From sequence record OZ346222.1: a stretch of 64,000 nucleotides of DNA; one strand, 5' to 3'. Of this stretch, positions 1 through 64,000 are shown piece by piece. The DNA comes from a phage. The notes beneath the pieces are model-generated. The model saw only the letters and a list, made by a program, of their open reading frames with translations, made no database searches and was not told where the DNA came from. Both the position numbers and the translations under genes were made by a program. Every line of letters starts with the position of its first letter. Positions within the stretch are counted from its first letter, which is position 1.

Positions 1-42
1 AAGTAATATAACTTTCCAACAAACTATTTAAGGCGGCGAGAT

Positions 43-729
43 ATGGCAGAGATTAAGTCGGATGTTAACCACATCCACACTCTGCCAGATTTTGTTCAGG
101 GAGGTCTTGACTACCTACCTGGAGATTTTCTGGCTGAGAAGGTTAATTTAGTCACATTCTTAACCGTATACCTTAAAAGGTTGGAGGATGTTGATAAGAT
201 GCTGGTAGGTTTGGCTGAAGGAAGATTGCTTAACAATGCCAGCGGAAGATACCTTGACGAAGTTGGTAATCAACTTGGTATTCTTAGGAATGGACTTTCA
301 GATGCTGATTTTCGTGCCACACTAATTATTCAGCAGGCCGCAGCATCAAGGGGCGGGACTCGCGAAGATGTCATCTCCACCTTGCGACAATTGTTCGGAA
401 GAGACAATTTCGATACGTGGAAAGGAGACAACTTCAGGTTTGACATAAATATTAGAAAAACTTGCTTTGACATATTGCAGTCTATCGATCAGATCTTAGA
501 TATGCTACCATTGCCTTGTCATTTGCGTCTTACAGAATCGCAAGGGCAAGCTTTTGGTTTTGAAGGGGACTCTACAGCTCTGGGCTTCGGATCAGTGTGG
601 GAAGAAAACCAATTCGGAGTTGGTGGGCTGGCTACTTTGCTATATGTTCCTGACGTAAGACCTGATTGGGACACCACAACCATTTATTGTGAAAGTATTA
701 CAGTAAACGCAACTAGACAGGAGGGTTAA
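43..729 (+). CDS. hypothetical virion protein (possible baseplate/tail component)
   Basis: 228-aa ORF at head of rightward structural gene block; stop overlaps start of next gene (TAATG at 727-731); no diagnostic motif recognised. Confidence 0.45.
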   Translation: MAEIKSDVNHIHTLPDFVQGGLDYLPGDFLAEKVNLVTFLTVYLKRLEDVDKMLVGLAEGRLLNNASGRYLDEVGNQLGILRNGLSDADFRATLIIQQAAASRGGTREDVISTLRQLFGRDNFDTWKGDNFRFDINIRKTCFDILQSIDQILDMLPLPCHLRLTESQGQAFGFEGDSTALGFGSVWEENQFGVGGLATLLYVPDVRPDWDTTTIYCESITVNATRQEG

Positions 730-2801
730 TGGCAACAGCTGTTTTTAAACCTTACCGTGATTACTCTACAATGGCTGCACAGTTTCATTACCGCACAGTT
801 CAGGATACTGCCGTTCCTGGTAGAGATTATGATCATGTTGAGGGCGATGTAACTATCCCAGTTGGGGCAACCAGTATTGAGATCCCAGTGGAAATTGTTG
901 ACAAATTACCCAACAGGTTGCCAAGAAGCTTCTTTATGGAGTTTTCATCAAAATCTCAAGGAGTGATGATTGGAACACAAAGGGCGAAATGTACAATAGT
1001 TTCAGATGAGAATCTTGACAGGATATCTTGGGATACTGTTGAGGAGAGAATGTTTCACCCAAGATATTGGGTTACAACCACTCAGCAGACTGAAAGTACC
1101 TGTATTGTTGCAGATAACAACTGTTGTATTAACCGTTTAGTGTCAAGAACATATGGAGGTATGGCTGGGTGCATTTGGGAAACAGTTGACAAGTATGACC
1201 ATTTCGGTATTGGGTTTGATGATCACTATGAGATGAGAAACACCAAGCTTTGGTTCAGAATGTCAATAACCAACGCCAGCAACTTCTCCACTCCTGAAAA
1301 GATGATTATGACTGTAGACCTTGTTGATGGCACAATCATCTATGTTCCTTTAGCTCAATATGCTGTCAGCATCTCAGAGGATAAAAATGTTGCAGAAATT
1401 CATATTGATTTTGAGGACTGCGTCGGGATGGACCAGAACAACAACATGATGGGTGTTGATCCTCGGCAGGTGAGAAGGATTTTAATACCACTTATGCCTA
1501 AAGACTGGGTAAGTAATAGCACAGATCCAAGAACGGAAAATGTAGAGTGTGAGTTGCGCCTAGATCTGCTTCAGCCAGACACAGGCTGGAAAATGATGCA
1601 ACTTAATAATATCCAGGTGAGAGAGCACGACGTTGGGATCTGCACCGCATATGACGATATGTGGAACGTGTCCCCTTTAAGGGTGTTGAACAATATCAAG
1701 CGTCTGGGCTATACCGGAACCATAAACCATTATGTTGGTATGAGTCATTATTATGACTACACATGGTCAGGAACCCAATGGTCTATAAACAGAACAGGAG
1801 CGCTAAACGCTGCAGCTTATAAATGGCATGATGATTTTATGTACAATGCCAAACGACATAACTTCGACGTTATGCAATCTGTAAGTTTTGAGCTTTTCAG
1901 CGATGCCTGCCCGTTGGAATGGACCCAAAGAGACTGGAACGATAACTACGCTAAAACAGGGTATACACCTTGTAGCTACCTCCTGTCTCCAACCATTGAA
2001 GAGGGTATGAATTTCCTTACTGCAGTATTTAAGAATTTTGCATCAGCCGCTATGAGAAACAACCTGCCAGTGATTATGCAGGTTGGTGAACCGTGGTGGT
2101 GGTACAATACCGATACTCGTAGACCTTGTATTTATGATTACCCTACAAAACAGGCGTTTTATGATGAGACAGGCGAGTATGCATTAGATATTGGGACTAT
2201 TGACGATCCTAAAACTGGCGGTGTTTACGATAAGTATGTAGCATTTTGTCGTGGTAAGCTTGGCGCTCGTATTGCGGCTATTTCAAAGGCAATAAAGGCA
2301 CACGCTGCATCAGCTCAGATGACAGCTCTGCTGTTTTTCCCAACCATTATGGAAACCGAGCTTACGCAAAAGCTTAACCTTGCTGACCAATATAAAAAGG
2401 AAGCAGGTGCTCTTGATTTCTTCTGCACCGAGTGCTACGATTGGGTGATGCAGGGAGGTATTGAAAAGGCAAAAGAGTCTGTAAACATACCTATCGTTAA
2501 GTTAGGTTGGCAACCGTCTGAAATACAATACCTTGCAGGGTTCGTTCCTAGTAAAGAGCTTGCTCCGGTATATGGTTACGACCCAACCAGGAATTACCAA
2601 GAATTTTTATGGAGATGTATTTGCGGAAACATGGCAACTATAGAGTATAGATATCCTGAGGTAAAACAGTATGTGTGGGCATACCCGCAAGTAATGTCTG
2701 ACAGCATCACTGTTACCGCTAGAGATTCTACCGTGCTTCATATGGGGCAGGTTGCTCTGAAAGGGTATGTAGAAGATGTTGTCCCGCCAGACTTCTCATA
2801 A
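729..2801 (+). CDS. hypothetical structural protein
   Basis: 690-aa ORF translationally coupled to upstream gene, immediately upstream of tail fiber genes; Trp/Tyr-rich, beta-rich composition. Confidence 0.5.
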   Translation: MATAVFKPYRDYSTMAAQFHYRTVQDTAVPGRDYDHVEGDVTIPVGATSIEIPVEIVDKLPNRLPRSFFMEFSSKSQGVMIGTQRAKCTIVSDENLDRISWDTVEERMFHPRYWVTTTQQTESTCIVADNNCCINRLVSRTYGGMAGCIWETVDKYDHFGIGFDDHYEMRNTKLWFRMSITNASNFSTPEKMIMTVDLVDGTIIYVPLAQYAVSISEDKNVAEIHIDFEDCVGMDQNNNMMGVDPRQVRRILIPLMPKDWVSNSTDPRTENVECELRLDLLQPDTGWKMMQLNNIQVREHDVGICTAYDDMWNVSPLRVLNNIKRLGYTGTINHYVGMSHYYDYTWSGTQWSINRTGALNAAAYKWHDDFMYNAKRHNFDVMQSVSFELFSDACPLEWTQRDWNDNYAKTGYTPCSYLLSPTIEEGMNFLTAVFKNFASAAMRNNLPVIMQVGEPWWWYNTDTRRPCIYDYPTKQAFYDETGEYALDIGTIDDPKTGGVYDKYVAFCRGKLGARIAAISKAIKAHAASAQMTALLFFPTIMETELTQKLNLADQYKKEAGALDFFCTECYDWVMQGGIEKAKESVNIPIVKLGWQPSEIQYLAGFVPSKELAPVYGYDPTRNYQEFLWRCICGNMATIEYRYPEVKQYVWAYPQVMSDSITVTARDSTVLHMGQVALKGYVEDVVPPDFS

Positions 2802-2813
2802 TCAGGAGATAAA

Positions 2814-3854
2814 ATGTCAAAACCTAGTTTTCCATTAGAGATTTGGGCAGAGGAGGATCAGGTTCTGCCTAACACCCACAGACAGAACAGGCTACGCCCG
2901 ATTGATGATTTGTGGAGAAAAGGTTGGGATCTTGGTCAAAAGCCCTCATGTGAAGAACTTAACTATATTTTCAATATGCTCGGGACTTGGGCAAAATACA
3001 TCGCTGACGAGCAGATCCCCGCTCAAGAAGGCCGTTATCTGGTACGTGATAATAACTTGAGTGATCTTTTGAACATTCCTGTTGCCCGTAGAAACCTTGG
3101 GATTATTACTAAGGAAGAGGCAGACGCCAGGTATGTAAAAGTTACAGGTGATACAATGACAGGCCCATTGGGTTTGCAACGTATCAACTTTAAAGCTGCC
3201 GAGTCAGATAAGGCTTGGATAGAGACAACTATTGGCCCAGATAAGACAACTCTCGACTTTGGGTTAAGTGATAATACCGGGTCGTTTGATGATGGTGGTA
3301 CATCTACAGTGGATGCGTTCCGTTGGAGATTCCAGCCAACTCAGCCGGATATTAATCCAGAGTTCACTTTGATGTACCTTAACGCGATCACGGCTAACCG
3401 TGCGCTGTTGAAAGTGGTAGGCAATGTTGAAGTTGTCGATAACATGAGGTGCAATAACCTTACTATCAGCAATACAGCGACATTCACCAACTGTAATGTG
3501 GCTAGTCAGTTGACGGCTGGGTCAGTGTATGTTAATGGTGGTGCAAGTTGTGACAGTATGGTTGTAAGAAGCCAGCACTGTGTTGTCGGTAACAGAAATG
3601 TGGTTCGCTCTGTGAACGGAGTGACGGCTAACGGTAACGGTGATGTAACGATCACTATCCCGCAGACAGGTGTGCAAGACATCAGAATCGGTGCAAGACT
3701 TGTGGACGGAGTTTCTGAATCTCCAATCCGCAACGGCTACGTTGTCACAGGCTGGCATTTCGGTGACAAAAAAGAGATGCGTGGTTCAACCTACTGGGCA
3801 GGACCTTTACAAAAACTTGTAAATGGTCAATGGATCACTGTTAATTATGCATAG
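2814..3854 (+). CDS. tail fiber protein (paralog A)
   Basis: 346 aa; GDTMTGPL tail-fibre motif, LNAITANRA, NRNVVRSVNG..NG.VTI repeats, C-terminus QKLVNGQWITVNYA shared with the 4866..5912 paralog; RBS AGGAGA upstream. Confidence 0.7.
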   Translation: MSKPSFPLEIWAEEDQVLPNTHRQNRLRPIDDLWRKGWDLGQKPSCEELNYIFNMLGTWAKYIADEQIPAQEGRYLVRDNNLSDLLNIPVARRNLGIITKEEADARYVKVTGDTMTGPLGLQRINFKAAESDKAWIETTIGPDKTTLDFGLSDNTGSFDDGGTSTVDAFRWRFQPTQPDINPEFTLMYLNAITANRALLKVVGNVEVVDNMRCNNLTISNTATFTNCNVASQLTAGSVYVNGGASCDSMVVRSQHCVVGNRNVVRSVNGVTANGNGDVTITIPQTGVQDIRIGARLVDGVSESPIRNGYVVTGWHFGDKKEMRGSTYWAGPLQKLVNGQWITVNYA

Positions 3855-3868
3855 ATCGGAGGACTAGC

Positions 3869-4453
3869 ATGAAAATACTTCAAGAGTTTAAACTTTACCA
3901 ACCGGGATCTGGCGAATACCGCACCAACAAGGAAACCAAGGAGCTGACCCCTCAAGAGGTTGAGGATTACACAGCATACACTGGGTATTTTTTACGTAAT
4001 GATGATGGCGATTGGTATGTGCAGTCACGAACATTACGACAAGAAAATCCGGGGTGTATCTTCCTACTTGTTGACGAGAAGGGAATTCTTAAGACATCTA
4101 CAGAAGAACCTGATGCCTTATGGCCTGCTCCAGGTCTTCGTGTGGTTATCGCCAAAAAAGAAGAGGTACCAGAAAACATTATGCTTCACCACGACGCTTT
4201 GCGTTTAGTTGGTGATGAATTTGTCACAGACAATGAATTCTTTGTTCAACAGGCAGAGGGTGTCATAGAGACAGAACTTGCTTGGGCTACTGCTAGAATT
4301 GGTGCCTATCAAGACATGATTGACCTTGAATATGATCTTACTGATGACCAGAAACGTAACATCAGAGATTTGAAAATGTACAGGGTAAAACTTCTTGAAA
4401 TAGATACATCTAAAGCCCCTGACATTTTCTTCCCGGAGCGACCTACCCTCTAA
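3869..4453 (+). CDS. hypothetical protein (tail-fiber-associated position)
   Basis: 194-aa ORF between the two fiber paralogs; acidic; RBS GGAGGA upstream. Confidence 0.45.
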   Translation: MKILQEFKLYQPGSGEYRTNKETKELTPQEVEDYTAYTGYFLRNDDGDWYVQSRTLRQENPGCIFLLVDEKGILKTSTEEPDALWPAPGLRVVIAKKEEVPENIMLHHDALRLVGDEFVTDNEFFVQQAEGVIETELAWATARIGAYQDMIDLEYDLTDDQKRNIRDLKMYRVKLLEIDTSKAPDIFFPERPTL

Positions 4454-4464
4454 GAGGAGGTGTT

Positions 4465-4779
4465 GTGGAGTTGGATTTGGCGGCATTGTACGGTATCTGC
4501 ATGGGTACCGTTGTCCCGATCTGTGTATGGGCTTTCAACCAGTGGCACACCAAATGGAAAGGCATTTCCAAGAGGTTGGATGAACTGGAGAAAGACCTCA
4601 TCTTAGTGAAAAACAGTATGGTTACAAAAGATAAACTTGATTCCGTTATCGAGACCCGGTTAAGTAAGCTAGAGGCCGATATTAACGACCTTAAGCAGGA
4701 TGTCAGGACAGATGTCTCCGGTATCCGAGCTGATGTACAAAAGATTTTGCACATGCTCGTAGAGCATAGTAAAAGGTAA
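4465..4779 (+). CDS. membrane-anchored coiled-coil protein (i-spanin-like topology)
   Basis: GTG start 4 nt after AAGAGGAGG; N-terminal hydrophobic segment (ALYGICMGTVVPICVWAF) followed by heptad-rich coiled coil; topology resembles Rz-type spanins but no homology was established. Confidence 0.35.
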   Translation: MELDLAALYGICMGTVVPICVWAFNQWHTKWKGISKRLDELEKDLILVKNSMVTKDKLDSVIETRLSKLEADINDLKQDVRTDVSGIRADVQKILHMLVEHSKR

Positions 4780-4865
4780 ACAAAGGTCAGAACGGAAAGG
4801 ACTCTGTTCTTGCATTTTGTTCCCTAAAGTGTTAAAATAGTCCTAAGGAATTTTCTCAGGAGAAC

Positions 4866-5912
4866 GTGATGACTAAACCAGTTATCCCTCTTGATATTTG
4901 GGCCAATCAGGATGTTGTGCTTGAAAATACGGGAGAGTTGAATAAGTCTCAACCAAAAAAAGAAGAGAGATTGAAAGGTTGGGATATGACACAAAGAGTG
5001 GCATGTGAAGTTGTTAACTTTGAACTTCACATGCTTTCTGCGTGGTTGAAGCATTTAACAGAAGATGTTGTCCCAGGATGGGATAATAGATTCTTAAGGG
5101 TCACTAATAATCTAGCAGACGTTCCAGACAAAGCTGCTGCACGTCAAGTTCTCAATGTATACTCACCTGAAGAAATGGACGATCTATATGTTGACAAGTC
5201 TGGAGACATAATGACTCAGACTCAAACTTTAGGTCTTCAAAGAATCGAGTTTGCATCTGCGTCAACAGACAGTGCGGCAATATATACCACCATAACTCCA
5301 GACAAGACGACGATGGATTTCTGGATTATGGACAACATCGGTGGTGCTGACGGCACAGACCTTGATGATCCTTCTCACCAAATAGATGGGTTCCGTTGGA
5401 GATTTCAACCTTCTGGTGGGCAGCCTGTGTTTTCAGCTATGAAGCTCAATGCTATAACTGCCAACCGTGCAAGACTGGCTATCCAAGGAAATCTTGAATG
5501 CAACGATGCAAAAAGTTCCTCTGCAAATGCCAATGCGGTCACGATACCAAGAGCCACTGTTAATGGACAACAATCCTGCGGAAGCGCTCAAATAGGTGGA
5601 AGAGTTGATTGTAACGATGAAACCGTCAGGGGCCAATATGCAACAGTTGGTGGAAGAAACGTGGTCCGCAGGGTAAATGGTAACGGCGCAGACAGTAGTG
5701 GTAACCTTACTATTCCTATGCCTAGCAGAGGGGTTGATGATGTAAGGATAGCAAACCGTTTCAAAACCACCTACAGAGAGTCAAGAGTCTACCCTGGACA
5801 TGTGATGTGCTCTGGTAACTACGCTTATAAACACCCTTATCAAGGTGATTACTGGACAGGTGCTATCCAAAAACTTGTAAATGGTCAATGGATCACTATA
5901 TCTTATGCTTAA
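4866..5912 (+). CDS. tail fiber protein (paralog B)
   Basis: 348 aa; same architecture as 2814..3854 (DGFRWRFQP, LNAITANRA, GRNVVRRVNGNG, C-terminal QKLVNGQWITISYA) with a divergent central region. Confidence 0.7.
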   Translation: MMTKPVIPLDIWANQDVVLENTGELNKSQPKKEERLKGWDMTQRVACEVVNFELHMLSAWLKHLTEDVVPGWDNRFLRVTNNLADVPDKAAARQVLNVYSPEEMDDLYVDKSGDIMTQTQTLGLQRIEFASASTDSAAIYTTITPDKTTMDFWIMDNIGGADGTDLDDPSHQIDGFRWRFQPSGGQPVFSAMKLNAITANRARLAIQGNLECNDAKSSSANANAVTIPRATVNGQQSCGSAQIGGRVDCNDETVRGQYATVGGRNVVRRVNGNGADSSGNLTIPMPSRGVDDVRIANRFKTTYRESRVYPGHVMCSGNYAYKHPYQGDYWTGAIQKLVNGQWITISYA

Positions 5913-5923
5913 AAAGAGGGTAA

Positions 5924-6190
5924 ATGAAACTAACTCAGTTTTTATGGGGACTGGTTGCGGCATCTGATGACCCTACGAAAGTATCCCAAACTAAGCTATG
6001 GTCGAACATAGGCATGGCGGTGATGACTGGGGTGTTTATTCATATGGGGTATAATGATACGCTTCCTGAATGGTATGCGTGGATATACGCGCCTTCAGTA
6101 GCTTGCCCCCAGCTTATTAGCAAATTCATCTCGCTCCGGTGGGGTTGCCAGCACCCTGACCACGTTAAAAACGAAGAGCAAAAAGCTTAA
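5924..6190 (+). CDS. small membrane protein (holin-like?)
   Basis: 88 aa with 2-3 hydrophobic segments and a charged C-terminus (KNEEQKA); location next to fiber genes; function inferred from topology only. Confidence 0.3.
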   Translation: MKLTQFLWGLVAASDDPTKVSQTKLWSNIGMAVMTGVFIHMGYNDTLPEWYAWIYAPSVACPQLISKFISLRWGCQHPDHVKNEEQKA

Positions 6191-6199
6191 GGAGAAATC

Positions 6200-7945
6200 A
6201 TGGCGCAAGACATGACAAGCTTTGAGCAGGCGGTAGATCAAGTAATTGTTGATTCTGAACGTTTGCACCTGATTGTCAACGGTAACGCTGTGGATGAAGT
6301 TGTCGTAGAGGATGGGACCACCATCCCTACGGTACGAAAAGCCATGCTTGACACCCTTTATTTTAAAACGCCACCGATCCCTTGGGCGTATGGTGCATCC
6401 ACAACAGTTTTTAACCAGCTGTACGAGTTTAAAGGGGACACAGGCCCTCAGTGGTGGTACGCTCCCGCAGCATCAAAATCTAACCCGGTTAGAATGCCAG
6501 CAGATCCTTCACAATCTCCAAACTGGAGATTATATACCGATTCTGCAGTAATGGCAAAATACTACGCAAAACTTAACAGTCCGAGGTTCGAAGGTGACCC
6601 GCGAGTACCTACGCCTCCAATGGACGACAAATCCGAGTCTATAGCAAACACAGAGTTTGTTGTTGACTATGTGGATAGCATATTTGAAGCCATGGAGGGA
6701 ATGAAAGTTACTGTAGGGTCTTTGGTGGTAAAAGGTCTTACAGAACTTGCTAACACTATAGTTGGTGGCACACTCACCTTACATGGGCCTGTTAATGGAG
6801 CAGATTCTACTGCACGCTTCAGGAACCTAATCCTCACGGCAAATACTTCTACACTTACTTTTGCGTGGAGTGATCCTAAGCATGCAGACTGGAGAAGCAC
6901 AGAGCTGCAACCTCATGAAGTGTCCACCCACAGGGTTATAGCTGACACTATAACTTCTGGGAAACCAGTGGCTAATAATAACGATGTGCATTTTGATGGT
7001 CTAGGTAATAACTTTTTTGACTACGTGTACATTCGTGGTAATGCCATGAAGGCAGCAACCGAACCGACATTGCAGGTAGATGGAACCACCAGGGTTAAGA
7101 ACCTTGAGGTGACAGGCACTGTTACAGGGATAACATACTCTGTCGATGGCACCATGATCTACCCTAGCTATATTGAAAGCACGGGTGATGCATTGATAAA
7201 TGGCGATTTGGAGGTTGGCGGGTCTGTAGTTATTCGAGGTACAGCCTCTATCCAAAATATAGCTCTGAATACTCTAAGAGTCAATGAGCGTGCAACTTTT
7301 GAAGGAGAAGGGCTTACAGCCAATAAAGGTACAATTACCGAGCTGACCACCACCACTTTAACTGCAACAACTGCAAACTCTGAAAACTGCAACATTACCA
7401 GAAACTTGCAGGTAAATGGAGATGTTAGTTTAAACGCCGCAGGGACTGGCACCACCTACCTTCACAATCTTGAAATATCCGGCACAGTGACCGGATGGCT
7501 GCCAGACTTCTCTAATGTCAACTTTGTCTGTAATGGCATTAACTCCAGTGGTAAGATAACCACCTCTCAAGAAATTGAGGCTGGTAAAACCATCACTGCC
7601 CCTACTTTCCACGCAGGAAAGGTAGATTTTGACTTAGAGGAGGTTGACGCGTCCAGTGGGACATGGACACCTAACGGGCAGGCCAGTATGTATGTTGTCC
7701 ACGCTAAAGGGGATTTTACAATAGGTCAGTGGCCTGGGACATCAGCGGAAGATAAACCTTATCCATTCACTGCAGTTATCTATGTCATTCAGGATGCTGT
7801 AGGTCACAACGTGACTTTGCACGATAAGTATGCTATCCTGTCGGCAACACCTGTTATTAACAACAGGGCTAACAGTGTTACCTTGCTGCAATTAACGTAT
7901 TGTGGTGTTGGTGATATTGTAGACGTAGTAATTGCACAACGTTAA
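6200..7945 (+). CDS. tail fiber / tailspike-like protein
   Basis: 581 aa; repeated G-T/S-rich beta-strand motifs (VTGTVTG, GDLEVGGSVVIRG, NLQVNGDVSLNAAGTG) typical of fibrous or beta-helical receptor-binding proteins; followed by hairpin terminator. Confidence 0.55.
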   Translation: MAQDMTSFEQAVDQVIVDSERLHLIVNGNAVDEVVVEDGTTIPTVRKAMLDTLYFKTPPIPWAYGASTTVFNQLYEFKGDTGPQWWYAPAASKSNPVRMPADPSQSPNWRLYTDSAVMAKYYAKLNSPRFEGDPRVPTPPMDDKSESIANTEFVVDYVDSIFEAMEGMKVTVGSLVVKGLTELANTIVGGTLTLHGPVNGADSTARFRNLILTANTSTLTFAWSDPKHADWRSTELQPHEVSTHRVIADTITSGKPVANNNDVHFDGLGNNFFDYVYIRGNAMKAATEPTLQVDGTTRVKNLEVTGTVTGITYSVDGTMIYPSYIESTGDALINGDLEVGGSVVIRGTASIQNIALNTLRVNERATFEGEGLTANKGTITELTTTTLTATTANSENCNITRNLQVNGDVSLNAAGTGTTYLHNLEISGTVTGWLPDFSNVNFVCNGINSSGKITTSQEIEAGKTITAPTFHAGKVDFDLEEVDASSGTWTPNGQASMYVVHAKGDFTIGQWPGTSAEDKPYPFTAVIYVIQDAVGHNVTLHDKYAILSATPVINNRANSVTLLQLTYCGVGDIVDVVIAQR

Positions 7946-7949
7946 TATA

Positions 7950-7982
7950 TCTAACCGCTCCTGACGGGGCGGTTTTCTTATC
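7950..7982 (+). terminator. rho-independent terminator
   Basis: CCGCTCC-TGAC-GGGGCGG hairpin (one G.U pair) followed by TTTTCTTAT directly after the 6200..7945 stop. Confidence 0.5.
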
Positions 7983-7993
7983 TGGAGAACACA

Positions 7994-10900
7994 ATGCTTC
8001 CAATCCCTTTGCTAAAACTTGGTCGTCATTTCCTCGATAAGAGGGGTGGAATTAAGGAACTTGCTGTTCTGTCATACCCAATAGACAACAGTGATGGTAC
8101 AAGCAACACAGTATCCTATGTAAATAGCTTGGCTATACTTTTTGATGATGGTCAGCTTAATATTACGGGCTATAACAAGTTCGGGGAGTGTCGCACTGGG
8201 GATCGTAACCCTATAAACTACCCAAGCGAAACAGCCTGGAATGTTGATCATGTGTGGAGAGCAGACCGTGCGTTTGTGATCCGGACTTTTGATAACCAGT
8301 TTTTCTACATCGGCTGCACTGCAGGTCTTATCGGATCCACTGCGGCAGGCGGTAATGATGTTTGCGTAAACGAGTGGACACCTCTTCCGGAACAGATTGT
8401 TAAAGGGTTGCACCTTGACACCCACCCAGAGCGCCTTATTGAGGTGATGGGTGGTATTAACAACACTGTCTGGGTTATTGCAGAGGCAGAAGGCACTGGC
8501 ATACTTAAACTATATGGATCTGGTAACAACACCTACGGATCTTTGCATGTAGATAAAAATCAGCATGCAACCCCTGTAAAGATTGGTGAGACATCGGAAA
8601 ATCCGGAAACAGGTCCTTGGAAAAACCCAAGCATCAACTGCGAGGTGCATGACAACTCTGTTATTTTCGGTGGTCCTAGAGGCTTCTGGATTGCTGGATA
8701 CGACTTTCTAAGAAATAACAGTAGAAACGACCTTGTTTGGCCTCCTGTGCAGATTACTCGTAACGATTTGAGGGGCATTCCTGCAGATGAAGAGTGGAAA
8801 GGGTTTATGTGCGGTCCTAACGGGGCAATAATTGCCACACAGAGGATGCACAAACCAAATGACCAGCAGCTTGTTAACGTATTCTACGGGCAAGACGTTT
8901 GGGGAGATGACACGTGGCGTTCCTTAAATATCACCTACACCCATGAGGTGATAATGGCTCGTGGATACGGCACAAGTGGCATTTTCTTCAATAATGGCAC
9001 TAAACAGTATCGTGGATTCTCTCGCAACTTGTGTAATGATATTGGTGCACAATCTGCAAACAATAGCCCTAGGGCTAATTTTATCCACTATCAGGCTCTT
9101 GCTACAGCTAAATATGTTGAGCAACGCCTGCCAGTTAGCTGGACAGAGAGTGTTTATTTCCAAGGCATCCACAGGGAAGGTTTCTTAGGAACCTTTACTG
9201 TTGTTAATGGCAAACTTTGGTGGTCAGGCATCCCAAGGGGGAGTTTTGCAGGATCTAACAACCTCTTTGGCGGCAGACTTAACAGCCAAGGGTTCACAGA
9301 GATTCCGGAGAATTGGTATAAAAATGTCCCGGTAGATAGCTGGGGTATCGAAGACATCTTTGATGTCAATGGTGTGAGCAATGTTAGCAACATTTACATC
9401 GGAGATACTGTCAAGATGAAATTGAAACCTCAGCCGGAGGGTGCTACGTTCATTATTGACAAGATTGAGTTGGTAAATGCTGCAGGCACTGTTGTTACAG
9501 ATGCAAACTATCAGTTCTCCACTAACTGGAACCATGGTGGTGCTAACGAAGTTGTGGTCACCCAGTATAACCGTAACATCAACAGACGTGGTTTGTATTC
9601 TATCAAGATCACCTACCATGACAAGCATGGCACTGGAAGAACCTATACGACAAGAACTTTGAACTGGAACACTATAGTTCCTGCGTATCCGTCCAACGGC
9701 AAGTGGCATACCGTTGGTAGAAACAAGCAGTTCCATGTTAACGATACTGTATACTTTGGGCTGAATGGGACCCAGCCTGCAGTAGAAGGGGATACATCGT
9801 ATATGGTCAGACTCCACAGAATGGATGCTGGATCAGTCACTTATGATGTGACCCAAGAGATCTACGATCAAAGACGTGCCACGTATGACAATATTGTAAA
9901 AACACAAGCCTTGTGGGAGTTCAATCCTAATGGCAAGGGTGGTAAAATGTTGCAGGTTAATGAGCAGAACGGAACGTCGTTGACTGTTCACGAACACCCA
10001 GACCCTTGGCCTGATCCTGGAAAACCTCGCCCGGGAGCTCGTACACTGAAAATTGTCAGCCATGATGCAGGATATTTCGGAATACGCTGGGAAGCTACAG
10101 TAAGATATGTCGACGGGACAACAAACAACATAGGGATTACACTTGGCGGCACTAGTGAAGATAACTCGCTGAAAATTGCCTACACGCCCAGAGGTATCTC
10201 TATTGATAGTATGGATGTTGTTCGCAATGGCTACGGCGATGTGAATGTCAAAGTTACTCTTGGCGAACATCTTGGTGGGGAAAGGATCATCATGTATACC
10301 TTTGATCATGATCCACGCACCAATGGAACTTATGCAAATCAGGCATGGAGTTACCTGATAAATGCACCTGAGCCGAATACTAAAGAGTTCTACTATGGTA
10401 TGAAGCGAGATGTGTGCAAGAAAACAGGAACACATGACTGGATTGCTATCTGCGTTAAAGATGAGCGCACAGCTTGGGATGAGCCTGTTAACAGATGGTT
10501 CATAGGTATTCCTACCAGAAGTGATAAGTATGTCGCAGAATATATTGTATGCATGGGCGGTACCAACCTAAACATGTGTTGGAACGAAGATGTAAACAAA
10601 TACTCTGATTATGACTATATGAGGGATTACTCTTGTAATTTGTGGTTTAACCAAACTACAGGTTACCCTCCAAGACAGGCGAGAGTAAACCCTGCAATCT
10701 TCACAGACACGCAGGTTTTCTTGACAAAACAGGCCAACGAGGTTCAGACCTTCAAGAATAAATACGCTCCTAACAAGTGGTTCTACAACTGTTACGGCGC
10801 ATTTTTCTGGGGACCTGGTGAGTTACCTGGTGGGGGATCTTGCTTGAATGAGGCAACTTACGCAAGTGACTACATCATGGGGCAGGTCAAGAAGTATAAG

Positions 10901-13630
10901 ATAATCCCCGGTCCTGAGACTTTGGGCAATGCCGTTGACCCTTATATCATCATGACTGCACTGAGATCAAACATGGATGGGACATCCATGTCCATGCAAA
11001 TTCCGGTAACAAACGGATACAAACGTGTTGTGATGATCATTAAGTGCGACCTGATAGGTAAACAAGTTCTTGCAGAAAACGGGACATCCACACATCCTTT
11101 TGAGATCGCTCTGCACTATCAGTTTGCTGACTCACCTTTTGCAGGGGATAAGAGAATATCTGATACAGACGCACAGCGTTGTAAGAAAGTATTGTTGGGT
11201 GCAGGTTGGTGGTGGTATGAGTTTGATTTAACAGACAAATTCACCGACACGTCTAAAGTTGTAACAGGACTTCGTCTAGACCTTGGCGAGAACATGCACA
11301 AAGCTGTTTGTGATGGCACCTATGGTGACCCTACAATATACCTAAAATATGTTTCTTTTGAGCATCCGGAAGATGTTGTCTACGGTCCAAAACTGAGATT
11401 GTTTGGCAGCTGGATTGCAAAAGATAGGGTAGGCATGGGTAAGAAGGTAAGAGGGCTCTTGGTTGATGCAGGAACAGAAGACATGCTGGTTAATGCAGTG
11501 TGGCCTGAATTACCTGGGACTCAGTGGGACAACTCAGCCAAATCTATAAACTGGTTTAACATTCATAGGGCCATGTGGACCACTAACTGCTACTTGTGGA
11601 GAGAGCTTAACGATCAGGCCTTTGGATTCAGCGATGGTAGAAGGATGGCGATCATTTGCTGGACAACACTGCAAAGATGTTATGACCATGACTATGAGAT
11701 TGGGGGCAGGGCATGGAAAAATATCAGGGATAGAATCATAACCAATTTTGCAGACGACAACGGTGGTGGAGCACATAACTTTGGCACAAGCCGACTCATC
11801 CATTTGAACGGATCCTCAGCCTACAAGAAAGAAGGTTACTCTGGGTCTATGATCGAGTGGGGTCTGGTGAAAGATGCTCGCGTATTGATGGGCCAGCAAC
11901 TTGCTGCCGCAATAGGTCCCAGCGCAGTGCAGTCGGTTAAACCAGCGTGGTTCGATATTCCATTGTGGTCACCCGGAACACCGGGAACTGCTGCAATCAA
12001 CCCTACCACTGGGGATCTAGAAATCTCCTGGGAGGACTTGAAGCAGGTCGGTGGTTGGGACAAAACAGGGTACCAGGTTCAGTGGTGGAGAGCTGATGGA
12101 TCTTTAGCTGCTGATGAGTTTGTTAAGGACAATTTCTACACTATGTCCTCTGCAAAAGCACAGCAATTATTTGGTCAGGCAACTCCGTCAACGATCACCA
12201 TGTCTATGTGCTGTAAAGACAACAGGACTGGAGCTTTGGGGCCAAGGGTTGCTAAAGTTTTCTCAGGTATTAAATGGAATCTACCTGTCCAAAGTATTTC
12301 ATGGAAGCAAATAGGTGATAACAAGCTGCTGGTTACCCCTGCCTGTCAGTTCAACGCAACTCTTAACGTTGATCCTGCTGTTGCGGCAAACTCAGCTAAA
12401 GCTTCTGACTTCTCTGTGTCTAACACTGCTATGGCAGATGTGAGGAAGATTGACACGCTGAACGCCAGAATTACCTGTAAAAACACTTATGGCACATTCC
12501 AGATCATCAACAACTTCACAGATGCTGATTCTAAGGTAGTGAGGACAGCAAGCCAGACTTTGAGTTTAGGAACTCTGGCCTATGCGGCCCTAATCACTGA
12601 ACAGTCGGCAACACTCCAAGGAGGTGGTGTAGGCAAGTCCATTACAACACCTGTGTGGAAGCCAAATGAGTGGGTTGTGTTTGATTTGACTGTGGACTTC
12701 TCCAGCGATAATAACTGGACATGGGTAAGGAATTGTTTGTCACAGTTGATGGGCGGTCCAAGCTCCGTTAGTGATAGTCACGACTCTACTGACCCGAGTG
12801 TGTTCCAGGTAGGTAAAACTCACCCAGAGACTGGAGAAACGTTGCCTGACAGGAAGTATGCTTTGGTTTGCATCTCTTACGGGAAGGCAGATGTCACCTT
12901 CTCAGGGACACACACTTATAACGGAACCTACAACTTCTCAAGGAAGTATAGTCTCAAAGCAGGGAACATTATAGACGAGGTTGGTGTGCTGTATAATCCG
13001 GGCAACGGCATAGGGATTGTTGGTGGTAAACTGCAGATGCAGGAACCTTCTATTACCCCTTCCAACGTATCCGGGATTAGAAAGACTTGGGAAAGTAGTA
13101 ATACCAACATTGCAACAGTGGATGCCACCACAGGACTGGTAACATTTAAAGCTACTGGGAATGTCACCATAAAGTTTGTAGTTACAGATGATGCAGGGCG
13201 CAAAACGTCTTCAACATCTTTTACTGTCAAACAGATGGCACCACAGTGGAGAATGTGGATAGGTACAGCAACAAACGGGGCATACCCTAATCCGGCAGGT
13301 ACTTCTGGTATGAAGACTTTCTCTACAAGCAAACCGATGGAGTACGGCAGCGGTCCTAAGGTAGGGCAGATGGTGTACTTTGGTGCGTATATTCCTGAAA
13401 TTATAGGGCTTCCGAGAAGTCAGCTTCAGTTGCTGTTTGGGGCTGGTGTTGACGATCTTGCCACTTTCGGGTATAGCGACAACATCGAGGCTGCAAGGAG
13501 TTCAGGATGGGTAGGGTTCAGAATGGAGTCTGGAAAGGAAGGCAGGATTCTAGGGACAGCCTCTATAGGTGTTATGTTCCCTGGTGACCAGCAGTATCGT
13601 CTAGAAGCCTACGCAACCTTTTCTCGTTAA
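7994..13630 (+). CDS. giant virion-associated protein with C-terminal Ig-like (Big_2-type) domain; putative adhesin/fiber
   Basis: 1878-aa uninterrupted ORF; Trp/Cys/Asn/Gly/Thr-rich, not the Ala/helix-rich profile of a tape measure; segment ATVDATTGLVTFKATGNVTIKFVVTDDAGRKTSSTSFTV matches bacterial Ig-like group 2 pattern. Confidence 0.55.
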   Translation: MLPIPLLKLGRHFLDKRGGIKELAVLSYPIDNSDGTSNTVSYVNSLAILFDDGQLNITGYNKFGECRTGDRNPINYPSETAWNVDHVWRADRAFVIRTFDNQFFYIGCTAGLIGSTAAGGNDVCVNEWTPLPEQIVKGLHLDTHPERLIEVMGGINNTVWVIAEAEGTGILKLYGSGNNTYGSLHVDKNQHATPVKIGETSENPETGPWKNPSINCEVHDNSVIFGGPRGFWIAGYDFLRNNSRNDLVWPPVQITRNDLRGIPADEEWKGFMCGPNGAIIATQRMHKPNDQQLVNVFYGQDVWGDDTWRSLNITYTHEVIMARGYGTSGIFFNNGTKQYRGFSRNLCNDIGAQSANNSPRANFIHYQALATAKYVEQRLPVSWTESVYFQGIHREGFLGTFTVVNGKLWWSGIPRGSFAGSNNLFGGRLNSQGFTEIPENWYKNVPVDSWGIEDIFDVNGVSNVSNIYIGDTVKMKLKPQPEGATFIIDKIELVNAAGTVVTDANYQFSTNWNHGGANEVVVTQYNRNINRRGLYSIKITYHDKHGTGRTYTTRTLNWNTIVPAYPSNGKWHTVGRNKQFHVNDTVYFGLNGTQPAVEGDTSYMVRLHRMDAGSVTYDVTQEIYDQRRATYDNIVKTQALWEFNPNGKGGKMLQVNEQNGTSLTVHEHPDPWPDPGKPRPGARTLKIVSHDAGYFGIRWEATVRYVDGTTNNIGITLGGTSEDNSLKIAYTPRGISIDSMDVVRNGYGDVNVKVTLGEHLGGERIIMYTFDHDPRTNGTYANQAWSYLINAPEPNTKEFYYGMKRDVCKKTGTHDWIAICVKDERTAWDEPVNRWFIGIPTRSDKYVAEYIVCMGGTNLNMCWNEDVNKYSDYDYMRDYSCNLWFNQTTGYPPRQARVNPAIFTDTQVFLTKQANEVQTFKNKYAPNKWFYNCYGAFFWGPGELPGGGSCLNEATYASDYIMGQVKKYKIIPGPETLGNAVDPYIIMTALRSNMDGTSMSMQIPVTNGYKRVVMIIKCDLIGKQVLAENGTSTHPFEIALHYQFADSPFAGDKRISDTDAQRCKKVLLGAGWWWYEFDLTDKFTDTSKVVTGLRLDLGENMHKAVCDGTYGDPTIYLKYVSFEHPEDVVYGPKLRLFGSWIAKDRVGMGKKVRGLLVDAGTEDMLVNAVWPELPGTQWDNSAKSINWFNIHRAMWTTNCYLWRELNDQAFGFSDGRRMAIICWTTLQRCYDHDYEIGGRAWKNIRDRIITNFADDNGGGAHNFGTSRLIHLNGSSAYKKEGYSGSMIEWGLVKDARVLMGQQLAAAIGPSAVQSVKPAWFDIPLWSPGTPGTAAINPTTGDLEISWEDLKQVGGWDKTGYQVQWWRADGSLAADEFVKDNFYTMSSAKAQQLFGQATPSTITMSMCCKDNRTGALGPRVAKVFSGIKWNLPVQSISWKQIGDNKLLVTPACQFNATLNVDPAVAANSAKASDFSVSNTAMADVRKIDTLNARITCKNTYGTFQIINNFTDADSKVVRTASQTLSLGTLAYAALITEQSATLQGGGVGKSITTPVWKPNEWVVFDLTVDFSSDNNWTWVRNCLSQLMGGPSSVSDSHDSTDPSVFQVGKTHPETGETLPDRKYALVCISYGKADVTFSGTHTYNGTYNFSRKYSLKAGNIIDEVGVLYNPGNGIGIVGGKLQMQEPSITPSNVSGIRKTWESSNTNIATVDATTGLVTFKATGNVTIKFVVTDDAGRKTSSTSFTVKQMAPQWRMWIGTATNGAYPNPAGTSGMKTFSTSKPMEYGSGPKVGQMVYFGAYIPEIIGLPRSQLQLLFGAGVDDLATFGYSDNIEAARSSGWVGFRMESGKEGRILGTASIGVMFPGDQQYRLEAYATFSR

Positions 13631-13639
13631 CAAGGGGGT

Positions 13640-13675
13640 AAATAAAAAGGGGCCAAACGGCCCCTTTCTTTTTAT
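13640..13675. terminator. bidirectional rho-independent terminator between convergent gene blocks
   Basis: AAAAAGGGGCC-AAAC-GGCCCCTTTCTTTTT: perfect GC hairpin with A-tract upstream and T-tract downstream, between + strand stop 13630 and - strand stop 13678. Confidence 0.7.
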
Positions 13676-13677
13676 AG

Positions 13678-13878
13678 TTAGTAATACTCCCAACATGCCC
13701 CATCTTCAGACGGCTTGACGCGCTTACCTTTATGGTCAACATAGGTATAGCCACAACCTTCACAAATAACAGGTGCTGCATAGCCTTCCTTCCACTGATC
13801 CTCAGTGATCAATCCTTTCAGATCTCCGCAGTCACGACCAAACAACTCTTCAGAACAGTCTTTACAAAAATCAGCCAT
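13678..13878 (-). CDS. small Cys-rich (zinc-ribbon-like) protein
   Basis: 66 aa with CxxC ... CxxC spacing (CKDC ... CEGC). Confidence 0.45.
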   Translation of the reverse strand: MADFCKDCSEELFGRDCGDLKGLITEDQWKEGYAAPVICEGCGYTYVDHKGKRVKPSEDGACWEYY

Positions 13879-13947
13879 CTCTATCAGTCTCCATATTTAA
13901 CCAATCTATATTACATATTGCCGAAGAAACAGTATTTCATTTCATCA

Positions 13948-14166
13948 TCACAGATCTCCAACAACTTCCCAAATACCCCAGTGAGCATCTATATCCTTGA
14001 TAAAGTATCTTTCTCCACGGTTTGTCCACACACCTATCCCAACTTTACCATCTATCCCATTGTATACATCTGCCTCATACTCTTTGCCCGGTGTAAAGTG
14101 TACACCCATCATAAGGGCTGTTATTCCATTAGGATTTTTAAATTTAACAAATTTTACTTTGCTCAT
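13948..14166 (-). CDS. hypothetical protein
   Basis: 72-aa ORF in leftward block; start/stop junction with upstream gene. Confidence 0.4.
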   Translation of the reverse strand: MSKVKFVKFKNPNGITALMMGVHFTPGKEYEADVYNGIDGKVGIGVWTNRGERYFIKDIDAHWGIWEVVGDL

Positions 14167-14167
14167 A

Positions 14168-14497
14168 TTACTTAATCCTTGCAGTTACAGTAGCGCTATA
14201 CCCCATGTAGTTATGAGACATAAAGAATGTAAGCCCTTTAAGTTCAGGATTCTTTCTAAGAAATCGTTTCAATTTTCGAATGCAATTAACACCATGATCA
14301 TAGTTTGAGAAATTAAATTTAATACCCTGCTCCATCATAGTGCACACTTCTCCATGGGTATGCCATTGTCTATCGTGGTCACAAAACCAGTAACCAATAC
14401 CTTCTTTTTCTTGGATATGCAATCCCCAAAATACTTTATGCATTGGATATTTTGGTTTTCTACCATGATAATGTAGTTTAATATTCACATGTGCCAT
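14168..14497 (-). CDS. hypothetical protein
   Basis: 109-aa ORF, His/Trp-rich. Confidence 0.45.
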   Translation of the reverse strand: MAHVNIKLHYHGRKPKYPMHKVFWGLHIQEKEGIGYWFCDHDRQWHTHGEVCTMMEQGIKFNFSNYDHGVNCIRKLKRFLRKNPELKGLTFFMSHNYMGYSATVTARIK

Positions 14498-14666
14498 TTT
14501 TTTGTTACTCCGTTCTGTATCTGTGATAATGAGAATAGCAAACTGGGGTGTGTGCTGTCAACAACATTTTTAAGCGTTTTGGGGAAGTTTTTTGAAAGGT
14601 GGGTGTAATCACAAGAGAGGGTGGAGTTATTGAAGGCACAGGCCTCTTTTGAGGCCTTAAAATCGA

Positions 14667-15047
14667 TTATGACACTTTGACGTAGCGCTCTGACAGAGCT
14701 GGAAAGCCAAAAGCAGTACCTATACTACCGTATGCTACCCACCATTGAAGTTCATCGTGACACCATTTTCCGATCAGGAAGGTGCTGGAGTAGCGGGTCA
14801 GTATTTTGGCATAAGCTTTAGGGTCTGCATCTTCTGGGATAATGATACTTGGAACATCTTTGTTATGGCCACAGCAGCAGTTTAGAGTTTTCAATCCTGC
14901 CGCCCATAGACTCATGATAGGCTTAGCCATGCACTTATCAAGGCACACACGTTTTTTGCCGTCACGGAGCTTTTTAGGCACATCAACGATAACATTTTGA
15001 TGCTTGGCACCTTTCACTTTCCAATTATAGGATTTACACTTGCACAT
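14667..15047 (-). CDS. hypothetical Cys-rich protein
   Basis: 126-aa ORF with multiple Cys clusters (CLDKC, CCCGH). Confidence 0.45.
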   Translation of the reverse strand: MCKCKSYNWKVKGAKHQNVIVDVPKKLRDGKKRVCLDKCMAKPIMSLWAAGLKTLNCCCGHNKDVPSIIIPEDADPKAYAKILTRYSSTFLIGKWCHDELQWWVAYGSIGTAFGFPALSERYVKVS

Positions 15048-15077
15048 TTAATCAGTCTCCATCTAGAAAGCAATACT

Positions 15078-15248
15078 TTACTTAAAATCTTTGTCACCTA
15101 TTACGATTGCACGAATCCACTCATTGTGATGTTCAATGGCGGTAAGGTGTAACATAATGCAGTGATTGTCATTACCAAACACGGTGCGGTAAGCTTTAGC
15201 AGCACCATGATATAACTTCCACATCAGGTAATGATATCTTCGCCTCAT
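15078..15248 (-). CDS. small hypothetical protein (sub-60 aa)
   Basis: About 56-aa ORF whose ATG overlaps the stop of the upstream 15245..15724 gene (ATGA); below the track length cutoff; coordinates hand-counted. Confidence 0.3.
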   Translation of the reverse strand: MRRRYHYLMWKLYHGAAKAYRTVFGNDNHCIMLHLTAIEHHNEWIRAIVIGDKDFK

Positions 15249-15724
15249 GGCTCTTTCTCCGGTTCAGGATCTGGGTAATCTTCAATAATAAAGGGCCATC
15301 CGTTCCGCTTAGCCTCAGACTTGTACTCAATCTCCTTCATTGCAAACTCTAACTGATTTTTAGCCGGAATACATGCCGGAGAATCATCAACCCAGATATC
15401 TGGGTAGATATCAAACTGCGCCAGGTAGGATGCCTTCTGAACACCGCCAGTATAAAACACACCAACATCGAGCTCCTTGCGCCAATACTCAATGTCCACA
15501 TTGTCTTGAGTAATGAATCGGAAAGTCACAAGGTATACTGTCCACCCCTCCTTCTTCAGGTCCCTGATCAGGCGGGAGAAGATGAACGGACTCGCATTGA
15601 ACGTTCCATCAAAGTCAATGGCAATGATGTGTGTGCCGTGGCGAGTCTCATATGGATTGCTTGTGGTAAGATTGCTGTAGTTAAAAGGAACTTCTTCCCC
15701 GCAGTAGCTGTAGTCCATATTCAC
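15245..15724 (-). CDS. HAD-superfamily phosphatase (nucleotidase / polynucleotide 3'-phosphatase-like)
   Basis: 159 aa; N-terminal IAIDFDGT matches HAD motif I (DxDGT) with a hydrophobic lead-in. Confidence 0.5.
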   Translation of the reverse strand: MNMDYSYCGEEVPFNYSNLTTSNPYETRHGTHIIAIDFDGTFNASPFIFSRLIRDLKKEGWTVYLVTFRFITQDNVDIEYWRKELDVGVFYTGGVQKASYLAQFDIYPDIWVDDSPACIPAKNQLEFAMKEIEYKSEAKRNGWPFIIEDYPDPEPEKEP

Positions 15725-15996
15725 ACCTTCTCGTTGATAAATTTACGGGCGGTTTGGTGAGTTGTTTCTGCTGTCTTCAGAATGATATTAATTTTATTGT
15801 CAAGATCATTCATCTCTGCAGTTAATTCAGGAATCTCTCCGGCATGCATAGTGAAATCATACATAGACATGCCCAGAATCTCATTGATGCGGCGGTTGCA
15901 TTCTGCAGCACGCTGGTTCATTTTCCAAGCTAACACCAAAGCCTCCTGCGTAGCCTCTAGTGCAAAATCTAATACATCGGCCTCTTCTTTCGTCAT
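15721..15996 (-). CDS. hypothetical protein
   Basis: 91-aa ORF, coupled to neighbours. Confidence 0.45.
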   Translation of the reverse strand: MTKEEADVLDFALEATQEALVLAWKMNQRAAECNRRINEILGMSMYDFTMHAGEIPELTAEMNDLDNKINIILKTAETTHQTARKFINEKV

Positions 15997-16051
15997 CTCA
16001 GTCTCTCCTGTTGTATTGTTGGTAGGTGCATGAACACCTTATATCTCACTT

Positions 16052-16618
16052 TTATTCAAACTGCAATAGTAAGTCCACCACCGCGCTAGGTCTGTCAACA
16101 AATTCCCCAGGTCCACATGCCCACAGAGGGTATCCGTCTACATACCGCCAAATCCAACCTGCAGTGTGGAGTTCGAGCAGGGCAGTACCGTCCTTACTGT
16201 CAACCACTCTTTCCCACAGTGTTGGGCAGCGAAGCTTGAGAATCGGATCACCTCCCTTATACCCGTCCATGTAGATACCCATTGCAAAGTTCAGCATCAT
16301 CTTTTTGTGCACTGATCTCTTACTGAGGGTGCTCATCACTTCCTCTTTGTGAATGTTTGTAAGCTTCTCTTTGGCTACCCGCAGATCGTTGCAACCATTG
16401 TTCAGCAGATCTTCCAGACACTTGATCCGGAGGTCGTGAATGTCTTTGTCGTGTACCGTTGGCACAGGGTCGTAGCGGTATAGCACTGTTGATACAAGGT
16501 TGCTCGGGTGTGGGTCTGACAGCAACCCATAACCCCAATACTCTTCTGTATCTGAAAGGACAAGACACCCAATGTCTCTGTCAAGCTTTCCTGTGTTGTA
16601 AGCCACATTGACCGCCAT
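16052..16618 (-). CDS. hypothetical protein
   Basis: 188-aa ORF. Confidence 0.5.
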   Translation of the reverse strand: MAVNVAYNTGKLDRDIGCLVLSDTEEYWGYGLLSDPHPSNLVSTVLYRYDPVPTVHDKDIHDLRIKCLEDLLNNGCNDLRVAKEKLTNIHKEEVMSTLSKRSVHKKMMLNFAMGIYMDGYKGGDPILKLRCPTLWERVVDSKDGTALLELHTAGWIWRYVDGYPLWACGPGEFVDRPSAVVDLLLQFE

Positions 16619-16620
16619 GA

Positions 16621-16866
16621 CTATAGCTCCACTAGCAAAGTGCTTTCAAAGTGCCGTTCATGCAGACCGTTGTAAGGGACCACTTCCACAACACCATCAC
16701 GGACATACGGGGCCATCATAGTGGTATAATCTCCAAACGGGTTGGTATTGTCACTAACCACAACCACCTTCTGCCCTTCCTTGGCAGAGTGCCAAATAGA
16801 TCTACACTTCATCAGGTGTTCGAGAGCTCCAGGTAAAATTTTGTTACGTTCTTTACGGGTCTTCAT
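16621..16866 (-). CDS. hypothetical protein
   Basis: 81-aa ORF, overlaps neighbour by 4 nt. Confidence 0.45.
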   Translation of the reverse strand: MKTRKERNKILPGALEHLMKCRSIWHSAKEGQKVVVVSDNTNPFGDYTTMMAPYVRDGVVEVVPYNGLHERHFESTLLVEL

Positions 16867-17312
16867 AACAGATATAGCTCCTTATGAAAGTGGTCTTTTA
16901 ATTTCTCACTGAGAAACTTCTTGATACCTTCCTCTAAAGTGTTTTCGATGTAGTCCAGCTTAACTGCTTCGATGGACATATCATAGATTGCCAGCTCTAA
17001 GCTGTCAAGTCCCATCATAGCATGAACCATAAGATTTTCATCTTCAGATACATTCAGGGGACTTCCTATAACATCTGGAGGCAGAATAGTTTCCCAATTA
17101 TTCTGGGTGGTAGTTCTCCCGCCATCTACTTTACGGCGCAGTTCGAATGTGTTCTTAGTGTAGAACACTTCATAAGAAACGATACGACTGTCACTCTCAT
17201 AATAAACGAAGTTCAGGTAGGAGCCTAGCCGCAGTCGGCAAACTTCCACCCCAAACCATTGTTTCTTATAAGAATTCAGGCTAATGCTGTCGCATTCACG
17301 TTTGCTCAACAC
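16863..17312 (-). CDS. hypothetical protein
   Basis: 149-aa ORF. Confidence 0.5.
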   Translation of the reverse strand: MLSKRECDSISLNSYKKQWFGVEVCRLRLGSYLNFVYYESDSRIVSYEVFYTKNTFELRRKVDGGRTTTQNNWETILPPDVIGSPLNVSEDENLMVHAMMGLDSLELAIYDMSIEAVKLDYIENTLEEGIKKFLSEKLKDHFHKELYLL

Positions 17313-17564
17313 GGCTATCTCCTTTTTGTTAATCTTCGTAAATCAGGATTTCTGCTTTAGGTTTTCGTGCTTTCAGGTCCAGCTCTATCCAGTGCACCAT
17401 AGCTGTTTCAAGAAAAACAGCTTGGATGCATCCGTCCTCAGCGTGCCCCCACCAACATAACGAGATCTTCACCTTCGTCATCTGCATCACGAACATAAAG
17501 AATCTCTCCAGATTCGAAGTCTTTCACAACCTGATTGCTAGATAATTTTCGAATTTTTGCCATA

Positions 17565-17828
17565 TCAGAAACCCTCTAAAAAGCTCTTGTAGAAAACAAT
17601 CTCAGTATCCACACCAGTCACAATCTTGTCGTTCCTGATTTCATCGGTAAGATAGGTGTCAAAACGCAGAACCTGTGTGGTGTTGTCACACATCCACTCA
17701 GCTGTGACCATTGCGAAAATCTTAGCATCTTCATTATCTGGTGTGAATGTTACCACCTCACCGCACTTAAACTTTTCGATAGGCTGAGTGTTAGCTTTCG
17801 GTTCTGCGATAGTGATTTTTGTGGTCAT
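17565..17828 (-). CDS. small protein, tandem paralog 3 of 3
   Basis: 87 aa; same length and shared pattern (basic N-terminus, C/PG-x-VV core) as the two upstream copies; junction overlaps. Confidence 0.5.
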   Translation of the reverse strand: MTTKITIAEPKANTQPIEKFKCGEVVTFTPDNEDAKIFAMVTAEWMCDNTTQVLRFDTYLTDEIRNDKIVTGVDTEIVFYKSFLEGF

Positions 17829-18091
17829 TATTCTCCTCCTTCTTTTGAATAGCTTGTCTCTCCAAGGATGGTAATTTTGGTGTCAAGCTCTGTAACTTTC
17901 ATGTTTGGCGGCAGATCGTACAACTCATTATTTTCTAAATCGAACCCCCACACACAATGTTCTCCTGTTTTGACAATCATAACTATGTTTTGAATGCCGT
18001 CTCCGTCGCAACTTACCACGGTCCCACACGGAAAACTGTCTGCACGCTTTTTGTTCTTCACCTTAGAATTGAATACAATGCTGGTAGCCAT
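17828..18091 (-). CDS. small protein, tandem paralog 2 of 3
   Basis: 87 aa; FPCGTVVSCDGDG core; ATG overlaps neighbour stop. Confidence 0.5.
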   Translation of the reverse strand: MATSIVFNSKVKNKKRADSFPCGTVVSCDGDGIQNIVMIVKTGEHCVWGFDLENNELYDLPPNMKVTELDTKITILGETSYSKEGGE

Positions 18092-18354
18092 TATTGTTCC
18101 TCCACCATAACTTCGCCAAGAATTTCTATGCAGGCATCCATTTCTGTAACAACCAAACTGTGAGGTAGTTCTACAAACACCTTTCTGAACAGGTCAAATA
18201 CCCCAACATATATGTTTGCAGGATGTGATTTTACAACAAGTGCTGTATTCACATCCCCAAGTTCATCAACAAACATCACCACAGTGCCCGGAGCTACTGA
18301 GGACAGATACTTCTTAGTTTTACGGTTTGATGCAAATTTTAACTCTGTTGCCAT
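18091..18354 (-). CDS. small protein, tandem paralog 1 of 3
   Basis: 87 aa; VAPGTVVMFVDELGD core; ATG overlaps neighbour stop. Confidence 0.5.
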   Translation of the reverse strand: MATELKFASNRKTKKYLSSVAPGTVVMFVDELGDVNTALVVKSHPANIYVGVFDLFRKVFVELPHSLVVTEMDACIEILGEVMVEEQ

Positions 18355-18369
18355 AAATAACCTCCTCTC

Positions 18370-19851
18370 TTACTTAGCGTACTCGATTAATTCCACAGTT
18401 TTCCCAAAGCTCGGGATATAATTTTTATTATACCCCTCAGTGAGGACCCATAGAGTATCGTACTTTTTCCACTTGTTGTCAACAACCTTTTGTTCAAAGT
18501 TATGCTCAAAGTATAGGTCGGTCAGGACGATGACATCTTTTGCATTAGGTATGTTGGCATCCAGATACTCGAACACGCAAGCAGCTGTTGTGCCCCATGT
18601 TGAGTGGACCTCATAGTTGATCATCTCGTCTATGTTGCCGCGAGTGTATACTTTAACCTCTCCAACCTCAGTTGACCAACAGAACATTGTAACCTTAAAC
18701 TCTTTATACAGATTGCACAATCCGGTGATTTCATTGAACATTTTCTTTAAAGTTCTTTGAGAGATCGAGCCAGAAACGTCTAAAGCCACCACAATATCTA
18801 TAGTGTTTTCCGGATTACGACCAGGAACAATAACGTGCTGGTTCTTGTTTATAGCCCCAACTTTTCGCATTGTGCTGGTCAAAGACCCAGATCGGCGACC
18901 AGGTTTTCTGTAGGTCAGTTCGGCCTTTCTTTTAGACAACATACGTTGCTTAATGATGTCTATATAGTTGATTACAGGCTTACCTCTGTTCTTGACAAAC
19001 TCACGCACCGCCTCAGGGCAACGGCCTCCGGACGCTTGCATTGCTGCCTCCAGCATATCACCAGAGTCCTGCATGGCCTGATCTTTATCAGATTGGCTGA
19101 TTACAGGTTGTGGCTGATCATACCCCATAGCCTTTCCAAGATTATCACTGGTGCCACCGTTCCCACTCATGTGATCATCGGTTTGTCGCTTATCACTTTG
19201 AGAGTTCTCACCTTTACCGTTCTTACTTTTACCGTTATTCTGATCTCTTTGCTTATCAAGAACTGCATAAACGTTCTCAGCAATCCATCCATGAAACTTC
19301 ATGTCGCAGTAGCAGCTGGCTAAGAAGCCAAAAGGCTTACCTTTCATGAACGTAGTGCTTTTCCCCTTCGGGAAGAAAACACAAGGAGGTTTGCTAAAGT
19401 CAACCACAAGGCCTGTGTTGATAACGTGATCACAAGCAATATTGAACAGTTCCGGCTCAAAGCTTTTACCACGGACTAGGTGATCACAGATAATATGCCC
19501 CACCTCATGTGACAGAAGGAAGGCCACCTCTTTCACAGATTTTGGGGAATAGAAAACTTCAGCCATCTCAAACTGCTCGTCAGTTAGAGAAGCCTTAAGA
19601 ATAGCCTTGCGTTCATCAGCCAATCCCATAATGAACTCAGGACTGTAATAGATGCGTTTATGGTCGGTTGCCATGGTGGAGCACCATGTGTGGTTTTCTA
19701 CGAACTGCAACCCTGACAGTAGTGTGCCATAAAACGGCAGCTTTTCAAGGAGATACATACGTGCAGCCTGCAACATTCTCAGGGCATCATCTTTCTGCGA
19801 GGCAATGATTTCTGAACTTCTGCTATCCATTAAAACTCCAGAAGGGGCCAT
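18370..19851 (-). CDS. vWA-domain protein with N-terminal HExxH metallopeptidase-like domain
   Basis: 493 aa; HEVGHIICDH (HExxH) in the N-terminal half; VVALDVSGSI (DxSxS MIDAS motif) in the C-terminal half; architecture typical of VWA partners of MoxR-type ATPases. Confidence 0.65.
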   Translation of the reverse strand: MAPSGVLMDSRSSEIIASQKDDALRMLQAARMYLLEKLPFYGTLLSGLQFVENHTWCSTMATDHKRIYYSPEFIMGLADERKAILKASLTDEQFEMAEVFYSPKSVKEVAFLLSHEVGHIICDHLVRGKSFEPELFNIACDHVINTGLVVDFSKPPCVFFPKGKSTTFMKGKPFGFLASCYCDMKFHGWIAENVYAVLDKQRDQNNGKSKNGKGENSQSDKRQTDDHMSGNGGTSDNLGKAMGYDQPQPVISQSDKDQAMQDSGDMLEAAMQASGGRCPEAVREFVKNRGKPVINYIDIIKQRMLSKRKAELTYRKPGRRSGSLTSTMRKVGAINKNQHVIVPGRNPENTIDIVVALDVSGSISQRTLKKMFNEITGLCNLYKEFKVTMFCWSTEVGEVKVYTRGNIDEMINYEVHSTWGTTAACVFEYLDANIPNAKDVIVLTDLYFEHNFEQKVVDNKWKKYDTLWVLTEGYNKNYIPSFGKTVELIEYAK

Positions 19852-19863
19852 TGGCCCCTGTCA

Positions 19864-20907
19864 TTATTTAACGTGTTTGAAAATACCTGCCAACTCGGTC
19901 ATTGTCATGCGGGTGGTCTTCATAAGATCTGTCATAGCTTTCTCCATAATTGGAGATACTACCATAAAGTTTCCTTTAGTGAAACCTTTATTCCAGTCGG
20001 TCACCAACAGGGGTTTAAGTCCAGCTCCAAGACGTTCACCAGTTAAAGCACAGCATTTGCGAATATACGAACTCTTAAATTGGCTGAACGACAGATCAAC
20101 TTTCATACCTACATCGTAGAACGTTTGACAATAGAAAGTGTAAGCTTTGGCAATCTCAACATCATCAGGTAGTGCAGGAACCTCTTCTGTAAGCTCCTCT
20201 TCGACCTCCTGAGTCTCTTTTTCCTCTTCATGCACCTGTTGCGTCATTTCTTCAATCTCTTCTGTGATAGGCTCGTTTACAATGTCGGAAATGTGCTTCT
20301 TGGGTGCACGATAAGTAACTTTAGACATCGGTAGCATATCTTCCTCCTCTTCTTCGTCAAAGAGTGCTAGTTTATCCTCTTCCGTTCCATATTGCAAGAT
20401 GAAATCTTCAAAAGTATAATCACCTTTCAATTTCTCCATACGCTCTTCGCTCAGGTGGAGCATCATCTGCTGGACAATTTTTCGATCAGTTTCGTCTTTA
20501 ATCAAGACTGCAGTCTTTTTATCTACCAGACAGTCCTTTAGAGAGTTGCATCTCAATCCCACCACACAACAGTTATCAACCGCATAAGGACCTTCATCAT
20601 CTATCCGCTCCAGAGATGGGTAGAAAGGATTCCCCAGCCCGTTTTCATCTGTGTGCATGTCAAAAGGTATAAGGGTATAGTCGCATACTCCATCTCCTAA
20701 AAGTTTTTTACCAAATAGGAGATATTCTTCCCATGACAGGTCGAACTCTATATCTCGTTTCCGTGCGTTATTCTGTTTGCGTCTATATTTTTTGAGCAAG
20801 CGCTCTAACTCTTCTGGTGTATAATATTTTTCAAGATTCATGAGTCGTCTCTCGTGCTCTGTAAGTGAAGAAATCGTATCAATTGTCTCAACAGATGTCA
20901 ACATCAA
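19864..20907 (-). CDS. hypothetical protein with Glu-rich acidic central region
   Basis: 347 aa; acidic stretch (EEEKETQEVEEELTEEV); contains the PMSKVTYRA peptide shared with gene 22172..22528. Confidence 0.5.
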   Translation of the reverse strand: MMLTSVETIDTISSLTEHERRLMNLEKYYTPEELERLLKKYRRKQNNARKRDIEFDLSWEEYLLFGKKLLGDGVCDYTLIPFDMHTDENGLGNPFYPSLERIDDEGPYAVDNCCVVGLRCNSLKDCLVDKKTAVLIKDETDRKIVQQMMLHLSEERMEKLKGDYTFEDFILQYGTEEDKLALFDEEEEEDMLPMSKVTYRAPKKHISDIVNEPITEEIEEMTQQVHEEEKETQEVEEELTEEVPALPDDVEIAKAYTFYCQTFYDVGMKVDLSFSQFKSSYIRKCCALTGERLGAGLKPLLVTDWNKGFTKGNFMVVSPIMEKAMTDLMKTTRMTMTELAGIFKHVK

Positions 20908-20914
20908 AAACGTG

Positions 20915-20943
20915 TTGACTTTACTCTAACTCCACAATATAGT
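20915..20943 (+). promoter_or_regulatory. sigma70-type promoter for rightward gene block
   Basis: TTGACT-17 nt-TATAGT in the divergent intergenic region about 40 nt upstream of the 20984 start. Confidence 0.5.
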
Positions 20944-20983
20944 GCACCCATTCGAAAGAAAACTAACATAGGAGCACTTACTT

Positions 20984-21883
20984 ATGGCAAATCTTAACAG
21001 TTTTAGTACGCGGTGGAAACAGGACATAACAACCAATCTTTCAGCTGGGGACATCCTTTCTGCAATTTACGAGGCTTTAGATGATAAAGCTACTTCAAAA
21101 GCGGTTTGTACCAACCCATTAATTCCTATAGTGATGAAGGTTATTGAGCGTAGATTGGTATCTGGGTCTGATAAGTGGACATATTTAGATAATGAAGGAC
21201 ACACCTATTCCAATGGGTATGTCGATATAAAAGTAGAATACGCGGTATCATACCGCCGGAGCGGTTCTGTAACTTTCAACTTCTCTGGAGGTTTTCGATC
21301 TCTGGCTACCTCACCTTTTGTTTCCTCAGAGGAGAAGTATGAGCTGCCATTTCTTTGGATGATGGCTAACGCGACAGGAAAAACCCCCGTTAGCATCCGA
21401 GTAAAATACAACTACAACGGATCTAGTAAGATCTATGCCGAAAGTGTCTCAGCAAGTTTTTATTTTGTGATGGGGGATGGAATCCTCAAACATATAAAGA
21501 TGTGCGATATGCATGATGTTATAAATGAAGTGACTGATAAGAATGTTCTAGTGAAAGACCTCAACAATTTTTATACACCCGGAGACTATTACGTCAGCCG
21601 TCCACTGTGCATCTTTAATGCCGCACACCCTCTAGGTGAGTATTTGATCGCCAATAGCGATATTGCCAATAACCGCTTCGAGGTAGCAAGAGTTCAGAAT
21701 GAGGTATTGACATCTTGCAAGAGCGGTGATAAGTTTACCGAAGAAGAGATGGGTGTTTTAGAAATGATGGGATATAAGTGTAGCCTTTGGGTAGATGAGG
21801 TGTTCAATGATTGCATCTATGGACAGGATATTTACCCATTAAAGAAGTATACTGATTCCAGTTTAATTTACGCGGAGATTTGA
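20984..21883 (+). CDS. hypothetical protein
   Basis: 299-aa ORF, first gene of rightward block; RBS AGGAG upstream. Confidence 0.55.
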   Translation: MANLNSFSTRWKQDITTNLSAGDILSAIYEALDDKATSKAVCTNPLIPIVMKVIERRLVSGSDKWTYLDNEGHTYSNGYVDIKVEYAVSYRRSGSVTFNFSGGFRSLATSPFVSSEEKYELPFLWMMANATGKTPVSIRVKYNYNGSSKIYAESVSASFYFVMGDGILKHIKMCDMHDVINEVTDKNVLVKDLNNFYTPGDYYVSRPLCIFNAAHPLGEYLIANSDIANNRFEVARVQNEVLTSCKSGDKFTEEEMGVLEMMGYKCSLWVDEVFNDCIYGQDIYPLKKYTDSSLIYAEI

Positions 21884-22158
21884 CTATGATGAAGTCATGT
21901 GGTAGTGTATATTATGTTGGTGAGAATGTTCAGGCAGATAGTGTGTGGAAATCCATTAAGTCCACCACCGATGATGCCTTTCTGAGCGGGTTATGTTTTC
22001 CCAGCCCAGGGGACACTCTCCCTTACCCTGGAGATTTTGTTGTCAACAAGATGGACGGTTATACCGTGTGCCTGATGGTTGAAAAAATCTTTTTAGACAC
22101 TAGACACAATCACCGTCTTGTGTTAAAATTTCAAGAATGTAAAATGACAATTGCCTAA
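21880..22158 (+). CDS. hypothetical protein
   Basis: 92-aa ORF overlapping upstream stop (ATGA). Confidence 0.45.
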   Translation: MTMMKSCGSVYYVGENVQADSVWKSIKSTTDDAFLSGLCFPSPGDTLPYPGDFVVNKMDGYTVCLMVEKIFLDTRHNHRLVLKFQECKMTIA

Positions 22159-22171
22159 GGAGACCTTGCCG

Positions 22172-22528
22172 ATGTCTAAAGTTACTTATCGTGCAGCTAT
22201 TTACTGCAATGAACACCCAATCAATAATGATGGTCACTGCCTTTTTAAAGAAAATCAATTGGGCTGTATTGTCCTCCCTGATGAAGGGGAAGGTTATCTG
22301 ATTGCGTTGACAGGGTTTGAACCTGAAGCTCTGGAAGCCAATCTTGACTACCTGGTAGAGGAGGGTGCTGCAGACCTGGTTGCCAATGGCCTCTCCATAA
22401 GCCTTGACGAAGTGGAGCGCTTCATGGGCAATTACCGTGTAGTGCGTGAGTTTACTATCGAGGTGGAAACTCCCGAGTGGGGTAGCCATGAAACTAATGC
22501 CGAAGAAAAAGAAGAGGAGGTAGAATAA
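22172..22528 (+). CDS. hypothetical acidic protein
   Basis: Start taken at first ATG (track ORF begins at TTG 22151) with TAAGGAG 9 nt upstream; acidic C-terminus. Confidence 0.45.
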   Translation: MSKVTYRAAIYCNEHPINNDGHCLFKENQLGCIVLPDEGEGYLIALTGFEPEALEANLDYLVEEGAADLVANGLSISLDEVERFMGNYRVVREFTIEVETPEWGSHETNAEEKEEEVE

Positions 22529-22785
22529 TGAAAGTGCAGATCTTGACTAATGCCGAGAAGATGTTTATTGAAGATACACCTTTTGAAGCTGGTGAGCTAC
22601 AGTTCGTTTATTTTGTTGACTTAGATAAGGTGTTTCCTGCACTGAATCTAGGTTTGGATGAAGTTCCTCATAAGGTTTTGTGCCAAGTTGTTCGTGCCTT
22701 AGCGGCAGAGGGGGAGTTCCACACCCTTCAAGATATCCAGACCTACGGGTATCTTGAACTACAACGAGAAGAAGAGGTGGACTGA
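22528..22785 (+). CDS. hypothetical protein
   Basis: 85-aa ORF; ATG overlaps upstream stop. Confidence 0.5.
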   Translation: MKVQILTNAEKMFIEDTPFEAGELQFVYFVDLDKVFPALNLGLDEVPHKVLCQVVRALAAEGEFHTLQDIQTYGYLELQREEEVD

Positions 22786-22787
22786 TA

Positions 22788-23168
22788 ATGGCTCAGTGGA
22801 AGACAACAGTTGACCTTCATGATCAGTGGTTAGGACGCATCACTGAAGACGGGAAGCTAGTGGAGTGGGACAATAAGCATGTTAGCGAGTTGGCAAGTAT
22901 TGTGGCTGGCAAGTTACGCTCCAAGTTCCCTGAACAACTGGATCCTGATAGTTCAAAGTTCGATCCTGAGTTAGAGGATGTTGTATACTACTTCGACACC
23001 GTTGATGACTACGACGCGTGGTTTGCAGCACGGGAGCTTTACCCACAAGGCTCTGCTATGCGCCAGATGGAAGAAGATTATCCTCCGTGTGAGCAATTCA
23101 ATAGTGCAATGACTTGCCTCTATGATTGGGCAGATAAGAACCTTGTCTGGATTCGGACTGCATTTTAG
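22788..23168 (+). CDS. hypothetical protein
   Basis: 126-aa ORF. Confidence 0.5.
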   Translation: MAQWKTTVDLHDQWLGRITEDGKLVEWDNKHVSELASIVAGKLRSKFPEQLDPDSSKFDPELEDVVYYFDTVDDYDAWFAARELYPQGSAMRQMEEDYPPCEQFNSAMTCLYDWADKNLVWIRTAF

Positions 23169-23212
23169 TGGGCAGGAATGGCGGCAAGGATGCTGCTTAA
23201 GGAGTAGTAGAG

Positions 23213-23482
23213 ATGTTATACCAGCAATATGAACTTCGTGCAGAAAAAGAGTTAAATTTTGACAAAGATATTCACAGATATTATTATGGGAAAGTTAGAG
23301 GGCAAGCAAGAAAGTGTACTCCAACACTCTTTTATGCCAGCAGACGACTAGCGCCAGAAGAGGCAACAGCAGAAAGGGTTGCGTACAACTGGAGAGTCAC
23401 GTATGATATTGACAGATTCGATGTGATATCTGTTTTGGAAAACTTTGAAAACACTTACACACAAGTAGAGGACTTTTACTAA
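23213..23482 (+). CDS. hypothetical protein
   Basis: 89-aa ORF, RBS GGAG upstream. Confidence 0.5.
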   Translation: MLYQQYELRAEKELNFDKDIHRYYYGKVRGQARKCTPTLFYASRRLAPEEATAERVAYNWRVTYDIDRFDVISVLENFENTYTQVEDFY

Positions 23483-24666
23483 TGTCAAGAAACGTATTCG
23501 AAAGTGGTCAAATCACTGTCCGTGAGTTGCCAGCTATTATTCAGTTTGCCCAACGTCATAGCCGATCTGTCCTAATTTTGGGACCAATGGGTGTGGGTAA
23601 AAGCCAGGTGATGAAGCAGATCGCTGATAATATGTTCGGTGAGCGAGATGACAACCTTGTTGACGTGCGACTGTCAGATAAAGATCCTGCCGACTTATCT
23701 GGGCTACCTATCCCTGTAGAAGCGGATGGAACTACACGTACAGTGTTTGCAATTCCAGAATTTTGGCCTGCGGATCCTGACTGGAGCGGAATTATCTTTC
23801 TGGATGAGCTCACTCATGCAGATAACTACCTGCAAAAGGTTGCAATGCAAATTATGCTTGACCACAAGTGCGGCACCTATGCATTCCCTAAGGGTTCTGT
23901 TTTTGTGGCTGCGGGTAACCGTTCTACAGATGGTGCGGTTCTTTCGGCGCTCGAAGCCCCTCTGGCTAACCGTTTTATCATTGTAGAGGTTACAAGCAAT
24001 GCAGAGGTGTTTATTGAGGACTACGCATTCCTCAACGGGGTTCACTCCTCTGTAATTGGGTATCTGAAAAGAGTTCCATCAGCTATTGATAATTATGAGG
24101 CTATGGCTGAGATTAATTGTCCATCTTTTGCCACACCACGATCTTGGGTTGCTGCATCTGACATCTTGCACGATTTTGACAGCGGTATTATTTCTGACGC
24201 TATGGCCCGTGTTCTTCTACAAGGTGCTATTGGTCACACTGCAGCGGTAGAGATCTGGACTTACCACACCAAGAAACGTAATTTACCGGAAATCGGTCGG
24301 ATTATGGCAGGTGGCTGCAAAGAATACGTAGGTCCTAAGCAGCCAGACATTTTGTGGATTCTTGGATCTGAAGGTTGTATCGCTATTCGCAATATGATGG
24401 AAAATGCAAGTATCTCCGACGAAGATCTTGTTAGCTGTGTGGCAAACTTCCTCGATTTCCTTTGGGAAAATTTCAAGGACGAGAACCGAGATTTTGTATT
24501 CTCAGTCTTTATGGCGATGATGAAACCTAACGCCTTAGGAAATGCCTTGCTTATCGGTAAAGGGCGTGACAAGATTGTTGCTCAGTTGATCAAAGCATAT
24601 CCAAACCTGATGAAGATTGTAAAAGAGTTTGGTGAAGAGTTTAGCGCCATTTTGGCTAAAGCTTAA
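23482..24666 (+). CDS. AAA+ ATPase, MoxR-like
   Basis: 394 aa; Walker A GPMGVGKS, Walker B IIFLDELTHA; size and motifs typical of MoxR/CbbQ-type ATPases that pair with vWA proteins. Confidence 0.65.
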   Translation: MSRNVFESGQITVRELPAIIQFAQRHSRSVLILGPMGVGKSQVMKQIADNMFGERDDNLVDVRLSDKDPADLSGLPIPVEADGTTRTVFAIPEFWPADPDWSGIIFLDELTHADNYLQKVAMQIMLDHKCGTYAFPKGSVFVAAGNRSTDGAVLSALEAPLANRFIIVEVTSNAEVFIEDYAFLNGVHSSVIGYLKRVPSAIDNYEAMAEINCPSFATPRSWVAASDILHDFDSGIISDAMARVLLQGAIGHTAAVEIWTYHTKKRNLPEIGRIMAGGCKEYVGPKQPDILWILGSEGCIAIRNMMENASISDEDLVSCVANFLDFLWENFKDENRDFVFSVFMAMMKPNALGNALLIGKGRDKIVAQLIKAYPNLMKIVKEFGEEFSAILAKA

Positions 24667-24675
24667 GGGGGTTGT

Positions 24676-25056
24676 ATGGCTAAAGTAGGTAAGCGGGGAA
24701 ACTACCTGGTGGTATTGACCGAGGAGCCGGAGAAGGAGTACGAGTGCAGCTCCACTTGCGTGATCGATATCCGAGAAAAGGATGTGGATGAAATCTGGTT
24801 TGAAATATTAGACGCTTGCGACAGCAGTGATTATTTCTTCATCTATGTCAACGATAAGGCTGGATTCTTCCATGACGACGGAGAGTTGCCGTATGAAATC
24901 TATGAACTTGTAGAGGCTTGCCATCGTGGAGATGCGGAGTTGTTTGGCCTACGGCTGAAAAGCGGTAAATTCTTCTATCAAGATGAGTGCATGAATCTTC
25001 ATAACTTTGTAGAGGGAACTTGCAACGATGGAGAGATTTTGGCACACTACGATTAA
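24676..25056 (+). CDS. hypothetical acidic protein
   Basis: 126-aa ORF, Asp/Glu-rich; RBS GGGGG upstream. Confidence 0.5.
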   Translation: MAKVGKRGNYLVVLTEEPEKEYECSSTCVIDIREKDVDEIWFEILDACDSSDYFFIYVNDKAGFFHDDGELPYEIYELVEACHRGDAELFGLRLKSGKFFYQDECMNLHNFVEGTCNDGEILAHYD

Positions 25057-25065
25057 TTTCTAAGA

Positions 25066-25096
25066 CCTCCCCCGCTTCGGCGGGGATTTTCTATTT
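25066..25096 (+). terminator. rho-independent terminator
   Basis: CCCCCGC-TTCG-GCGGGG hairpin followed by ATTTTCTATTT. Confidence 0.55.
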
Positions 25097-25105
25097 GGAG
25101 TCATT

Positions 25106-25606
25106 GTGAAAATTAAGATCTTTGCTATTATTTTGAGCGCACTTTTATCGCTGCCTGTTGTTGCAGCACCAAAACAAAAAGTATATCATACTTGCAAGCC
25201 ATCAGATACTAAGGAAAACATTCTGGCATGCAATATCTACAGGGAAGCTAGAGGAGATGGCACGATGGGTATGCTGGCATCTGGGTTTGCCACACTAAAC
25301 AGGAAATCCCACCCTAAATACCCAGACACTATAAGAAAGATTGTCTACCAACCTAACCAGTTTTCGTGGACAAACCACGGCAAAACTTTTAAGGTGACAG
25401 AAAAAGATTCATGGGATCACGCTAAAAGTCTTGCAAAGATGCTTCTAAAGGTCTATAATAACAACCATGTTGCATACATGGCTATGGACATAACAGGTGG
25501 AGCAACACACTACCATACAACCAAAGTACGACCGAAATGGGCAAAAAAGATGCAGAGGACAGCTCAATTCGGGAGCCATATCTACTACAAGGAGCGCAAT
25601 AAATGA
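25106..25606 (+). CDS. secreted cell-wall hydrolase, SleB/CwlJ-like
   Basis: GTG start 5 nt after GGAG; N-terminal signal peptide (MKIKIFAIILSALLSLPVVAAP); core YREARGDG...LNRKSHPKYPDTIRKIVYQPNQFSW resembles the SleB-type hydrolase signature. Confidence 0.55.
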   Translation: MKIKIFAIILSALLSLPVVAAPKQKVYHTCKPSDTKENILACNIYREARGDGTMGMLASGFATLNRKSHPKYPDTIRKIVYQPNQFSWTNHGKTFKVTEKDSWDHAKSLAKMLLKVYNNNHVAYMAMDITGGATHYHTTKVRPKWAKKMQRTAQFGSHIYYKERNK

Positions 25607-27585
25607 TCGTAAACAGTAATGAAACTAAAGCGGTACTAACCGGGAATATGGAGGTCACCAGGGGCTCAATTTCTCTGAACAAAGAGACTTTTGGGCTAAT
25701 CATTAAAGGGATTTACGAAGATAAGGTGCTGGCAAGCTGCCGTGAACCAATCTTCAATGCCGTGGACTCCCATGTTGAGTCTGGACGGGGTGATGTACCG
25801 ATCATTATTCACTCTCCTACAGACCTTGAACCATACTTCTTTGTGCAGGACGTTGGATTGGGCATGTCAGAAGAGATGGTCCGCAACACTTTCATGAACC
25901 TCGGGGAGTCAACCAAGCGCAACAGCAACGCTCTGGTAGGTAATAAAGGTGTTGGTTCAAAGGCTCCGTTCAGCATGGTGGACACTTTCGATGTTATCAG
26001 TGTGCACAATGGTGTTGAAAGCACATATCTATTGTTCTTGGATCAGGGTATCCCAAACGTTACCAAGATCCGTGAGCGGAAGACTGAAGAGCACAACGGG
26101 GTAAAAGTTCAGTTCCATGTTAAGAAAGAGCATGTCCTGAAATATCGCACTGCTATTGCATCGTGCTTACGCTATGCGAAGTTTCCGTTCATCGTCACCG
26201 ATCCTATGACCAGTAAGATGTTAGAAGGTGACAAGGTTGAGGCACAGTATCATTACGAGAAGGATGGCTGGAAAATGACCATCCTGAAAGGTTATACCAG
26301 TTCTGATGAGAGCCGTGTTGTGATGGGTCACCAACCTTACCGCTCCAAGTTCCTGGAGACATTGACCGATTACCCTGCAATCTGCGTGGAAATTCCTATT
26401 GGGGATTGCAATATTAACCCTGGGCGTGAATGGACCATAGAGGGCCATGACGACGGTGGATTCCAGGATCGCCTGGAGGCCTTTGTCAAAGAAGGTATAC
26501 GTCTTCGCGGGGCAGAAGTTGTTGCAGAACTGGAGACGGCAAAAACCTCCGCAGAAGCACGTGAAATGATGAAGAATAGTGGAGTGTTCGGACACATCTT
26601 CGGCAAAAACTTTATGTGGAACCGTTGGGAAGAAACAGGGCTTGGCGACTTAGGCGATTGTGAAATTTTCGCTGGCGGCTTAAATAAAGGCCGCATAGGC
26701 TATGCTCGTTACGGAAAGTCGGAGTTCTTACGAGGTGTATACCTTGTATTTAACGACGGAGACGGCAAATATAACCGGAATAAGTGTAACTACTTAAGCG
26801 AGATCACCGGACGCAACGTTTTCTATTGCCGGAACACGGATCTGGTGAAAGAGTTTAAAGAGGCGGCACACCATCCGTTCTTTGCAGATACGGTCAAATT
26901 GTTATCGGAGCTTCCACGCCGACCTGCGAAGAAAGGTGAAACCAAAACTCGTTACGAGCCAGGCTACTGGGTTAAGAAGCTTAGAGAGGATGGCTACTTC
27001 CATCGTGAGCGCCTCACGAAGGCAGAGTTCAAGAAGATTAAGCATTGCATCCCTTATGAGGGGGATATCCAACGGGGAAGCTGCTGGCTGGGCCAGATGA
27101 GTAACATCTACCAGCAAAATTATGACCGTGTGCGTGCGGCACTCCAGATTCCTGAAGGGGAAGACCTGTACCTGGTATCAGAATCCCGTCTGCTTTGGAC
27201 TGATCCTGATTGCCAGTATGTTACAGAGAAAAATGTGGAACATTTGTTGAAAGAGGACGCCTGGAAATTCTTACTGACTCGCGCAGCAAATGAAACTTCA
27301 TATGACAACCTGTATAGACAATTAGGGAAAATTATCCCCATGCAGGATTTTGGAAATTATCGGCCACATTTCCACAAGTGGGAAGGTAACACCGCGTGGA
27401 AGCACAGTGAGCTAAATCATCGTGCCAAAATCTTAATCGCCAACCGGGTTAAGTGCGGGAAGGCCTATATTGCAAGATTGGAAAAGAAATATCCACTTTT
27501 GAAGCATGTGGGCTTGAAATATTGGGACACTTCTGCTATGATTGAATACCGTGAACTGATCGATACAAAGAATAACATCAAATAA
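25603..27585 (+). CDS. rIIA-like protein with N-terminal GHKL-type ATPase fold
   Basis: 660 aa; FVQDVGLGMSEE (DxGxG box) and GNKGVGSKAPF (GxxGxG box) in N-terminal 130 aa match the Bergerat ATP-binding fold found in phage rIIA proteins. Confidence 0.45.
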   Translation: MIVNSNETKAVLTGNMEVTRGSISLNKETFGLIIKGIYEDKVLASCREPIFNAVDSHVESGRGDVPIIIHSPTDLEPYFFVQDVGLGMSEEMVRNTFMNLGESTKRNSNALVGNKGVGSKAPFSMVDTFDVISVHNGVESTYLLFLDQGIPNVTKIRERKTEEHNGVKVQFHVKKEHVLKYRTAIASCLRYAKFPFIVTDPMTSKMLEGDKVEAQYHYEKDGWKMTILKGYTSSDESRVVMGHQPYRSKFLETLTDYPAICVEIPIGDCNINPGREWTIEGHDDGGFQDRLEAFVKEGIRLRGAEVVAELETAKTSAEAREMMKNSGVFGHIFGKNFMWNRWEETGLGDLGDCEIFAGGLNKGRIGYARYGKSEFLRGVYLVFNDGDGKYNRNKCNYLSEITGRNVFYCRNTDLVKEFKEAAHHPFFADTVKLLSELPRRPAKKGETKTRYEPGYWVKKLREDGYFHRERLTKAEFKKIKHCIPYEGDIQRGSCWLGQMSNIYQQNYDRVRAALQIPEGEDLYLVSESRLLWTDPDCQYVTEKNVEHLLKEDAWKFLLTRAANETSYDNLYRQLGKIIPMQDFGNYRPHFHKWEGNTAWKHSELNHRAKILIANRVKCGKAYIARLEKKYPLLKHVGLKYWDTSAMIEYRELIDTKNNIK

Positions 27586-27595
27586 GGAGACCAAG

Positions 27596-28801
27596 ATGAT
27601 TTTCATCTACGAACATTTCAAAACCCGTAAAGAAGCACGAGACCGCCGTGCAGAACTTGAGAAGAAGGGTTTCACATGTGCCATTGAGAAAGGCGACACA
27701 ACCTGGACACTGGCAGTGGGTGCCCCAGAGTTGTTCGATCCTGACCGTGACAGCGTCTGCTACACCCGTGAGGATTTTGAAACCCGCGAAGAGGCCCGTT
27801 TATCCCGCTATGGATTGGAAGATAATGGTAAGTACGCCATGATCTTAGACTTAGGCGAAGGTTCCGTTAAACGTTGGGGCGTGGTATACCCACTGTGTGT
27901 TGTTCACGGTGTGGGGTTCACTGGGGTGGCAATCAAGTCAGAAGAACCTTTAGTAGAAGTTAAAGATCCGGTGCTGGAGGTGGTGAGCAGTGTGTCTCAG
28001 CAACAAACTCGAAGCATCGAGCCTTTGGTAGTTATTTGTGGGGAACTCCTCCAGATCACCTGCAACGAAGGCATTTTTGAAATTCGCCGCAGCGAAAGTG
28101 AGGAAGTTTACCAGAAAGTCTTCGACCATATCTCTGTTCAGGAATATGACGAGGCAATTGGTGAAATCCTTGTCTGGCTGGAACGCAAGAATGAGTTCAC
28201 CACACTTGCAGACAACCTGATCATGAAAGATGGTAAGCTCTACTACTACGGTGTAGAGATGCGATCCACCATTGCAAAGAAAATTGAGAAAGATTATGCA
28301 GACGGAACGCTGGATGACCGCTATGTGAAATTCCTCGTTCGCCTGCTACGCAATCCTTCTGCAAAATCTGTAAACATGCTCTACGATTTTATGCAGGCCA
28401 ATGATATTCAGATTGCAGAAGATGGTCGAATCATTTGCTACAAAGGGGTTCAGTTTAACGGTAGCAAGTGGGTGGATTGGCACAGTGGTAAAGTCCCACA
28501 ATACCAAGGTGCTTTTGTATCCATGCCTCGTAACTTTGTAGAGGATGATCCTGAAGCTGCGTGCTCCTATGGCTTACACTGCGCCAGCAAAGAGTATGCG
28601 AAGAGCTACGGCACTGTAATGCCTGTCATGGTTGACCCTGCAGATGTGGTTAGTGTGCCATACCAACACAATAGCGCTAAGTGCCGTGCATGCCGCTATG
28701 AGATTGTGGTAGCTCCGGAAGCACGCAAGGACGGAGACCCGATTGAATACGTGGTTGACCGAGACGGTAACACTATCGACATTCTTTACGAGGAGGCGTA
28801 A
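27596..28801 (+). CDS. hypothetical protein (position consistent with an rIIB-like partner)
   Basis: 401-aa ORF immediately downstream of rIIA-like gene, RBS AAGGAGA; no diagnostic motif, rIIB assignment is positional only. Confidence 0.35.
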   Translation: MIFIYEHFKTRKEARDRRAELEKKGFTCAIEKGDTTWTLAVGAPELFDPDRDSVCYTREDFETREEARLSRYGLEDNGKYAMILDLGEGSVKRWGVVYPLCVVHGVGFTGVAIKSEEPLVEVKDPVLEVVSSVSQQQTRSIEPLVVICGELLQITCNEGIFEIRRSESEEVYQKVFDHISVQEYDEAIGEILVWLERKNEFTTLADNLIMKDGKLYYYGVEMRSTIAKKIEKDYADGTLDDRYVKFLVRLLRNPSAKSVNMLYDFMQANDIQIAEDGRIICYKGVQFNGSKWVDWHSGKVPQYQGAFVSMPRNFVEDDPEAACSYGLHCASKEYAKSYGTVMPVMVDPADVVSVPYQHNSAKCRACRYEIVVAPEARKDGDPIEYVVDRDGNTIDILYEEA

Positions 28802-30171
28802 TGGAAAAAGGGCAGTATGATGTAGGCACAGATGCTGCCCTCGTTGCAATCATGAGCGGTGAGAATGTCTTCGTTTCAGGACCAGCAGGTTGTGGGAAGA
28901 CGTACCTCATCAACATGATCCAGTCAATGTATGGAGACTCTTGCATAACGGTTGCCCCGACAGGGGTAGCCGCTTTAAACGTTAATGGAGCAACAGCACA
29001 CCGAACCTTCGATCTTGCAGCAGGTGTGAGCATGGAGTCAGACTGGACCGCAATAAGGGCAAAAACAGCAAAGCCTTTGAAAAGCAAGGCATTTACCATC
29101 CTGATTATCGATGAAATCTCTATGATCCGTGCTGATAAGTTTATAGAGATGGATAGGAAACTTCGCTTCCTTCGAAAAAATGACAAACCTTTCGGAGGCA
29201 TACAGGTCATATTGTTTGGCGATTTTTACCAGGCACCTCCTGTTGTCTCTTCTATGGAGAAGGAAGCCTACTTCAACTTCTACCATACAGACCTGTGTTG
29301 CTATACCGAATCTTGGAAAGAGCTTGACCTCCACAACATAGCCCTAATAGATCAGTTCCGACAGGAGTCTATTCGATTTGCCACAATGCTCAACTGTGTT
29401 CGTGAGGGTCGTCGCATAAAAGAGGTTGTAGCAGAACTTAATGCTCGCTGTTACAAAGGCGGTGTACCAACAGACGCTCTCACAATTTGCGCCACCAACA
29501 AACAAGCAGAGGAAGTGAACAGAAGGTTCTATGATGCCATCAACGCCCCGGAGAAGGTATACACTGGGGAAATGAAGGGTAAGTTTCCCTCCACCCTGCC
29601 AGTTGAGCAGGAGATGAAGTTGAAAATTGGCATGAAAGTTATGATAACCGCCAACGATGTTGACCCGACGCACAAAGTACCTTATTATGTTAACGGAACA
29701 CGTGCCACAATTGTTAAATTTAAGAACAAGGCGGTGGTGGTAGAGCTTGAAGATGGAACACAGGTTGACATAGAGCAGAGGTTGTGGGAGAATAACGAGT
29801 ATAAGCCATCTCAGAGATACAACATTGCAGAAAGGAAGATGGAGAAGTTTATAGAGAGGGTAGTGATTGGGTCATACAAGCAACTTCCTCTGAAATCTGG
29901 GTACGCCGTAACATCTCATAAAAGTCAAGGACTTACGCTAGATTGTTACAACCTAGACCTTGGAAAGAACGGAGCTTTCTCTCCTGGGATGACGTATGTC
30001 GCTTTGAGCAGAGTTAAGACAATACAAGGAATAAACTTGTTGCGTCCACTAAGAGAAGTTGACATTATTGTTGACCCGCGAGTCGTAGAGTTTTACAATA
30101 CAACATTCCCTGACTTAGACAAAATTGTCAGGAAAGATTTTGAAACCAGAGCCGAAGAGGGGGGCGTATGA
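28801..30171 (+). CDS. Dda / PIF1-RecD-like superfamily 1 DNA helicase
   Basis: 456 aa; Walker A GPAGCGKTY, Walker B ILIIDEISM, C-terminal YVALSRVK motif characteristic of RecD/PIF1/Dda helicases. Confidence 0.7.
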   Translation: MEKGQYDVGTDAALVAIMSGENVFVSGPAGCGKTYLINMIQSMYGDSCITVAPTGVAALNVNGATAHRTFDLAAGVSMESDWTAIRAKTAKPLKSKAFTILIIDEISMIRADKFIEMDRKLRFLRKNDKPFGGIQVILFGDFYQAPPVVSSMEKEAYFNFYHTDLCCYTESWKELDLHNIALIDQFRQESIRFATMLNCVREGRRIKEVVAELNARCYKGGVPTDALTICATNKQAEEVNRRFYDAINAPEKVYTGEMKGKFPSTLPVEQEMKLKIGMKVMITANDVDPTHKVPYYVNGTRATIVKFKNKAVVVELEDGTQVDIEQRLWENNEYKPSQRYNIAERKMEKFIERVVIGSYKQLPLKSGYAVTSHKSQGLTLDCYNLDLGKNGAFSPGMTYVALSRVKTIQGINLLRPLREVDIIVDPRVVEFYNTTFPDLDKIVRKDFETRAEEGGV

Positions 30172-30509
30172 GTTTGTGGAGAAATATCGTTAACTACGTG
30201 TGTGGCAATCCAACTCCTGAAGAGAAGGATGTTGTGATTCACGATTTTACTAAAAGATCTCGTGAAAAAGATCTACTGCTAACAAAGGTGACTGATAAAG
30301 ATCCTGCAGTAGGGGACTGGGCAGGTTTTGCATTCACATCGGACAAATACACCTTTAACAAAGGTGACTACCTTGTTGTGGATTTTAACGAAGACATCGA
30401 GGGTGCTGAACCTTACTATCAGACCCTTATTGTTGCAGGGTGTGTTGATCTCTCTGCAGGCATGCACAGTTTGATTCTTTTTGAGCTTGACTCTGAAGAC
30501 CTTGAGTAG
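30168..30509 (+). CDS. hypothetical protein
   Basis: 113-aa ORF, overlaps upstream stop. Confidence 0.5.
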   Translation: MSLWRNIVNYVCGNPTPEEKDVVIHDFTKRSREKDLLLTKVTDKDPAVGDWAGFAFTSDKYTFNKGDYLVVDFNEDIEGAEPYYQTLIVAGCVDLSAGMHSLILFELDSEDLE

Positions 30510-30570
30510 TAAGATGTGAGTATAAAGGGGAGGCCTCCTCCCCACAAAAAACTAAGGAGAGCACCAAACG

Positions 30571-31899
30571 ATGAGCAAAACCAAATTAGAACTTACCTGG
30601 ATAGGTAAAAACGAGCGCAAAAAATTAGAGCCACACATTTTGTTAGAAGACCCGAGCAAGTCTTATCACGCCAGCCAAAAAGTGACCGAAAACGATATTT
30701 TTGATAATAAACTGATTTTTGGCGATAACTTATTAGCATTGAAGGCGCTAGAGCAAGAATATGCAGGCAAAGTGAAGTGTGTTTACATAGACCCACCATT
30801 CAACACCGGGAGGGCTTTTGAGCACTACGATGATAGTCTGGAGCATTCCATTTGGCTGGGCTTAATGAGGGATAGGTTAGAAATAATTCGTAATCTTCTA
30901 AGTGATGACGGGGTAATATTCGTTCACTTAGATGATTGCGAAATGGCGTATTTAAAAGTTTTGATGGACGAGATTTTTGGTCGTGCAAATCAGTTAAATA
31001 CCATATCGATGACCACAAATTCCCCTTCGGGATTTAAGGCAACAGGAGCCACAGTTTTCTCCACAGCAAACTTTTTGCTTGTATATGCAAAAGATCGCAC
31101 CCAGAAACCGCTTAACAAAATCTATATACCTAAAGGGTATGATACCGGATATAACAAATACCTATTAAACCCGGATGATCATTATAAAAATTGGACGTGG
31201 TGCGGTATTGCCGATGCGTTTGCAAAGGCCAATGGCTATAAAGATGCAAAAGAAGCCAAGAAAAAACTGCCTGACACATTCGATGATGAATTAGCACAAT
31301 TTGCAATTGATAATGCAGAACGTGTATTTCAATCTGTTGCAATTGGTGGTGGTGCTAAAATAAAGAGAAAAGAAACTATAGAGAAGTCAAAGAAAGATAG
31401 GGATAAGGTTTATGTACATCCAAATGAGGATGTTGAAGGATTTTATATCGCAAATGGTAGGCAAATGGTCTTTTACTCCAACAGGCTTTTGGAAATTGAC
31501 GGTGATATGCAACCTGCGGAACTAATAACTGATGTTTGGACAGACATTAGTTGGAATGGAATAGCAAATGAAGGCGGCGTTAGTTTCAAAAATGGGAAAA
31601 AACCAGAAGCGCTTTTGAAGCGGATTTTCGAAATGTGTACGCGAGAAGGTGATTTGGTATTGGATTCATTCGGTGGTTCGGGAACTACTGCCGCTGTAGC
31701 TCACAAGATGAAAAGACGTTGGATCTCCATCGAGATTGGTGATCATTGCCATACCCATATTATTCCGCGCTTGGAAAAAGTGATCGATGGGGAAGATCAA
31801 GGTGGTATTTCTAAGTCTGTAAACTGGCAAGGTGGTGGTGGCTTCCGTTATTACAAACTTGCCCCGACCTTAATTGCGAAAGATAAGTCTGATCAATAA
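30571..31899 (+). CDS. DNA methyltransferase, beta-class (N6-adenine or N4-cytosine)
   Basis: 442 aa; catalytic DPPF motif near N-terminus (YIDPPFNTG) and SAM-binding FGGSGTT near C-terminus; motif IV before motif I defines the beta-class amino-MTase order. Confidence 0.7.
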   Translation: MSKTKLELTWIGKNERKKLEPHILLEDPSKSYHASQKVTENDIFDNKLIFGDNLLALKALEQEYAGKVKCVYIDPPFNTGRAFEHYDDSLEHSIWLGLMRDRLEIIRNLLSDDGVIFVHLDDCEMAYLKVLMDEIFGRANQLNTISMTTNSPSGFKATGATVFSTANFLLVYAKDRTQKPLNKIYIPKGYDTGYNKYLLNPDDHYKNWTWCGIADAFAKANGYKDAKEAKKKLPDTFDDELAQFAIDNAERVFQSVAIGGGAKIKRKETIEKSKKDRDKVYVHPNEDVEGFYIANGRQMVFYSNRLLEIDGDMQPAELITDVWTDISWNGIANEGGVSFKNGKKPEALLKRIFEMCTREGDLVLDSFGGSGTTAAVAHKMKRRWISIEIGDHCHTHIIPRLEKVIDGEDQGGISKSVNWQGGGGFRYYKLAPTLIAKDKSDQ

Positions 31900-31912
31900 A
31901 GAGTACAATCAA

Positions 31913-32218
31913 ATGATGAAACGTTATAAACCATACACTTTTGAAATCGATTTCGAACTTGACGATATGTTCACTGTAGAAGCTCAGGCAGTTGTCCAGT
32001 TGCCAGACCCGGAGTGCCGTGATTCTGATGTTGACTATTACGGATTTAGACAGATCACTGATGTGCATGTTTACCACAACGGTGAAGAGGTGGACTTCCA
32101 CCAACTGCCAAACGATATTCGCCACTCAATTTACAAACGTGCAGCCCGTGAACTAGAGTCCTATCTGGATGCAGCGACGACAGCAGCTGCATTTGCCGAA
32201 GAAGTGGGAGGTTTCTGA
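31913..32218 (+). CDS. hypothetical protein
   Basis: Start chosen at first internal ATG of track ORF 31874..32218 to avoid overlap with the MTase gene; uncertain. Confidence 0.4.
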   Translation: MMKRYKPYTFEIDFELDDMFTVEAQAVVQLPDPECRDSDVDYYGFRQITDVHVYHNGEEVDFHQLPNDIRHSIYKRAARELESYLDAATTAAAFAEEVGGF

Positions 32219-32616
32219 TGATTACAGGTGTGAAGATTCTCCAATACCACTTAACCAAATTGGAAGATGCTGAAAAAGAGCTTGCAGAAGTTCTGAATAG
32301 TGGATATACTTTGCTATCATGCGCCTGCTCAGACACCTACGTTGTGTGGACACTTATCCGGAAGGAAGAGCCTGCAGGGATCTTGGTGCCAAACCCTAAG
32401 ATTATTAGTGAGGTGGATGACTATTCCCAGGACGGCCTGCCAGAAGGCTGGGAAGTATGGGAAGGTGGTGAAAACCCTGCACCAGGTAAGTGGGTAAAAT
32501 ATAAACTACGTAGTGGTGCACAGTACGCTGACTACTCTGATGACCTAGACTGGAGTCATTCTTCACCAGGATCGTCTGCAAGTTCATATGATATCGTTGC
32601 TTTTCAGGAAGAATAA
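32218..32616 (+). CDS. hypothetical protein
   Basis: 132-aa ORF; ATG overlaps upstream stop. Confidence 0.5.
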   Translation: MITGVKILQYHLTKLEDAEKELAEVLNSGYTLLSCACSDTYVVWTLIRKEEPAGILVPNPKIISEVDDYSQDGLPEGWEVWEGGENPAPGKWVKYKLRSGAQYADYSDDLDWSHSSPGSSASSYDIVAFQEE

Positions 32617-32628
32617 GGAGATAGTGTT

Positions 32629-33111
32629 ATGTCAGCTTTTATGTGGAAAGTAGGTTACGCAGCTCCTGAAATGTGTGAGGCTTGCTTTGTGAAAATAGGC
32701 CGCGAGGATATCGACAAAGTGATCCTTAAGTTTCGTGATGTGGCTGTGATCGGCAACCGAGTGCTTAAGCACTTAAAGAATTTGAAGCTCACCAAAAAGA
32801 AATTCTTCGGGCTTTTCGAAGAGAAAGTTGATGCTTGGACCCATTGCATTCAGGAAGCTAAATCTCACTACAGCGCTATCGTTACCCCAGAACGGGTAGC
32901 CAAGATGGAAGGATTCATCAACAGCACAGAGTTTGAGTGCCTGAAAGCTGCACTTGATAGTTATCCGAAATGCCTCAAGCACTTGGACAAGTATGTAGAA
33001 AAGGATGGGGAAATGTACCTAACCCTGGACGCATATTATGAGATGCAAGAAATTTTAAATTTAGATTTGACATTGGTATCCACCGAGTATACAATAGGTA
33101 TCCGGGTTTAA
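32629..33111 (+). CDS. hypothetical protein
   Basis: 160-aa ORF with RBS AGGAG; followed by terminator. Confidence 0.5.
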   Translation: MSAFMWKVGYAAPEMCEACFVKIGREDIDKVILKFRDVAVIGNRVLKHLKNLKLTKKKFFGLFEEKVDAWTHCIQEAKSHYSAIVTPERVAKMEGFINSTEFECLKAALDSYPKCLKHLDKYVEKDGEMYLTLDAYYEMQEILNLDLTLVSTEYTIGIRV

Positions 33112-33116
33112 CACTA

Positions 33117-33150
33117 GGCCCTGCCCGAAAGGGTGGGGCTTTTTGCATTA
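33117..33150 (+). terminator. rho-independent terminator (copy 1 of a duplicated terminator sequence)
   Basis: GCCCTGCCC-GAAA-GGGTGGGGC hairpin plus TTTTTG; identical hairpin recurs at about 43512. Confidence 0.55.
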
Positions 33151-33162
33151 GGAGACAGCAAA

Positions 33163-33927
33163 TTGAAATTTATCTACAAAGAACACTACCACAAAGGTGT
33201 TGTGTGGAGCCTGTTTGACGGATCTGGTGGTGCAGTCATTGACTGGGCAAAAGCTGGGTATCTGTGCCTGTGCTTTAATGCAGAAGGTGCTGATCACGGC
33301 AGTTATGCAGAGGTGATAACCGATCATCCCAACATTCACTATGTGGATTATTGGATTGACCCATGGTTCCCTCAGGAAACTTTTTGCATGTACCCAGCTC
33401 CAGACTTTATTCTTGCATTTCCTCCGTGCACGCATTTAGCGGTATCAGGTGCTGCACATTTTAAGAAAAAGCTGGCTAAGGATCCTTTGATCCAAATTAA
33501 TGCTGTAAAGGATGCTCGGGTTGCGGAAGAGTTGGGAGAGATTTACGATTGCCCGTGGCATGTAGAGAATCCTGTAGGGGTTATGTCCACACTGTGGCGA
33601 AAACCTGATTACCGTTTTCATCCTTCGGATTATGGTGGGTATTTACCGGAGGATGATGTAAACCCCTGGTTTCCTGAATTTATAGCTCCACGTGATGCCT
33701 ATCCAAAAATAACTTGCGGCTGGATAGGCAATGGATTTATAATCCCGGCCACAAAACCTGTCCCGCAAATAGTTGACGCGGTTAGCGGGTATTCCATGCA
33801 ACACGCCAAGCTGGGTGGAAAGAGTGCAAGAACGAAGATGATCCGAAGCCTCACGCCACGTGGCTGGGCAAAAGCCGTATTCTTAGCAAACGAGCCTGTA
33901 GTAAGGAGCAGAATTAATGGGAAGTAA
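33163..33927 (+). CDS. compact DNA (cytosine-5)-methyltransferase-like protein
   Basis: Motif I-like WSLFDGSGG, motif IV-like FPPCTHLAVSG (catalytic Pro-Cys) and motif VI-like HVENPVG in canonical order; protein only about 254 aa; start placed at TTG 33163 (GGAG 8 nt upstream) because the in-frame GTG at 33133 lies inside the terminator hairpin. Confidence 0.45.
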   Translation: MKFIYKEHYHKGVVWSLFDGSGGAVIDWAKAGYLCLCFNAEGADHGSYAEVITDHPNIHYVDYWIDPWFPQETFCMYPAPDFILAFPPCTHLAVSGAAHFKKKLAKDPLIQINAVKDARVAEELGEIYDCPWHVENPVGVMSTLWRKPDYRFHPSDYGGYLPEDDVNPWFPEFIAPRDAYPKITCGWIGNGFIIPATKPVPQIVDAVSGYSMQHAKLGGKSARTKMIRSLTPRGWAKAVFLANEPVVRSRINGK

Positions 33928-35995
33928 ATTTATGGCATCTGCATACAACCGTTTCGGTGAGCCAAACCCGAAAGCAACTAAGTATAAAAGTGGGGGAAGT
34001 GTGAAACGAGACTATCGTGATGAAAAAGAGGTTGAAACTGTAGAGACTGTTTTAGAAAATACTAAAATCGTCCCTGTCCCACAACAAAATATCGGTCTGA
34101 TGGCTGCACAATATTTTGGTGTGCGATCAGCATTATCCCAAGAAGATGGTGTGACAGTCACTGCAACATATTTCCCATATTACGACCGCTACGGAAATCT
34201 GTCCGGTTTCAAAAAGCGTGACTGGACGATTCCTAAAGAGCAAAGAGGCCATTTCTCCGTTGTTGGCATAGTAAAGGCTAACTCTCAGATGTTTGGTCAA
34301 AAGCTGTGTGCATCTTCCAACAACCGTAAGCAGATTAACGTTTGTGAGGGAGAAGGTGATGTTATTGCAGCATGGCAGGCTGCATATCAGATACAAGTAA
34401 AAGGGATTCTCACCAACGCTAAAGCCCCGGCAAAGGTGAAACAGTGGGCTAAAGAGGTCCAGGACGGGATCGATGCAGTTATCAACGGTGGCGATCTGGC
34501 AGGAAAACCATGCCTGCCTTTTGTTGGAATTAACTGTGGATGTGCAAACGCAGTAGATACTTTTGCAAACAATGAGAAGTTTATCCGTAGCTATGGAACA
34601 GTTGTGCTGGCAATGGATAACGATGCAGCTAACGAGGTAGAGAAGCAAAAACACGTCATTAAAGGTGTTGAGGCCACGCACAATATCGCAGCATTTTTGA
34701 TGGCTGATAACGTTTACCACGTAGAATACCCTGGTGAAGTAAATGACCCTGACGGGGTAAAAGATATCCGTGACATGCTGAAGGCTAAAAAGCTGGAAGA
34801 TATTGTCAACATGTTCCGGCACCCTGTTAAATATGTGCCTGATGCTGTGTCGGATTTAGAAGACTTCTCTATCGAGTCTTTGCGGAAAAAGACTTCCAAC
34901 GGGGTAGATATCAGCGCAGAGTTCCCAAAACTGCAAAAAATGCTAAAAGGCTTGCACAAAGGGACACTCGTAATGCTTACAGGGCCATCAGGGGGCGGTA
35001 AAACAACTGTAGCTAAAAAACTGGAACATTGTATTGCAAGATACCTAATGGACCCGACATGCCCGAAGGCTGATGACTATGAAGAGGATGATCGTCTATG
35101 TATGATCCATCTTGAGGAGGACCCGGAGGAAGCAATTAACTCCTTGTATGCAAACCAGTTAGGGTTTGATGTTAAAGAGTTTGTTGAAGATCCTAGCCAG
35201 TTTTTAACTGATCAAGAACACGCAGAGATTCACCAATCATGGGCAAAAGCTGGAAAAATCAAAGTGTTCAAACATTTCGGATCTATTCCGGTGGACGAGT
35301 TGATTACCAAGCTTAAGCAAATGGTTTGCCTGTACCATTGCCGTTATATTGTGCTGGATCACCTGTCCATGGTAATTTCAGGGCTTAATGTTAAGGATGA
35401 GCGAAAAGAACTGGACATGGCTATGACTCAGCTGGCTGCGTTTTGTAAGCAGTTTAACGTGTTTATCTTAGTGATCGCTCACCTCAAACGTACAGAGATT
35501 GTGCCTCCTAAGGACAAGGATGGTAACCCGTTACCTTTCTGGTATCCTGTGCGAAAAGAGAATTTGCGAGGATCGGCGGGGCTTGAACAGTTGAGTTGGG
35601 TAGTCATAGGTGTCGAGGCCGAAGAAATGGTGGATCGTTCTCGTGGACGTGTCCGTCTGGTAGGTCTTAAAAACCGTCCAGCAAAAACTTTAGGTATTGC
35701 TGACACTTTGGTTATGGACCCGCACACAGGTAAGTTCCATGATGCCAGTAATTGGTACTGGGACAAAGAAATGCAAATGTTTACAGACGGAGAAGGTGGG
35801 GAGGTTGTTTGGAGACCTCAGGCTATGTTTGAGGATCAGGAGCATGCAGTTGTAGAAACACCTATGGGCAAGGTTGTGGCTGATAAGGTTGTAACTCCTA
35901 CTGTTAAGCCTGTTGACACGCAGGAAGACCTCCAGTACGATGATCCATCCTCTGACCCGGTCCCTGGTTTTGAGGATGATGAAACGCCTTTTTAA
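33917..35995 (+). CDS. DNA primase-helicase (Toprim primase fused to DnaB-like helicase)
   Basis: 692 aa; Toprim-like EGEGD and MDNDAANE motifs in N-terminal half; Walker A GPSGGGKTT and Walker B IVLDHL in C-terminal half; RBS AAGGAG. Confidence 0.65.
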   Translation: MGSKFMASAYNRFGEPNPKATKYKSGGSVKRDYRDEKEVETVETVLENTKIVPVPQQNIGLMAAQYFGVRSALSQEDGVTVTATYFPYYDRYGNLSGFKKRDWTIPKEQRGHFSVVGIVKANSQMFGQKLCASSNNRKQINVCEGEGDVIAAWQAAYQIQVKGILTNAKAPAKVKQWAKEVQDGIDAVINGGDLAGKPCLPFVGINCGCANAVDTFANNEKFIRSYGTVVLAMDNDAANEVEKQKHVIKGVEATHNIAAFLMADNVYHVEYPGEVNDPDGVKDIRDMLKAKKLEDIVNMFRHPVKYVPDAVSDLEDFSIESLRKKTSNGVDISAEFPKLQKMLKGLHKGTLVMLTGPSGGGKTTVAKKLEHCIARYLMDPTCPKADDYEEDDRLCMIHLEEDPEEAINSLYANQLGFDVKEFVEDPSQFLTDQEHAEIHQSWAKAGKIKVFKHFGSIPVDELITKLKQMVCLYHCRYIVLDHLSMVISGLNVKDERKELDMAMTQLAAFCKQFNVFILVIAHLKRTEIVPPKDKDGNPLPFWYPVRKENLRGSAGLEQLSWVVIGVEAEEMVDRSRGRVRLVGLKNRPAKTLGIADTLVMDPHTGKFHDASNWYWDKEMQMFTDGEGGEVVWRPQAMFEDQEHAVVETPMGKVVADKVVTPTVKPVDTQEDLQYDDPSSDPVPGFEDDETPF

Positions 35996-36053
35996 TGTTT
36001 AACAAAGAGTGGGAGGGGTAGTACAACCGCCTCCCCTTTAAGGAGAACTGTAT

Positions 36054-38483
36054 ATGAGTATGTGGTCTTTCGATTTTGAGTCATCCGGTTTGCTGGAAGA
36101 CCCAGATCTTTATTATCACTGCGGTCTGTTTAAAGAGCTGAATAAGAACCGTTTTATGCTGTTCCTTCCTCTAAATGACCGCACACACTACTCCGAGGAG
36201 GATATAGAAAAGGCTAAGAACTTCATTCTGTCAAAGAAAACTCTTTATAAAGATTTTGAAGTTCGCATAGCAGATTTTTCGGAGTTGGAAGGTTGGCTTA
36301 CAGGCAATTCTGACTGGTCACCAACAGCTTTGAACTGCCATAACTGCTACAGTTATGACTTTATGCTAATGGAAAGATTATCCGGTATTCATTTTGATAT
36401 GTTCCGTGATCCTAAATGCATGGGGACTATCAACGACCACCAGGTTAACCTGTTTGATACGTTGGCTATGAGCCGAATCTTGTGGCCTGATCGCCCTTTA
36501 CCAAAAGGTTGTCCGGACGCTGTATTCAACCCGGTTACTAAGAAAATGCAACCTGTTGGTCCTCACGGCCTTATGGCATGGGGCTACGCCCTTGGTAACC
36601 AGAAAGTTCAAATTGATGACTGGCGCGATCTTCCGTTGTGGAAGTATGTGGATCGTGTATTCGAGGACGTTATCATCCAGGAGCTGCTCTGGAAAGAGCT
36701 GGTAGCGGAATCAAAAGGTGTATTCTACGGCAAATCTGACATGCAGAACTTTATGTACGATCCAGCCAAAGAGAAGCCGAAAGGGTTCAAGAAGATCACC
36801 TGGAAGAACGCATTACGTCGAGGCATGCTGCAGCACTTCCTGATGGAGCTGCAGGCCCGTCAGGGTGTATACTTCGACATAGATGGAGCTATTGCTTTAC
36901 GTGACCGTTGCGATGCGTGGATGAAAGAAATCGCTGATCGTGTTGAACCACAACTACCTTTAAAAGAGCTGTCAATGTCTCAGCGGCCCAAGTTCCCTGA
37001 AAAGCCGTTTAACCAAGACGGGACAATCTCTAATAATGGTTGGAAATGGTTAAAAGATAAGCTTGGCTATCCTGTAGACATGAGTGCTTTAGAGTTCAAA
37101 GCCCCGCCTAAGCGAGCATTTACCTCTACAGGAGATGTCAGCAAGATGGGGATAAAATGGTGTGAAGAGATGGGCTGCAAAGACCCCGATAAGATGGCTG
37201 ATTTCTTGAGAGGCTATATTAAGGGCACCTCCACACCACAACCCTTACCTAAAGAGCTGATGGATCAGGCAATAAGTGATCTGCAGCAGAAGCGAATGCC
37301 TGACTGCAAGATACCTATGAAAATCAGCAATCAGGACGACATCAAGCGATACCTAATCAGTGCTGGTTGGCTCCCAACAATGTGGAGAACTAAAGATGTA
37401 ACTAAAGACAGCAAGAAGAAAGCTTTACCTGATGCAGATGTTGATGCACGAGTATATGCATATATGGACGAGCTTTTGGAGTCAGAGTATTGTGACCTAA
37501 TTATCAACTTCTGGAACAAAACTGATGCTAAGTTCCAGACAACCGTGCACAAGTTCCGAAGCTTTCCTAACTCCGAAAGGATTAAAAAGGAAGTATTCGG
37601 GAAAATACGTAGAAAAGCCAGGGCACTTATTACTTCTCCGCAACTGAAAGATACGTTTGGACACCTATGCCCAAATCTTGAAAAATTGAACGGAGAGATG
37701 GCTAAAGATATCGTCTTGTGGTTATCATTGCGAAACCGCAGATCGGTCCTTGATCCAATCAAGGAGGATAAGGTTGATACTGGTCTTCTTAATCACCCAC
37801 GTTTGAAGATTGACCATAAGCTTCCTGCTAAAAGCTCTGGATTAACAAACACTTCCAGACAGAAACACAGTATTTGTGCAAACATGCCTAAACCATCTCC
37901 TAAAGTGGTTATGGGTAAAGAGATGCGTAGTCTGTGGGGTGTTCCTCCGGGATACTTTGAGATCGGTATTGACGGGTCCAACTTAGAGCAGCTTATCGGG
38001 GCTTGGGGTGCCTTTGAGTTCGACAACGGCCTGTATTATGATGTTGTAAGTAACGGAGACGCACACCAAAACAATGCTGAGGCATATACAAAAGTGGCAG
38101 GCAGAGAGGTGTCCCGTAACGACGGTAAACCTATCACGTATGGGGTTATGTACGGGGCACAAAAAGATAAAGTTGCAGATATGTTGGACATCTCCCCAGA
38201 GTTGGGACAAAGGGTAATCGATGCACTCTGGGATGCCAACCCAGGTCTTAAGGGGCGCAAAGAGGATCTGGAGAAATTCTGGGAAGCAACAGGTAAGAAG
38301 TTTATCTACTCTTTTGATGGTCATGCTATCTGGACCCGATCTAAACACTCTTTACTTAATGCATACCAACAAAATGGCGGTGCATCGTTGTGTGACTTAG
38401 TTGGAATACTCATGCACCACCAGATGGTGAAGCGTGGGTGGTACGATGAAGGTGTTCGTCGTATTATTTATTACCATAAATAA
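36054..38483 (+). CDS. DNA polymerase, family A: exon 1 (3'-5' exonuclease + polymerase through motif B)
   Basis: 809-aa ORF; Exo I-like FDFESSG at N-terminus; motif A-like IGIDGSNLEQL; motif B-like KPITYGVMYGAQ; ORF terminates ...RRIIYYH-K-stop exactly where motif C (HDE) is expected. Confidence 0.7.
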   Translation: MSMWSFDFESSGLLEDPDLYYHCGLFKELNKNRFMLFLPLNDRTHYSEEDIEKAKNFILSKKTLYKDFEVRIADFSELEGWLTGNSDWSPTALNCHNCYSYDFMLMERLSGIHFDMFRDPKCMGTINDHQVNLFDTLAMSRILWPDRPLPKGCPDAVFNPVTKKMQPVGPHGLMAWGYALGNQKVQIDDWRDLPLWKYVDRVFEDVIIQELLWKELVAESKGVFYGKSDMQNFMYDPAKEKPKGFKKITWKNALRRGMLQHFLMELQARQGVYFDIDGAIALRDRCDAWMKEIADRVEPQLPLKELSMSQRPKFPEKPFNQDGTISNNGWKWLKDKLGYPVDMSALEFKAPPKRAFTSTGDVSKMGIKWCEEMGCKDPDKMADFLRGYIKGTSTPQPLPKELMDQAISDLQQKRMPDCKIPMKISNQDDIKRYLISAGWLPTMWRTKDVTKDSKKKALPDADVDARVYAYMDELLESEYCDLIINFWNKTDAKFQTTVHKFRSFPNSERIKKEVFGKIRRKARALITSPQLKDTFGHLCPNLEKLNGEMAKDIVLWLSLRNRRSVLDPIKEDKVDTGLLNHPRLKIDHKLPAKSSGLTNTSRQKHSICANMPKPSPKVVMGKEMRSLWGVPPGYFEIGIDGSNLEQLIGAWGAFEFDNGLYYDVVSNGDAHQNNAEAYTKVAGREVSRNDGKPITYGVMYGAQKDKVADMLDISPELGQRVIDALWDANPGLKGRKEDLEKFWEATGKKFIYSFDGHAIWTRSKHSLLNAYQQNGGASLCDLVGILMHHQMVKRGWYDEGVRRIIYYHK

Positions 38484-38753
38484 CATTGTGGCTTCATAGA
38501 GTAATCTATGTCGAATAACCTCTTTAACTGCGGGAAGCCTAAACCTTATGGCAAGGTAATCCGCAACGAAGCGCTCAAAAGAGCGAACGCTCAGAGGCCA
38601 TTCCGAAAGGAAGTAGACCAGCAAGTGCGGTCGAAATGGGAGGATTCCTGTGGTTGCTTATCATAGGAATATGAGATGGTCCGATCCTACGTGAAAACGT
38701 ATGGCTATGCACGTAATGGTGCGGGGTAGCTTAACGACCTACCTGAACTATTG
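38478..38753 (+). other. putative group I intron (about 276 nt, no ORF) interrupting the DNA polymerase gene at motif C
   Basis: Exon 1 ends in U (CAU His codon); intervening sequence ends in G; downstream frame resumes with GAT GAG (DE) to complete HDE; intron-internal GUGG about 10 nt in can pair with exon-terminal CCAU (P1 with U.G at splice site); boundaries +/- 2 nt. Confidence 0.5.
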
Positions 38754-39107
38754 GATGAGTACCAACTTCAAGTGCCTGACACACCGAAGTATAAGACTGT
38801 GTACACCTTCGACACAATTGAAGAACTGGAAGCATTTAAGGCAGAGCAGGAAGCCAAACTTCATGTGTTCGACGGTCATAAGTACAAAAAGGCACGCAAG
38901 GATGAGGACGGAAACGAAGTGGTTGACAGAGACGGAAACACGGTGTACGATCCTATCCTGAACGATGACGGAAAGCTTGAACTTATCTGGAGCCCTGTGG
39001 GTGAAATGGTGGTACATTGCTTCTGGCAAGCTTCTAAAATGATGGGAGTCCCGTTCCAGATCACAGGTGAATACTTGTGTGGTCGTAATTGGGGTGATTG
39101 TCACTAA
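38754..39107 (+). CDS. DNA polymerase, family A: exon 2 (motif C aspartate through C-terminus)
   Basis: Frame of track ORF 38751..39107 read from codon 2: DEYQLQV... ending ...GVPFQITGEYLCGRNWGDCH, resembling the Pol I C-terminus (...VPLLVEVGSGENWDQAH); no RBS or ATG of its own. Confidence 0.5.
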   Translation, partial: DEYQLQVPDTPKYKTVYTFDTIEELEAFKAEQEAKLHVFDGHKYKKARKDEDGNEVVDRDGNTVYDPILNDDGKLELIWSPVGEMVVHCFWQASKMMGVPFQITGEYLCGRNWGDCH

Positions 39108-39156
39108 TGTAAACTATCAACACATGGAAGTGTTGTTGAGCAAAGAGGAGACTTTT

Positions 39157-39441
39157 ATGGTAGTAGAACCAACAAAAACATTTACATCCATGACTATCCC
39201 TGTTATTATGCAGGTGGAGTGTGTTCAGGTATCTCAAGTGTGGCCTGGCACCAAAATCCCAACAGGGCCTGATTTCTTTCAGGTTGGGAAAGTGTACAAT
39301 GTCTGGAAGGCACCAGATTGTTACCCTTTCATTAAAGATGACCGTGGGATGCTGTGGTATCTTGGAAATGACTTGACACTGCACCTTGGGAATGCTATTA
39401 TTGCAGTATTCAGACTTAACAAGAAGGAGACCGATCAATGA
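39157..39441 (+). CDS. small hypothetical protein (small-protein family member)
   Basis: Start at ATG with AAAGAGGAG upstream; Gly/aromatic-rich. Confidence 0.45.
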   Translation: MVVEPTKTFTSMTIPVIMQVECVQVSQVWPGTKIPTGPDFFQVGKVYNVWKAPDCYPFIKDDRGMLWYLGNDLTLHLGNAIIAVFRLNKKETDQ

Positions 39442-39665
39442 CGACTTTGGTTAAAGCCACCTTTGTAGAAGAAAAGATGACAGACATGTCATTCTTTAAA
39501 GAAGGAAAGACCTACGAGGTTTATTACGATAAAGCTCGTGCAAACAAAATGATTAAAGACGAGGAAGGGGTTGACTGGTATATCTCTCACCTGGCAAACG
39601 GTGAGTATCATATCTACGGAACCACTTTGCTTGCCAAGTTTGTAGTTGTTGAAGAGGACCTATGA
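39438..39665 (+). CDS. small hypothetical protein (small-protein family member)
   Basis: 75 aa; RBS AAGGAGA; ATGA overlap with upstream gene. Confidence 0.5.
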   Translation: MTTLVKATFVEEKMTDMSFFKEGKTYEVYYDKARANKMIKDEEGVDWYISHLANGEYHIYGTTLLAKFVVVEEDL

Positions 39666-39856
39666 AAGTAAAGTATCTTGCTGAAGGTATGAATAGGTAT
39701 TTTACCCTTGGTGAAGAATATTGGCCCTTTACAAACAACGGCGATGTCTACGTGAAAGATAATTTCGGCACGCCGTGGTTTCTGCACTCTAATGGGCTGG
39801 GATACTCCATTTACTGCGGTGCAGTGAACAACACAACTCTTGCAGAGTTCGTTTAG
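39662..39856 (+). CDS. small hypothetical protein (small-protein family member)
   Basis: 64 aa; RBS GAAGAGGA; ATGA overlap. Confidence 0.5.
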   Translation: MKVKYLAEGMNRYFTLGEEYWPFTNNGDVYVKDNFGTPWFLHSNGLGYSIYCGAVNNTTLAEFV

Positions 39857-39866
39857 AGGAGGTAGG

Positions 39867-40238
39867 ATGTTAGTAAAAGGTACCCACACAGTCAAACAAC
39901 GTATTGAAGTTGAGATTGATGATTGTGAGCTGAAGCATATTTTACGGTCATGCTCCAACGTTTTGCTCCTTAGTATTCTTCAGGAGCGAGCGGAGAACGA
40001 GTTCTTAAATGCATTGGCAGGCCGTCCCGGTGACTTCTGTGTGCGTAAGCGTGGTGACAACAAGTCGTGGTTGTGGGAGATCGATGCCGACTGGGATTAC
40101 CACAAAAATGAGGGTATAGATGAGCCTATTCGTGAACTGACGGACAAAGAGATTCAGATGTACAATGAAGTTTGTCATTGGGCAACACGCCAACAAATTT
40201 ACCTAGACCCTGTGTGGCTGATTGAAAATAGTCGTTGA
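39867..40238 (+). CDS. hypothetical protein
   Basis: Start at ATG with AGAGGAGG upstream (track ORF from 39840). Confidence 0.5.
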   Translation: MLVKGTHTVKQRIEVEIDDCELKHILRSCSNVLLLSILQERAENEFLNALAGRPGDFCVRKRGDNKSWLWEIDADWDYHKNEGIDEPIRELTDKEIQMYNEVCHWATRQQIYLDPVWLIENSR

Positions 40239-40263
40239 CAAGAAGTAAGGTTAGATGTAAGAT
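40235..40263 (+). promoter_or_regulatory. sigma70-type promoter
   Basis: TTGACA-17 nt-TAAGAT about 50 nt upstream of the 40315 gene. Confidence 0.45.
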
Positions 40264-40314
40264 ACTCCTCACAAACAGAGTATTGATTGTTAAATAATTA
40301 AGGAGACCTCTAAG

Positions 40315-40569
40315 ATGAAAATCATGTTGAAACCAGAATGCGTTGCAAACGACCGAGCTTTTAAAGATTGCACACTTGGCGCTACTTATGAAGCAGAGTT
40401 TTGTGAGAACCCTTTGGTAAAAGCCCTTTTGGAAGAAGGGGCCCCTCTATCACAAGAAGAGCTTGATGAGCTGGAAAACTCAGCACAGTGCCTTACCTTT
40501 AAAGATGATGAAGGAGACTCTGTCTGGTGCACTGTTAACGAAGTAGTTTTTGTAAAAACTGAACATTAA
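40315..40569 (+). CDS. small hypothetical acidic protein
   Basis: 84 aa; RBS TAAGGAGA. Confidence 0.5.
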   Translation: MKIMLKPECVANDRAFKDCTLGATYEAEFCENPLVKALLEEGAPLSQEELDELENSAQCLTFKDDEGDSVWCTVNEVVFVKTEH

Positions 40570-40573
40570 TACT

Positions 40574-40602
40574 TGACAACAGCGATAGGACCTAATACAA
40601 TG
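40574..40602 (+). promoter_or_regulatory. sigma70-type promoter overlapping an inverted repeat
   Basis: TTGACA-17 nt-TACAAT; AGGACC...GGTCCT inverted repeat overlaps the -10 element. Confidence 0.45.
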
Positions 40603-40632
40603 GTCCTATCAAAACGAAAGGGGACCACAGCA

Positions 40633-40893
40633 ATGACCAAACAATATCAACGAATTAAAGCCAAGGTTAAGCCAGACTATCTAGAGAAGGACTCTGCTTT
40701 TCGGGACTGCACAGCTGACAAAGTTTACACAGGGGCCGTCCTGTTGAACGATAAACTTGAAGTAGATGTGCTGGGTAAAGAGGCCGTTATCGAGGATGAC
40801 AACGGTGACTGTGTTTTCTGCACCACACGAGAGCTAGAAGTCTTAGAATATTTCGGTGAAATCTTCAACTCCTTAGACGACGAGGAAGCGTGA
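40633..40893 (+). CDS. small hypothetical protein
   Basis: Start at ATG after AAAGGGGA (track ORF from 40573 would include the promoter). Confidence 0.5.
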   Translation: MTKQYQRIKAKVKPDYLEKDSAFRDCTADKVYTGAVLLNDKLEVDVLGKEAVIEDDNGDCVFCTTRELEVLEYFGEIFNSLDDEEA

Positions 40894-41282
40894 TGAAAAA
40901 TATTTGGGATATCGATATCTTTGAAGCCTCTAAGCTTGACGGTGCTGATGGAGTGATTATGGTGTCTGATGGCAAGGCAACACTAACTTCCGGAGATATC
41001 ATCTATGCCTTGGACGAGCTGGCGCTTCTGAAATCTACCGGTAACACTTTGGAGGAGCGTCTTCAAGGATTCGCTTTCAAAGAAGGTACAAATACAGCCA
41101 TGATGTGCACCACACGGACAGTCCAGGTTGGTAACGGTGTCTATATGATTATTGCTGTGTGTCCTAAATTCAGCAACGTCAACAAAGATGATGCTGACGC
41201 GGTCAACGATGTGGTTGTTCTCTTCGTGGGTGACGCTATGGCAGATCTGATGAATGCAGGAGAAGCAGCAAATGAAGACTGA
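40890..41282 (+). CDS. hypothetical protein
   Basis: 130 aa; ATGA overlap with upstream gene. Confidence 0.5.
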   Translation: MMKNIWDIDIFEASKLDGADGVIMVSDGKATLTSGDIIYALDELALLKSTGNTLEERLQGFAFKEGTNTAMMCTTRTVQVGNGVYMIIAVCPKFSNVNKDDADAVNDVVVLFVGDAMADLMNAGEAANED

Positions 41283-41574
41283 AAACATCACCCCAGCAGG
41301 GTTCTTAAAAGTATACCGTGAACTGCTATATACTACAGAGGACAGTGTTCTAGAGTATCCAGAATATCTTTTGCTGTATAAGTATCTGCAGGAGGCTGGT
41401 GAAAATCTGCCAGTTAGTGCAGAAGGTGGTCCAAACTGGATATACAGCGCATGGAGAAAGGTTGACATTCTCCCAAACCCAGGTAAAGATATGGTAGTTT
41501 GGCAGCTTATCAACAACATCGGGATTCCAATCTTTGATGAAGCTGTTAAAATCTATTTTGAACTTGACGATTAA
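41272..41574 (+). CDS. hypothetical protein
   Basis: Start at ATG with AGGAGAAG upstream. Confidence 0.5.
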   Translation: MKTENITPAGFLKVYRELLYTTEDSVLEYPEYLLLYKYLQEAGENLPVSAEGGPNWIYSAWRKVDILPNPGKDMVVWQLINNIGIPIFDEAVKIYFELDD

Positions 41575-41591
41575 TATCAGGAGACCTTAAG

Positions 41592-41837
41592 ATGACTGAA
41601 GCAGTTGCTCGCGCAGGACAGAAAGTACGTTGTGTTGAAGTAGGTTTTGGTGGCAAAGGGTGTCAAAACTTGACTCAAGGCAAGGAATATGCTGTTATCT
41701 CTGGTGGTGGCGACGAAAGTATTGTGTTCGAGGGTCACATCCTGGATGCTGAAAACTTTGAAATCTTTGACGACGATGGGGATCCGATCACCTGCCTGCT
41801 GGACGGGAATTGGGGAACTTTCGAAGTGATTGGCTAA
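41592..41837 (+). CDS. small hypothetical protein
   Basis: 81 aa; RBS AGGAGA; Gly-rich. Confidence 0.5.
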   Translation: MTEAVARAGQKVRCVEVGFGGKGCQNLTQGKEYAVISGGGDESIVFEGHILDAENFEIFDDDGDPITCLLDGNWGTFEVIG

Positions 41838-41920
41838 CAAATACCTATTGTAATTTACAGAAGGGGATGCTAAAATAGTGTCTCCTTCTATGTTGTTCAA
41901 ATAAAATCGGAGATTCCATA

Positions 41921-42289
41921 ATGGAACAAATGAACGATCAAGAGTCGGTTGCGATGAACGAGCAAGAACAACCTCAAGAATTTTTCTTAGGGTTAAGTAA
42001 AGATCAAGTGTCTCTTTTGCTAGTGCTTTCTTCTTTCATGGGAAGACTTCAGGAGCTCACACAACAACCGGAGGCTGAACAATTATTTCAGGCTCTGCGT
42101 GAAGAAGAAAAATATCGTCGTTTGGACTATGCCTTAGGTTGGGTAGCTCAACAACGAGATATGCTGATGGCCCTCTCTGGGACCACAAGTTTTGCAATGG
42201 GCCTGTTGGCTCAAGTTCAGGACAAATTAATTCAAGCAGGGTTTGCACACACGGCAAACACTAACGAAGAACAAGGAGACAAAGAATGA
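41921..42289 (+). CDS. hypothetical protein
   Basis: 122 aa; RBS GGAG; possible TTGTAA-17-TAAAAT promoter about 40 nt upstream. Confidence 0.5.
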   Translation: MEQMNDQESVAMNEQEQPQEFFLGLSKDQVSLLLVLSSFMGRLQELTQQPEAEQLFQALREEEKYRRLDYALGWVAQQRDMLMALSGTTSFAMGLLAQVQDKLIQAGFAHTANTNEEQGDKE

Positions 42290-43500
42290 GCGTTATTCAA
42301 CAATTCGCTAACCCGATGAATCCGCGTGAAACTGTTTTACTGGCTCACGGCATGATTAAACGCGTCAGCATCAAGCCTATCAAAGGTGCTGATCCTACAA
42401 CAGGTATTAAAACCACTGTGTGGCAAGGTAAGAAAATTGAATCCAGCCACACCATCTCTTTACTGATTTCTGAACTGGATTCCTCTGATAACCTACTTCA
42501 AGGTGGTGAAGAAGTTTGGATCAGTATGGGCGATAAGCTGCTTAAACCGGGTCATCAAGACTCTGTCTCTGTTAAAATTGATGACAAGTGGGAAACCGTA
42601 ACGCCAGGATGGATCGTAAATATTCCTTTGAAGGCAAACGAGCATAACGGTAAGACCTATTACAAAGGCTCACTGGCTAAGATGGTTAAGCTGGGTGTAG
42701 GAGAGGCTCCAGCAGCGACTCAGCAGCAAAAACAGCAACAAGGTGTACAATCACAAGGCCAGAAGCAGAATGCCAATCAGGACGTTTTACGCATCTATGG
42801 CGATGTGACTCAGATTGTTGGCAACGTGGTTACTGTCAATGACCACAAGATTGGCGAAGGTGCTATGGTTGTCACCGATGAGCAGCTTAAAGATCTGGTG
42901 GTAGGTGGTCGTGTTGCAGCCATTGTTGACAAAGACACCGGAAACATTATCAGTGGTTTCAAAGCCTACCCCCCTAAGGCAGAGAACGGCACTCAAGGCT
43001 CCGGTGGCAAGCGTAAATCCTCTTACGACCCTATCGGTGTGGAAACGGGGCATAGCATCAATGCGTTGCAGATCATCCTGGATCGCGGGTTTAAGGTAGA
43101 CGACCCACTGGGCGTGGCTAAAACACTGCACGTAGTCACCATTGAGCTTAAGAAAGAGTATGCTCAGGCCACCAACCGAACTGAAGATGAAGTAGGTGCC
43201 AGTGTCGGTAATGCGGTGTTGAACGCTTGTCGCCGTATTGACAAGAAAACGAAAGTTGATGATTTTGCAGCGGCAATTACTGCAGAAGCAAAAGATGTCT
43301 TGACTAATCTGGCTGAGCCGTTGTACGATTGGATCAAGAACGGTGCTGGGTCAACTGACCATCAAGAACCTCAGGCTACCAAACAGGAAGCAGCTCCACA
43401 GCAAAACACTGTAGACGCTCCTCCTGTAAATGATGAGGAAGATGACCCAATGGATCAGAATCCAGCACAGTACTCCTTTGATGATGACATCCCTTTTTAA
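42286..43500 (+). CDS. ssb: single-stranded DNA-binding protein
   Basis: 404 aa; Gln/Gly-rich flexible central linker; C-terminus ...QYSFDDDIPF identical in its last six residues to the conserved acidic tip of E. coli SSB (DDDIPF); RBS AAGGAGA. Confidence 0.6.
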   Translation: MSVIQQFANPMNPRETVLLAHGMIKRVSIKPIKGADPTTGIKTTVWQGKKIESSHTISLLISELDSSDNLLQGGEEVWISMGDKLLKPGHQDSVSVKIDDKWETVTPGWIVNIPLKANEHNGKTYYKGSLAKMVKLGVGEAPAATQQQKQQQGVQSQGQKQNANQDVLRIYGDVTQIVGNVVTVNDHKIGEGAMVVTDEQLKDLVVGGRVAAIVDKDTGNIISGFKAYPPKAENGTQGSGGKRKSSYDPIGVETGHSINALQIILDRGFKVDDPLGVAKTLHVVTIELKKEYAQATNRTEDEVGASVGNAVLNACRRIDKKTKVDDFAAAITAEAKDVLTNLAEPLYDWIKNGAGSTDHQEPQATKQEAAPQQNTVDAPPVNDEEDDPMDQNPAQYSFDDDIPF

Positions 43501-43510
43501 CAATTAGTTA

Positions 43511-43545
43511 ACATAGCCCTGCCCGAAAGGGTGGGGCATTTTTAT
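43511..43545 (+). terminator. rho-independent terminator (copy 2 of duplicated terminator sequence)
   Basis: GCCCTGCCC-GAAA-GGGTGGGGC hairpin plus ATTTTTAT; same hairpin as at about 33117. Confidence 0.55.
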
Positions 43546-43562
43546 ATAAGGAGATCTGAAAA

Positions 43563-43979
43563 ATGACATTAGAAGATATCATTGTTAAACCTGAGAACTA
43601 TGACCAATACAACCTGTCAACTCAATCTGTAGACCTTGGATGCGCCACGGTCAGTGCGTGGCCGGTTAACGGAAAAGAGCTAGATAAATGCTTAGAAGCT
43701 CACATGTCTATTAACAAGTTTCTGGATGAAAATACTCACTGGCTTGAGGGTGCAGGAGTATATGCTTCATGGTTGGAGAGTATGGGATTCGACTACCAAT
43801 CTGAAGAAGGGTGGTGGAGCTATTTAGCTATCTGTCCAGAGACGCTACAATGCTTCATGAAATACTCTGAAGATTTAGAGTACCGGGCGGTGGTTGATAG
43901 TGCTATTGCCCGTTATAGCCGTAAACCTTTTTCCCACGACATTAAAACTGTGGAAGAGTTTGTTGAAGTTTTCTGTTGA
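43563..43979 (+). CDS. hypothetical protein
   Basis: 138 aa; RBS TAAGGAGA. Confidence 0.5.
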   Translation: MTLEDIIVKPENYDQYNLSTQSVDLGCATVSAWPVNGKELDKCLEAHMSINKFLDENTHWLEGAGVYASWLESMGFDYQSEEGWWSYLAICPETLQCFMKYSEDLEYRAVVDSAIARYSRKPFSHDIKTVEEFVEVFC

Positions 43980-44075
43980 CACAGGTTGAAAGGTGTGCAA
44001 TTATAACTTCATATGACTGGAGGACGTGATGAACGAAGAAAACTGGGATGTATAACTAACAGGAGGCCACTGCCC

Positions 44076-44273
44076 ATGATTTATCGAATCCGTGTAAGAG
44101 AAGATGCACCAGGCTGTTACTTTGACTGGCGTGGGTGGTGGTTTCTCCACCCAATGGATGGACTCACAGATAGAATGCTGGATGCTGCCCTTTATACAGA
44201 TACCGACATAGAGTATAATCTCTATCTGAAGGACGGTATAGATAACGGCCTGTTTGAAGCAATTCCTGTGTAA
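44076..44273 (+). CDS. small hypothetical protein
   Basis: Start at ATG after AGGAGG (track ORF from 44013); Trp/Arg-rich. Confidence 0.45.
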   Translation: MIYRIRVREDAPGCYFDWRGWWFLHPMDGLTDRMLDAALYTDTDIEYNLYLKDGIDNGLFEAIPV

Positions 44274-44341
44274 GAGACTGTGATAGCTATGTTTTATGAT
44301 CTTCCTGTAGCGCCACCACCTGTTGAACCCGGAGAACTAAG

Positions 44342-44767
44342 ATGATCTATGAAATGCCAAAACTGATTCGTGACGATGCCCAAAACGCTCACACCATTAT
44401 TATGGGCAAACGCATGGATATTATTTGTCATAAAGATTTCTGGGAAGGAAGTTACTTCACAGAGTATTTTGGTAAACTGGATAATGGTCTGCTGATCCAG
44501 TTCTACACCGATGCGGAAAACAACATTCCCTGGGAGTTCGAAACTGAAGATATTCATAAACTTTTCACCTTCCTCGATATTAAGGTTAAGGCCAAGTTTG
44601 AAGAGGGTGAGTGCGACGATTGTGGATTTTATGAGGTAACAGATTTCTATCTTCCAAGTGGTAAGAACCTTTACTATGAAAGCCACTTCGGTAACTCAAA
44701 TATGCCACAGTGCTGGACTGAGTTTTTTGAAATTGTGGAAGAGGAGCTGGCATATCGTGATTATTGA
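44342..44767 (+). CDS. hypothetical protein
   Basis: 141 aa; RBS GGAG. Confidence 0.5.
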   Translation: MIYEMPKLIRDDAQNAHTIIMGKRMDIICHKDFWEGSYFTEYFGKLDNGLLIQFYTDAENNIPWEFETEDIHKLFTFLDIKVKAKFEEGECDDCGFYEVTDFYLPSGKNLYYESHFGNSNMPQCWTEFFEIVEEELAYRDY

Positions 44768-45215
44768 TACTGTAGAGGGAGATTTAATCTCCCTTTTTAA
44801 GAGCGGTGCTGGTCACCTGATCCACGGTTGTAACTGCTTCCACACAATGGGTAAGGGTGTAGCAAAACAGATTGCCCGTGAGTTCCCTCAAGCATTGGAA
44901 GCTGATAAAATGACTATGCACGGTTGCCTAAGTAAACTGGGCGCGTTCTCCCGCTGGGAGCACTTATCTCCGAGAGGTATTGTCTACGGAATAAATCTGT
45001 ATACTCAGTTCTACCCAGGGCCTAATGCTGAATATTTCTCAATACTGAAAGGCTTTGAGCGAGTCAATGAAGTATTTGAGGGGTCGATTTTACCATTCTA
45101 CATCCCTAAGATCGGGTGCGGCATAGGTGGTTTGAAGTGGGAACATGTAGAGGACATTATTAACCTTGCCACTTTTGATATAGATATTATCGTGGTGGAG
45201 TACAAAGAGTGTTGA
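44757..45215 (+). CDS. macro-domain protein (ADP-ribose binding / ADP-ribosyl hydrolase-like)
   Basis: GTG start about 10 nt after GAGGAG (track ORF from 44658 overlaps upstream gene); motifs GHLIHGCNCFHTMGKGVAKQI and IPKIGCGIGGL resemble the macro-domain phosphate-binding loops (aligned by eye). Confidence 0.5.
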   Translation: MIIDTVEGDLISLFKSGAGHLIHGCNCFHTMGKGVAKQIAREFPQALEADKMTMHGCLSKLGAFSRWEHLSPRGIVYGINLYTQFYPGPNAEYFSILKGFERVNEVFEGSILPFYIPKIGCGIGGLKWEHVEDIINLATFDIDIIVVEYKEC

Positions 45216-45240
45216 CAGCTATATTTTAAGATGGTATAGT
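45212..45240 (+). promoter_or_regulatory. sigma70-type promoter
   Basis: TTGACA-17 nt-TATAGT upstream of the 45270 gene. Confidence 0.5.
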
Positions 45241-45269
45241 CGCCACAACGATTAAGACAGAGGAGCACT

Positions 45270-45464
45270 ATGGAGACTAAAATCTTAATTCTAGCTGTGA
45301 TAGATACAACAGAAGGAGCCATGTTTGAATCTGCAGGAGGGTATTTCTACCTGCCCTATGGAAAAAGAACTTCCGAGCCGAGTAAAGATTCAATCCTTAA
45401 AGTGTTCCCGTGTGCTTTCTGGCTGGAGATCTTGGTAGAAGATTGCAGAGGACTAGGGAGATAA
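45270..45464 (+). CDS. small hypothetical protein
   Basis: 64 aa; RBS AGAGGAG. Confidence 0.5.
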   Translation: METKILILAVIDTTEGAMFESAGGYFYLPYGKRTSEPSKDSILKVFPCAFWLEILVEDCRGLGR

Positions 45465-45466
45465 TT

Positions 45467-45661
45467 ATGAGAAACAAGAAAGAGCTTTACTCTGGTGAGT
45501 GGATAAACGATCAACAGGTAGGAGAGGTAACCTGCTTCCGGTGCTTTACTAGGTACAATCTTAAAACTGCACCAAAAAGTGTTCCAAAGACTGACGGTTA
45601 TTACATAAAAGAACCTCATTGCCCAAAATGCAAATGCCGATTATACTGGAGTAACCTGTAA
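45467..45661 (+). CDS. small zinc-ribbon protein
   Basis: Start at ATG after AGGGAG; CFRCFTRY ... CPKCKC Cys pairs. Confidence 0.45.
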   Translation: MRNKKELYSGEWINDQQVGEVTCFRCFTRYNLKTAPKSVPKTDGYYIKEPHCPKCKCRLYWSNL

Positions 45662-45665
45662 AAGA

Positions 45666-45693
45666 TTGACATCTGAAAACTGCGGTGTATAAT
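45666..45693 (+). promoter_or_regulatory. near-consensus sigma70 promoter
   Basis: TTGACA-16 nt-TATAAT upstream of the 45725 gene. Confidence 0.55.
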
Positions 45694-45724
45694 ATAAACA
45701 TAAACTAGCAGAGAGTGATATATT

Positions 45725-45916
45725 ATGGTAATTTTTAATCGAGACGGTATCATAGTTAGACAGCACCCATTCCTTGAATACTATCAAATTGAGCAATGGT
45801 GCTACGGGGATTGCAGTCACTCCTATGGGCAAAGTTGGGGATATCGCACAGTTTTTGAATCAACAGATCTTGATAAGGTAAGACAGAAAGTTTTAGAACT
45901 TATTAACAACAAGTGA
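45725..45916 (+). CDS. small hypothetical protein
   Basis: 63-aa ORF downstream of consensus promoter. Confidence 0.45.
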   Translation: MVIFNRDGIIVRQHPFLEYYQIEQWCYGDCSHSYGQSWGYRTVFESTDLDKVRQKVLELINNK

Positions 45917-45923
45917 GTATGAT

Positions 45924-46259
45924 ATGGTAACATTAGAAAGACGTAAAGCTATCGCCGCCACACTGGCAGACATCTTTTGGGAGTGCAATTTAAAAGATAC
46001 CCGATATTGTGGCGCATCTGTAGATGCATTATTCCCACGGCCCACTATTGTTGCAATGGGAAACCTGTCAAACGTGGTGTATGGAGCATGGGACAAAGAA
46101 GGTGGATTTTATATCTGGCAACCTGACTACGGGACCTGGAAAGAGGTAAGGGGTGCGGATGACTTTGGGCCTGCAGTTGCCAAAACGATGGATGGCTGGA
46201 AAATCTATGTCGGTAACGACATGAAGCTGAAAGGCGAGATTGTTTACTGGTTACCTTAA
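45924..46259 (+). CDS. hypothetical protein
   Basis: 111-aa ORF. Confidence 0.5.
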   Translation: MVTLERRKAIAATLADIFWECNLKDTRYCGASVDALFPRPTIVAMGNLSNVVYGAWDKEGGFYIWQPDYGTWKEVRGADDFGPAVAKTMDGWKIYVGNDMKLKGEIVYWLP

Positions 46260-46280
46260 TAAAACGCAGGAGATAAAGTT

Positions 46281-46526
46281 ATGAACAAAGGGTGGACATT
46301 TGTAGACGGCGTTAAAAACATGCCTCTAGGAAAGTATATTGTAGCCATGGCAGATGAGAATGGCAAGGTGGATTTCGGAGTTTGCGAGGTTGTTCTTGCA
46401 GGATCTGGTGACTATGCTCACAAAACTGGGATAATTAACGGTCATTTCTACTTTGATTACAACCCTGTTGTGGCGTATATGGCTATGCCAGAGTTCGAGC
46501 TCCCAAAGGAGGGTGCGGATGTTTAA
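46281..46526 (+). CDS. small hypothetical protein
   Basis: 81 aa; RBS AGGAGA. Confidence 0.5.
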   Translation: MNKGWTFVDGVKNMPLGKYIVAMADENGKVDFGVCEVVLAGSGDYAHKTGIINGHFYFDYNPVVAYMAMPEFELPKEGADV

Positions 46527-46716
46527 GCTTAAATCTGCATGGAACATCGCTGTGGGGGACGAGATCCGCATCCCAGGTGGAAAGACCATTATGAAGATAT
46601 CTCGTATCGAGTACGAAGGTGATCGTGTATTTCATATCTTTGCAGAAGATGGTCGAGAAATTTATATACAGGCAGGCTCTCACATCTATATTCGTAAGAA
46701 AGGGGACGACAAATGA
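46519..46716 (+). CDS. small hypothetical protein
   Basis: Start at ATG with AAGGAGGG upstream; overlaps upstream gene end by 8 nt. Confidence 0.45.
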   Translation: MFKLKSAWNIAVGDEIRIPGGKTIMKISRIEYEGDRVFHIFAEDGREIYIQAGSHIYIRKKGDDK

Positions 46717-47042
46717 CAGAGATCATCATTTCAACTGCAGGGTATGTGTTCCTGACAATCATTGCACTGACCATTCTGGTGGTGGTATATGGAATTGTTA
46801 TTCTCCCTATTCTTGAGACAATTAGTTTGTGTCGGTGTTGGAGAAAGGCTTACGGTCCACAGCCGTGGAAGGACTGGCCCCACCTGGTGCACATAGCGTT
46901 CTCTTATGCTTATGATCACGCCAGCAGTGCATGCATAACCGGGTATCACGCCCACAACTGGAGCTGGGAAGGGTTGAGGAAATGGAATGTTACAAAGACC
47001 ATACCTCTGCGCATGTACAAACCTAAAAACAAAGACAGCTGA
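46713..47042 (+). CDS. membrane protein
   Basis: 109 aa; ATGA overlap; N-terminal hydrophobic span (YVFLTIIALTILVVVYGIVILPIL). Confidence 0.5.
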   Translation: MTEIIISTAGYVFLTIIALTILVVVYGIVILPILETISLCRCWRKAYGPQPWKDWPHLVHIAFSYAYDHASSACITGYHAHNWSWEGLRKWNVTKTIPLRMYKPKNKDS

Positions 47043-47355
47043 TACTTGAAAATCCCTGGCATATCAAGTGTAAGGAGGATTTCTAAAATGGATTTCCTCC
47101 TTTTGATATTTCACCGGGCCAGATATTTTAAAATTCTTAGAAAATCAGAAAATGGATCGAAAACTAAAATGGATTTTTCAAGACAGGCACGATAAGATGT
47201 GCTGCTCATTCTATCGTTCGCACCGTACTTTAAGTCACTATTCCAGATTTTTCCGCACATACTCTCACCCTTCTACCAGAACTTTCCCAGCTTACCTCTG
47301 ACCTTTTATAACAATAAGTCCATTATTATCAGAAAGTTTCGGCACATCTCTTTCG

Positions 47356-47550
47356 GTACTCGATCTGTTTTTCATTTCAAAGACCTGATTTTCTGAAAAT
47401 TTTTCTCGATAAATTTCTTAGTACTCGATCTGTTTTTCATTTCAAAGACCTGATTTTCTGAAAATTTTTCTCGATAAATTTCTTAGTACTCGATCTGTTT
47501 TTCGTTTTCTGAATCGGATTTTCTGGAAATCGTTCCAGCTCTCGACCTGA
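47356..47550. repeat. tandem direct repeat, 65-bp unit, about 3 copies (third degenerate)
   Basis: Unit GTACTCGATCTGTTTTTCATTTCAAAGACCTGATTTTCTGAAAATTTTTCTCGATAAATTTCTTA starts at about 47356, 47421 and 47486 in an ORF-poor AT-rich region; AAATGGAT and GATTTTCTG sub-motifs recur on both sides. Confidence 0.7.
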
Positions 47551-47744
47551 AATTTTTGGGGACGAAATCGATTTTTCGTTTTCAGAAATGGATTTTTAAA
47601 ATTTCTATATGGGAATATTTTATGGGATACTGTTTTATAGGAAATTGTTACGGAGGGTAATTAGCATGCTAATTAAATTTATTAAATGCGAGGAGTTCTC
47701 ATTTAGAATTTTGAATGATAATCATTCTCGTTTGCAGAATAACG

Positions 47745-47767
47745 GGCAGGCCCGGTGATTGTCTCCC
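47745..47767. repeat. conserved 23-nt GC-rich motif, copy A (GGCAGGCCCGGTGATTGTCTCCC)
   Basis: Near-identical copy in inverted orientation at about 57523..57547; related variant CCGGTGGTTGTCTCCCCC at about 47887. Confidence 0.55.
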
Positions 47768-48124
47768 GGCCCCTACTGCCCCGGCTTGTTATTATAGTAT
47801 CACACAGGACAAAGAAAGCAAGGATTTTTTGCATAAATTTTTAAATGATAATGATAACCGTTCTCATTTTATGCAGCGCCCATCCCCGGTGGTTGTCTCC
47901 CCCGTCACCGGTGCCTGCCGTCCTTTCGATAGGTATATCGTGCCACCTGGCGGGGCCGCTGTCAACACTTTTCAAAAAATTTTTCTAACCTGATGCGCTA
48001 ACCGCTGCAACCTGGCGGGGTCAGCCTGGCAGGACCTAACTGACCGGGTAGGAGAGAATGAAGGCTTGTAAACCTGGTGGGCCTATGCTACAGGATAGGT
48101 AACAATTGAAGAGGAGGTACAAAA

Positions 48125-48292
48125 ATGAAAGGTAATATGATCCCCCTAGAAAATGTAGCTATTAATGACGCTGAGGCTATCGCCCTGGTTGAAAAGGCTA
48201 TGGCGGGAGCGTTGGAACATAAAGAAGAGTACGAAAAATGGTGGTTAACCTGGCGGGGGCGGCAGGTGGATTCTATCATAAAAATAATTTAA
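48125..48292 (+). CDS. small hypothetical protein (about 55 aa)
   Basis: ATG 5 nt after strong RBS GAAGAGGAGG; below track cutoff; coordinates hand-counted. Confidence 0.4.
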   Translation: MKGNMIPLENVAINDAEAIALVEKAMAGALEHKEEYEKWWLTWRGRQVDSIIKII

Positions 48293-48301
48293 AATAGTCG
48301 T

Positions 48302-48329
48302 TGACAACAAGGTTAATCATGGTATTATT
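48302..48329 (+). promoter_or_regulatory. sigma70-type promoter
   Basis: TTGACA-16 nt-TATTAT upstream of the 48379 gene. Confidence 0.5.
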
Positions 48330-48378
48330 ACCCTACAAGGTGAACAACACCGCACTAACCAGTAAAGAGGATAAATTT

Positions 48379-48576
48379 ATGAACGCATACGGGATCAAAG
48401 TACGTCGCAACACTCGCCAGGTGGTCACCAATCAAGTGATTTGCCGGGTGGATGTAACCATCAACAACGGGCAAGGCCTTTATAAATTTCGTCGCGGTCA
48501 TAGCTATACCCTGCAACAGCTTAATCGTTGCGCCCTGACAAAAGGTCAGATCAACCATTGGTTTAATAAAAAATAA
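48379..48576 (+). CDS. small basic protein
   Basis: Start at ATG after AAAGAGGA (track ORF from 48301 would cover the promoter); Arg/Lys-rich. Confidence 0.5.
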   Translation: MNAYGIKVRRNTRQVVTNQVICRVDVTINNGQGLYKFRRGHSYTLQQLNRCALTKGQINHWFNKK

Positions 48577-48640
48577 GTATTGACATACAGTCCGACACCA
48601 AATACACTAAAAGCACAAAAGACACTAAGAGGATAAAATC

Positions 48641-49039
48641 ATGAAAACCACTACCTTTAATTTTGATAATGCAGACTTTTCTTTTTCTGATGTCAAGAAC
48701 TGCCGCCGTGATCGTGGATTTTACAAGGCTTATAATCTGGTGGGCCTGGACGATGACAATAATTTGCACGAAGTAGCTGAGATCCGGTATTATGCCGCCG
48801 CCAGCGGTAACACTAACTACTGCGTTTTTTGGATACACGACAACAAGAACAATAAGTACGGTTATACTGGTGGCAAGGCGAGCGGTCACGGTTACGATAA
48901 AGCTAATGCAGCACTTGAGAGCGCATTAAATGCTATGGGGATCACTGCCAACGGCTGGATCTATGAAGAAGAGTTTTTGTCGGCACTTGCTGACCACCTG
49001 GGCTATAAAAAGCACATTGTAACATGCGCCCACGAATAA
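48641..49039 (+). CDS. hypothetical protein
   Basis: 132 aa; RBS AAGAGGA; TTGACA-17-TACACT promoter about 60 nt upstream. Confidence 0.55.
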   Translation: MKTTTFNFDNADFSFSDVKNCRRDRGFYKAYNLVGLDDDNNLHEVAEIRYYAAASGNTNYCVFWIHDNKNNKYGYTGGKASGHGYDKANAALESALNAMGITANGWIYEEEFLSALADHLGYKKHIVTCAHE

Positions 49040-49121
49040 AAATTGTTGACACGCTGCAAAATTCAAGTAAACTAGTCACAAAAGGCGGGAATGTTTCCCG
49101 CCAACACAAAGGAAAAAGATC

Positions 49122-49526
49122 ATGAATAAGAACGTACGCCGCATCATGAACGAACTGGCAAACGATGAAAAAATTATTGACATGCATTTGATCAACATTT
49201 GCCGCCGTTGTGTAACATACAACAACCGCGCCGCAAAAGCGCGTGAGATGAACGCAAAAGGCACCTTAAAGCCATTCCAGGTGGTGGTAAAGGCCATTAA
49301 AGATGTAACTAATACGGCAAACCAGGTACAGGGGAACACCAACGAGAGTACCAATATTGATCCGGCTTACATCATGAAACGGATCCGGACCTGCAAGAAC
49401 AAAGAGCAAGTGTATAATGTCATAGACTGGTTGGATTCTATGGGCGATGTGGTGTACAATAGATTCTCGGCAGCTATTGAGATCCAGCTTGACAGGTTAG
49501 ACGGTAAAGTACTTAAAACTTACTAA
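49122..49526 (+). CDS. hypothetical protein
   Basis: 134 aa; promoter TTGACA...TAAACT, leader hairpin GGCGGGAA-TGT-TTCCCGCC, CA-rich spacer, RBS. Confidence 0.55.
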   Translation: MNKNVRRIMNELANDEKIIDMHLINICRRCVTYNNRAAKAREMNAKGTLKPFQVVVKAIKDVTNTANQVQGNTNESTNIDPAYIMKRIRTCKNKEQVYNVIDWLDSMGDVVYNRFSAAIEIQLDRLDGKVLKTY

Positions 49527-49537
49527 ATTTATTTTTA

Positions 49538-49561
49538 GATGGCCTTGACTCCAGGGCCATC
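49538..49561. promoter_or_regulatory. dyad-symmetric element GATGGCC-N10-GGCCATC with TTGACT in the spacer (copy 1 of 3)
   Basis: Part of a roughly 44-nt block TTATTTTTAGATGGCCTTGACTCCAGGGCCATCAATAAAGTAAA repeated at about 50159 and 53897, each directly after a gene stop. Confidence 0.5.
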
Positions 49562-49726
49562 AATAAAGTAAATTAATCTCAGCTAAGCGAAAAAGGGGGC
49601 TTTAAGATGAGCACTACACGCCAATACACAAAGGTAACTATTATCGCCTGCGTTGTCGGTTACATCCTGGCGCAAATGTTAATGAGTAGCGCTAACAGTT
49701 TTGCAAAATTTTTCTTAAATTTTTAA

Positions 49727-49754
49727 TTGACAAGCTAACTTAGATTGATATACT
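49727..49754 (+). promoter_or_regulatory. sigma70-type promoter
   Basis: TTGACA-16 nt-TATACT, followed by leader hairpin GGGAA-AAC-TTCCC and CA-rich spacer. Confidence 0.5.
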
Positions 49755-49805
49755 TAAACACGTAAACGGGAAAACTTCCCAGAACACACAAAAGGAGAAA
49801 ACACC

Positions 49806-50147
49806 ATGACTACTATGGCCGCCGCAGAAAAAGCTATTCAGATCGCCGCACTGAAAAAACAGATCGCAGACCTTGAGAACAAGATCGATAACTTTGAAAT
49901 CGACGAGGACAAGTACGACGAAAACTATGATGAATGGTTAGACGAGATCTACGGCGAAATTATGATCGGAAACATTTCTTTTCTTCCGTCGCGTATCCTC
50001 AAGGAGCTAGATCCTATCGCTTACCGCTGCGGATTTAGCGACTACATCGACAGCCTGGATATTGAGGACGATGAAGAATACCAGGAATTACAGACAGAGT
50101 TAGAAGAAGCAAAAGAAGAGCTTGCAGAACTGGAAGAAAACGAGTAA
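49806..50147 (+). CDS. highly acidic coiled-coil protein
   Basis: 113 aa, strongly Asp/Glu-rich; RBS AAAGGAGAAA. Confidence 0.55.
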   Translation: MTTMAAAEKAIQIAALKKQIADLENKIDNFEIDEDKYDENYDEWLDEIYGEIMIGNISFLPSRILKELDPIAYRCGFSDYIDSLDIEDDEEYQELQTELEEAKEELAELEENE

Positions 50148-50158
50148 GATTATTTTTA

Positions 50159-50182
50159 GATGGCCTTGACTCCAGGGCCATC
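50159..50182. promoter_or_regulatory. dyad-symmetric element GATGGCC-N10-GGCCATC (copy 2 of 3)
   Basis: Identical to copy 1 including flanks. Confidence 0.5.
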
Positions 50183-50236
50183 AATAAAGTAAACTTTATA
50201 CTGTTAACACTGAACTAATGCATAGGAGTTAAAACC

Positions 50237-50482
50237 ATGGCAGCACTAATCACCAAATATTATGCCCCTACCAACACCAAAAGCGCCCGTATCATGGTAA
50301 AAGGCTTCGGACGTAAAAAGGTGTACACCTGGGATTATGCCTTAGACACGGAAGACAACTACACCAACGCGATGACCGATTTTATTAATGATCTGAACAC
50401 GCGGATCTTGACAAATTATAAAATTACCGATATTGCCTATATAGGGGAAGGCGGGATCTGTTTTGTCGGTATCGTCAAATAA
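50237..50482 (+). CDS. small hypothetical protein
   Basis: 81 aa; RBS TAGGAG. Confidence 0.5.
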   Translation: MAALITKYYAPTNTKSARIMVKGFGRKKVYTWDYALDTEDNYTNAMTDFINDLNTRILTNYKITDIAYIGEGGICFVGIVK

Positions 50483-50557
50483 GCTGTTTTTTCGGTGGTC
50501 CTGGTAGCAGGGCCATCTATAAAGATAGTTTATCAATACAATGAAAGGAGAAAGTAC

Positions 50558-50911
50558 ATGATCAGCGGGGCAAGTTTTATTATTGGCGCTATTGCTACGG
50601 CTTTAATTGTAAACAAGATCCAATCTAAAAACGAAAAAGATAGCAACGCCCTTACAGAATACCCGTTTTGGGTATTCAACGACAATGAAGACTATATTAT
50701 CAAGTACAAGAATGAGAAGGGCGACCAGGTAACACCGCGACCGATCCCGGCTTACAAGATGCAAGAAACACTATACCGCCTAAAGGCTGGAGGCGCAAAA
50801 ATCGTAGACTTTTGGGGATACGATCACACAGATCAGGAAGTTATAAAGCGCCGTATCCGGGCTATTCAGGCCAATATTGAAGTTAGCAAGGGGGGAATAT
50901 ATGAAGATTAA
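50558..50911 (+). CDS. membrane-anchored protein
   Basis: Start at ATG after AAAGGAGAAAG; N-terminal hydrophobic span (ASFIIGAIATALIV). Confidence 0.5.
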   Translation: MISGASFIIGAIATALIVNKIQSKNEKDSNALTEYPFWVFNDNEDYIIKYKNEKGDQVTPRPIPAYKMQETLYRLKAGGAKIVDFWGYDHTDQEVIKRRIRAIQANIEVSKGGIYED

Positions 50912-51098
50912 TTTTGAGAAGATTGTAAAGCGATCTCATGCTTCCGAAGAGCTGCCGGAACGCCGCCAGCGCAACAATAAACTGAATAAGCCAAAAAGAT
51001 TTGGGAAGATCTGGCGGAATCATTATGATCGCAAATTACCGGGCCTGCTTTTGGAACGTGAACGACAGGCGGAACGATACCGCCACAAAGGCAAATAA
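50901..51098 (+). CDS. small basic protein
   Basis: Start at internal ATG of track ORF 50877..51098 after a G-rich RBS; Arg/Lys-rich; followed by terminator. Confidence 0.45.
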   Translation: MKINFEKIVKRSHASEELPERRQRNNKLNKPKRFGKIWRNHYDRKLPGLLLERERQAERYRHKGK

Positions 51099-51106
51099 CA
51101 ACCAAC

Positions 51107-51137
51107 GCCCCGCCATTGTGCGGGGCTTTTTATTTCT
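51107..51137 (+). terminator. rho-independent terminator
   Basis: GCCCCGC-CATTGT-GCGGGGC hairpin followed by TTTTTATTTC. Confidence 0.6.
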
Positions 51138-51279
51138 ATCCTACGAATAGCGCCCCTGGTTGGCCCTGTAAGCGCCAAAAAGGCCCCACCTATGCAATCG
51201 CCCACCTTTAACCTGAAAACATCGCTTAGGGCCGTTTTATGGCGTTAAAAATATCATTGACAGTGATTTTATTTAAAGC

Positions 51280-51308
51280 TTGACATCTTAAACAGGTTAG
51301 CTATACTA
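51280..51308 (+). promoter_or_regulatory. sigma70-type promoter with AT-rich upstream element
   Basis: TTGACA-16 nt-TATACT with A/T-rich upstream sequence and a second TTGACA about 22 nt upstream. Confidence 0.5.
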
Positions 51309-51341
51309 ACCACATCAAAGAGAGAGAAAGGAGTAAACGCC

Positions 51342-51602
51342 ATGCGTAAATTAAAAAATTTTGATAAAGTTGATGTTGTCCTGAATAATTTTTACTACTG
51401 CAACAACAAGGCCATTTGGTGGCGTGATAGTTCCACCGATAAAGTCAAGGCGCGCTTTCTCCAGGGGCACTGGCAAGGCCGCCCAGTGATTAAAATCATG
51501 GGGCAATTGGTAGCGTTTAAAAATTGCCGCCGTGTTGATGACGTTGAAGAGATCTTGAATATTTTACGCCACAATAATTTAAAAAATAGTGTTGACAAGT
51601 AA
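51342..51602 (+). CDS. hypothetical protein
   Basis: 86 aa; RBS AAAGGAG. Confidence 0.55.
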   Translation: MRKLKNFDKVDVVLNNFYYCNNKAIWWRDSSTDKVKARFLQGHWQGRPVIKIMGQLVAFKNCRRVDDVEEILNILRHNNLKNSVDK

Positions 51603-51620
51603 ATCTCAATAAGTATACTT
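51592..51620 (+). promoter_or_regulatory. sigma70-type promoter
   Basis: TTGACA-16 nt-TATACT, then hairpin GGCGGGAA-GTT-TTCCCGCC, CA-rich spacer and RBS. Confidence 0.5.
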
Positions 51621-51676
51621 AAGCACACAGGCGGGAAGTTTTCCCGCCACTAACAAAGAAAATAGGAGAAAATATC

Positions 51677-52300
51677 ATGACCACCGTTAACATTACCACA
51701 GGTTGCAATTTATCTTTCGACGTGCTGACCGACGAACAAAAAGAAAAAGCTGTTGAAATGGTCCGCGAAAGAGAAGAACACAGCGGGGATAACTTTTTTG
51801 CAGAAAGTGTAATTGAATACTATAAAGAATATGTTTTTCCAGAGTACGGGCTTGAAGATACCAAGGTACAGTGGTCCGGCTTTTGGTGTCAAGGCGACGG
51901 CGCATCAATTAGCGCTGAAAATGTAAACTTAGAAAAATTCTTGCGTAAGGTTAAAGCGCTTACAAAATTTCGCTCAATTAGACACTTGTTCGGCACAATG
52001 CACGATGGCGAACTATCAGCCAGCGTTGAACGTATCCCGTTTAGCCATTATCATCACGAAAACACAATAGGCGGGTGCATCGATACCAACTGGCTAGACC
52101 TGACCACCAAGCAAGAGGATAAAATTGAAGAGCTGGAAGAGCTGATCACCGAGACGGTACGGGAGCTATCCCGCAAGGTTTACGTAGACCTGGAGCAGGC
52201 CTATCTTGAACAATTCACTACCGAAAACCTGATCGGCCTTATCGAGGCCAATGATTGGCGGTTTGATGTGGATGAGTATGGCGAGATGACTTTTTCATAA
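51677..52300 (+). CDS. hypothetical protein
   Basis: 207 aa; RBS TAGGAGAAAA. Confidence 0.55.
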   Translation: MTTVNITTGCNLSFDVLTDEQKEKAVEMVREREEHSGDNFFAESVIEYYKEYVFPEYGLEDTKVQWSGFWCQGDGASISAENVNLEKFLRKVKALTKFRSIRHLFGTMHDGELSASVERIPFSHYHHENTIGGCIDTNWLDLTTKQEDKIEELEELITETVRELSRKVYVDLEQAYLEQFTTENLIGLIEANDWRFDVDEYGEMTFS

Positions 52301-52389
52301 ATAAAGTGTTGCAATAACCTAAAAACCTGCTATATTAAAACTCAAGGGGCAAGACGTTTGCCCCCACACAAAACAAAGAGGAAAACATC

Positions 52390-52770
52390 ATGAAAAACAC
52401 TACTAAAGCTATTGACACCGTTATGTTTAACCTGGTTACCTTTCGCGAGGATATGAAAGATCTTCCACGTGAAACAGTGTGCGATCACATTGAAAACTAT
52501 CGCAAACTAATCAAAGAGTTGCCTTTAAAACGTGACCAGTATGCGGCTAACGCCATGCTTAATGCCATGATCAAAAAGATGATTCAGTGTGATTTAACTC
52601 TGGCCTATGACTATGCGGGTGGTCGTTTTGCAGTATACAATCAGCCCGTGCCCGGTATGGGCACCACCGAAGAATTGCACGCGCTCAATCTAAAACAAGA
52701 CGTATGGGATAACATGCCCCGCGTGGTGGTGTGGGCAGAAAGCGGAAAGATTTACGGCGATAATTTTTAA
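52390..52770 (+). CDS. hypothetical protein
   Basis: 126 aa; promoter TTGCAA...TATATT, hairpin GGGGCAA-GACG-TTGCCCC, CA-rich spacer, RBS AAAGAGGAAAA. Confidence 0.55.
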   Translation: MKNTTKAIDTVMFNLVTFREDMKDLPRETVCDHIENYRKLIKELPLKRDQYAANAMLNAMIKKMIQCDLTLAYDYAGGRFAVYNQPVPGMGTTEELHALNLKQDVWDNMPRVVVWAESGKIYGDNF

Positions 52771-52780
52771 TCAGGTAACA

Positions 52781-52810
52781 GGCGGCATATTTGCCGCCTT
52801 ATTGTTAAAC
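52781..52810 (+). terminator. rho-independent terminator
   Basis: GGCGGCA-TATT-TGCCGCC hairpin followed by TTATTGTT. Confidence 0.5.
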
Positions 52811-52834
52811 AGAGTTGCAAAAGAGGTACATAGA

Positions 52835-53206
52835 ATGGAATTTATTATTTTGGCTGTAGTAGTTGCCTTGTTCAACGCCTGGATCGCTGGCAAGATGGGT
52901 AGATCCGCCTTTTTATGGTTTATTATATCTATTTTCCTGGGGGTGGTTGCAACTATTGTACTTGTTATCCTTGCAATTGTTGACAAGGGGAATAATAGAA
53001 AGGGTAAAGTATTTTCAGACCTGTACGACGCTCAAACGTTTGTCAACGCCTATTATAGTGATCTTCCAGTCTCCCTACGCTGCAGCCTGGCACAACAAGT
53101 TTTCGATGAGGCTAAAACCAGAGATCAAGCCCATGAGATATGTTTAACTGAGGCGGATCGCCTATTTGAGAGGAATAGAAAATATGTGGGCCAACCGTTT
53201 AAATAA
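52835..53206 (+). CDS. membrane protein (two predicted TM helices)
   Basis: Start at ATG after AAAGAGG; hydrophobic spans FIILAVVVALFNAWIAG and FLWFIISIFLGVVATIVLVILAIV. Confidence 0.5.
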   Translation: MEFIILAVVVALFNAWIAGKMGRSAFLWFIISIFLGVVATIVLVILAIVDKGNNRKGKVFSDLYDAQTFVNAYYSDLPVSLRCSLAQQVFDEAKTRDQAHEICLTEADRLFERNRKYVGQPFK

Positions 53207-53429
53207 TGCCACGTTAATTAATCCCTTTAGTGAAGATTTGAAGCCAGCCGCCTGGCGTGATGGATTCAATAACGAACGCTTTATTTTCAAGCCTGATCTT
53301 GAGGAATTTTATAACAATGGATCGAACAACAGCGGAGATAATTTTTCTTGGGATGTGCGTGGTGATGGTACTCCTGGGGGCCATTGTAAACCACGTCACT
53401 ACTACCAGGAGGAAAGAGGGAGACGATGA
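53184..53429 (+). CDS. small hypothetical protein
   Basis: Start at ATG after GAGGAA; overlaps upstream gene end by about 23 nt, so start is uncertain. Confidence 0.4.
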   Translation: MWANRLNNATLINPFSEDLKPAAWRDGFNNERFIFKPDLEEFYNNGSNNSGDNFSWDVRGDGTPGGHCKPRHYYQEERGRR

Positions 53430-53545
53430 CAACCAAGGATAAGCCCCGTACCGATAAGGCGCGCCGGGTTATGGTATGGCTTGAGATCATCGCCCTTGAA
53501 ATATTGCTAGGCGTAGGGATGTACTTTATCGCTGTAAGTAACTAA

Positions 53546-53580
53546 GAGCGGCCCCCGATCATGGGGGCCTATCTTTTAAA
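53546..53580 (+). terminator. rho-independent terminator
   Basis: GGCCCCC-GATCAT-GGGGGCC hairpin followed by TATCTTTT. Confidence 0.6.
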
Positions 53581-53683
53581 AAATTTTTCTTCCGGGGTGT
53601 TGCAATCCGGTCCGGAATGTGGATAATAACAATCAACGGGGAGCTAATCCCCACCACCACAAAAACCAGAAAGGAGAAACAAA

Positions 53684-53884
53684 ATGAGCAACAATATCCG
53701 CGTTATTAACTTCAAAAAAGAAGAAAAAATTGCCGTGCTGATTGACGGTCAAGAAATCTTCAAGGGCGACTATGAAGATCATCAAACGGCGATTAGTATC
53801 ACTCGCGTGATTGGTTATCATAATTTCTACCCCCAAGGCGCTGAGGCAGCAGTTAAACGAATCAAAGAGATTGTAGGCCTGTAA
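53684..53884 (+). CDS. small hypothetical protein
   Basis: 66 aa; promoter TTGCAA-17-ATAATA, hairpin GGGGA-GCTAA-TCCCC, CA-rich spacer ACCACCACAAAAACC, RBS AAAGGAGAAA. Confidence 0.55.
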   Translation: MSNNIRVINFKKEEKIAVLIDGQEIFKGDYEDHQTAISITRVIGYHNFYPQGAEAAVKRIKEIVGL

Positions 53885-53896
53885 AATTTATTTTTA

Positions 53897-53920
53897 GATG
53901 GCCTTGACTTCAGGGCCATC
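53897..53920. promoter_or_regulatory. dyad-symmetric element GATGGCC-N10-GGCCATC (copy 3 of 3)
   Basis: Two substitutions relative to copies 1-2 (TTGACTTCAG, CGATAAAG); directly after the 53684..53884 stop. Confidence 0.5.
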
Positions 53921-53977
53921 GATAAAGTAAATTTAAACCCTGTTAAAATACCACGCAGTTAACAAGGAGTGATAGAC

Positions 53978-54277
53978 ATGTTTATCCAGGCTAATAATCT
54001 TTATTTCTTTGATGGTCAGATCGTAGATGGTGTGGAAGTGGAGATCACCGGGTGCCCTGGCGGTCAGGCTATGACTTTTCGGAATAATGCCTTTGATGAT
54101 TCTCATATCGTTATGAGAATGGAAGTTACGAAGCTGGACGACAAGAAAACACTTATTGACTATTCTGTGAAAGATCATCCAGACTACCGCATGATCCATG
54201 GTGATTTGTGCATTGTTGACCGTGACAAGGTGGGCGGCATTGTGATCGCTATTGTGAACGATGTTTTCTCAAACTAA
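53978..54277 (+). CDS. hypothetical protein
   Basis: Start at ATG after AAGGAG (track ORF from 53969). Confidence 0.5.
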   Translation: MFIQANNLYFFDGQIVDGVEVEITGCPGGQAMTFRNNAFDDSHIVMRMEVTKLDDKKTLIDYSVKDHPDYRMIHGDLCIVDRDKVGGIVIAIVNDVFSN

Positions 54278-54294
54278 TTTCAGCAGGCGATTTT

Positions 54295-54645
54295 ATGAAA
54301 GTCAAACTATATTACCTTAATGAGCTTAACCCCCTTGCCCAGGTCCGCGCCCTAGCTAATACCTTGATTTGTGAGAAATCTGTATATTGTGTTGAGCTTA
54401 ACGCCATGCGTGAACGTCTCAAAGGTGGTTACTTTGACATCCATGCTGCAATCAACGGCCTGAATATGGAATTTATACGCTTACGTAACAGCCGCCGGAA
54501 TCTGGCAAGAATGGAACAAGATCCGGCCCACCTTCGTAAGCTGGTTATTGAAAATCATCTGATGTTTAATGCCGAGGGTGATTATTACCATTTTCACCGC
54601 AAACGCTGGTACCGTGGCGGCAATACAGGCAAGAATGCAAAATAA
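54295..54645 (+). CDS. hypothetical protein
   Basis: 116-aa ORF; weak RBS. Confidence 0.45.
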   Translation: MKVKLYYLNELNPLAQVRALANTLICEKSVYCVELNAMRERLKGGYFDIHAAINGLNMEFIRLRNSRRNLARMEQDPAHLRKLVIENHLMFNAEGDYYHFHRKRWYRGGNTGKNAK

Positions 54646-54847
54646 GGCCCCTAGCAGGGCCTGCAGCAATATAATCACATAAAGGCCATGCGGTTGCATG
54701 GCCTTTATTATTTTGGCGTTACAACGGCATACGGGGCGCTTAAAAAATTTTTAAAGAAGTACTTGCATCATTCCCGACAATATGGATAATAAGAGTTGTC
54801 GAGGGGGAGGCCCCCAATCGTTGACCAGATAGATAGGAGTTAAAATC

Positions 54848-55132
54848 ATGGCTATTGTTACCGCTGGCGATGTAGTAGAAATGGAAGCAAAATACTTAAA
54901 AGCGGGTATGCACATCCTACGGAATGATCAAGAGCTATTATTAACGATGGTTGACTATAATCACGGCCAGGATTATCCAAGCATCGACTACTTTTTTGAG
55001 TATGTTGATGAAGAGTTGAAAGAGGATGAGGCCTATTGCGGTGAGTTCTGCAACTTCTTTTGTCCTGATGAGGTTGTAAAGGTTATTTATCAACCTGGCG
55101 TAGCTTTCCCGCTGCACGCTATCAATAAATAA
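54848..55132 (+). CDS. hypothetical acidic protein
   Basis: 94 aa; promoter TTGCAT-17-ATAATA, leader hairpin GGGGGAGGCCCCC, RBS TAGGAG. Confidence 0.55.
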   Translation: MAIVTAGDVVEMEAKYLKAGMHILRNDQELLLTMVDYNHGQDYPSIDYFFEYVDEELKEDEAYCGEFCNFFCPDEVVKVIYQPGVAFPLHAINK

Positions 55133-55187
55133 ACCTGGCGGGGCCGAAAAGGCCCCCAATTATGAAAATAAAGAGAGGCAAATCATC

Positions 55188-55421
55188 ATGATGGAACAAA
55201 TTAAACGCGCCGAGGCTATTAATGGCAACGTGATCTATTTTGTCAGCAAAAACGAAAAAGGCGTACCATATGCGGCAGTAATAGTACAACCTGACGGCGA
55301 TTATTGGTTTACTGTGTACGGCGCTTATTCTTTTGGGCGTCCAGTGCATGATAAAATTTTGAAAGTAGCGAACCCTACCGGGAAGAATATCACAGCAGAA
55401 AAATTTTTTGAAAATAGTTGA
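55188..55421 (+). CDS. small hypothetical protein
   Basis: 77 aa; RBS AAAGAGAGG. Confidence 0.5.
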   Translation: MMEQIKRAEAINGNVIYFVSKNEKGVPYAAVIVQPDGDYWFTVYGAYSFGRPVHDKILKVANPTGKNITAEKFFENS

Positions 55422-55446
55422 CATGACCATATAAGACTGTAATATA
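55418..55446 (+). promoter_or_regulatory. sigma70-type promoter
   Basis: TTGACA-16 nt-TAATAT, then G/C hairpin, CA-rich spacer and RBS. Confidence 0.5.
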
Positions 55447-55497
55447 TAAATCAAAGGGGGCAACGAACCCCACCAACTACAAAGAGGATAAAAATCA

Positions 55498-55677
55498 TGG
55501 CTATTATTGCAAAGACTGAGATCATAGGCTTAGATTCTATTCTCCTCGCATATGAGGAAGCTATAGAAATGTATGTGGTTTCCTATGGTGAGTATATCCG
55601 TGAATATAAATCTATTGATCTGGCTTTTGAATGTTATATCCGCCAGGTTAATAAAGCGTACGATGATTATCGTTAAA
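55498..55677 (+). CDS. small hypothetical protein (about 59 aa)
   Basis: ATG after AAAGAGGATAAAAATC; below track cutoff; coordinates hand-counted. Confidence 0.45.
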
Positions 55678-55682
55678 ATAGT

Positions 55683-55711
55683 TTGACAACAGCCATCTTA
55701 CAAAGCATAAT
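55683..55711 (+). promoter_or_regulatory. sigma70-type promoter
   Basis: TTGACA-18 nt-ATAATA, then hairpin GGCGG...CCGCC and RBS. Confidence 0.45.
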
Positions 55712-55763
55712 ACATAAGGCGGTGGAATGGTCCGCCACCTGGAACAAAGAAGAGGTAAACACC

Positions 55764-56009
55764 ATGAAAAGCAATAAAGGTTATAACGGTTACAAAAACA
55801 AAACTCATTGGAATGTAAGCCTTTGGATTAATAACGATGAGTCATTGTACCGGTTGGCCCAAGGCTTTATTAACGCCAATGCTAATCGTAATGATGCGGC
55901 GCGGGATATGATGCTTTTTCTGGAGCTAACCGGACAAGATAAGACCCTGGACGGCTTCAAGTACAGCACTACGGCGATCCGTGCCGCGATGGTTGGAATG
56001 AAACACTAA
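55764..56009 (+). CDS. small hypothetical protein
   Basis: Start at ATG after AAAGAAGAGG (track ORF from 55683 would cover the promoter). Confidence 0.5.
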   Translation: MKSNKGYNGYKNKTHWNVSLWINNDESLYRLAQGFINANANRNDAARDMMLFLELTGQDKTLDGFKYSTTAIRAAMVGMKH

Positions 56010-56200
56010 AAGCACATAGCTGCCTTACCCTGGGGCTGTGGTAGCGGCCCCATGAATAAGGTTACTAACAGAAGAGAATAAACACCATGAAACAGAAATT
56101 AATCGATGCAGTGATCTTGGTTATTGCCCTGGGTATTGGCCTGATTGCAACCATGTCTAATATGATCTTGTCTTCCAACGGTATCGGGTGAGGTTGGCAA

Positions 56201-56416
56201 ATGATCACTAACAAAACAGGCAAAACGGAATTTTTACGCAACTTACAGATCGGCAAGCCTGAGATCTGGTACTGCACTAAAACACCGCGTGACGAAATGA
56301 AAGACTTCACCGCCACGCTGCAACGGGTAAAGATATCTATCACGCAGAAAAAGGCCTTACTAGTGGTGGAAGGGGAGATCCCCCAAACCGTTGTTATAGT
56401 TGATCGTACAGCATAG
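56201..56416 (+). CDS. small hypothetical protein
   Basis: 71-aa ORF; weak RBS. Confidence 0.45.
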   Translation: MITNKTGKTEFLRNLQIGKPEIWYCTKTPRDEMKDFTATLQRVKISITQKKALLVVEGEIPQTVVIVDRTA

Positions 56417-56507
56417 TTTAATTTATACAGATACCTGAAAATTAACCAACAAAGCATAAACAGGCGGTTACCGCCGCCTTAAACGTAGCAGAAAGAGGAT
56501 AGGCACA

Positions 56508-56792
56508 ATGAAAAAGATGATCGCAGTGGTTACCCTGGTTGTTGGACTTAATGCGCCTGTAATGGCTAAAGAGCTGGCAAAAGAGGTTAATCTAACGGAT
56601 ATTCATGCCGTCAATCAAATCGGGGTTACTTATCGCTTATGCCTTGCCGCTAAAACTTTTAAGGACGGCACAACAGAGTACTACGGATTCGAGGGTATCC
56701 GGTGCGGTGAGCTTGCTCGCGACCTTAAGGAAGATCCAGACCTGGAGGATCTGCCCATAACCGTGAACGGGAAAACTTACGTGAACCGTTAA
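56508..56792 (+). CDS. small secreted/periplasmic protein
   Basis: 94 aa; N-terminal signal peptide MKKMIAVVTLVVGLNAPVMA; RBS AAAGAGGATAGG. Confidence 0.55.
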   Translation: MKKMIAVVTLVVGLNAPVMAKELAKEVNLTDIHAVNQIGVTYRLCLAAKTFKDGTTEYYGFEGIRCGELARDLKEDPDLEDLPITVNGKTYVNR

Positions 56793-56937
56793 CCATGAGA
56801 AAGATAATTATTACCATGGGGATCGTGGCGGCAATGTTGGCGATCTTTCCCTTTATGGTTAGGTATGTGCTGATTAATGTTGTCCTGGTAGTCAGCGATC
56901 TGGTGTTATATATTAACTCATTGTTTTAGGCGCGATA

Positions 56938-57129
56938 ATGACAGCGGAAGAAGTTAAAAAAGTACTGGCGGTACTGCGTTATCATAATCATTGCAAGGTG
57001 AAGAATGATCCTGATTATCTTGATTCATCCCTTGAAGAGGATACACTACAAGCCATAAGCAACATGCAAGAATTGCTTAAGCGTATGACAGAGAAAAACC
57101 GACCGGACTACATAGGGGGTAAAATATGA
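56938..57129 (+). CDS. small hypothetical protein
   Basis: 63-aa ORF. Confidence 0.45.
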   Translation: MTAEEVKKVLAVLRYHNHCKVKNDPDYLDSSLEEDTLQAISNMQELLKRMTEKNRPDYIGGKI

Positions 57130-57437
57130 TCGCTATTACGCCAACCGTTTTAGATTGGTATCGGCAACGCATAGCGCCTCCGCTGGCTATCTTCAAAGAT
57201 GCGGAAGCAAAACAACGCCGGATCTCAATACATGAGATCATCAACCTTAACGCTGGAGGCACACCATACCGCCCAGGACCTGGCCGTGAGATGGACAATA
57301 CATTGGCGATCCTGAAGATACGCCGTAAACGGTCCTCCCTTACGCTGGATTCATTACACACAATGCAGTCTCCGTTCCAGGTGACTGGGAAACGGATCGC
57401 CAGGTCCTGGACAAAGGCCAATGACCGGACCGTATAA
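57126..57437 (+). CDS. hypothetical basic protein
   Basis: 103 aa; ATGA overlap with upstream gene; preferred over the overlapping minus-strand ORF because it continues the co-directional coupled gene series. Confidence 0.45.
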   Translation: MIAITPTVLDWYRQRIAPPLAIFKDAEAKQRRISIHEIINLNAGGTPYRPGPGREMDNTLAILKIRRKRSSLTLDSLHTMQSPFQVTGKRIARSWTKANDRTV

Positions 57438-57522
57438 ATAAAAAGTGTTTTGGTACTGATTTTGGGGTTGACTTGTTCGGCCCCTTTTGCTATTCTTATT
57501 AAACGGGCGGCACTTGGGAACA

Positions 57523-57547
57523 GGGGGAGACAATCACCAGGCCTGCC
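57523..57547. repeat. conserved 23-nt GC-rich motif, copy B (inverted relative to copy A at about 47745)
   Basis: GGGGGAGACAATCACCAGGCCTGCC is the reverse complement of GGCAGGCC(C/T)GGTGATTGTCTCCC at about 47745. Confidence 0.55.
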
Positions 57548-57572
57548 TGTCATATAAGAACTATAAAAACCG

Positions 57573-57601
57573 TTGACATCTGCCAGGGGGTGGGGTAACA
57601 T
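57573..57601 (+). promoter_or_regulatory. sigma70-type promoter
   Basis: TTGACA-17 nt-TAACAT, then hairpin GGGCA...TGCCC, CA-rich spacer CACACAACAACC, RBS. Confidence 0.5.
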
Positions 57602-57655
57602 TTATCTTGAAGGGGCAAAGGTGCCCACACAACAACCAGAAGAGAGGAAAACACT

Positions 57656-57928
57656 ATGTCAAGCTGGATTAATCAAGAAGTCGAATCACGTTTTAATGCT
57701 ATTTGGGATCTCATCGAAAAAGAAGACGGCACATCAAGCCCCTACCTCAACAATTTGGAATTCCATTTTGTGGAAGCGATGAACGCAGAACATGATCACG
57801 AAGGTGGTGCGGACGAGTTCGCTAAAGGGTATGGCTTCAACAATGCCAACGAAATGATCGAGGCGGTTGTACTCCAGGCTGAGGAAGATTATCAATTAAA
57901 AACGCTTGAATTCTGCCGCCGCAAGTAA
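57656..57928 (+). CDS. hypothetical acidic protein
   Basis: 90 aa; RBS AGAGAGGAAAA. Confidence 0.55.
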   Translation: MSSWINQEVESRFNAIWDLIEKEDGTSSPYLNNLEFHFVEAMNAEHDHEGGADEFAKGYGFNNANEMIEAVVLQAEEDYQLKTLEFCRRK

Positions 57929-57988
57929 TAAGATAATGACACGGGCCGGGAGGCCCACTAATCAGAACCACACAAAGAGGTAAACATC

Positions 57989-58252
57989 ATGAAACGTCTT
58001 GATCAGCTTAAACTAGTTCAGTACATGGCCTACAAAGTTCTTGAAGTCCAAAAAGGTAGCAAAAAAGAGGTTTGCGAGAAAGCGTACAAGATCTTTACCC
58101 GTAAAAAAGATGATTGGATGTTACGCCAGACCAAAAAAGCCGATATCTTGGGGTACCTGGAAGAAGAGATCCGACTTGAAGAGCAAGAAGAGATCCGCCG
58201 CAGTGAGGCAGATTATCAGGCAGCCTGGGAAAACTGGATGAGCAACAAATAA
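57989..58252 (+). CDS. hypothetical protein
   Basis: 87 aa; leader hairpin GGGCC-GGGA-GGCCC, CA-rich spacer, RBS AAAGAGG. Confidence 0.55.
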   Translation: MKRLDQLKLVQYMAYKVLEVQKGSKKEVCEKAYKIFTRKKDDWMLRQTKKADILGYLEEEIRLEEQEEIRRSEADYQAAWENWMSNK

Positions 58253-58319
58253 TACAACAAGTTGCACGATCAGGGGGCAATAAAGCCCCTTGATCACATA
58301 AAAATTATGCTATCCTTGG

Positions 58320-58348
58320 TTGACAAGGATCGGCAGTTTTGCTATATT
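58320..58348 (+). promoter_or_regulatory. sigma70-type promoter
   Basis: TTGACA-17 nt-TATATT upstream of the 58397 gene. Confidence 0.5.
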
Positions 58349-58396
58349 CTTTTTGAAGGGAAGTTGTAAGAAAATTAACTAAGAGGTAAAAACACC

Positions 58397-58816
58397 ATGA
58401 ACATTAAATCTAATAATCCGGCATATAGCTTTGATAACGCTTTTTGTCACGGTCCGGCGGCGAAAGGATTCGAAATCGATGGTAAACTAATTATTGTCAA
58501 TGTTGACGGGGAAGAGGTTGCAGTATATCCGGTGGCAGACGTAAAAAGCCGTTTACAATGCCGCATGGATGTTACCGCCTATCAGCTTGATCCGGTCCGC
58601 ATAGTTGCCCTGGTCCTGGAAGAAGAAATTAAAGCCATGCACCATAGCAACAGATTTATTGGTGACGCGCAGGATAATATGAAAGTATGCCGCCATAAAG
58701 TTAATGAAGTGCTTAAAGAGTACGGCTATAAAGATCTTATGATCAAACGTGAGGAAAAATTCCGCTACCGTAACGACCTGGCAAATCGGATTTTTGAAAT
58801 ATACGAATCATTATAA
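58397..58816 (+). CDS. hypothetical protein
   Basis: 139 aa; RBS TAAGAGG; followed by terminator. Confidence 0.55.
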   Translation: MNIKSNNPAYSFDNAFCHGPAAKGFEIDGKLIIVNVDGEEVAVYPVADVKSRLQCRMDVTAYQLDPVRIVALVLEEEIKAMHHSNRFIGDAQDNMKVCRHKVNEVLKEYGYKDLMIKREEKFRYRNDLANRIFEIYESL

Positions 58817-58832
58817 TTTTTTAACTGAATTA

Positions 58833-58860
58833 TCAAGGGGCTTAGGCCCCTTTCTTTTTG
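58833..58860 (+). terminator. rho-independent terminator
   Basis: AGGGGC-TTAG-GCCCCT hairpin followed by TTCTTTTTG; closes the rightward small-gene block. Confidence 0.6.
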
Positions 58861-59299
58861 TCTGCTCTTCCCCCTACCATAAACGGCCCTACCTGGCAAG
58901 TGGAATAATTGACGAGCCATCAATCCCACACACTGTACAAATATACATGTAAAATAACTATTGCATAACCTTTCATTGTGTGGTAGCGGTGCTATTTTTT
59001 ACCTGTTTTCCTTCCAAAATTGCACGTAATGCAGCTATTGCACAAAATTTAACCTGATGCACATCTCCAATATCCTGTCAACAACTAAAAATCTTTATAA
59101 GTCATACACTTACACAGCATCGAAAGCGTGTTCTACGCGAAAAATCGAGTATAACTATAGCCGCCAGATCTCAGAATTCACGTACGCACGCCATTCTATA
59201 GCCTGCAAAGTATTTATTCCAACCACAGAATAACGGAATAGTCAATACCTGAATAAAATAATTATTCGTTTAAACTGCATAACATAAATCAGCTCAGGT

Positions 59300-60830
59300 G
59301 TCAACATTTTTCGTAAACAGTCTGAAATTGTCACTGTGAGTTATCATAAACAGAGAAATCTTTAGTCGTATAATGTTTACTGTACGTTACTATACTGACT
59401 GGAATCATTAGATGACTAATAGAAAGATAAGAAATAATTAACAATACAATTATTTTACCTGTAACAATAAGACAACTATGCAAACGAATGGCATGGCGCG
59501 ACGGAGTCGCGACATAATATAAAAGCAGTAACCATCACCCCCGTGATGGTTTGTCTGCAATCTATTAATCAGATCATAGTTGCCTTGTATTCAGTTAATC
59601 ATGACATAATAAGCAAGGCAACTATAGATCTGCTAATAGTTGCCCTGCTTTTATATTATGTCATATATTATTAACTTGTTAATTGTTAACTTGCTAATTG
59701 TTTTCATGCAAACGAATGTCATGGCTTATCCTATCTGTGTAAACAGTTAAGGTGTAAACTATCCAGGCGTAAACAGTCTATGCGGGAACAATCTATACGT
59801 GAACAGTGAAACATGAAATAATAACAGTCGTTATTGTGTCGAAAGTGTATAAGGTGTCAGACAAGTTTTTCTCCTCTTTGTCAAGTGCTGCATGAAAAAT
59901 TTACAAGCTTGTATGGTAGCATTTTTGCGGCCCTGTTTACATTCAGCGATGTATGTATAATCCTTGTTGTGTGGGCGTTTAGACGTCTAGACGGTCAGAA
60001 GTCTGCAGGTTAATACCTAATCTATCGGCTGCTAACTATATCCCACACAAATAGTAAGAAATATAATTGTTATGTGCGTAAACAGTAACTCATGTTATCA
60101 ATCCCTGTATGTATCGCCAGTGGTGCGCATAATGGGTATTATGTTAAATTGCCCGTAATGATAACTATTCTCACAATGATAGGTATTCTCATTCACTCCC
60201 ACAAGATAGGTTGCAAATGTTGTGCCACTGTGTGAACGGCCTAACCTATTAATTTGCCTCACTGCCTCGATATTTGAGAATTGTTATAAGAATGAGAAGT
60301 ATTCCCATTTCGTCCGCCTGGCAGCACTCCAGTCGCTACCGCTCATGACAGGGCAGAACTAGACCCTCTTCAGATATTTCTGGCTGACTCTTCAGGTCTG
60401 TGTGGGAAAAGCCAACCTCTCCGGCGGCGGGGAGGGGGTCAATTAAAAAAAATTACGTGGTGCATGAAGCGCTCTTCAGGTAAGGCATGTGTTATGGGAT
60501 GAAACCCTCTTCAGGCAATGATATTTGTGGGTGTGATATTTGCTGGAAAGCCAGATATGACGGGACTCCTGGCGGGGCAGGGGTAGTACAGACAGGGAAA
60601 ATATGGGGGATGTAGTTGGGGAAATTGATCAGACAGGTAGAGTATGGAATATGTTACAAGTATGTTAAATAGGGAGGATGAATATCTGCAGGATTTGTGT
60701 GTAAAATCAAAGACTTAAGTGGTGTTGTGGTATTTTCTATAAATAATTCAAGTTTAATAGGTAATATTTGTCTCTATCCACTTTGTGTGGTAAACAGATT
60801 CAGATGAAATTGGTTTACAAGTGTATACAT
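59300..60830. repeat. iteron-like dispersed repeats (GTAAACAG family) and palindromes in an ORF-free region
   Basis: At least 7 copies of (G)TAAACAG in both orientations, five within about 90 bp near 59.74-59.83 kb; 12-bp inverted repeat ATAGTTGCCTTG/CAAGGCAACTAT near 59.58-59.62 kb; TGCAAACGAATG(G/T)CATGGC twice. Confidence 0.55.
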
Positions 60831-61281
60831 AATATACAAATTAAAGATACAAGAAACCCCCCTCCCCCTTCGGCTACCATTCACCTTTTCCTCTGACTGG
60901 TACTTAAACACTTATTCAGACTCTTCAGGTTATCACCCATATATCATATGGCAGTGACTGGTGTCCTCCGGCCCCTCTTTCGTCACCCGTCCGCTTCGCC
61001 ATGCTAATGCCATAGCCAATGGTTCGGTTGTTCACTCTGTTCACTCAGGTGTATCTCCATACCCCTTCAAACCGAAGAGAACAGAAAACCCGAATTACTC
61101 GGTAAAAGAAAAGAGAAGAACTTAATTTTATCAGGATAGGCAAGAATGTCAAGGCATGACTGCTCACTAAACAAGCAAACAGTCATGTGTGGAAGGTAAG
61201 TGATTGTGGTGGTGGGAAATTTAGTTGAAAGATGTGTTATAGGTGCGCTTCCAGCACTTTGGCCGGGCAGCTAATTGTGTG

Positions 61282-61497
61282 TCAGTCCAGCGGTTCATCC
61301 TCTACTTCACTGAAATCAATGTTCATGGTCTCCTCCCAACCATCGATCTCAGCACAAGAGTGGAGTTCTTTAGGGTTTACTCCCAAAGCCTCAGCAACAG
61401 AGTCTATATTTAACACCTCTGGCAGGTATGATTCATCGAATTCAAGGTAAATCAGGCCACGAGTGTTGTCAGCTCCACCAAATATCTCTATCTTCAT
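61282..61497 (-). CDS. small hypothetical acidic protein
   Basis: 71-aa ORF, first of leftward small-gene block. Confidence 0.45.
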   Translation of the reverse strand: MKIEIFGGADNTRGLIYLEFDESYLPEVLNIDSVAEALGVNPKELHSCAEIDGWEETMNIDFSEVEDEPLD

Positions 61498-61618
61498 GAA
61501 ATCTCCTCTGGAAATGAGAGTGTGAACAGGGTTTTATACGTTCTAATGCACAGGAATTATACACGTTTGCCTCTTCAGGCCATGCTTTAGCATGAGGAAC
61601 CTGTGTGGGCTCGGTGCT

Positions 61619-61831
61619 TCATAGTCTACCACCTCTGAACTCTTCGTGCTCAGGCATAATAGAGAACCAGATATCTACGATGTCCTCCCACGTCAGGTCA
61701 TCAGCCTCAGGATCTGTCTGGGACGAAGATGAAGAGTCCTCAGAATCTAAGTTTTCCTCTTTAACTGGCTCATCCAAGGGACATATGGTCACTCCTTCGG
61801 ATGTCTCTTCAGATGCATGTGTGTTGATCAT
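61619..61831 (-). CDS. small hypothetical acidic protein
   Basis: 70 aa, Asp/Glu/Ser-rich; its ATG overlaps the stop of an upstream about 34-aa hydrophobic ORF. Confidence 0.45.
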   Translation of the reverse strand: MINTHASEETSEGVTICPLDEPVKEENLDSEDSSSSSQTDPEADDLTWEDIVDIWFSIMPEHEEFRGGRL

Positions 61832-62191
61832 GTTCCCCCCGTGAGTATTCCGGCAACAGCCGCTATGGAAGTAATGATCATCAGGATCACCACTAAAACT
61901 TCAGACAATGTTCTCATTGTGTATTCCATATTCTCCAAACTGTGTGTGGATACTATCACGGGAGCGGTAATGTGTCAACAGCAACGCCGCGAGGGTTTGG
62001 TTAAAATCCGAGCGTATGGTGATTTGGGTCAAAACGGACGTGCGTTCTCGCTACGCTCGAAAGAGAGACTTGTTTGTAGAAAGCTCTTAAACGCTCTGTA
62101 ACGAGATTATCTGTCCAAGGTATGCAATCGTGCACCAGATAAAGAAAAGGACGCCACAGAGCGTCCTAGGTGTCTTAAATTTGATATTTTG

Positions 62192-62503
62192 CTATACCCA
62201 TGAGGGCTTATCAAGGTTGGAGTAGCTGAAAGGTGTCAAAAGGTGACTGTCAAAATCCCTCAAACTATCCAAATCTTTTTCCTCGTCCTGACACCATCTG
62301 TGCCTACATTTATTGTTGTAGTGCATAGAATGCATAGCGTTCTGCAACTTAACAGGTACAAGTGATTCAGGAGTAGATAGTATTGTTGGGTATGCCAGAA
62401 TCACCTCAAACAGTGGAAACACATCGAAACTAAAGTCTATCTCTGCAGAGGTTGATGGCATATAGGAGTATTTAGCCGCCTTTGTAGACATAATCCACCT
62501 CAC
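62192..62503 (-). CDS. hypothetical protein
   Basis: 103-aa ORF. Confidence 0.4.
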   Translation of the reverse strand: MRWIMSTKAAKYSYMPSTSAEIDFSFDVFPLFEVILAYPTILSTPESLVPVKLQNAMHSMHYNNKCRHRWCQDEEKDLDSLRDFDSHLLTPFSYSNLDKPSWV

Positions 62504-62617
62504 ACAGGTTTGATAATACCTTTACCGAATAATTCTTCGTATCTAATCTTATCCGGATCCCACTCTTGGATAATTTCGAAGACAATATCCAACCCAGGGA
62601 TAATCACTTCTCCAGTG

Positions 62618-62827
62618 TCAAGTTTGGCAAGAACAAAACCAGAAGGCTGAATGGTTTCCCAGTTGTGCTTCATTGGAATAGAAGACCTCGAAAATATCGC
62701 CGACCTTTATCTGTTGATCAAGATGTTCAAGATTCTCTTTCATATAGACGCAGCGGATTTTTCGTGCAGGCCAGAGACCACCTGCATCACGTTCATTTAG
62801 CTCTTTTACAGTAATCGGTATACCCAT
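62618..62827 (-). CDS. small hypothetical protein
   Basis: 69-aa ORF. Confidence 0.45.
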   Translation of the reverse strand: MGIPITVKELNERDAGGLWPARKIRCVYMKENLEHLDQQIKVGDIFEVFYSNEAQLGNHSAFWFCSCQT

Positions 62828-62847
62828 CTCAAATCTCCTTCATAGAT

Positions 62848-62880
62848 AGTAAAAAGAGGGGCCCAAGCCCCCCTCTTTGT
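62848..62880 (-). terminator. rho-independent terminator (leftward)
   Basis: GC hairpin (AGAGGGGCCCAAGCCCCCCTCT on + strand) followed by a T-run on the minus strand, just downstream of the 62883..63188 gene. Confidence 0.45.
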
Positions 62881-62882
62881 CA

Positions 62883-63188
62883 TTATTCTACAGAGCGTTT
62901 GAACAGAATGTCTGCCTCAGACATGTGCTCAACCTCTTCTTCGATTTTAGCGCGACGTTTTTCAGCCTCATAGCGAATATCGAACTCGGTAGCCACCAGA
63001 GATTTGATGAATTTAGGAGAATACAGGTGATCCTGCTTCTCAACGAGAATGATATCCTTAATGGCATCTTTCAGATCTTTAATCTGAAGTTGGAGTTCTA
63101 CCAGTTCTTCGATTGTTTTGCGAAGGCGATCACGCTCTGCAGTGTCAGAAGGAAGAGAGGTGAACAGTTCAACTTTAGATTTAGCCAT
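62883..63188 (-). CDS. coiled-coil protein
   Basis: 101 aa; Lys/Glu-rich heptad pattern. Confidence 0.5.
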   Translation of the reverse strand: MAKSKVELFTSLPSDTAERDRLRKTIEELVELQLQIKDLKDAIKDIILVEKQDHLYSPKFIKSLVATEFDIRYEAEKRRAKIEEEVEHMSEADILFKRSVE

Positions 63189-63216
63189 AGTAAGAGTCTC
63201 CTTATGTTGTTTTAAA

Positions 63217-63534
63217 TTAACGTTCTACAAAAATACCGTTCAGTTCAATAACCAGGAATTTCTGGTCTTCACTATCGTCTCGTGCCAGCACCTCACAGAC
63301 GTATCGGTCATCCCCATCATCATCGCAGTCAAATACAAGACTGAGGACTTTATCATGGTAAACCTTCGCCACTACCGCCTCGTAAGTATTGCCGATTGTG
63401 AATCCAAGATAATCTCCGATGCATTTGACAACAACATGGTCTCCAGCATTTAAGTCAATCTTCGTCATTACTGCGCTCCTTGGGTAATAATACTGTATGT
63501 AAAACTTTAACCAGAGATGTGAATAACGCCCCAA
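63217..63534 (-). CDS. hypothetical protein
   Basis: 105-aa ORF. Confidence 0.5.
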   Translation of the reverse strand: MGRYSHLWLKFYIQYYYPRSAVMTKIDLNAGDHVVVKCIGDYLGFTIGNTYEAVVAKVYHDKVLSLVFDCDDDGDDRYVCEVLARDDSEDQKFLVIELNGIFVER

Positions 63535-63623
63535 AACACACCGATAGCGCTAAAACAGACAAGGCCATCATTAAAGCTTCAGTAAAATCAGTCATTCCTC
63601 ACCTCTTGTTAGTCACTGTACTA

Positions 63624-63887
63624 TCATTTATCCTTGTCGTCAAGAACTTTTTTAAATCTTTCAGGGATATCTCCCGTTCTTAGATAGTTCATGACCTCGC
63701 AAGGTTCCCACTTGAATTTCTTACAGAGCAGGGCGGCTGAGATTGTTTCATTGCGAAAAGAAAGGATATTAATATCCCACTCTGAGAACCCCAACTTCCG
63801 AAGGGTAGCTACAGAAATCCTCACCGCAACCCAGCAGCAAAAACATGCAACAAACGCCACTGCTACAACCCACATCAGGATGTTCAT
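63624..63887 (-). CDS. membrane-anchored small protein
   Basis: 87 aa; N-terminal hydrophobic span WVVAVAFVACFCCWVAV. Confidence 0.45.
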   Translation of the reverse strand: MNILMWVVAVAFVACFCCWVAVRISVATLRKLGFSEWDINILSFRNETISAALLCKKFKWEPCEVMNYLRTGDIPERFKKVLDDKDK

Positions 63888-64000
63888 ATAAGCACCTTAC
63901 TGAAATACAAGACACAGTGTTAAGGTTACTGACCAGCAAATAATTAACAGTGCCGTTGCAACCTTTGCAAGATTTATCATAGTGCCTCTAAGATTTCATA

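Follow-up and report, generated by a model that had tools for sequence, protein, structure and literature searches.

In Escherichia coli, 5'-terminal stem-loops of the ompA 5' UTR type stabilise mRNAs. Other promoter-proximal RNA elements, such as nutL and nutR of lambda or putL and putR of HK022, serve in antitermination. Among sites of host regulators, the classical Fur box is 19 bp long, GATAATGATAATCATTATC, and the corresponding 7-1-7 motif reads TGATAATnATTATCA. The closest analogue of the locus described here is a pair of inverted untranslated repeats in the left terminal repeat of phage T5 (IRC-spacer-IRD, IRD'-spacer-IRC'), which lie in the first-step-transfer region and are a candidate injection stop signal (Davison, bioRxiv 10.1101/866236).

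We analysed a 64,000-nucleotide stretch of phage DNA (OZ346222.1, hereafter the window) from an rV5-like Vequintavirus. Phages of this type are in wide use in collections for therapy and biocontrol, but how their early region is controlled has hardly been studied. A sequence-only reading of the window had pointed to a 23-nt motif with a distant inverted copy differing by one C/T substitution, and to a related variant at about 47887. All three could be located: the 23-mer GGCAGGCCCGGTGATTGTCTCCC is matched exactly at 47745-47767 (+), its reverse complement occurs at 57525-57547 with one mismatch (C to T), and the variant is a third copy of a 16-nt core, CCGGTGRTTGTCTCCC, at 47886-47901 (+). Chance would predict none of the three: in 100 dinucleotide-preserving shuffles, not one 23-mer match turned up at up to three mismatches. 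A generic repeat finder lets the inverted repeat grow to 29 nt at 90% (47739-47767 / 57525-57553, 9757 nt apart), and in a three-copy alignment homology spans about 100 nt, well past the 23-mer. Every copy forms the core of a roughly 130-nt module and is read as GGGAGACAAYCACC; it sits 10-60 nt downstream of a sigma-70-type promoter, within a G-rich hairpin about 50 nt long, in which GGGAGACAAYCACC...TGCC makes up the loop and 3' arm. The 23-mer is the loop and 3' arm of this promoter-proximal hairpin, part of a larger module and not a free-standing site.

Features of the early block and of the three module copies (window coordinates)
Feature	Position	Strand	Description
Early block	48125..59233	+	About 26 small genes with sigma-70 promoters; many leaders begin with a short GC-rich 5' stem-loop
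65-nt tandem repeats	47356..47550		Lie downstream of the leftward modules, in AT-rich DNA (26-36% GC)
Copy 1	47745..47767	-	Reads GGGAGACAATCACCGGGCCTGCC; apical and 3' part of hairpin c1 (~47742-47787)
Copy 2	47886..47901	-	Reads GGGAGACAACCACCGG; inside hairpin c2 (~47872-47918)
Copy 3	57525..57547	+	Reads GGGAGACAATCACCAGGCCTGCC; inside hairpin c3 (57503-57550); nhmmer E = 1.1e-9
P_c1, promoter-like	47794..47821	-	TTGCTT (47821-47816), 16-nt spacer, TACTAT (47799-47794), TGn extended -10; leftward into copy 1; read from sequence
P_c2, promoter-like	47937..47965	-	TTGACA (47965-47960), 17-nt spacer, CACGAT (47942-47937); leftward into copy 2
P_c3, promoter	57468..57496	+	TTGACT, 17-nt spacer, TATTCT, TG before -10; called by promoter/terminator scan
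Fur-box-like operator 1	47712..47730		Perfect 15-bp palindrome GAATGATAATCATTC; ~65 nt downstream of the inferred P_c1 start
Fur-box-like operator 2	47847..47865		GATAATGATAACCGTTCTC; 16/19 of GATAATGATAATCATTATC
Second cluster, four Fur-like boxes	60159..60307		In the 2.3-kb non-coding region right of the block

The orientation of the modules follows the borders of the early block, for which the rV5 genome paper annotates neither the promoters nor the module. Copies 1 and 2 stand in tandem at its left edge and point leftward, out of the block, reading into a 1-kb non-coding AT-rich region with repeats. The leftward transcripts predicted from them have no evident product, and the ORF called across both copies (rV5 ORF198, bas57_0099) is not a gene, a warning for annotation. 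Copy 2 is a tandem paralogue, found in this analysis only in Vequintavirus sequences. Copy 3 points rightward, 1.7 kb short of the block end and ahead of the last four early genes. The earlier claim that the motif brackets the small-gene block needs one correction, at the right edge: copy 3 lies inside the block and is followed by four small + strand genes (57656-59233).

Upstream of the motif, in the G orientation, lie predicted sigma-70 promoters with hexamers spaced 16-18 nt apart and conserved in relatives. A promoter-like element (TTGnnn, 16-18 nt, TAnnnT) was found just upstream of all 28 module instances, and 19 of the 28 have a score of 9/12 or higher, compared with about 5% of random windows. 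In the relatives the hexamers are conserved while the spacers diverge. P_c1 was missed by the promoter scan because it scores 8/12; relatives have TTGCAA-17-TATATT, TTGACA-16-TATTAT and similar elements at the corresponding place. P_c2, also uncalled, scores 9/12 in the window, and its rV5 counterpart, TTGACA-17-CACAAT, 10/12. The -35 hexamer of P_c3 falls in the loop of a preceding terminator-like hairpin (57464-57484), and the start predicted for this promoter, at about 57503, would be the first base of hairpin c3.

The sequence-only reading had allowed for a common element scattered throughout the genome. In the closest relative, MaxTheCat, the complete 135-kb genome holds exactly three modules, and the correlation with block boundaries that had been anticipated in relatives was recovered at the early-block edges of six genera: Vequintavirus, Certrevirus, Seunavirus, Mydovirus, Henunavirus and Phapecoctavirus all carry the inverted pair, 7-10.7 kb apart. 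Copy 3 also retains its neighbouring gene: in CR3, KaOmega and CR9 it directly follows the homologue of ORF 57126-57437. A right-hand copy was not detected in phiTE, ChuuTotoro and W70, and that of SSE121 is a weak match only (E = 0.25), oriented like copy 1 and located beyond the block. Other genera have conserved leftward genes upstream of copy 1, so that leftward transcription at this border is real in those genera. The block is collinear in 60 of the 60 records covering at least 80% of the region. Block and inverted pair are ancestral to Vequintavirinae and Phapecoctavirus, and the non-coding module is better conserved than the genes around it.

The evidence for an RNA structure is of moderate strength. 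At all three copies, the fold of the G strand is more stable than that of the C strand by 3.5-4.5 kcal/mol: hairpin c1 (fold of 47736-47790) reaches -21.6 kcal/mol on the - strand against -18.1 on the + strand, hairpin c2 reaches -20.1 kcal/mol on the - strand, and for hairpin c3 the values are -17.5 kcal/mol (+ strand) and -13.0 kcal/mol (- strand). Single-sequence folds were not significantly better than shuffles (z ~ -1.3 to -1.4). Across relatives, 85.4% of outer-stem cells are paired among 18 sequences and 81.0% among 35, compared with 77.1% and 71.5% on the opposite strand; the stem contains 38 G·U cells versus 13 A·C cells, about three to one. The inner stem is paired in 54%. Covariation is weak, with one to three pairs altered on both sides and no significance in shuffle controls, and RNAalifold found no consensus structure on the MAFFT alignment. 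The covariance model R1 scored 44.5 bits for copy 1 (- strand, 47735-47791) and 16.2 bits for copy 2. A structured model trained on the other genera gained 5-7 bits for the held-out Vequintavirus copy 1, and copy-3-type sequences had no gain from structure (-3 to +2 bits). The most invariant positions belong to the primary sequence (ACAAnCACC, TGCC) and would fit a protein-binding DNA site equally well. Rfam 15 gave no match over the modules, either at gathering score or at E up to 5, and ARAGORN found no tRNA.

The third component of the module is a set of predicted Fur boxes, recognised by similarity to the 19-bp consensus or to the 7-1-7 motif. Our search pattern, TGAGAATNATTCTCA, is a variant of the latter; operator 1 differs from it at two positions (TGATAATCATTCTCG at 47716-47730, 13/15) and agrees with the classical consensus at about 15/19 by eye. 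Operator 2 is the sole 16/19 match to the consensus in the window, with 0.02 expected. In total the window holds 13 Fur-like boxes where 4.6 would be expected, and they cluster at 47.4-47.9 kb and at 60.2-60.3 kb; MaxTheCat holds 11 against 2.35 expected, nine of them in or beside the block. Such a box follows the hairpin at copies 1 and 2 and, singly or in greater number, in most genera; in relatives the boxes form tandem arrays, and at copy 3 in Vequintavirus the box has been lost. Exact box copies are found in many unrelated phage contigs, as would be expected for the site of a host factor.

Taken together, these features lead us to propose a paralogous non-coding module, with the 23-mer as its conserved core, made up of a host sigma-70-type promoter, a hairpin and, usually, one or more Fur-like operators. 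The hairpin would begin within a few nucleotides of the transcription start, with the G-rich strand as the transcribed strand, and at the RNA level it may be a 5'-terminal stem-loop with a stabilising or regulatory role. It would share its design with the shorter 5' hairpins of the other early leaders, nine of 16 early promoters in the block being followed by a GC-rich 5' stem-loop. Host Fur would bind the boxes and link these transcripts to iron status. The motif looks like a long-range inverted repeat because transcription of its copies would run outward, in opposite directions. Our best guess, to which we give roughly even chances, is a leader hairpin close to the promoter of outward transcripts and coupled to host Fur. 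A regulatory role at both ends of the block is plausible, which keeps part of the earlier suggestion of regulator sites at both ends, with the difference that the 23-mer is only a portion of a larger promoter-hairpin module.

The inverted arrangement can be read in several other ways. Convergent promoters might produce an antisense RNA under Fur control, a system that low iron would switch. In this scheme a promoter in the GGCAGG orientation, TTGAAT-18-CAGAAT, coincides in part with a Fur box and gives rise, from the hairpin base, to a C-rich RNA. This RNA would be antisense to the G-strand transcript of its own module and, given the inverted arrangement, would also be complementary to 23-29 nt of the leader at the other block end. 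A Fur-like box indeed spans the -35 to -10 interval of this element in copy-1-type modules of eight genomes, and a + strand RNA over copy 1 would pair with the + strand copy 3 leader over 29 nt at 90%. We nevertheless judge the scheme unlikely: the element has a score of just 8/12, a level attained by about 16% of random windows, Certrevirus copy 3 lacks it (5-6/12), and the outer stem, whose 3' arm reads CCCGCUAU, accounts for its invariant GAAT equally well. A transcript from copy-3 sites would enter early genes in antisense, and the excess of G·U over A·C favours the other strand. Bidirectional intrinsic terminators insulating the early block would account for GC-rich hairpins in intergenic DNA, and in the phiTE record a terminator is annotated within copy 1; however, the scan called none of the three copies, no T run follows the stem on either strand (post-stem sequences CGGCTTGTTATT, GTTATTCTGC and TGTCATATAAG), a promoter rather than a gene end precedes each copy, and real terminators lie nearby at 47074-47104 (by eye) and 57464-57484 (scan), which makes this reading very improbable. 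The sequence-only reading had also listed recombination, either as scars of a moron-like inserted accessory block or as ends of an invertible segment. Only the geometry, inverted copies about 9.8 kb apart, speaks for it. The synteny check against the 60 near-full-coverage records revealed an inversion in none of them, no annotated product in or beside the block was noticed to be a recombinase, six genera conserve both the pair and the block and have one and the same gene ahead of copy 3, and the homology takes in promoters and operators instead of short crossover cores. Both forms are rejected, as none of the relatives listed shows an inverted block and the block is ancestral; we leave them hardly any probability.

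A further possibility is that the core and its arrays of host-protein boxes act on double-stranded DNA as a boundary or anchoring element, be it a replication origin primed by transcription into the AT-rich repeats or a genome-entry stop or tether delimiting the terminal early domain, comparable to the injection stop signal proposed in T5. Several observations are in its favour: the invariant positions lie in sequence rather than structure, two tandem promoters face the 26-36% GC stretch with its 65-nt repeats, and G clusters occupy the non-template strand just past the starts. In Hena1, about 1 kb separates the end of the block from a direct terminal repeat of 519 bp, the KPP-1 repeat being 514 bp (PMC9862379), and the distance from the left modules to the non-coding region holding the Hena1 repeat is an estimated 12-13 kb, about 9% of the genome, against 7.9% for first-step transfer in T5. 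T5 also has conserved inverted untranslated repeats with DnaA boxes around variable pre-early genes (bioRxiv 10.1101/866236), and daunorubicin sensitivity is common to Vequintavirinae and T5-like phages (bioRxiv 10.64898/2026.01.13.699316). On the other side, 47.1-48.1 kb shows no DnaA-box cluster and no GATC enrichment, the Bas54 region reported as intolerant of transposon insertions is another, 2-kb intergenic region (bioRxiv 10.1101/2025.11.20.689424), and in Vequintavirus another promoter and gene come directly after copy 3. For Vequintavirus genomes, possible headful packaging has also been reported (PMC13211470). We give an action at the DNA level a small chance of being right. Its more specific form, in which modules and Fur-box clusters would be cis-acting boundary elements of a terminal early domain via host Fur, like the DnaA-box repeats proposed in T5, or else iron-gated transcription-primed origins, strikes us as quite unlikely.

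A non-coding module with three sites per genome, better conserved than its surrounding genes, near both edges of the host-takeover block and accompanied by putative sites of a host iron regulator, is probably a real control point. Were the boundary or origin reading true, a host iron sensor would be built into the early-infection architecture of a whole phage subfamily. The questions raised are whether outward non-coding transcripts are made, whether iron status or Fur affects early infection, and whether the 10-kb terminal block is a separate domain as in T5.

Compared with known systems, the module hairpin resembles the ompA type in offering a stable stem within a few nucleotides of the predicted 5' end, a design common to many early leaders in the block; unlike it, the hairpin is far larger, at about 50 nt, its loop sequence is invariant, and two of the three copies would head non-coding transcripts. 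Like nut and put sites, the copies are paralogous elements that come soon after early promoters firing in opposite directions, and hence are inverted in the genome. They differ in hairpin geometry, in belonging to two transcription units without a shared divergent control region, and in that no N-like factor was identified; with no boxA (YGCTCTTWA) in 46.5-62 kb of the window, they do not class as nut-type sites. As at Fur-repressed promoters, the boxes are palindromic, with consensus matches of 16/19 and about 15/19, but they lie at about +65, downstream of the better-supported promoter and not over it. The T5 modules are 131 bp long, carry DnaA boxes and lie inside a 10-kb terminal repeat, whereas those described here carry Fur-like boxes, a promoter and a hairpin and have no sequence similarity to them; 46.5-62 kb contains only two DnaA-box matches, neither in a module, and no ordered arrays of the T5 type. 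We know of no two-step DNA entry in rV5-like phages. The resemblance to T5 is one of layout only, inverted conserved untranslated modules around early genes near a genome end. In both cases, a large virulent coliphage has, in its terminal early region, conserved non-coding modules that stand inverted with a few kb between them, carry arrays of predicted sites for an abundant host DNA-binding protein, with a function that is a proposal in either phage, and bracket variable small early genes that they outlast in conservation.

Megablast matched the region 47000-58500 to 309 phage records, rV5 among them, the best matches being Escherichia phages MaxTheCat and AlexBoehm (95% identity, 99-100% of the query), so the window is part of an rV5-like Vequintavirus genome. 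In rV5, MaxTheCat and isim, a series of some 25-35 small hypothetical genes, all on the same strand and driven by sigma-70 promoters, matches the stretch at 48.1-59.2 kb, which is the early, host-takeover block. To its left lies about 1 kb devoid of credible genes (47.1-48.1 kb), and to its right a non-coding region of about 2.3 kb (59.2-61.5 kb). Homologues in other genera were found by tblastn for only 5 of the 14 window ORFs tested in and beside the block, and literature searches returned no Vequintavirinae transcriptome.

The sequence-only reading had noticed a GC-rich 23-mer bracketing this block as an inverted pair, with a related variant close to the left member. This observation holds and is well beyond chance: the 23-mer (copy 1) recurs as its reverse complement with one mismatch (copy 3), against 0 matches in 100 shuffles; a generic repeat finder lists the two as an inverted repeat of 29 nt at 90%; and the variant is a third, weaker copy (copy 2). 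The left copies do lie at the edge of the block, but copy 3 is not its right border, as four more small genes lie beyond it. The motif looks inverted because copies 1 and 2 point left and copy 3 points right.

In low-stringency blastn the similarity spans some 65-75 nt at copy 1 and 54-84 nt at copy 3, with 77-89% identity in distant relatives (GAP31, CR3, CR9, SSE121, phiTE, Mydo, Hena1 and phAPEC8-like phages). Related loci were drawn from IMG/VR using the adjacent palindrome as anchor, and the region was also fetched from twelve annotated phages. HMM and covariance model searches yielded 28 instances with enough flank to score, and all 28 share one anatomy, in the orientation GGGAGACAAYCACC: a -35 element TTGnnn, a 16-18 nt spacer and a -10 element TAnnnT; about 7-12 nt before the hairpin; a hairpin some 50 nt long and rich in G, its 5' arm pairing with the conserved 3' arm ...TGCC(C/T)G(C/T)TAT; and, for the majority of genera, ATTCYG and then one to four AATGAGAATGATTMTCATT-type palindromes in tandem. 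Promoter hexamers are kept between genera while spacers vary, and the promoter scores at least 9/12 in 19 instances versus about 5% of random windows. This module is a conserved promoter-hairpin-operator unit, whose function we infer, and is not previously described as far as our literature and database searches reached.

Features of the window and of related loci (window positions unless a locus is named)
Feature	Position	Strand or direction	Description
Inverted repeat	20305-20331 / 22169-22195		perfect, 27 nt, arms 1.8 kb apart
Group I intron	38468-38703		Rfam RF00028, 64.7 bits
Tandem repeats	47356-47550		65 nt; two identical copies and one or two degenerate; 26-36% GC
Left Fur-like cluster	47394-47866		TGAGAATnATTCTCA-like sites
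Palindrome AATTAGCATGCTAATT	47660-47675		perfect, 16 bp
Fur-like site	47712-47730		contains perfect 15-bp palindrome
Annotated ORF	47715-47993		ORF198 (rV5), bas57_0099 (MaxTheCat); spans copies 1 and 2
Copy 1	47745-47767	leftward	23-mer as read on +
P_c1, promoter of copy 1	47821-47794	-	TTGCTT-16-TACTAT with TGn; weaker; read from sequence
Fur-like box	47847-47865		16/19 to classical Fur box
Copy 2	47886-47901	leftward	weaker variant
P_c2, promoter of copy 2	47965-47937	-	TTGACA-17-CACGAT; weaker; read from sequence
-35 in terminator loop	49525-49574, 50146-50195, 53884-53933, 57464-57484		examples
ORF preceding copy 3	57126-57437		
P_c3, promoter of copy 3	57468-57496		TTGACT-17-TATTCT; called by promoter scan
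Copy 3	57525-57547	rightward	reverse complement of the 23-mer, one mismatch
Right non-coding region	59230-61500		2.3 kb; six or more each of GTAAACAG-like and CTCTTCAGG motifs
Right Fur-like cluster	60159-60307		four boxes
GGTCGGAAGGTGGATCGCCGGTAGTTCG... stretch	L151 ~2180-2330; equivalents in L152, L153, L155		~110 nt, GC-rich, non-coding
ATGCAAAATAGTGAATATGGCGAGATCTCCG stretch	L152 11360-11440; L155 8600-8680; L156 9385-9460		~30 nt, non-coding

The sequence-only reading had proposed a scar of a moron-like insertion, an invertible segment or a regulator acting at both ends, and named a motif common genome-wide as the outcome that would refute it. That outcome was not seen: in the complete MaxTheCat genome the module is confined to three sites, with nhmmer giving E = 9.3 for its next match and the covariance model finding the same three. 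A left copy with an inverted right copy 7-10.7 kb away occurs in Vequintavirus, Certrevirus (CR3, CR9, KaOmega), Seunavirus GAP31, Mydovirus, Henunavirus and Phapecoctavirus, and the generic repeat finder independently recovered the pair in CR3 (33 nt, 85%) and Hena1 (58 nt, 74%). Since a homologue of ORF 57126-57437 directly precedes copy 3 in three Certrevirus genomes, the copy 3 site is orthologous. Together with the collinearity of the block in all 60 records covering it, this distribution rules out an invertible segment and also a scar left by a recent insertion. The earlier interpretation is thus partly right, in that the motif marks a regulatory element connected with each end of the early block. 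In other genera, small leftward-strand genes are conserved just upstream of copy 1, namely GAP31_044 / Mydo_055 (61-64% amino-acid identity) and a second family, ABPW7_256 / W70_21 / phiTE_079, so leftward transcription at that border is real in those genera. HMM and covariance model searches detected no right-hand copy in phiTE, ChuuTotoro or W70, and SSE121 has only a weak match (E = 0.25), oriented like copy 1 and lying beyond the block.

IMG/VR scans anchored on Fur-box 18-mers and on the loop added just three further module instances. The 16-mer CYGGTGRTTGTCTCCC gave about 120 matches there, nearly all in one unrelated prophage coding sequence and attributable to chance; useful loci from it were limited to L075, L088 and L132. 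Two non-coding stretches absent from the window were also seen in relatives: GGTCGGAAGGTGGATCGCCGGTAGTTCG..., just upstream of the copy-1 promoter, conserved across non-Vequintavirus genera and matching no Rfam family, and ATGCAAAATAGTGAATATGGCGAGATCTCCG, a conserved stretch that GAP31, Mydo and Hena1 carry beyond copy 3.

Evidence that the G strand, on which the hairpin is read, gives a structured RNA is moderate. The fold is better on this strand by 3.5-4.5 kcal/mol at each window copy, with z only about -1.3 to -1.4. In the 8-bp outer stem (e.g. AUAGCGGG / CCCGCUAU), 85.4% of cells are paired across 18 sequences and 81.0% across 35, versus 77.1% and 71.5% on the opposite strand, with 38 G·U cells versus 13 A·C. 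One to three of its pairs changed on both sides (A-U, G·U, G-C), with shuffle controls not significant, and the inner stem, 54% paired, is without support. A structure-aware model trained without Vequintavirus gained 5-7 bits at copy 1 and 3.8 bits at copy 2, and nothing for copy-3-type sequences, whose 5' arm differs in build. Because MAFFT leaves the 5' arms out of register, RNAalifold found no structure in its alignment of 32 copies. The most invariant columns, ACAAnCACC and TGCC, are primary sequence, and the module may thus be a protein site on double-stranded DNA.

Several other identities were discarded. The module has no U-tract, was not called by the terminator scan and has its promoter ahead of the hairpin, which speaks against a terminator. 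Searches with Rfam and ARAGORN revealed neither a known RNA family nor a tRNA, so the coordinates of the tRNA-Met and tRNA-Ile features annotated over the module and Fur box in OY978796.1 (L003, 1493-1646) are apparently misplaced. A host origin was dismissed (0 matches in 5,426 E. coli genomes). A ribosome-binding-site mimic was suggested by the resemblance of GGAGACAAACACC to the phage's own leaders, and was dropped because the leader consensus varies by genus while the motif is constant. An RfaH ops element (8/12 in one contig) and a G-quadruplex (four G tracts, copy 1 only), both spotted by eye, are unconserved. The ORF that annotations place over copies 1 and 2 is very unlikely to be a gene, judging from substitutions spread 13/12/18 over codon positions and from in-frame stops and frameshifts in relatives.

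The 16/19 Fur-like box is the sole such match in the window, where 0.02 are expected; sites within three mismatches of TGAGAATnATTCTCA number 13 versus 4.6 expected and cluster in the two non-coding regions flanking the block, and in MaxTheCat 9 of 11 lie in or beside it. Copy 3 has such a box in distant genera and has lost it in Vequintavirus. Over 140 unrelated IMG/VR contigs (loci L005-L030, L157-L275) contain exact 18-mers of the box (TGAATGATAATCATTCTC, ATGAGAATGATTCTCATT), sometimes as tandem arrays, and only a handful of these contigs match the module model; this spread fits a host-factor site rather than a phage-specific operator. Literature searches found no report of Fur boxes in Vequintavirinae phages, and Fur sites may be a common, little-noted trait of phage genomes. 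A convergent promoter under Fur control, producing an antisense RNA, is improbable and ranks below the promoter-hairpin-operator reading: the box lies at about +65 from the better-supported promoter, and the opposite-strand element it overlaps is weak (8/12, missing at some copies), its invariant GAAT doubling as the 3' arm of the outer stem. The palindrome AATTAGCATGCTAATT, located between the repeats and the Fur-like boxes, is near-identical in close relatives, with 1 nt differing in rV5 and isim.

A replication origin or DNA-entry-stop element is suggested by the tandem promoters facing an AT-rich repeat region and by the Hena1 terminal repeat, which adjoins the block and has a counterpart of similar size in KPP-1 (PMC9862379); in T5, inverted untranslated repeats with DnaA boxes bracket variable pre-early genes (bioRxiv 10.1101/866236). 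These points are suggestive, but neither DnaA boxes nor GATC are enriched (nor is boxA), and the insertion-intolerant region of Bas54 is the other intergenic region (bioRxiv 10.1101/2025.11.20.689424). By position, the right non-coding region appears to correspond to that Bas54 region without tolerated transposon insertions and to the site of the 519-bp Hena1 terminal repeat. On the left, many relatives' alignments start at 47420/47421, the junction of two 65-nt repeat copies, which may reflect one repeat copy fewer. Elsewhere in the window, the group I intron lies, by coordinate offset, within the DNA polymerase gene, for which the MaxTheCat annotation gives a joined CDS, and the 27-nt inverted repeat, with an ATG and an identical codon run in each arm, suggests two divergent genes sharing identical N-termini.

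The module hairpins start 0 to about 5 nt from the inferred transcription starts. Among the 16 other early promoters of the block (49046-58348), 9 are likewise followed, at about +5, by a short GC-rich 5' stem-loop, and then by a CACACAA-type linker and a Shine-Dalgarno sequence. The modules appear to be a more elaborate, conserved subclass of this phage's usual leaders. In several early promoters the -35 sits within the loop of the terminator hairpin before it. Stem-loops at the 5' end shield RNA from 5'-end-dependent decay in E. coli; as a working mechanism, the module hairpin would protect its transcript in the same way.

Follow-up and report, generated by a model that had tools for sequence, protein, structure and literature searches.

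What does a GC-rich hairpin do immediately behind a promoter, and why does this arrangement recur before one small gene after another? The question is raised by the interval 48.3–58.4 kb of the window (the whole 64,000-nt stretch of phage DNA analysed here), which belongs to a Vequintavirus, an rV5-like coliphage with ~96% identity to known isolates. Small genes in this interval are preceded by a four-part unit composed of a sigma70 promoter, a GC hairpin, a U-poor and A/C-rich leader, and a strong Shine-Dalgarno sequence located 7–9 nt 5' of the ATG. The promoters are near-consensus, with an AT-rich region upstream. We counted nine complete modules and one partial module in the interval, and one module outside it (30487–30570) (Table 1).

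Table 1. Modules and other elements of the window. Promoters are written as -35 box, spacer length and -10 box, followed by the distance to the hairpin.
Feature	Position	Strand	Promoter, distance	Hairpin	Leader	Shine-Dalgarno	ATG	Remarks
Module 1	49046–49121	+	TTGACA-16-TAAACT, 10 nt	GGCGGGAA-tgt-TTCCCGCC (49084–49102)	aacacaa	AGGA	49122	
Module 2	49727–49805	+	TTGACA-16-TATACT, 13 nt	GGGAA-aac-TTCCC (49768–49780)	agaacacacaa	AAGGAG	49806	
Module 3	51592–51676	+	TTGACA-16-TATACT, 10 nt	GGCGGGAA-gtt-TTCCCGCC (51630–51648)	actaacaaagaaaat	AGGAG	51677	
Module 4	52309–52389	+	TTGCAA-16-TATATT (TG-extended), 9 nt	GGGGCAA-gacgt-TTGCCCC (52346–52364)	cacacaaaacaa	AGAGGA	52390	
Module 5	53600–53683	+	TTGCAA-16-GATAAT, 10 nt	GGGGA-gctaa-TCCCC (53638–53652)	accaccacaaaaaccaga	AAGGAG	53684	Terminator 53550–53569 upstream
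Module 6	54763–54847	+	TTGCAT-16-GATAAT, 12 nt	GGGGG-agg-CCCCC (54803–54815)	Not CA-rich	TAGGAG	54848	Terminator 54679–54708 upstream
Module 7	55418–55496	+	TTGACA-16-TAATAT, 10 nt	GGGG-gcaacgaa-CCCC (55456–55471)	accaactacaa	AGAGGA	55497	
Module 8	55683–55763	+	TTGACA-17-CATAAT, 5 nt	AGGCGGUGGA-augg-UCCGCCACCU, 10 bp, one C.A mismatch (55717–55740)	ggaacaaaga	AGAGG	55764	Hairpin register from RNAalifold
Module 9	57573–57655	+	TTGACA-17-TAACAT, 11 nt	GGGCA-aagg-TGCCC (57613–57626)	acacaacaaccaga	AGAGAGG	57656	Terminator 57464–57484 upstream
Partial module	57943–57988	+		GGGCC-ggga-GGCCC (57943–57956)	CA leader	Present	57989	No usable promoter
Module outside interval	30487–30570	+	TTGACT-17-TAAGAT, 11 nt	GGGGAGG-cct-CCTCCCC (30527–30543)	acaaaaaacta	AGGAG	30571	
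Type-2 element	49529–49572	+		10 bp				44-bp repeat TTATTTTTA-GATGGCCTTG-actc-CAGGGCCATC-AATAAAGTAAA; TTGACT (-35) in and around loop
Type-2 copies	50150–50193, 53888–53931	+						
Type-2 variant hairpin	50494–50517	+						
Intergenic GC hairpin	55140–55156	+		GGGGCC-gaaaa-GGCCCC				No promoter or U tract
Further GC hairpins	56032–56051, 56462–56479	+						No promoter or U tract
Intrinsic terminator	51107–51126	+						Hairpin and 5–7 T in next 8 nt; upstream of promoter
Other intrinsic terminators	52780–52799, 53550–53569, 54679–54708, 57464–57484	+						Contrast class
Hairpin-less promoter	48301–48379	+	TTGACA-16-TATTAT		A/C-rich		48380	
Other hairpin-less promoters	48580–48640, 51280–51341, 58320–58396	+			A-rich			

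The four-part architecture was present at the coordinates listed in a preliminary description, with several corrections. That description had placed the unit before at least a dozen small genes, more than the number counted here, and had put the hairpin 10–20 nt downstream of the promoter; the hairpin in fact starts 6–13 nt after the -10 box, most often at 10. One start codon moves from 55498 to 55497, and the example hairpin written as GGGGCAA-GACG-TTGCCCC has a five-nucleotide loop (GGGGCAA-GACGT-TTGCCCC). The CA-rich tract described before the listed starts is generally there but fails at 54848, and the start at 57989, offered as a clear example, does have a hairpin and a CA leader but only an unacceptable promoter (TTGAAT, 20-nt spacer, GATAAT).

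The repetition is not coincidental, as had been proposed. Defining a hairpin as a fold with dG <= -4 and at least three GC pairs that starts 6–14 nt after the -10 box, we found one behind 9 of the 13 gene-proximal sigma70 promoters in the interval, whereas 0.62 would be expected from dinucleotide shuffles (Poisson-binomial P = 1.5e-11); such a hairpin occurs in 5.5% of random 42-nt windows. The modal start at 10 nt holds both in the window and for 53 unique hairpins of related phages, and a pyrimidine-purine step lies ~7–8 nt after the -10 box in eight of the nine modules. The hairpin is absent from the remaining four promoters (48301, 48580, 51280, 58320), which counts against the reading favored below.

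We aligned orthologous modules from ten Vequintavirus genomes. Variable columns were rare in the -35 box (4%) and -10 box (13%) and more frequent in the promoter spacer (27%); stems varied at 20% of columns, compared to 63% for loops (P = 1.6e-6). Despite indels and replaced loops (GTT to AAC, GGG to AAA), a hairpin still forms at the equivalent position in every ortholog. The module 1 hairpin is identical in seven of nine genomes (the window and six of eight orthologs), and the GTT loop of module 3 is AAC in eight orthologs, with a G.U variant in L012. That same genome carries GGGA-gtaca-TCCC in module 2. Orthologs of module 4 differ in loop and stem length yet all fold, those of module 7 read GGGGC-aacaa-GCCCC or GGGG-caag-CCCC, and one pair of the module 6 hairpin passes from G-C to G.U (L004, L019, L020) to A-U (L012). 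Formal covariation is thin, as RNAalifold on MAFFT alignments returned a single pair in which both sides change. These data support selection on the hairpin as a structure, its stems kept and its loops free. Among the 53 family hairpins, the sense-strand RNA fold was more stable than the antisense fold in 37 (P = 0.0012); within the window itself the two were equal.

The tract between hairpin and Shine-Dalgarno sequence is 7–19 nt long, nearly devoid of U and G, and 84% A+C. Its base frequencies are A.56, C.28, G.09 and T.08, compared to.32,.20,.23 and.25 in the region as a whole, and ACA is enriched six-fold (0.121 per nt versus 0.020). In this it resembles the ACA/CA-rich elements shown experimentally to be translational enhancers in enterobacteria (PMC3879156). 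In silico, the CA tract made no significant difference to ribosome-site accessibility (0.69 vs 0.65, P = 0.30), which was also unchanged by deletion of the hairpin; the hairpin folds independently of the ribosome site.

The closest known elements are the PeSLs (promoter-early stem-loops) of the T4-type phages RB49 and phi1, which were proposed to be terminators or attenuators; one of them, followed by modest U content, terminated strongly when assayed with lacZ, the reduction being equal to that of rrnB T1 (PMC2839356). Carried over unchanged, this model would have the hairpin act on upstream transcripts, either as a terminator or attenuator that shields each cassette from read-through or as a block to 3' exonucleases by which the 3' end of the upstream mRNA is fixed and stabilized, its place in its own 5' UTR being incidental. 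Six modules lack a canonical terminator upstream, so that read-through must cross them; four comparable promoterless hairpins follow stop codons (55140, 56032, 56462, 57943); and the annotation of phage Alma labels two leader hairpins as terminators. However, termination at a hairpin behind the promoter would strike the module's own transcript, in conflict with the consensus promoters and strong ribosome sites, and a 3'-end element has no reason to keep a fixed distance of ~10 nt from the -10 box. The leader hairpins also lack a U tract, with 0–3 T in the next 8 nt compared to 5–7 for the nearby terminators sited upstream of promoters (P = 0.0012), and none was called as a + strand terminator. 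We therefore regard this model as unlikely.

Other readings turn on the sequence of the hairpin. Alone or together with the CA tract, it might be recognized by a protein or by RNA polymerase to switch the whole early regulon, for instance as an antitermination signal of the nut/put kind, a regulated attenuator close to the promoter, or the target of a phage shut-off nuclease or translation repressor. The hairpin does directly follow many promoters of one temporal class, its size is comparable to that of lambda boxB, and in Stephanstirmvirinae the hairpins are near-identical, GGGCGGCAAT(G/A)GTGCCGCTC or GGCGGGAA..TTCCCGCC, with a recurrent AAUGG/AAUAG loop core. Recent duplication or gene conversion of cassettes would account for that uniformity just as well. 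In Vequintavirus, stems and loops are not the same from one module to the next (GGCGGGAA, GGGGCAA, GGGGA and GGGCA, among others), orthologs change most rapidly in their loops, no boxA-like partner is conserved, and the hairpins have no match in Rfam. We give such a site little credence; of the options for a shared post-transcriptional signal named in the preliminary description, a stabilizing 5' stem-loop and a translation enhancer fit best, while an RNA-binding protein site is disfavored by the diversity of stems and loops. It is still harder to credit a palindrome acting in DNA, as an operator through which a dimeric repressor silences the early promoters, as a cruciform, or as a preferred site of recombination or nuclease action by which cassettes are shuffled, with RNA structure irrelevant. 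The palindromes overlap +1 to +25, where operators classically lie, and indel junctions fall within modules. Yet one common operator is unlikely because the hairpin sequences are too varied for a single DNA-binding specificity; the G.U pairs present in 21 of the 53 family stems would become A.C mismatches in the complementary strand, and the sense RNA is significantly more stable; and the junctions lie in the -35 box, the CA leader and the type-2 repeat, not in type-1 hairpins.

The best-fitting reading is a stabilizing 5' stem-loop plus translation enhancer, given the selected structure, the 5'-end geometry, the sense-strand stability and the ACA match. Host sigma70 RNA polymerase would start at the near-consensus promoter, and promoter geometry places the predicted transcript start ~7–8 nt after the -10 box. 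The stem-loop would thus sit at the extreme 5' end, filling the first 20–25 nt of the mRNA behind ~0–6 unpaired nucleotides (median 3). There it would hinder RppH and 5'-end-dependent RNase E entry and so prolong mRNA life. For E. coli RppH, 2–3 unpaired nucleotides can still be enough, and the predicted overhang is ~3 nt, up to 6 in module 2, so protection may be partial. In E. coli, mRNAs are stabilized by 5' secondary structure, since both RppH and RNase E require a single-stranded 5' end; RNase E that enters directly is not stopped by a 5' hairpin (PMC3997798). Folding alone, the stem-loop would leave the ribosome site the same whatever lies upstream. A leader nearly without U or G would have several advantages: a GC hairpin with no U tract would be unable to terminate its own transcript intrinsically, a leader free of ribosomes would offer RNase E few U-dependent sites, and its ACA motifs could serve as enhancers ahead of the strong Shine-Dalgarno sequence and the ATG 7–9 nt on. 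The phage also encodes an Srd-like protein (phrog_1400 match, E = 2.9e-10); T4 Srd is cited in PMC4980113 as stimulating RNase E, which would be a reason for 5' ends to resist nucleases. Transcription start, early timing, stabilization and translational enhancement are what we infer for these modules; in the literature searched, no 5'-end maps, mRNA half-lives or reporter assays were found for any rV5-like phage.

The modules are interspersed with a second hairpin/promoter element and with ordinary terminators, neither of which the preliminary description had noted, and further GC hairpins lie between genes. The type-2 element, whose hairpin overlaps a -35 box, precedes the genes at 49608, 50237, 50559 and 53978 and has five matches against 0.11 expected, the fifth at 61679–61702 with two mismatches. 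The intergenic hairpins at 55140, 56032 and 56462 each sit between a stop codon and the next Shine-Dalgarno sequence.

Early regions of Phapecoctavirus and Justusliebigvirus are full of the module in a more stereotyped form, at 11–17 of 18–23 promoters per locus; module-bearing promoters number 17/20 in Schickermooser, 13/20 in ZCKP1, 11/18 in phi92 and 11/23 in KKP_3264. Most promoters of Certrevirus DU_PP_I lack the hairpin, and the module is absent from nine T4 early promoters (0/9). The modules are a family by descent, common to two phage subfamilies. Similar to PeSLs, they contain the junctions at which cassettes are gained or lost between genomes. The genomes L011 and L020 lack 49573–50146, a deletion between two type-2 copies, and at the site of the partial module they retain a second leader and one more gene, of ~260 bp; comparison with relatives shows that the partial module arose by leader-to-leader deletion and lost its own promoter. 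Because they are repeated and similar, the modules also provide recombination junctions where small genes enter or leave the genome. Mobile promoter/stem-loop cassettes have already been described in T4-type phages, and the modules here belong to that class. As to their function, we see an even chance that they are portable early-gene expression cassettes, in which the 5' stem-loop would stabilize or insulate the mRNA and the leader would enhance its translation.

Between positions 48300 and 58400 we found nine complete modules, each of which joins a sigma70-type promoter to a GC hairpin, an A/C-rich leader, and a strong Shine-Dalgarno (SD) sequence lying 7–9 nt before an ATG. The four-part unit set out in the preliminary description is real, since it is recovered by reading the sequence, by a promoter and terminator scan, and by a scan of our own; the figure of at least a dozen copies was an overcount. 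The last example listed there, at ATG 57989, possesses the hairpin and the leader and lacks a usable promoter. The recurrence was also rightly judged to be no coincidence, as hairpins follow 9 of the 13 gene-proximal promoters in the interval compared with 0.62 expected when the same 42 nt are shuffled with their dinucleotides preserved (Poisson-binomial P = 1.5e-11), confirming that the enrichment of modules is far beyond chance. The other four promoters are hairpin-less, and a GC hairpin of this type occurs in 5.5% of random windows. Outside the interval there is one more complete module (see table).

Along its entire length the interval shares 93–96.5% identity with many Escherichia phages of Vequintavirus, a genus of rV5-like myoviruses; A6-1, AlexBoehm, rV5_ev168, and Murica are among them. 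Its roughly 28 small genes are on the + strand only, nearly all are hypothetical in public records, and gene content here is not constant between close Vequintavirus genomes. Ten of the encoded proteins were scanned, and apart from one DUF their matches were confined to PHROG families of unknown function. Genes of the interval without a complete module, which we call type 1, show translational coupling, promoter-less hairpins, or a 44-bp element termed type 2, whose hairpin overlaps a −35 box. For rV5 itself, 33 sigma70-type promoters and 20 terminators have been predicted genome-wide, with structured leaders and leader hairpins unmentioned (PMC3606486). A search of the literature on promoters, leaders, and transcriptomes of rV5-like phages found no transcriptome, start-site, half-life, or reporter data, and a search of IMG/VR for additional orthologs yielded two close contigs only. 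Among the public relatives are 22 records of the MG0656xx series (H25, H31, H32, H36, and others) entered as 'Campylobacter phage' with Campylobacter jejuni as host and about 93–94% identical to the Vequintavirus region; the cause is probably a mislabelled or contaminated source collection.

Promoters of the nine modules pair TTGACA or TTGCAA/TTGCAT with TAnnnT across a 16–17 nt spacer and agree with the E. coli sigma70 consensus at 9–11 of 12 positions. A+T makes up 63–87% of the 30 nt preceding the −35, versus 57% for the region. The hairpin starts 5–13 nt after the −10 (9–11 nt in six of the nine) and is built on a GC stem of 4–10 bp whose 5′ arm is always G-rich. Stem sequences of different modules are mutually unrelated, and the window modules contain eight distinct stems and nine distinct loops. 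Between hairpin and SD lies a tract of 7–19 nt that is 84% A+C (A 56%, C 28%, G 9%, T 8%) and carries a six-fold excess of ACA, with 17 occurrences in 140 nt (0.121 versus 0.020 per nt). SD and ATG end every module.

Coordinates of modules, repeat elements and other features in the window
Feature	Position	Strand	Description
Type-1 modules (−35 box)	49046, 49727, 51592, 52309, 53600, 54763, 55418, 55683, 57573	+	nine complete modules of the interval
Further complete module	30487-30570		outside the interval
Promoter-less hairpins	55140, 56032, 56462		before genes without a type-1 module
Type-2 44-bp repeat	49529-49572, 50150-50193, 53888-53931	+	TTATTTTTA-GATGGCCTTGACTCCAGGGCCATC-AATAAAGTAAA; 10-bp hairpin, TTGACT −35 in loop
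Fifth match of type-2 search	61679-61702		
Variant hairpin	50494-50517		stem kept through G.U pairs, −35 lost
Tandem TTGACA	51258/51280 (51258-51285)	+	boxes 22 nt apart
Promoter with terminator-like hairpin	33067-33150	+	11/12 promoter TTGACA-17-TACAAT; within ~25 nt strong hairpin GCCCTGCCC-gaaa-GGGTGGGGC and TTTTT
Promoter-like sequence with hairpin	59600-59690	-	TTAACA-16-CATAAT, then 15-bp perfect hairpin CAGGGCAACTATAG...CTATAGTTGCCTTG; near end of + strand gene array
Group I catalytic intron	38468-38703	+	Rfam RF00028, 64.7 bits, E = 4e-14; far outside the interval
Srd-like ORF	19864-20907	-	347 aa

Leaders were aligned with their orthologs from nine other Vequintavirus loci (L001-L005, L011, L012, L019, and L020). 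The −35 and −10 are the best conserved columns, with 4% and 13% of positions variable, followed by stems (20%), spacer (27%), and leader (33%), and loops vary most, at 63% (stem versus loop, Fisher P = 1.6e-6). When each ortholog was refolded singly, a hairpin formed at the equivalent site in every case, persisting despite loop swaps (GTT to AAC, GGG to AAA), changes in stem length, and small indels. Structure rather than sequence is thus maintained in the leader hairpins. A compensatory path can be followed in hairpin 54803, which has a G-C pair in the window, G.U in L004, L019, and L020, and A-U in L012. This hairpin also holds the single compensatory double change scored when RNAalifold was run on ortholog and paralog alignments made with MAFFT, a low formal count that is partly due to loop indels disturbing the alignments. 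An apparent C-G to U.G to U-A series in hairpin 55717-55740 was dropped, as RNAalifold favours a different, 10-bp register there.

The module extends beyond the genus. Early regions of Phapecoctavirus (Schickermooser, ZCKP1) and Justusliebigvirus (phi92, Serratia phage KKP_3264) are full of modules in a version more stereotyped than that of Vequintavirus, TTGACA-16-TAAGAT gtatcacatAGGGCGGCAATGGTGCCGCTCacaacagaAGAGAG...ATG, found at 17 of 20 strong gene-proximal promoters in Schickermooser, 13 of 20 in ZCKP1, 11 of 18 in phi92, and 11 of 23 in KKP_3264. The module is much older than the genus Vequintavirus. Across 53 distinct hairpins of the family, 21 contain G.U pairs and 37 are more stable as sense than as antisense RNA (P = 0.0012), an indication that the structure acts as RNA and belongs to the coding strand; the window hairpins by themselves lack this asymmetry. 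In the Certrevirus DU_PP_I, promoters and A/C-rich leaders are kept and perfect hairpins are found at 2 of 13 promoters; since its leaders are mostly without a hairpin, hairpin and A/C-rich leader are separable. The early leaders of this Pectobacterium phage are long as well as A/C-rich at 6700-9650 (for example gacggcatagacaaacgaaagcaacaccagacaaccaaac), and a CATAG is conserved close to where transcription is predicted to begin. None of nine promoters in a 49-kb early region of T4 carries the module hairpin.

The closest published precedent for this arrangement, which the preliminary description overlooked together with the mobile-cassette aspect, is the promoter-early stem-loop (PeSL), a mobile regulatory cassette known from RB49 and phi1, two T4-type phages (Arbiol et al., 2010, PMC2839356). 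A PeSL comprises a consensus sigma70 promoter with AT-rich sequence upstream, a stable stem-loop that is often poly-G and then poly-C, and a 3′ SD and ATG. PeSLs precede orphan genes in hyperplastic regions, where recombination between copies shuffles the cassettes, and they fall into five positional subclasses that include a stem-loop over the −35 and a stem-loop downstream of the −10 (PMC2839356). Their authors read the stem-loop as an effective terminator or attenuator and report that mini-circles form during infection (PMC2839356). The modules have the same promoter consensus, AT-rich upstream sequence, G-then-C stem-loop, A/C-rich leader, and strong SD with ATG, and they share the setting of small, mostly orphan genes clustered in a hyperplastic early region. 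We therefore class them as PeSL-type cassettes of rV5-like phages, mostly of the subclass with the stem-loop after the −10.

The two sets of cassettes are not identical. Their phage hosts are unrelated, the modules being found in Vequintavirinae and Stephanstirmvirinae and the PeSLs in T4-type Straboviridae. Reading the RB49 region directly, we found leaders of similar kind (A.46, C.25, G.11, T.18), with most stem-loops either in the −35/−10 spacer or covering the −10, hence outside their own transcript. Unlike most of these, the dominant stem-loop of the modules starts some 10 nt downstream of the −10, lies within the 5′ UTR of its own transcript, and has no U tract; its placement is exactly that seen in the leader of RB49 ORF207. 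The type-2 element matches the PeSL subclass with the stem-loop over the −35.

PeSLs predict that recombination between copies inserts or deletes genes, and three clean indel cases were found. L011 and L020 are without 49573-50146, a 575-bp deletion between two 44-bp type-2 copies. The window in turn is without a cassette of 261–541 bp that L003 and L012 carry. This cassette was deleted by recombination between two TTGACA −35 boxes, which form the junction; their tandem is the scar, and its first box is the remnant of the deleted cassette's promoter. The window also misses a gene of about 260 bp carried by L011 and L020, with the junction within two homologous CA leaders, and it is because of this leader-to-leader deletion that gene 57989 has a hairpin and leader without a promoter. 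None of the three junctions falls inside a type-1 hairpin. A search for the type-2 element gave five matches against 0.11 expected, four of which are the element itself, and it was seen in Vequintavirus loci only. Since a T run precedes the type-2 hairpin and an A run follows it, it is a terminator on neither strand; the Murica record annotates it as one. Among other promoter-hairpin arrangements in the window, the one at 33067-33150 would yield an RNA of about 45 nt, be it a small RNA or the product of constitutive attenuation, and another lies on the opposite strand near the end of the gene array (see table).

The preliminary description took the hairpin and leader for a shared post-transcriptional signal. 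This is the best available interpretation, and one that we infer from sequence, as we do each of its functional steps (start site, stabilisation, and enhancement). By sigma70 geometry the transcript would begin 7–8 nt after the −10, where a purine preceded by a pyrimidine is found in eight of the nine modules. From this predicted start 0–6 unpaired nucleotides (median 3) precede the stem, a distance at which access of RppH and RNase E to the 5′ terminus might be hindered. In silico deletion of the hairpin left accessibility of the ribosome-binding site (RBS) unchanged, so the hairpin is predicted to fold independently of the ribosome site, which would suit a unit working in any context. The tract, being poor in U and G, would deprive the hairpin of a U tract, such that its own transcript is not terminated. 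The RNase E cleavage consensus is U-dependent, and a U-poor tract would also leave few such sites in a ribosome-free leader. RppH and RNase E both require single-stranded 5′ termini, which is the accepted explanation of stabilisation by 5′ stem-loops (reviewed in PMC3997798). The ACA motifs of the tract would act as translational enhancers, a role experimentally defined for such motifs in enterobacterial leaders (PMC3879156).

The modules resemble known 5′ stabilisers, whose hairpin leaves about 0–4 nucleotides unpaired at the 5′ end, in having a hairpin predicted to lie a few nucleotides from that end, then a leader free of structure and a strong ribosome site, and their predicted function would share a requirement that is structural and independent of sequence. 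One such stabiliser is the stem-loop at the start of the phage T7 gene 10/phi10 transcripts. Others are the 5′ UTR stem-loops of ompA and papA, which stabilise E. coli mRNA (Emory, Bouvet and Belasco, 1992, as cited in PMC3997798). At about 3 nt, the overhang predicted for the modules would be at the upper edge of the protective range for these elements and, unlike single 5′ stabilisers, the modules are multiplied over 10–20 promoters per genome. The yifK, dppA, and gltI enhancers (Yang et al., 2014, PMC3879156) and the phage leaders are alike in being A/C-rich, with ACA clusters loosely spaced just upstream of the SD. While those three leaders are targets of GcvB (PMC3879156), the phage leaders pair with the R1 region of this host sRNA no better than random sequence (mean −12.9 kcal/mol versus −11.3 for random 30-nt windows, whose 5th percentile is −17.9), and targeting or sponging of GcvB by the CA leaders is not supported. 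Nor did we find support for the CA tract as the main device keeping the RBS unpaired, the unpaired probability being 0.69 with the native tract and 0.65 with random tracts (P = 0.30). Because the native tract brings no significant gain in accessibility, any ACA effect would be sequence-specific, as reported for ACA.

Like intrinsic terminators, the leader hairpins are short and GC-rich, and some genome annotations label them so; unlike terminators, they come after promoters and have no U tract on the + strand, for which reasons we rejected this identity. The 8 nt following the nine leader hairpins contain 0–3 T, compared with 5–7 for the six true terminators of the region (P = 0.0012), which are placed upstream of promoters, and a terminator scan of the + strand did not include the leader hairpins among its calls. 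Four of them are terminator-like on the non-coding strand only, because the start region is A-rich, an effect absent in relatives. The public annotation of post-promoter hairpins as terminators is probably wrong. The view that the hairpin terminates or attenuates, as the PeSL authors read theirs, fits poorly with type-1 hairpins lacking a U tract; we keep it as an unlikely alternative because one PeSL stem-loop with modest downstream U content was a strong terminator in a lacZ assay (PMC2839356).

A hairpin lying inside its promoter, between −35 and −10, is the arrangement of most RB49 PeSLs; it was rejected here since no −10-like hexamer follows the hairpins. Small promoter-proximal RNA hairpins are present in early transcripts as lambda nut boxB and HK022 put, one per operon, whereas the modules occur one per gene, are diverse in sequence, and have neither a conserved loop nor a boxA partner. 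A single operator or sequence-specific protein site, nut boxB included, is likewise rejected by the diversity of stems and loops and by the loops changing fastest. Rfam covariance models gave no match in the region at gathering score, the sole match at E ≤ 1 being a chance-level 31.5-bit Clostridium sRNA. Elsewhere in the window, Rfam identifies a group I intron (see table).

A further possibility extends the preferred reading of the hairpin as a 5′ stabiliser. The Srd-like ORF matches PHROG families for the Srd anti-sigma factor (E = 2.9e-10) and the sigma70 decoy (E = 2.9e-15); the top PHROG hit carries the label HNH endonuclease, and Pfam gives no match. It adjoins divergent promoters at ~20900 and is probably the counterpart of rV5 gp11, for which a Srd/decoy-type identity has already been suggested (PMC3606486). 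The Srd protein of T4 stimulates RNase E activity on host mRNA (as cited in PMC4980113), and together with the Srd-like ORF this offers a possible motive for protected phage 5′ ends. The 5′ hairpin and U-free leader might then be a 'self' mark of early mRNAs, whose paired 5′ ends and lack of U-dependent sites would let them escape Srd-stimulated RNase E, or a phage or host factor might read the hairpin and switch the early regulon on or off; we consider either version very unlikely. If one were true, the modules would be a coordinated post-transcriptional regulon signal across two phage subfamilies and not a generic stabiliser, and if the hairpin protects phage mRNA while the Srd-like protein speeds host decay, this would be a simple case of discrimination between self and host mRNA.

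The practical points concern terminator mis-annotation, early-gene exchange, and compact expression units. At about 80 bp, the modules are naturally optimised and portable, with possible use in E. coli engineering, and rV5-like phages are common in collections for phage therapy and biocontrol of E. coli O157. Cassettes of promoter, stem-loop, and leader are not confined to T4-type phages. In Vequintavirinae and Stephanstirmvirinae, the large rV5-like group, they organise the orphan-rich early regions, where they mark the points at which small host-takeover genes are exchanged between genomes.

Follow-up and report, generated by a model that had tools for sequence, protein, structure and literature searches.

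A non-coding gap between converging gene blocks

The window, the whole 64-kb stretch of phage DNA analysed here, is assigned by its sequence to Vequintavirus, the rV5-like myoviruses infecting E. coli, and its DNA is 92–96% identical to that of ~100 phage records. Positions 58853–61281 form a non-coding gap on which gene blocks converge from both sides. The original prediction described this region as a candidate origin, packaging site or terminus, lacking any ORF of at least 60 aa and lying at a switch in transcription direction. The first point holds, as the longest ORFs wholly inside the gap span 59 and 58 aa; a 67-aa GTG ORF (58749–58952) straddles the left edge, with its start codon within the upstream gene. 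The switch in direction is likewise real and takes the form of convergence, both blocks running inward. Across 15 relatives, codon periodicity of substitutions was absent throughout 58860–61259, leaving no hidden small gene, and present in the first leftward gene right of the gap (61282–61497, minus strand; 30/6/7, p = 2.6e-6).

The rightward gene block ends at an intrinsic terminator (58835–58852, plus strand) with a 7-bp G+C-rich stem, a 4-nt loop and a T-run; in the 15 relatives stem pairing is kept as stem and loop sequences drift. It is followed by a non-coding right-arm spacer (58853–59477) with neither ORF nor codon periodicity, in which C exceeds G on the plus strand until ~59250 and isolated (G)TAAACAG sites occur at 59313 and 59347. 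The spacer is ~90–95% conserved, exceeding the left coding flank. The genes flanking the gap are small, restricted to the genus and devoid of Pfam domains, and a flanking 71-aa protein was ruled out as a synteny anchor because it is genus-specific. A tRNA/tmRNA scan of the window found none, and distant BLAST searches with three sub-regions of the gap returned matches in Vequintavirus only. A search for G-quadruplex motifs returned one weak candidate with long loops.

The terminal repeat and its boundaries in related phages

We interpret the gap, with a probability of roughly 85%, as a concatemer junction in which right-arm unique DNA is followed by a single 459-bp copy of a direct terminal repeat (DTR; 59860–60318) and then by left-arm unique DNA. 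The ends of the window phage are projected from relatives 86–96% identical to it. In the HdK5 record the first 459 nt are exactly the last 459 nt and map to 59860–60318; these ends were set by Korf et al. at the positions where most reads stop abruptly. The Aya record starts at 59860 and that of bov11CS3 at the reverse complement of 60318, and the records of EdH4, ECP2309 and YN3 share these cut points. Ends in all these records are fixed and non-permuted, and three laboratories arrive at the same two nucleotides. Identical sequence at both ends, the hallmark of the T7-type short-DTR class, is thus found in relatives (HdK5 and, by annotation, DP), and the window and ~100 records carry the segment as one copy between two unique arms, as at the junction of circular or concatemer-type assemblies.

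Among 15 relatives the DTR measures 457–460 bp and is 93–100% conserved. Hypervariable repeat arrays adjoin it left and right, and in the alignment hypervariability gives way to near-invariance precisely at its two boundaries. The terminus proposed by the original prediction stands, with the ends of close relatives mapping inside the region, whereas the proposed origin gained no positive support. The DTR itself had been missed because a repeat is invisible in a single-copy assembly, and the features then stressed lie beside it, outside its limits. A Pfam scan of 10 ORFs (including seven from 1–21883 and a small one near 58 kb; 1–21500 alone has 15 listed ORFs of 150 aa or more) detected no terminase gene among them.

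Within the DTR, a terminal block (59860–59906), reading TTGTAAATTT...CTTGACAAAGAGGAGAAAAACTTGTC on the minus strand, aligns in Vequintavirus, Mydovirus, Seunavirus and the metagenome contigs L110, L106 and L131. A palindromic core (60123–60152; ATTTAACATAAnACnnnTTATnCGCAC on the minus strand) aligns together with this end in the same three genera and three contigs, and its spacing to the repeat end (~267–279 bp) is the same in the three genera. The repeat start aligns ambiguously between genera, two alignments disagreeing. A near-palindrome, AATGA(T/G)A-N-TATTC(T/C)CA, is present in three copies within 60157–60307 (at 60157, 60175 and 60291), and akin sites of the form TGA(T/G)AA-N3-TTATCA occur in the terminus regions of KPP-1 and PVP-SE1.

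The repeats of HdK5 and EdH4 (458–459 bp) are homologous in sequence to the window DTR, with identical boundaries in HdK5, Aya and bov11CS3. Throughout the Vequintavirinae compared (HdK5, EdH4, KPP-1 and DP), the repeat occupies the same site, midway along a gene-poor gap on which gene blocks converge, and shares with the window DTR the core, the end and the TGYYA|RRC context. The Mydovirus repeat (KPP-1, DP) is, at 514 bp, ~55 bp longer than that of the window; it is annotated as a repeat_region in the DP record, and the KP12 record opens at the same position. For KPP-1, doubled coverage and a PhageTerm call of 'T7 type' have been reported (PMC9862379). Neither the GTRAACAGT array nor the ultra-conserved block described below is present in Mydovirus, where the flank adjoining the repeat start spans ~330 bp (KPP-1) against ~960 bp in the window phage. 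PVP-SE1 possesses the same unannotated convergent gap, of 2.2 kb. The Seunavirus records SalP219 and SEW_6S were rejected as cut in the region, their end overlaps of 127 and 91 nt being assembler artefacts, and matches in IMG/VR to a degenerate repeat-end pattern were mostly due to chance; the one checked (L029) lies in coding DNA. A DTR genome end is a known kind of feature, for which a one-sentence report already exists in the genus, and papers on Vequintavirinae repeats give the length and leave the anatomy aside; the arrangement is ordinary but little described.

Sequence elements flanking the repeat

Immediately right of the DTR lies a hypervariable segment (60319–60360), which in several relatives contains two copies of a 33-bp unit. 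The six copies of CTCTTCAGG claimed beyond it were located between 60366 and 61579 as five exact copies plus one CTCTTCAGA, against 0.5 expected in the window; they begin ~50 bp right of the DTR. Four CTCTTCAG(G) sites (60366, 60388, 60472 and 60507) occupy 60366–60520 on the plus strand, and the 17-mer GGCTGACTCTTCAGGTC (60382–60398), which belongs to them, has a 16-of-17 match in KPP-1, located on the corresponding side of the repeat there. A −35/−30 promoter box was rejected as a general account of CTCTTCAGG: only the copy at 61571 has a TATAAT downstream, and the others are inconsistently spaced. The stretch 60400–60800 is strongly skewed, with 33–40% G and 5–12% C on the plus strand at its peak, so that RNA made leftward across it would be rich in C and poor in G. 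Such a transcript would resemble a Rho loading (rut) site, which suggests a role for Rho.

Further right, an ultra-conserved non-coding block of ~300 bp (60860–61184) shows 5–6 variable sites per 150 nt versus 32–50 in adjacent non-coding DNA. In the divergent contig L030 the block is 93–100% identical, compared with 73–88% for the flanking genes; a comparison with E. coli gave no homology. At 61125–61152 on the minus strand we predict an orphan sigma-70-type promoter (TTGACA, a 16-nt spacer and TGATAAAAT) that agrees at 11 of 12 hexamer positions, carries the TG and points leftward at the DTR. L030 retains the two hexamers and the TG although its spacer is rewritten and 2 nt longer, and no ORF with a ribosome-binding site lies downstream.

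These properties raise the possibility, which we consider unlikely, that the right half of the gap is a non-coding RNA locus, its untranslated transcript running from the orphan promoter across the block and acting as a regulator, or as a primer or pausing signal in end processing. Retention of the hexamers and extended −10 TG despite a diverged spacer, the 7–8-fold lower variability of the block relative to its neighbours and the lack of a translatable ORF would all agree with such a transcript, as would two features of T7: the E. coli promoter A0, which points leftward close to the left genome end, and the pausing of RNA polymerase at the concatemer junction, which is said to start maturation (PMC3276506). 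However, an Rfam scan of 56000–64000 at E ≤ 1 gave no match, and the block folds no better than its shuffles (z = −0.5 and −0.15), showing no excess RNA structure. The block is, moreover, genus-specific, the corresponding KPP-1 flank being only ~330 bp, and protein binding to DNA could equally explain its conservation.

On the left, the repeats listed in the original prediction are present and non-random, with some corrections to their geometry. A palindrome-rich module (59478–59725) is enclosed by two 20-bp direct repeats and is the only part of the gap to exceed shuffles when folded as RNA in sliding windows (z −5 to −7.7 on both strands). The enclosing repeats are the duplicated ATGCAAACGAATG(G/T)CATGGC, found as claimed, 20 nt long, at 59478 and 59706. 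The 12-bp perfect inverted repeat exists (59576–59587 / 59614–59625) with a spacer of 26 rather than 24 nt, and the pair described as long-range is an 18-bp perfect inverted repeat (59511–59528 / 59645–59662) whose arms lie merely 116 nt apart. The module further includes a hairpin (59530–59551), a 15-bp tandem repeat (59667–59702) and three copies of ATAGTTGCC(T/C)TG, two direct and one inverted. In FV3 exactly one copy of the 20-mer is kept and everything between the copies (59498–59705) is gone; since FV3 is viable, the module is dispensable.

The claim of at least seven (G)TAAACAG copies is confirmed, TAAACAG occurring seven times in the region. For GTAAACAG, six of the seven copies in the 64-kb window lie there (2.3 expected in the window; none of 100 shuffles reached seven), an enrichment of ~100-fold, with extra single copies on either side of the DTR and inside it. 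What was reported as five copies within 90 bp is an array with a 15-bp period (59737–59810) in which only two units are exact and three are degenerate. Its units, GT(A/G)AAC(A/T)(G/A)T on the plus strand, recur every 15–16 bp, and relatives carry 2–8 of them (≤2 mismatches) at spacings of 15–16 bp or multiples. No counterpart was found in Mydovirus or Seunavirus, and the array, being genus-specific, is therefore not a general requirement of the subfamily. It stops ~50 bp left of the DTR and gives way to hypervariable (T)GTGTC-type short repeats (59811–59859, plus strand), which vary in copy number and sequence in the 15-phage alignment and extend to an invariant TGTCA that borders the left cut on its outer side.

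Iterons are several direct repeats of ~17–22 bp that are bound by an initiator and usually stand in helical phase. An origin of this type, in which a phage initiator would bind the GTRAACAGT array and AT-rich, palindromic DNA nearby would melt to allow initiation, might coexist with a terminus; we judge it improbable. The enrichment and distribution of GTAAACAG around and within the DTR fit it, as do AT-rich tracts at 59400–59470 and 59640–59700, and GTGAACAG resembles the type I iteron of P4, TGTTCACC. T7 also has, beside its terminal repeats, promoters annotated phiOL and phiOR, which are linked to secondary origins. Clustered short direct repeats beside AT-rich DNA are shared with lambda ori and P4 ori/crr; unlike these, the gap has a repeat period of 15–16 bp, no adjacent initiator gene, no exact DnaA box and an array that varies in copy number and is absent from sister genera. 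Against an origin, too, the array has an 8–9-bp core at a 15–16-bp period, unlike the usual ~20-bp repeats in helical phase, the number of units varies from 2 to 8 between viable phages, and Mydovirus and Seunavirus share the repeat without the array. The exact DnaA box TTATNCACA is absent (eight one-mismatch sites versus ~3 expected), 58853–61281 holds no ORF or coding signal for an initiator, and the palindromic module is deleted in FV3. Finally, turns in GC skew track transcription direction, in the window as in published work (PMC3606486).

Packaging mode and proposed end processing

Headful packaging of a circularly permuted genome, with the gap as its pac region and ends spread over the genome, is highly improbable. 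Circular permutation was stated for the genome in the rV5 paper (PMC3606486), and PhageTerm led the authors of a 2026 paper to call headful packaging for the Vequintavirus BpE1AUH (PMC13211470); however, the former statement derives from 3.6-fold Sanger shotgun sequencing without end mapping, and the latter call from a mixed phage cocktail and is hedged by its authors. Distributed ends without a fixed-length exact repeat would mark such a mode, whereas HdK5 has its exact 459-nt terminal repeat, three laboratories agree on both end nucleotides and KPP-1 shows doubled coverage with a T7-type call (PMC9862379). The projected ends of the window phage differ from permuted headful ends and from the 12-nt cohesive ends of cos phages in being two fixed sites 459 bp apart with a duplicated repeat, although cos and pac sites (lambda, P22, SPP1) likewise place terminase recognition and cleavage in non-coding DNA. 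The terminal repeat of T5 has a non-coding segment rich in repeats and palindromes, but beyond this general resemblance a T5-like injection-stop signal, with repeats and palindromes near one end pausing DNA entry during first-step transfer, can practically be dismissed: the DTR is 459 bp and gene-free, as opposed to ~10 kb with pre-early genes, the palindromic module is dispensable, and a short first-transferred segment would express nothing because transcription on either side runs toward the ends.

Under the concatemer-junction interpretation, the two cut sites carry the same motif. The left one, TGTCA|GAC (59855–59862, plus strand), precedes a mature plus-strand 5' end starting at 59860 and is invariant in 15 phages, invariance beginning at TGTCA|GACAAG. 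The right one, TGCCA|GGC (60316–60323, minus strand), precedes a mature minus-strand 5' end starting at 60318, and rV5 alone deviates there (TGCCT). Other lineages show TGCTA|GAC and TGCTA|AAC. Within 58860–61281 TGYYARRC occurs at the two cut sites only, each read into the DTR. This motif was formulated post hoc; it shows no over-representation across the window (42 copies versus 36 expected) and so cannot suffice alone as a cut signal.

We propose that virion DNA is linear and non-permuted with a DTR at both ends, and that replication, or the assembler, joins genomes via one DTR copy to give the arrangement in the window. Terminase would recognize the conserved DTR ends and introduce two nicks, one behind TGTCA on the plus strand (59859|59860) and one behind TGCCA on the minus strand (60319|60318), which places them at one motif in inverted orientation. 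Nicks 459 bp apart would leave 5' overhangs, and fill-in by DNA polymerase would provide each daughter genome with a full DTR. Nick-and-fill-in is the Watson/T7-type scheme, and the inverted layout of a shared motif fits staggered nicks with fill-in as proposed for T7. The flanking arrays (GTRAACAGT left, CTCTTCAGG right) would most likely serve as accessory protein-binding sites for end processing, and the terminator and C-rich, G-poor flanks may shield the junction from converging transcription, presumably through Rho-dependent insulation. More speculatively, and with little expectation that it will hold, transcription by host RNA polymerase from the orphan promoter across the ultra-conserved block toward the DTR, or its Rho-dependent arrest in the C-rich stretch 60400–60800, might be required for end processing or the start of replication, with terminase nicking TGYYA|RRC on opposite strands. 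If true, host polymerase would here drive a transcription-coupled maturation of the junction like that known for T7.

The T7/T3 junction offers a parallel in layout: a short exact repeat in single copy abuts short-repeat arrays, as in the window. In T7 a 160-bp repeat is flanked by CCTAAAG arrays, densest at 13-bp spacing, and orphan promoters lie near the ends (A0, leftward, near the left end; phiOL; phiOR), to which the window promoter may be compared. The two share no sequence similarity. In contrast to T7, the window phage is a 136-kb myovirus without an annotated phage RNA polymerase, its end genes read toward the ends whereas the early genes of T7 read inward, and its cut sites share an inverted motif that those of T7 lack.

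These results leave current concepts unchallenged. They would establish where the genomes truly end in a group of therapeutic and typing coliphages that is isolated very often; many of its records, along with the founding paper, describe a circularly permuted genome or begin at an arbitrary point. With the DTR boundaries known, records could be oriented consistently, and 459 bp would be added to the assembly length to give that of the virion genome. The 'non-coding box' long noted in rV5 would be explained, and packaging signals and safe insertion sites would be defined as engineering targets. To our knowledge, the duplication of short terminal repeats is still poorly understood, even in T7; the inverted motif at the cut sites and the ultra-conserved block with its promoter would provide small, testable leads on it.

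Extent and content of the gene-free region

Sequence search with window 58860–61230 returned 122 phage records at 90–96% identity, 99 of which span 80% or more of the region. Nearly all belong to Escherichia Vequintavirus (rV5-like myoviruses), and their records leave the stretch unannotated or give it scattered short 'hypothetical proteins' that vary by record. The rV5 genome paper shows it as a grey 'non-coding' box without ORFs, with a change of skew coinciding with the change in transcription direction (PMC3606486). Nineteen records (MG0656xx) titled 'Campylobacter phage', host C. jejuni, are 90–95% identical to the E. coli Vequintavirus region and are probably mislabelled or contaminant assemblies.

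The original prediction of an ORF-free region holds. A good intrinsic terminator on the plus strand (58835–58852), its stem complementarity kept in relatives, and the first minus-strand gene (61282–61497), whose substitutions show strong codon periodicity (30/6/7, p = 2.6e-6), delimit a gap with internal ORFs of at most 58–59 aa and no such periodicity in any 150-nt window. Gene blocks on both sides converge on the region, in agreement with the proposed switch in transcription direction. The predicted enrichment of iteron-like repeats was likewise recovered: GTAAACAG occurs seven times in the window, six of them in the region (2.3 expected), and CTCTTCAGG six times, five of them in the region (0.5 expected), distributions that are clearly non-random. 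The listed duplications are present, as is the 12-bp inverted repeat, although its spacer measures 26 nt rather than 24; the supposedly long-range inverted pair turns out to be a perfect inverted repeat of 18 bp, its arms only 116 nt apart. CAACTA/TAGTTG is 8-fold enriched in the region. During the terminase search, Pfam hits were obtained for a 690-aa protein with non-contractile-tail-sheath TIM-barrel and N-terminal domains (window 729–2801) and for a 493-aa DUF2201 metallopeptidase/VWA-like protein (18370–19851).

Terminal repeat and genome ends

The ends of several phage records fall within the region, and two positions recur among them. For HdK5, a 'short terminal redundancy of 458 bp' was reported by Korf et al.; the first and last 459 nt of its record are identical and map to window 60318–59860. 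The record of Aya, which comes from another laboratory, opens with GACAAGTTTTT (59860) and closes in ...TGTCA (59859), that of bov11CS3 opens with GGCGGACGAAAT (the reverse complement of 60318) and closes in ...GCTGCCA (60319), and EdH4, ECP2309 and YN3 share the cut points of these three. The direct terminal repeat (DTR) is therefore window 59860–60318, and the window, which carries a single DTR copy, represents the concatemer or circular-assembly form. Judged from these record sequences, the region is the predicted genome terminus of a phage with a short DTR, and its concatemer junction; of the two roles originally proposed, origin or terminus, the terminus is borne out by the fixed record ends and the exact repeat. 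A headful, circularly permuted genome would agree with the description of rV5 as circularly permuted (PMC3606486) and with a cautiously worded headful call for one Vequintavirus from a phage cocktail, but both are outweighed by the exact terminal repeat and the same fixed boundaries in several records. The origin reading is so far unsupported: no exact DnaA box and no adjacent initiator gene were found, the repeat period is atypical for an origin, and the array is genus-specific and variable in copy number.

In the sister genus Mydovirus, Klebsiella phage KPP-1 carries a repeat of 514 bp, identified by doubled coverage and a PhageTerm 'T7 type' call (PMC9862379). This repeat occupies the same convergent, gene-poor site; in DP a repeat_region of 514 bp is annotated, and the record of KP12 has the same starting nucleotide. 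In PVP-SE1, of the sister genus Seunavirus, the converging genes 179 and 180 are separated by 2.2 kb without annotation. Although overall DNA similarity of the sister genera to Vequintavirus was undetectable by BLAST, sensitive alignment revealed collinear blocks in the repeat. One is its palindromic core, ATTTAACATAAnACnnnTTATnCGCAC; the other is its end, TTGTAAATTT...CTTGACA...TKGTY|TRRCA (vertical bars mark the cut), and the spacing between the two is the same across genera (~267–279 bp). Scanning metagenomes with the core pattern located the same end block in further lineages (L110, L106, L131, L107, L113, L123 and L136), and no counterpart of the GTRAACAGT array was found outside Vequintavirus.

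Three genera share a family of near-palindromes, TGA(T/G)AA-N3-TTATCA, located within the terminal repeat and its surroundings (KPP-1, L006 3847–4464; PVP-SE1, L084; window 60157–60307), which suggests a conserved dimeric DNA-binding protein. The Seunavirus records of Salmonella phages SalP219 and SEW_6S (L085–L088) have k-mer-sized end overlaps of 127 and 91 nt; both, as independent assemblies, end at ...GTGTTATAGTGTC, whose KPP-1 counterpart, GTGTTATTGTGTC, lies ~500 bp beyond the KPP-1 repeat.

Junction anatomy and proposed processing

Alignment of 15 relatives revealed stronger conservation of the gap than of the coding flank to its left, with the DTR 93–100% conserved and 457–460 bp long in all 15 phages. 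Hypervariable DNA is limited to three places: a 15-bp tandem (59667–59702), segment 59730–59859, comprising 2–8 GTRAACAGT units of 15–16-bp period followed by short GTGTC-type repeats, and segment 60319–60360, which includes a 33-bp unit duplicated in some phages. Both segments adjoin the repeat, and invariance sets in at TGTCA|GACAAG to the left and lasts as far as CGTCCGCC|TGGCA to the right, beyond which lie four conserved CTCTTCAG(G) sites (60366–60520). In rV5 alone, GCC|AGGCAG at the right cut site changes the minus strand from TGCCA to TGCCT, either a true variant or an error of the 3.6-fold Sanger sequence.

Left of the repeat, a palindromic module (59498–59705) folds much better than shuffles (z down to -7.7). 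FV3 precisely lacks it while keeping a single copy of the flanking 20-bp direct repeat ATGCAAACGAATGTCATGGC; the module is therefore dispensable, and its loss looks like a natural deletion through recombination between the two 20-bp repeats. Within it, ATAGTTGCC(T/C)TG (59576–59647) occurs as two direct copies with an inverted one between them; alternative hairpins could form by pairing of the middle copy with the one on either side, or the copies may be three binding sites. An extra ~45-bp insert after 59666 in rV5, Murica, HMD-6, phita32 and A51.2 consists of two hairpins, CACCCGAAGGGGTG and GGTGACC...GGTCACC, and in rV5 alone the loop of the 12-bp inverted repeat is enlarged by an insert of 33 bp.

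Read into the repeat, the left cut site is TGTCA|GAC (59855–59862, plus strand) and the right TGCCA|GGC (60323–60316, minus strand), with TGCTA|GAC and TGCTA|AAC at the cut in other lineages. The consensus TGYYARRC occurs in the 2.4-kb gap only at these two sites; since it was defined post hoc and, genome-wide, is not rare (42 copies, 36 expected), specificity must come from the larger conserved context. The motifs are inverted, so a nuclease nicking the motif-bearing strand would nick each of the two strands once, at positions separated by 459 bp, and either nick would leave the repeat's first base as a 5' end; strand separation would then yield 5' overhangs, and extension of the free 3' ends would duplicate the repeat. 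Such nick-and-fill-in duplication is the classical scheme proposed for T7. The T7 junction, examined directly, has a 160-bp repeat with adjoining CCTAAAG arrays, densest at 13-bp spacing, and orphan promoters A0 (leftward), phiOL and phiOR beside the repeats; the layout is alike in the two phages, without sequence similarity.

Flanking transcription and the conserved promoter block

Rightward transcripts entering the region run into the terminator first and next into DNA in which C exceeds G (58800–59250). At 60400–60800 the plus strand is 33–40% G and 5–12% C, so that leftward transcripts would be extremely C-rich and G-poor. Such a composition typifies Rho loading sites, and we infer that it shields the junction from converging transcription. 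The strand asymmetry at 60400–60800 is extreme (plus-strand G up to 40%, C down to 5%), and the skew is opposite at 60800–61050.

Beyond lies an ultra-conserved non-coding block (60860–61184) with 5–6 variable sites per 150 nt against 32–50 in its neighbours, a 7–8 times lower variability; in the divergent contig L030 it is 93–100% identical, compared with 73–88% for adjacent genes. Searches of the block for an ORF, Rfam match, excess RNA structure or host homology found none. It contains a predicted near-consensus sigma-70-type promoter (61152–61125, minus strand) that points toward the repeat, with no downstream gene; L030 keeps the hexamers and extended -10 TG, with the spacer rewritten and 2 nt longer. 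Upstream of gene 61282–61497, spacer 61498–61618 holds a further CTCTTCAGG...TGTGTGGG pair and, on the minus strand, CCTGAAGAG 9 nt upstream of TATAAT, which could form a factor-dependent promoter.

The terminal repeat of this genus is already known from a one-line earlier report; what is new, and of modest interest, is the junction anatomy, the conserved promoter block and the end motifs shared between genera.
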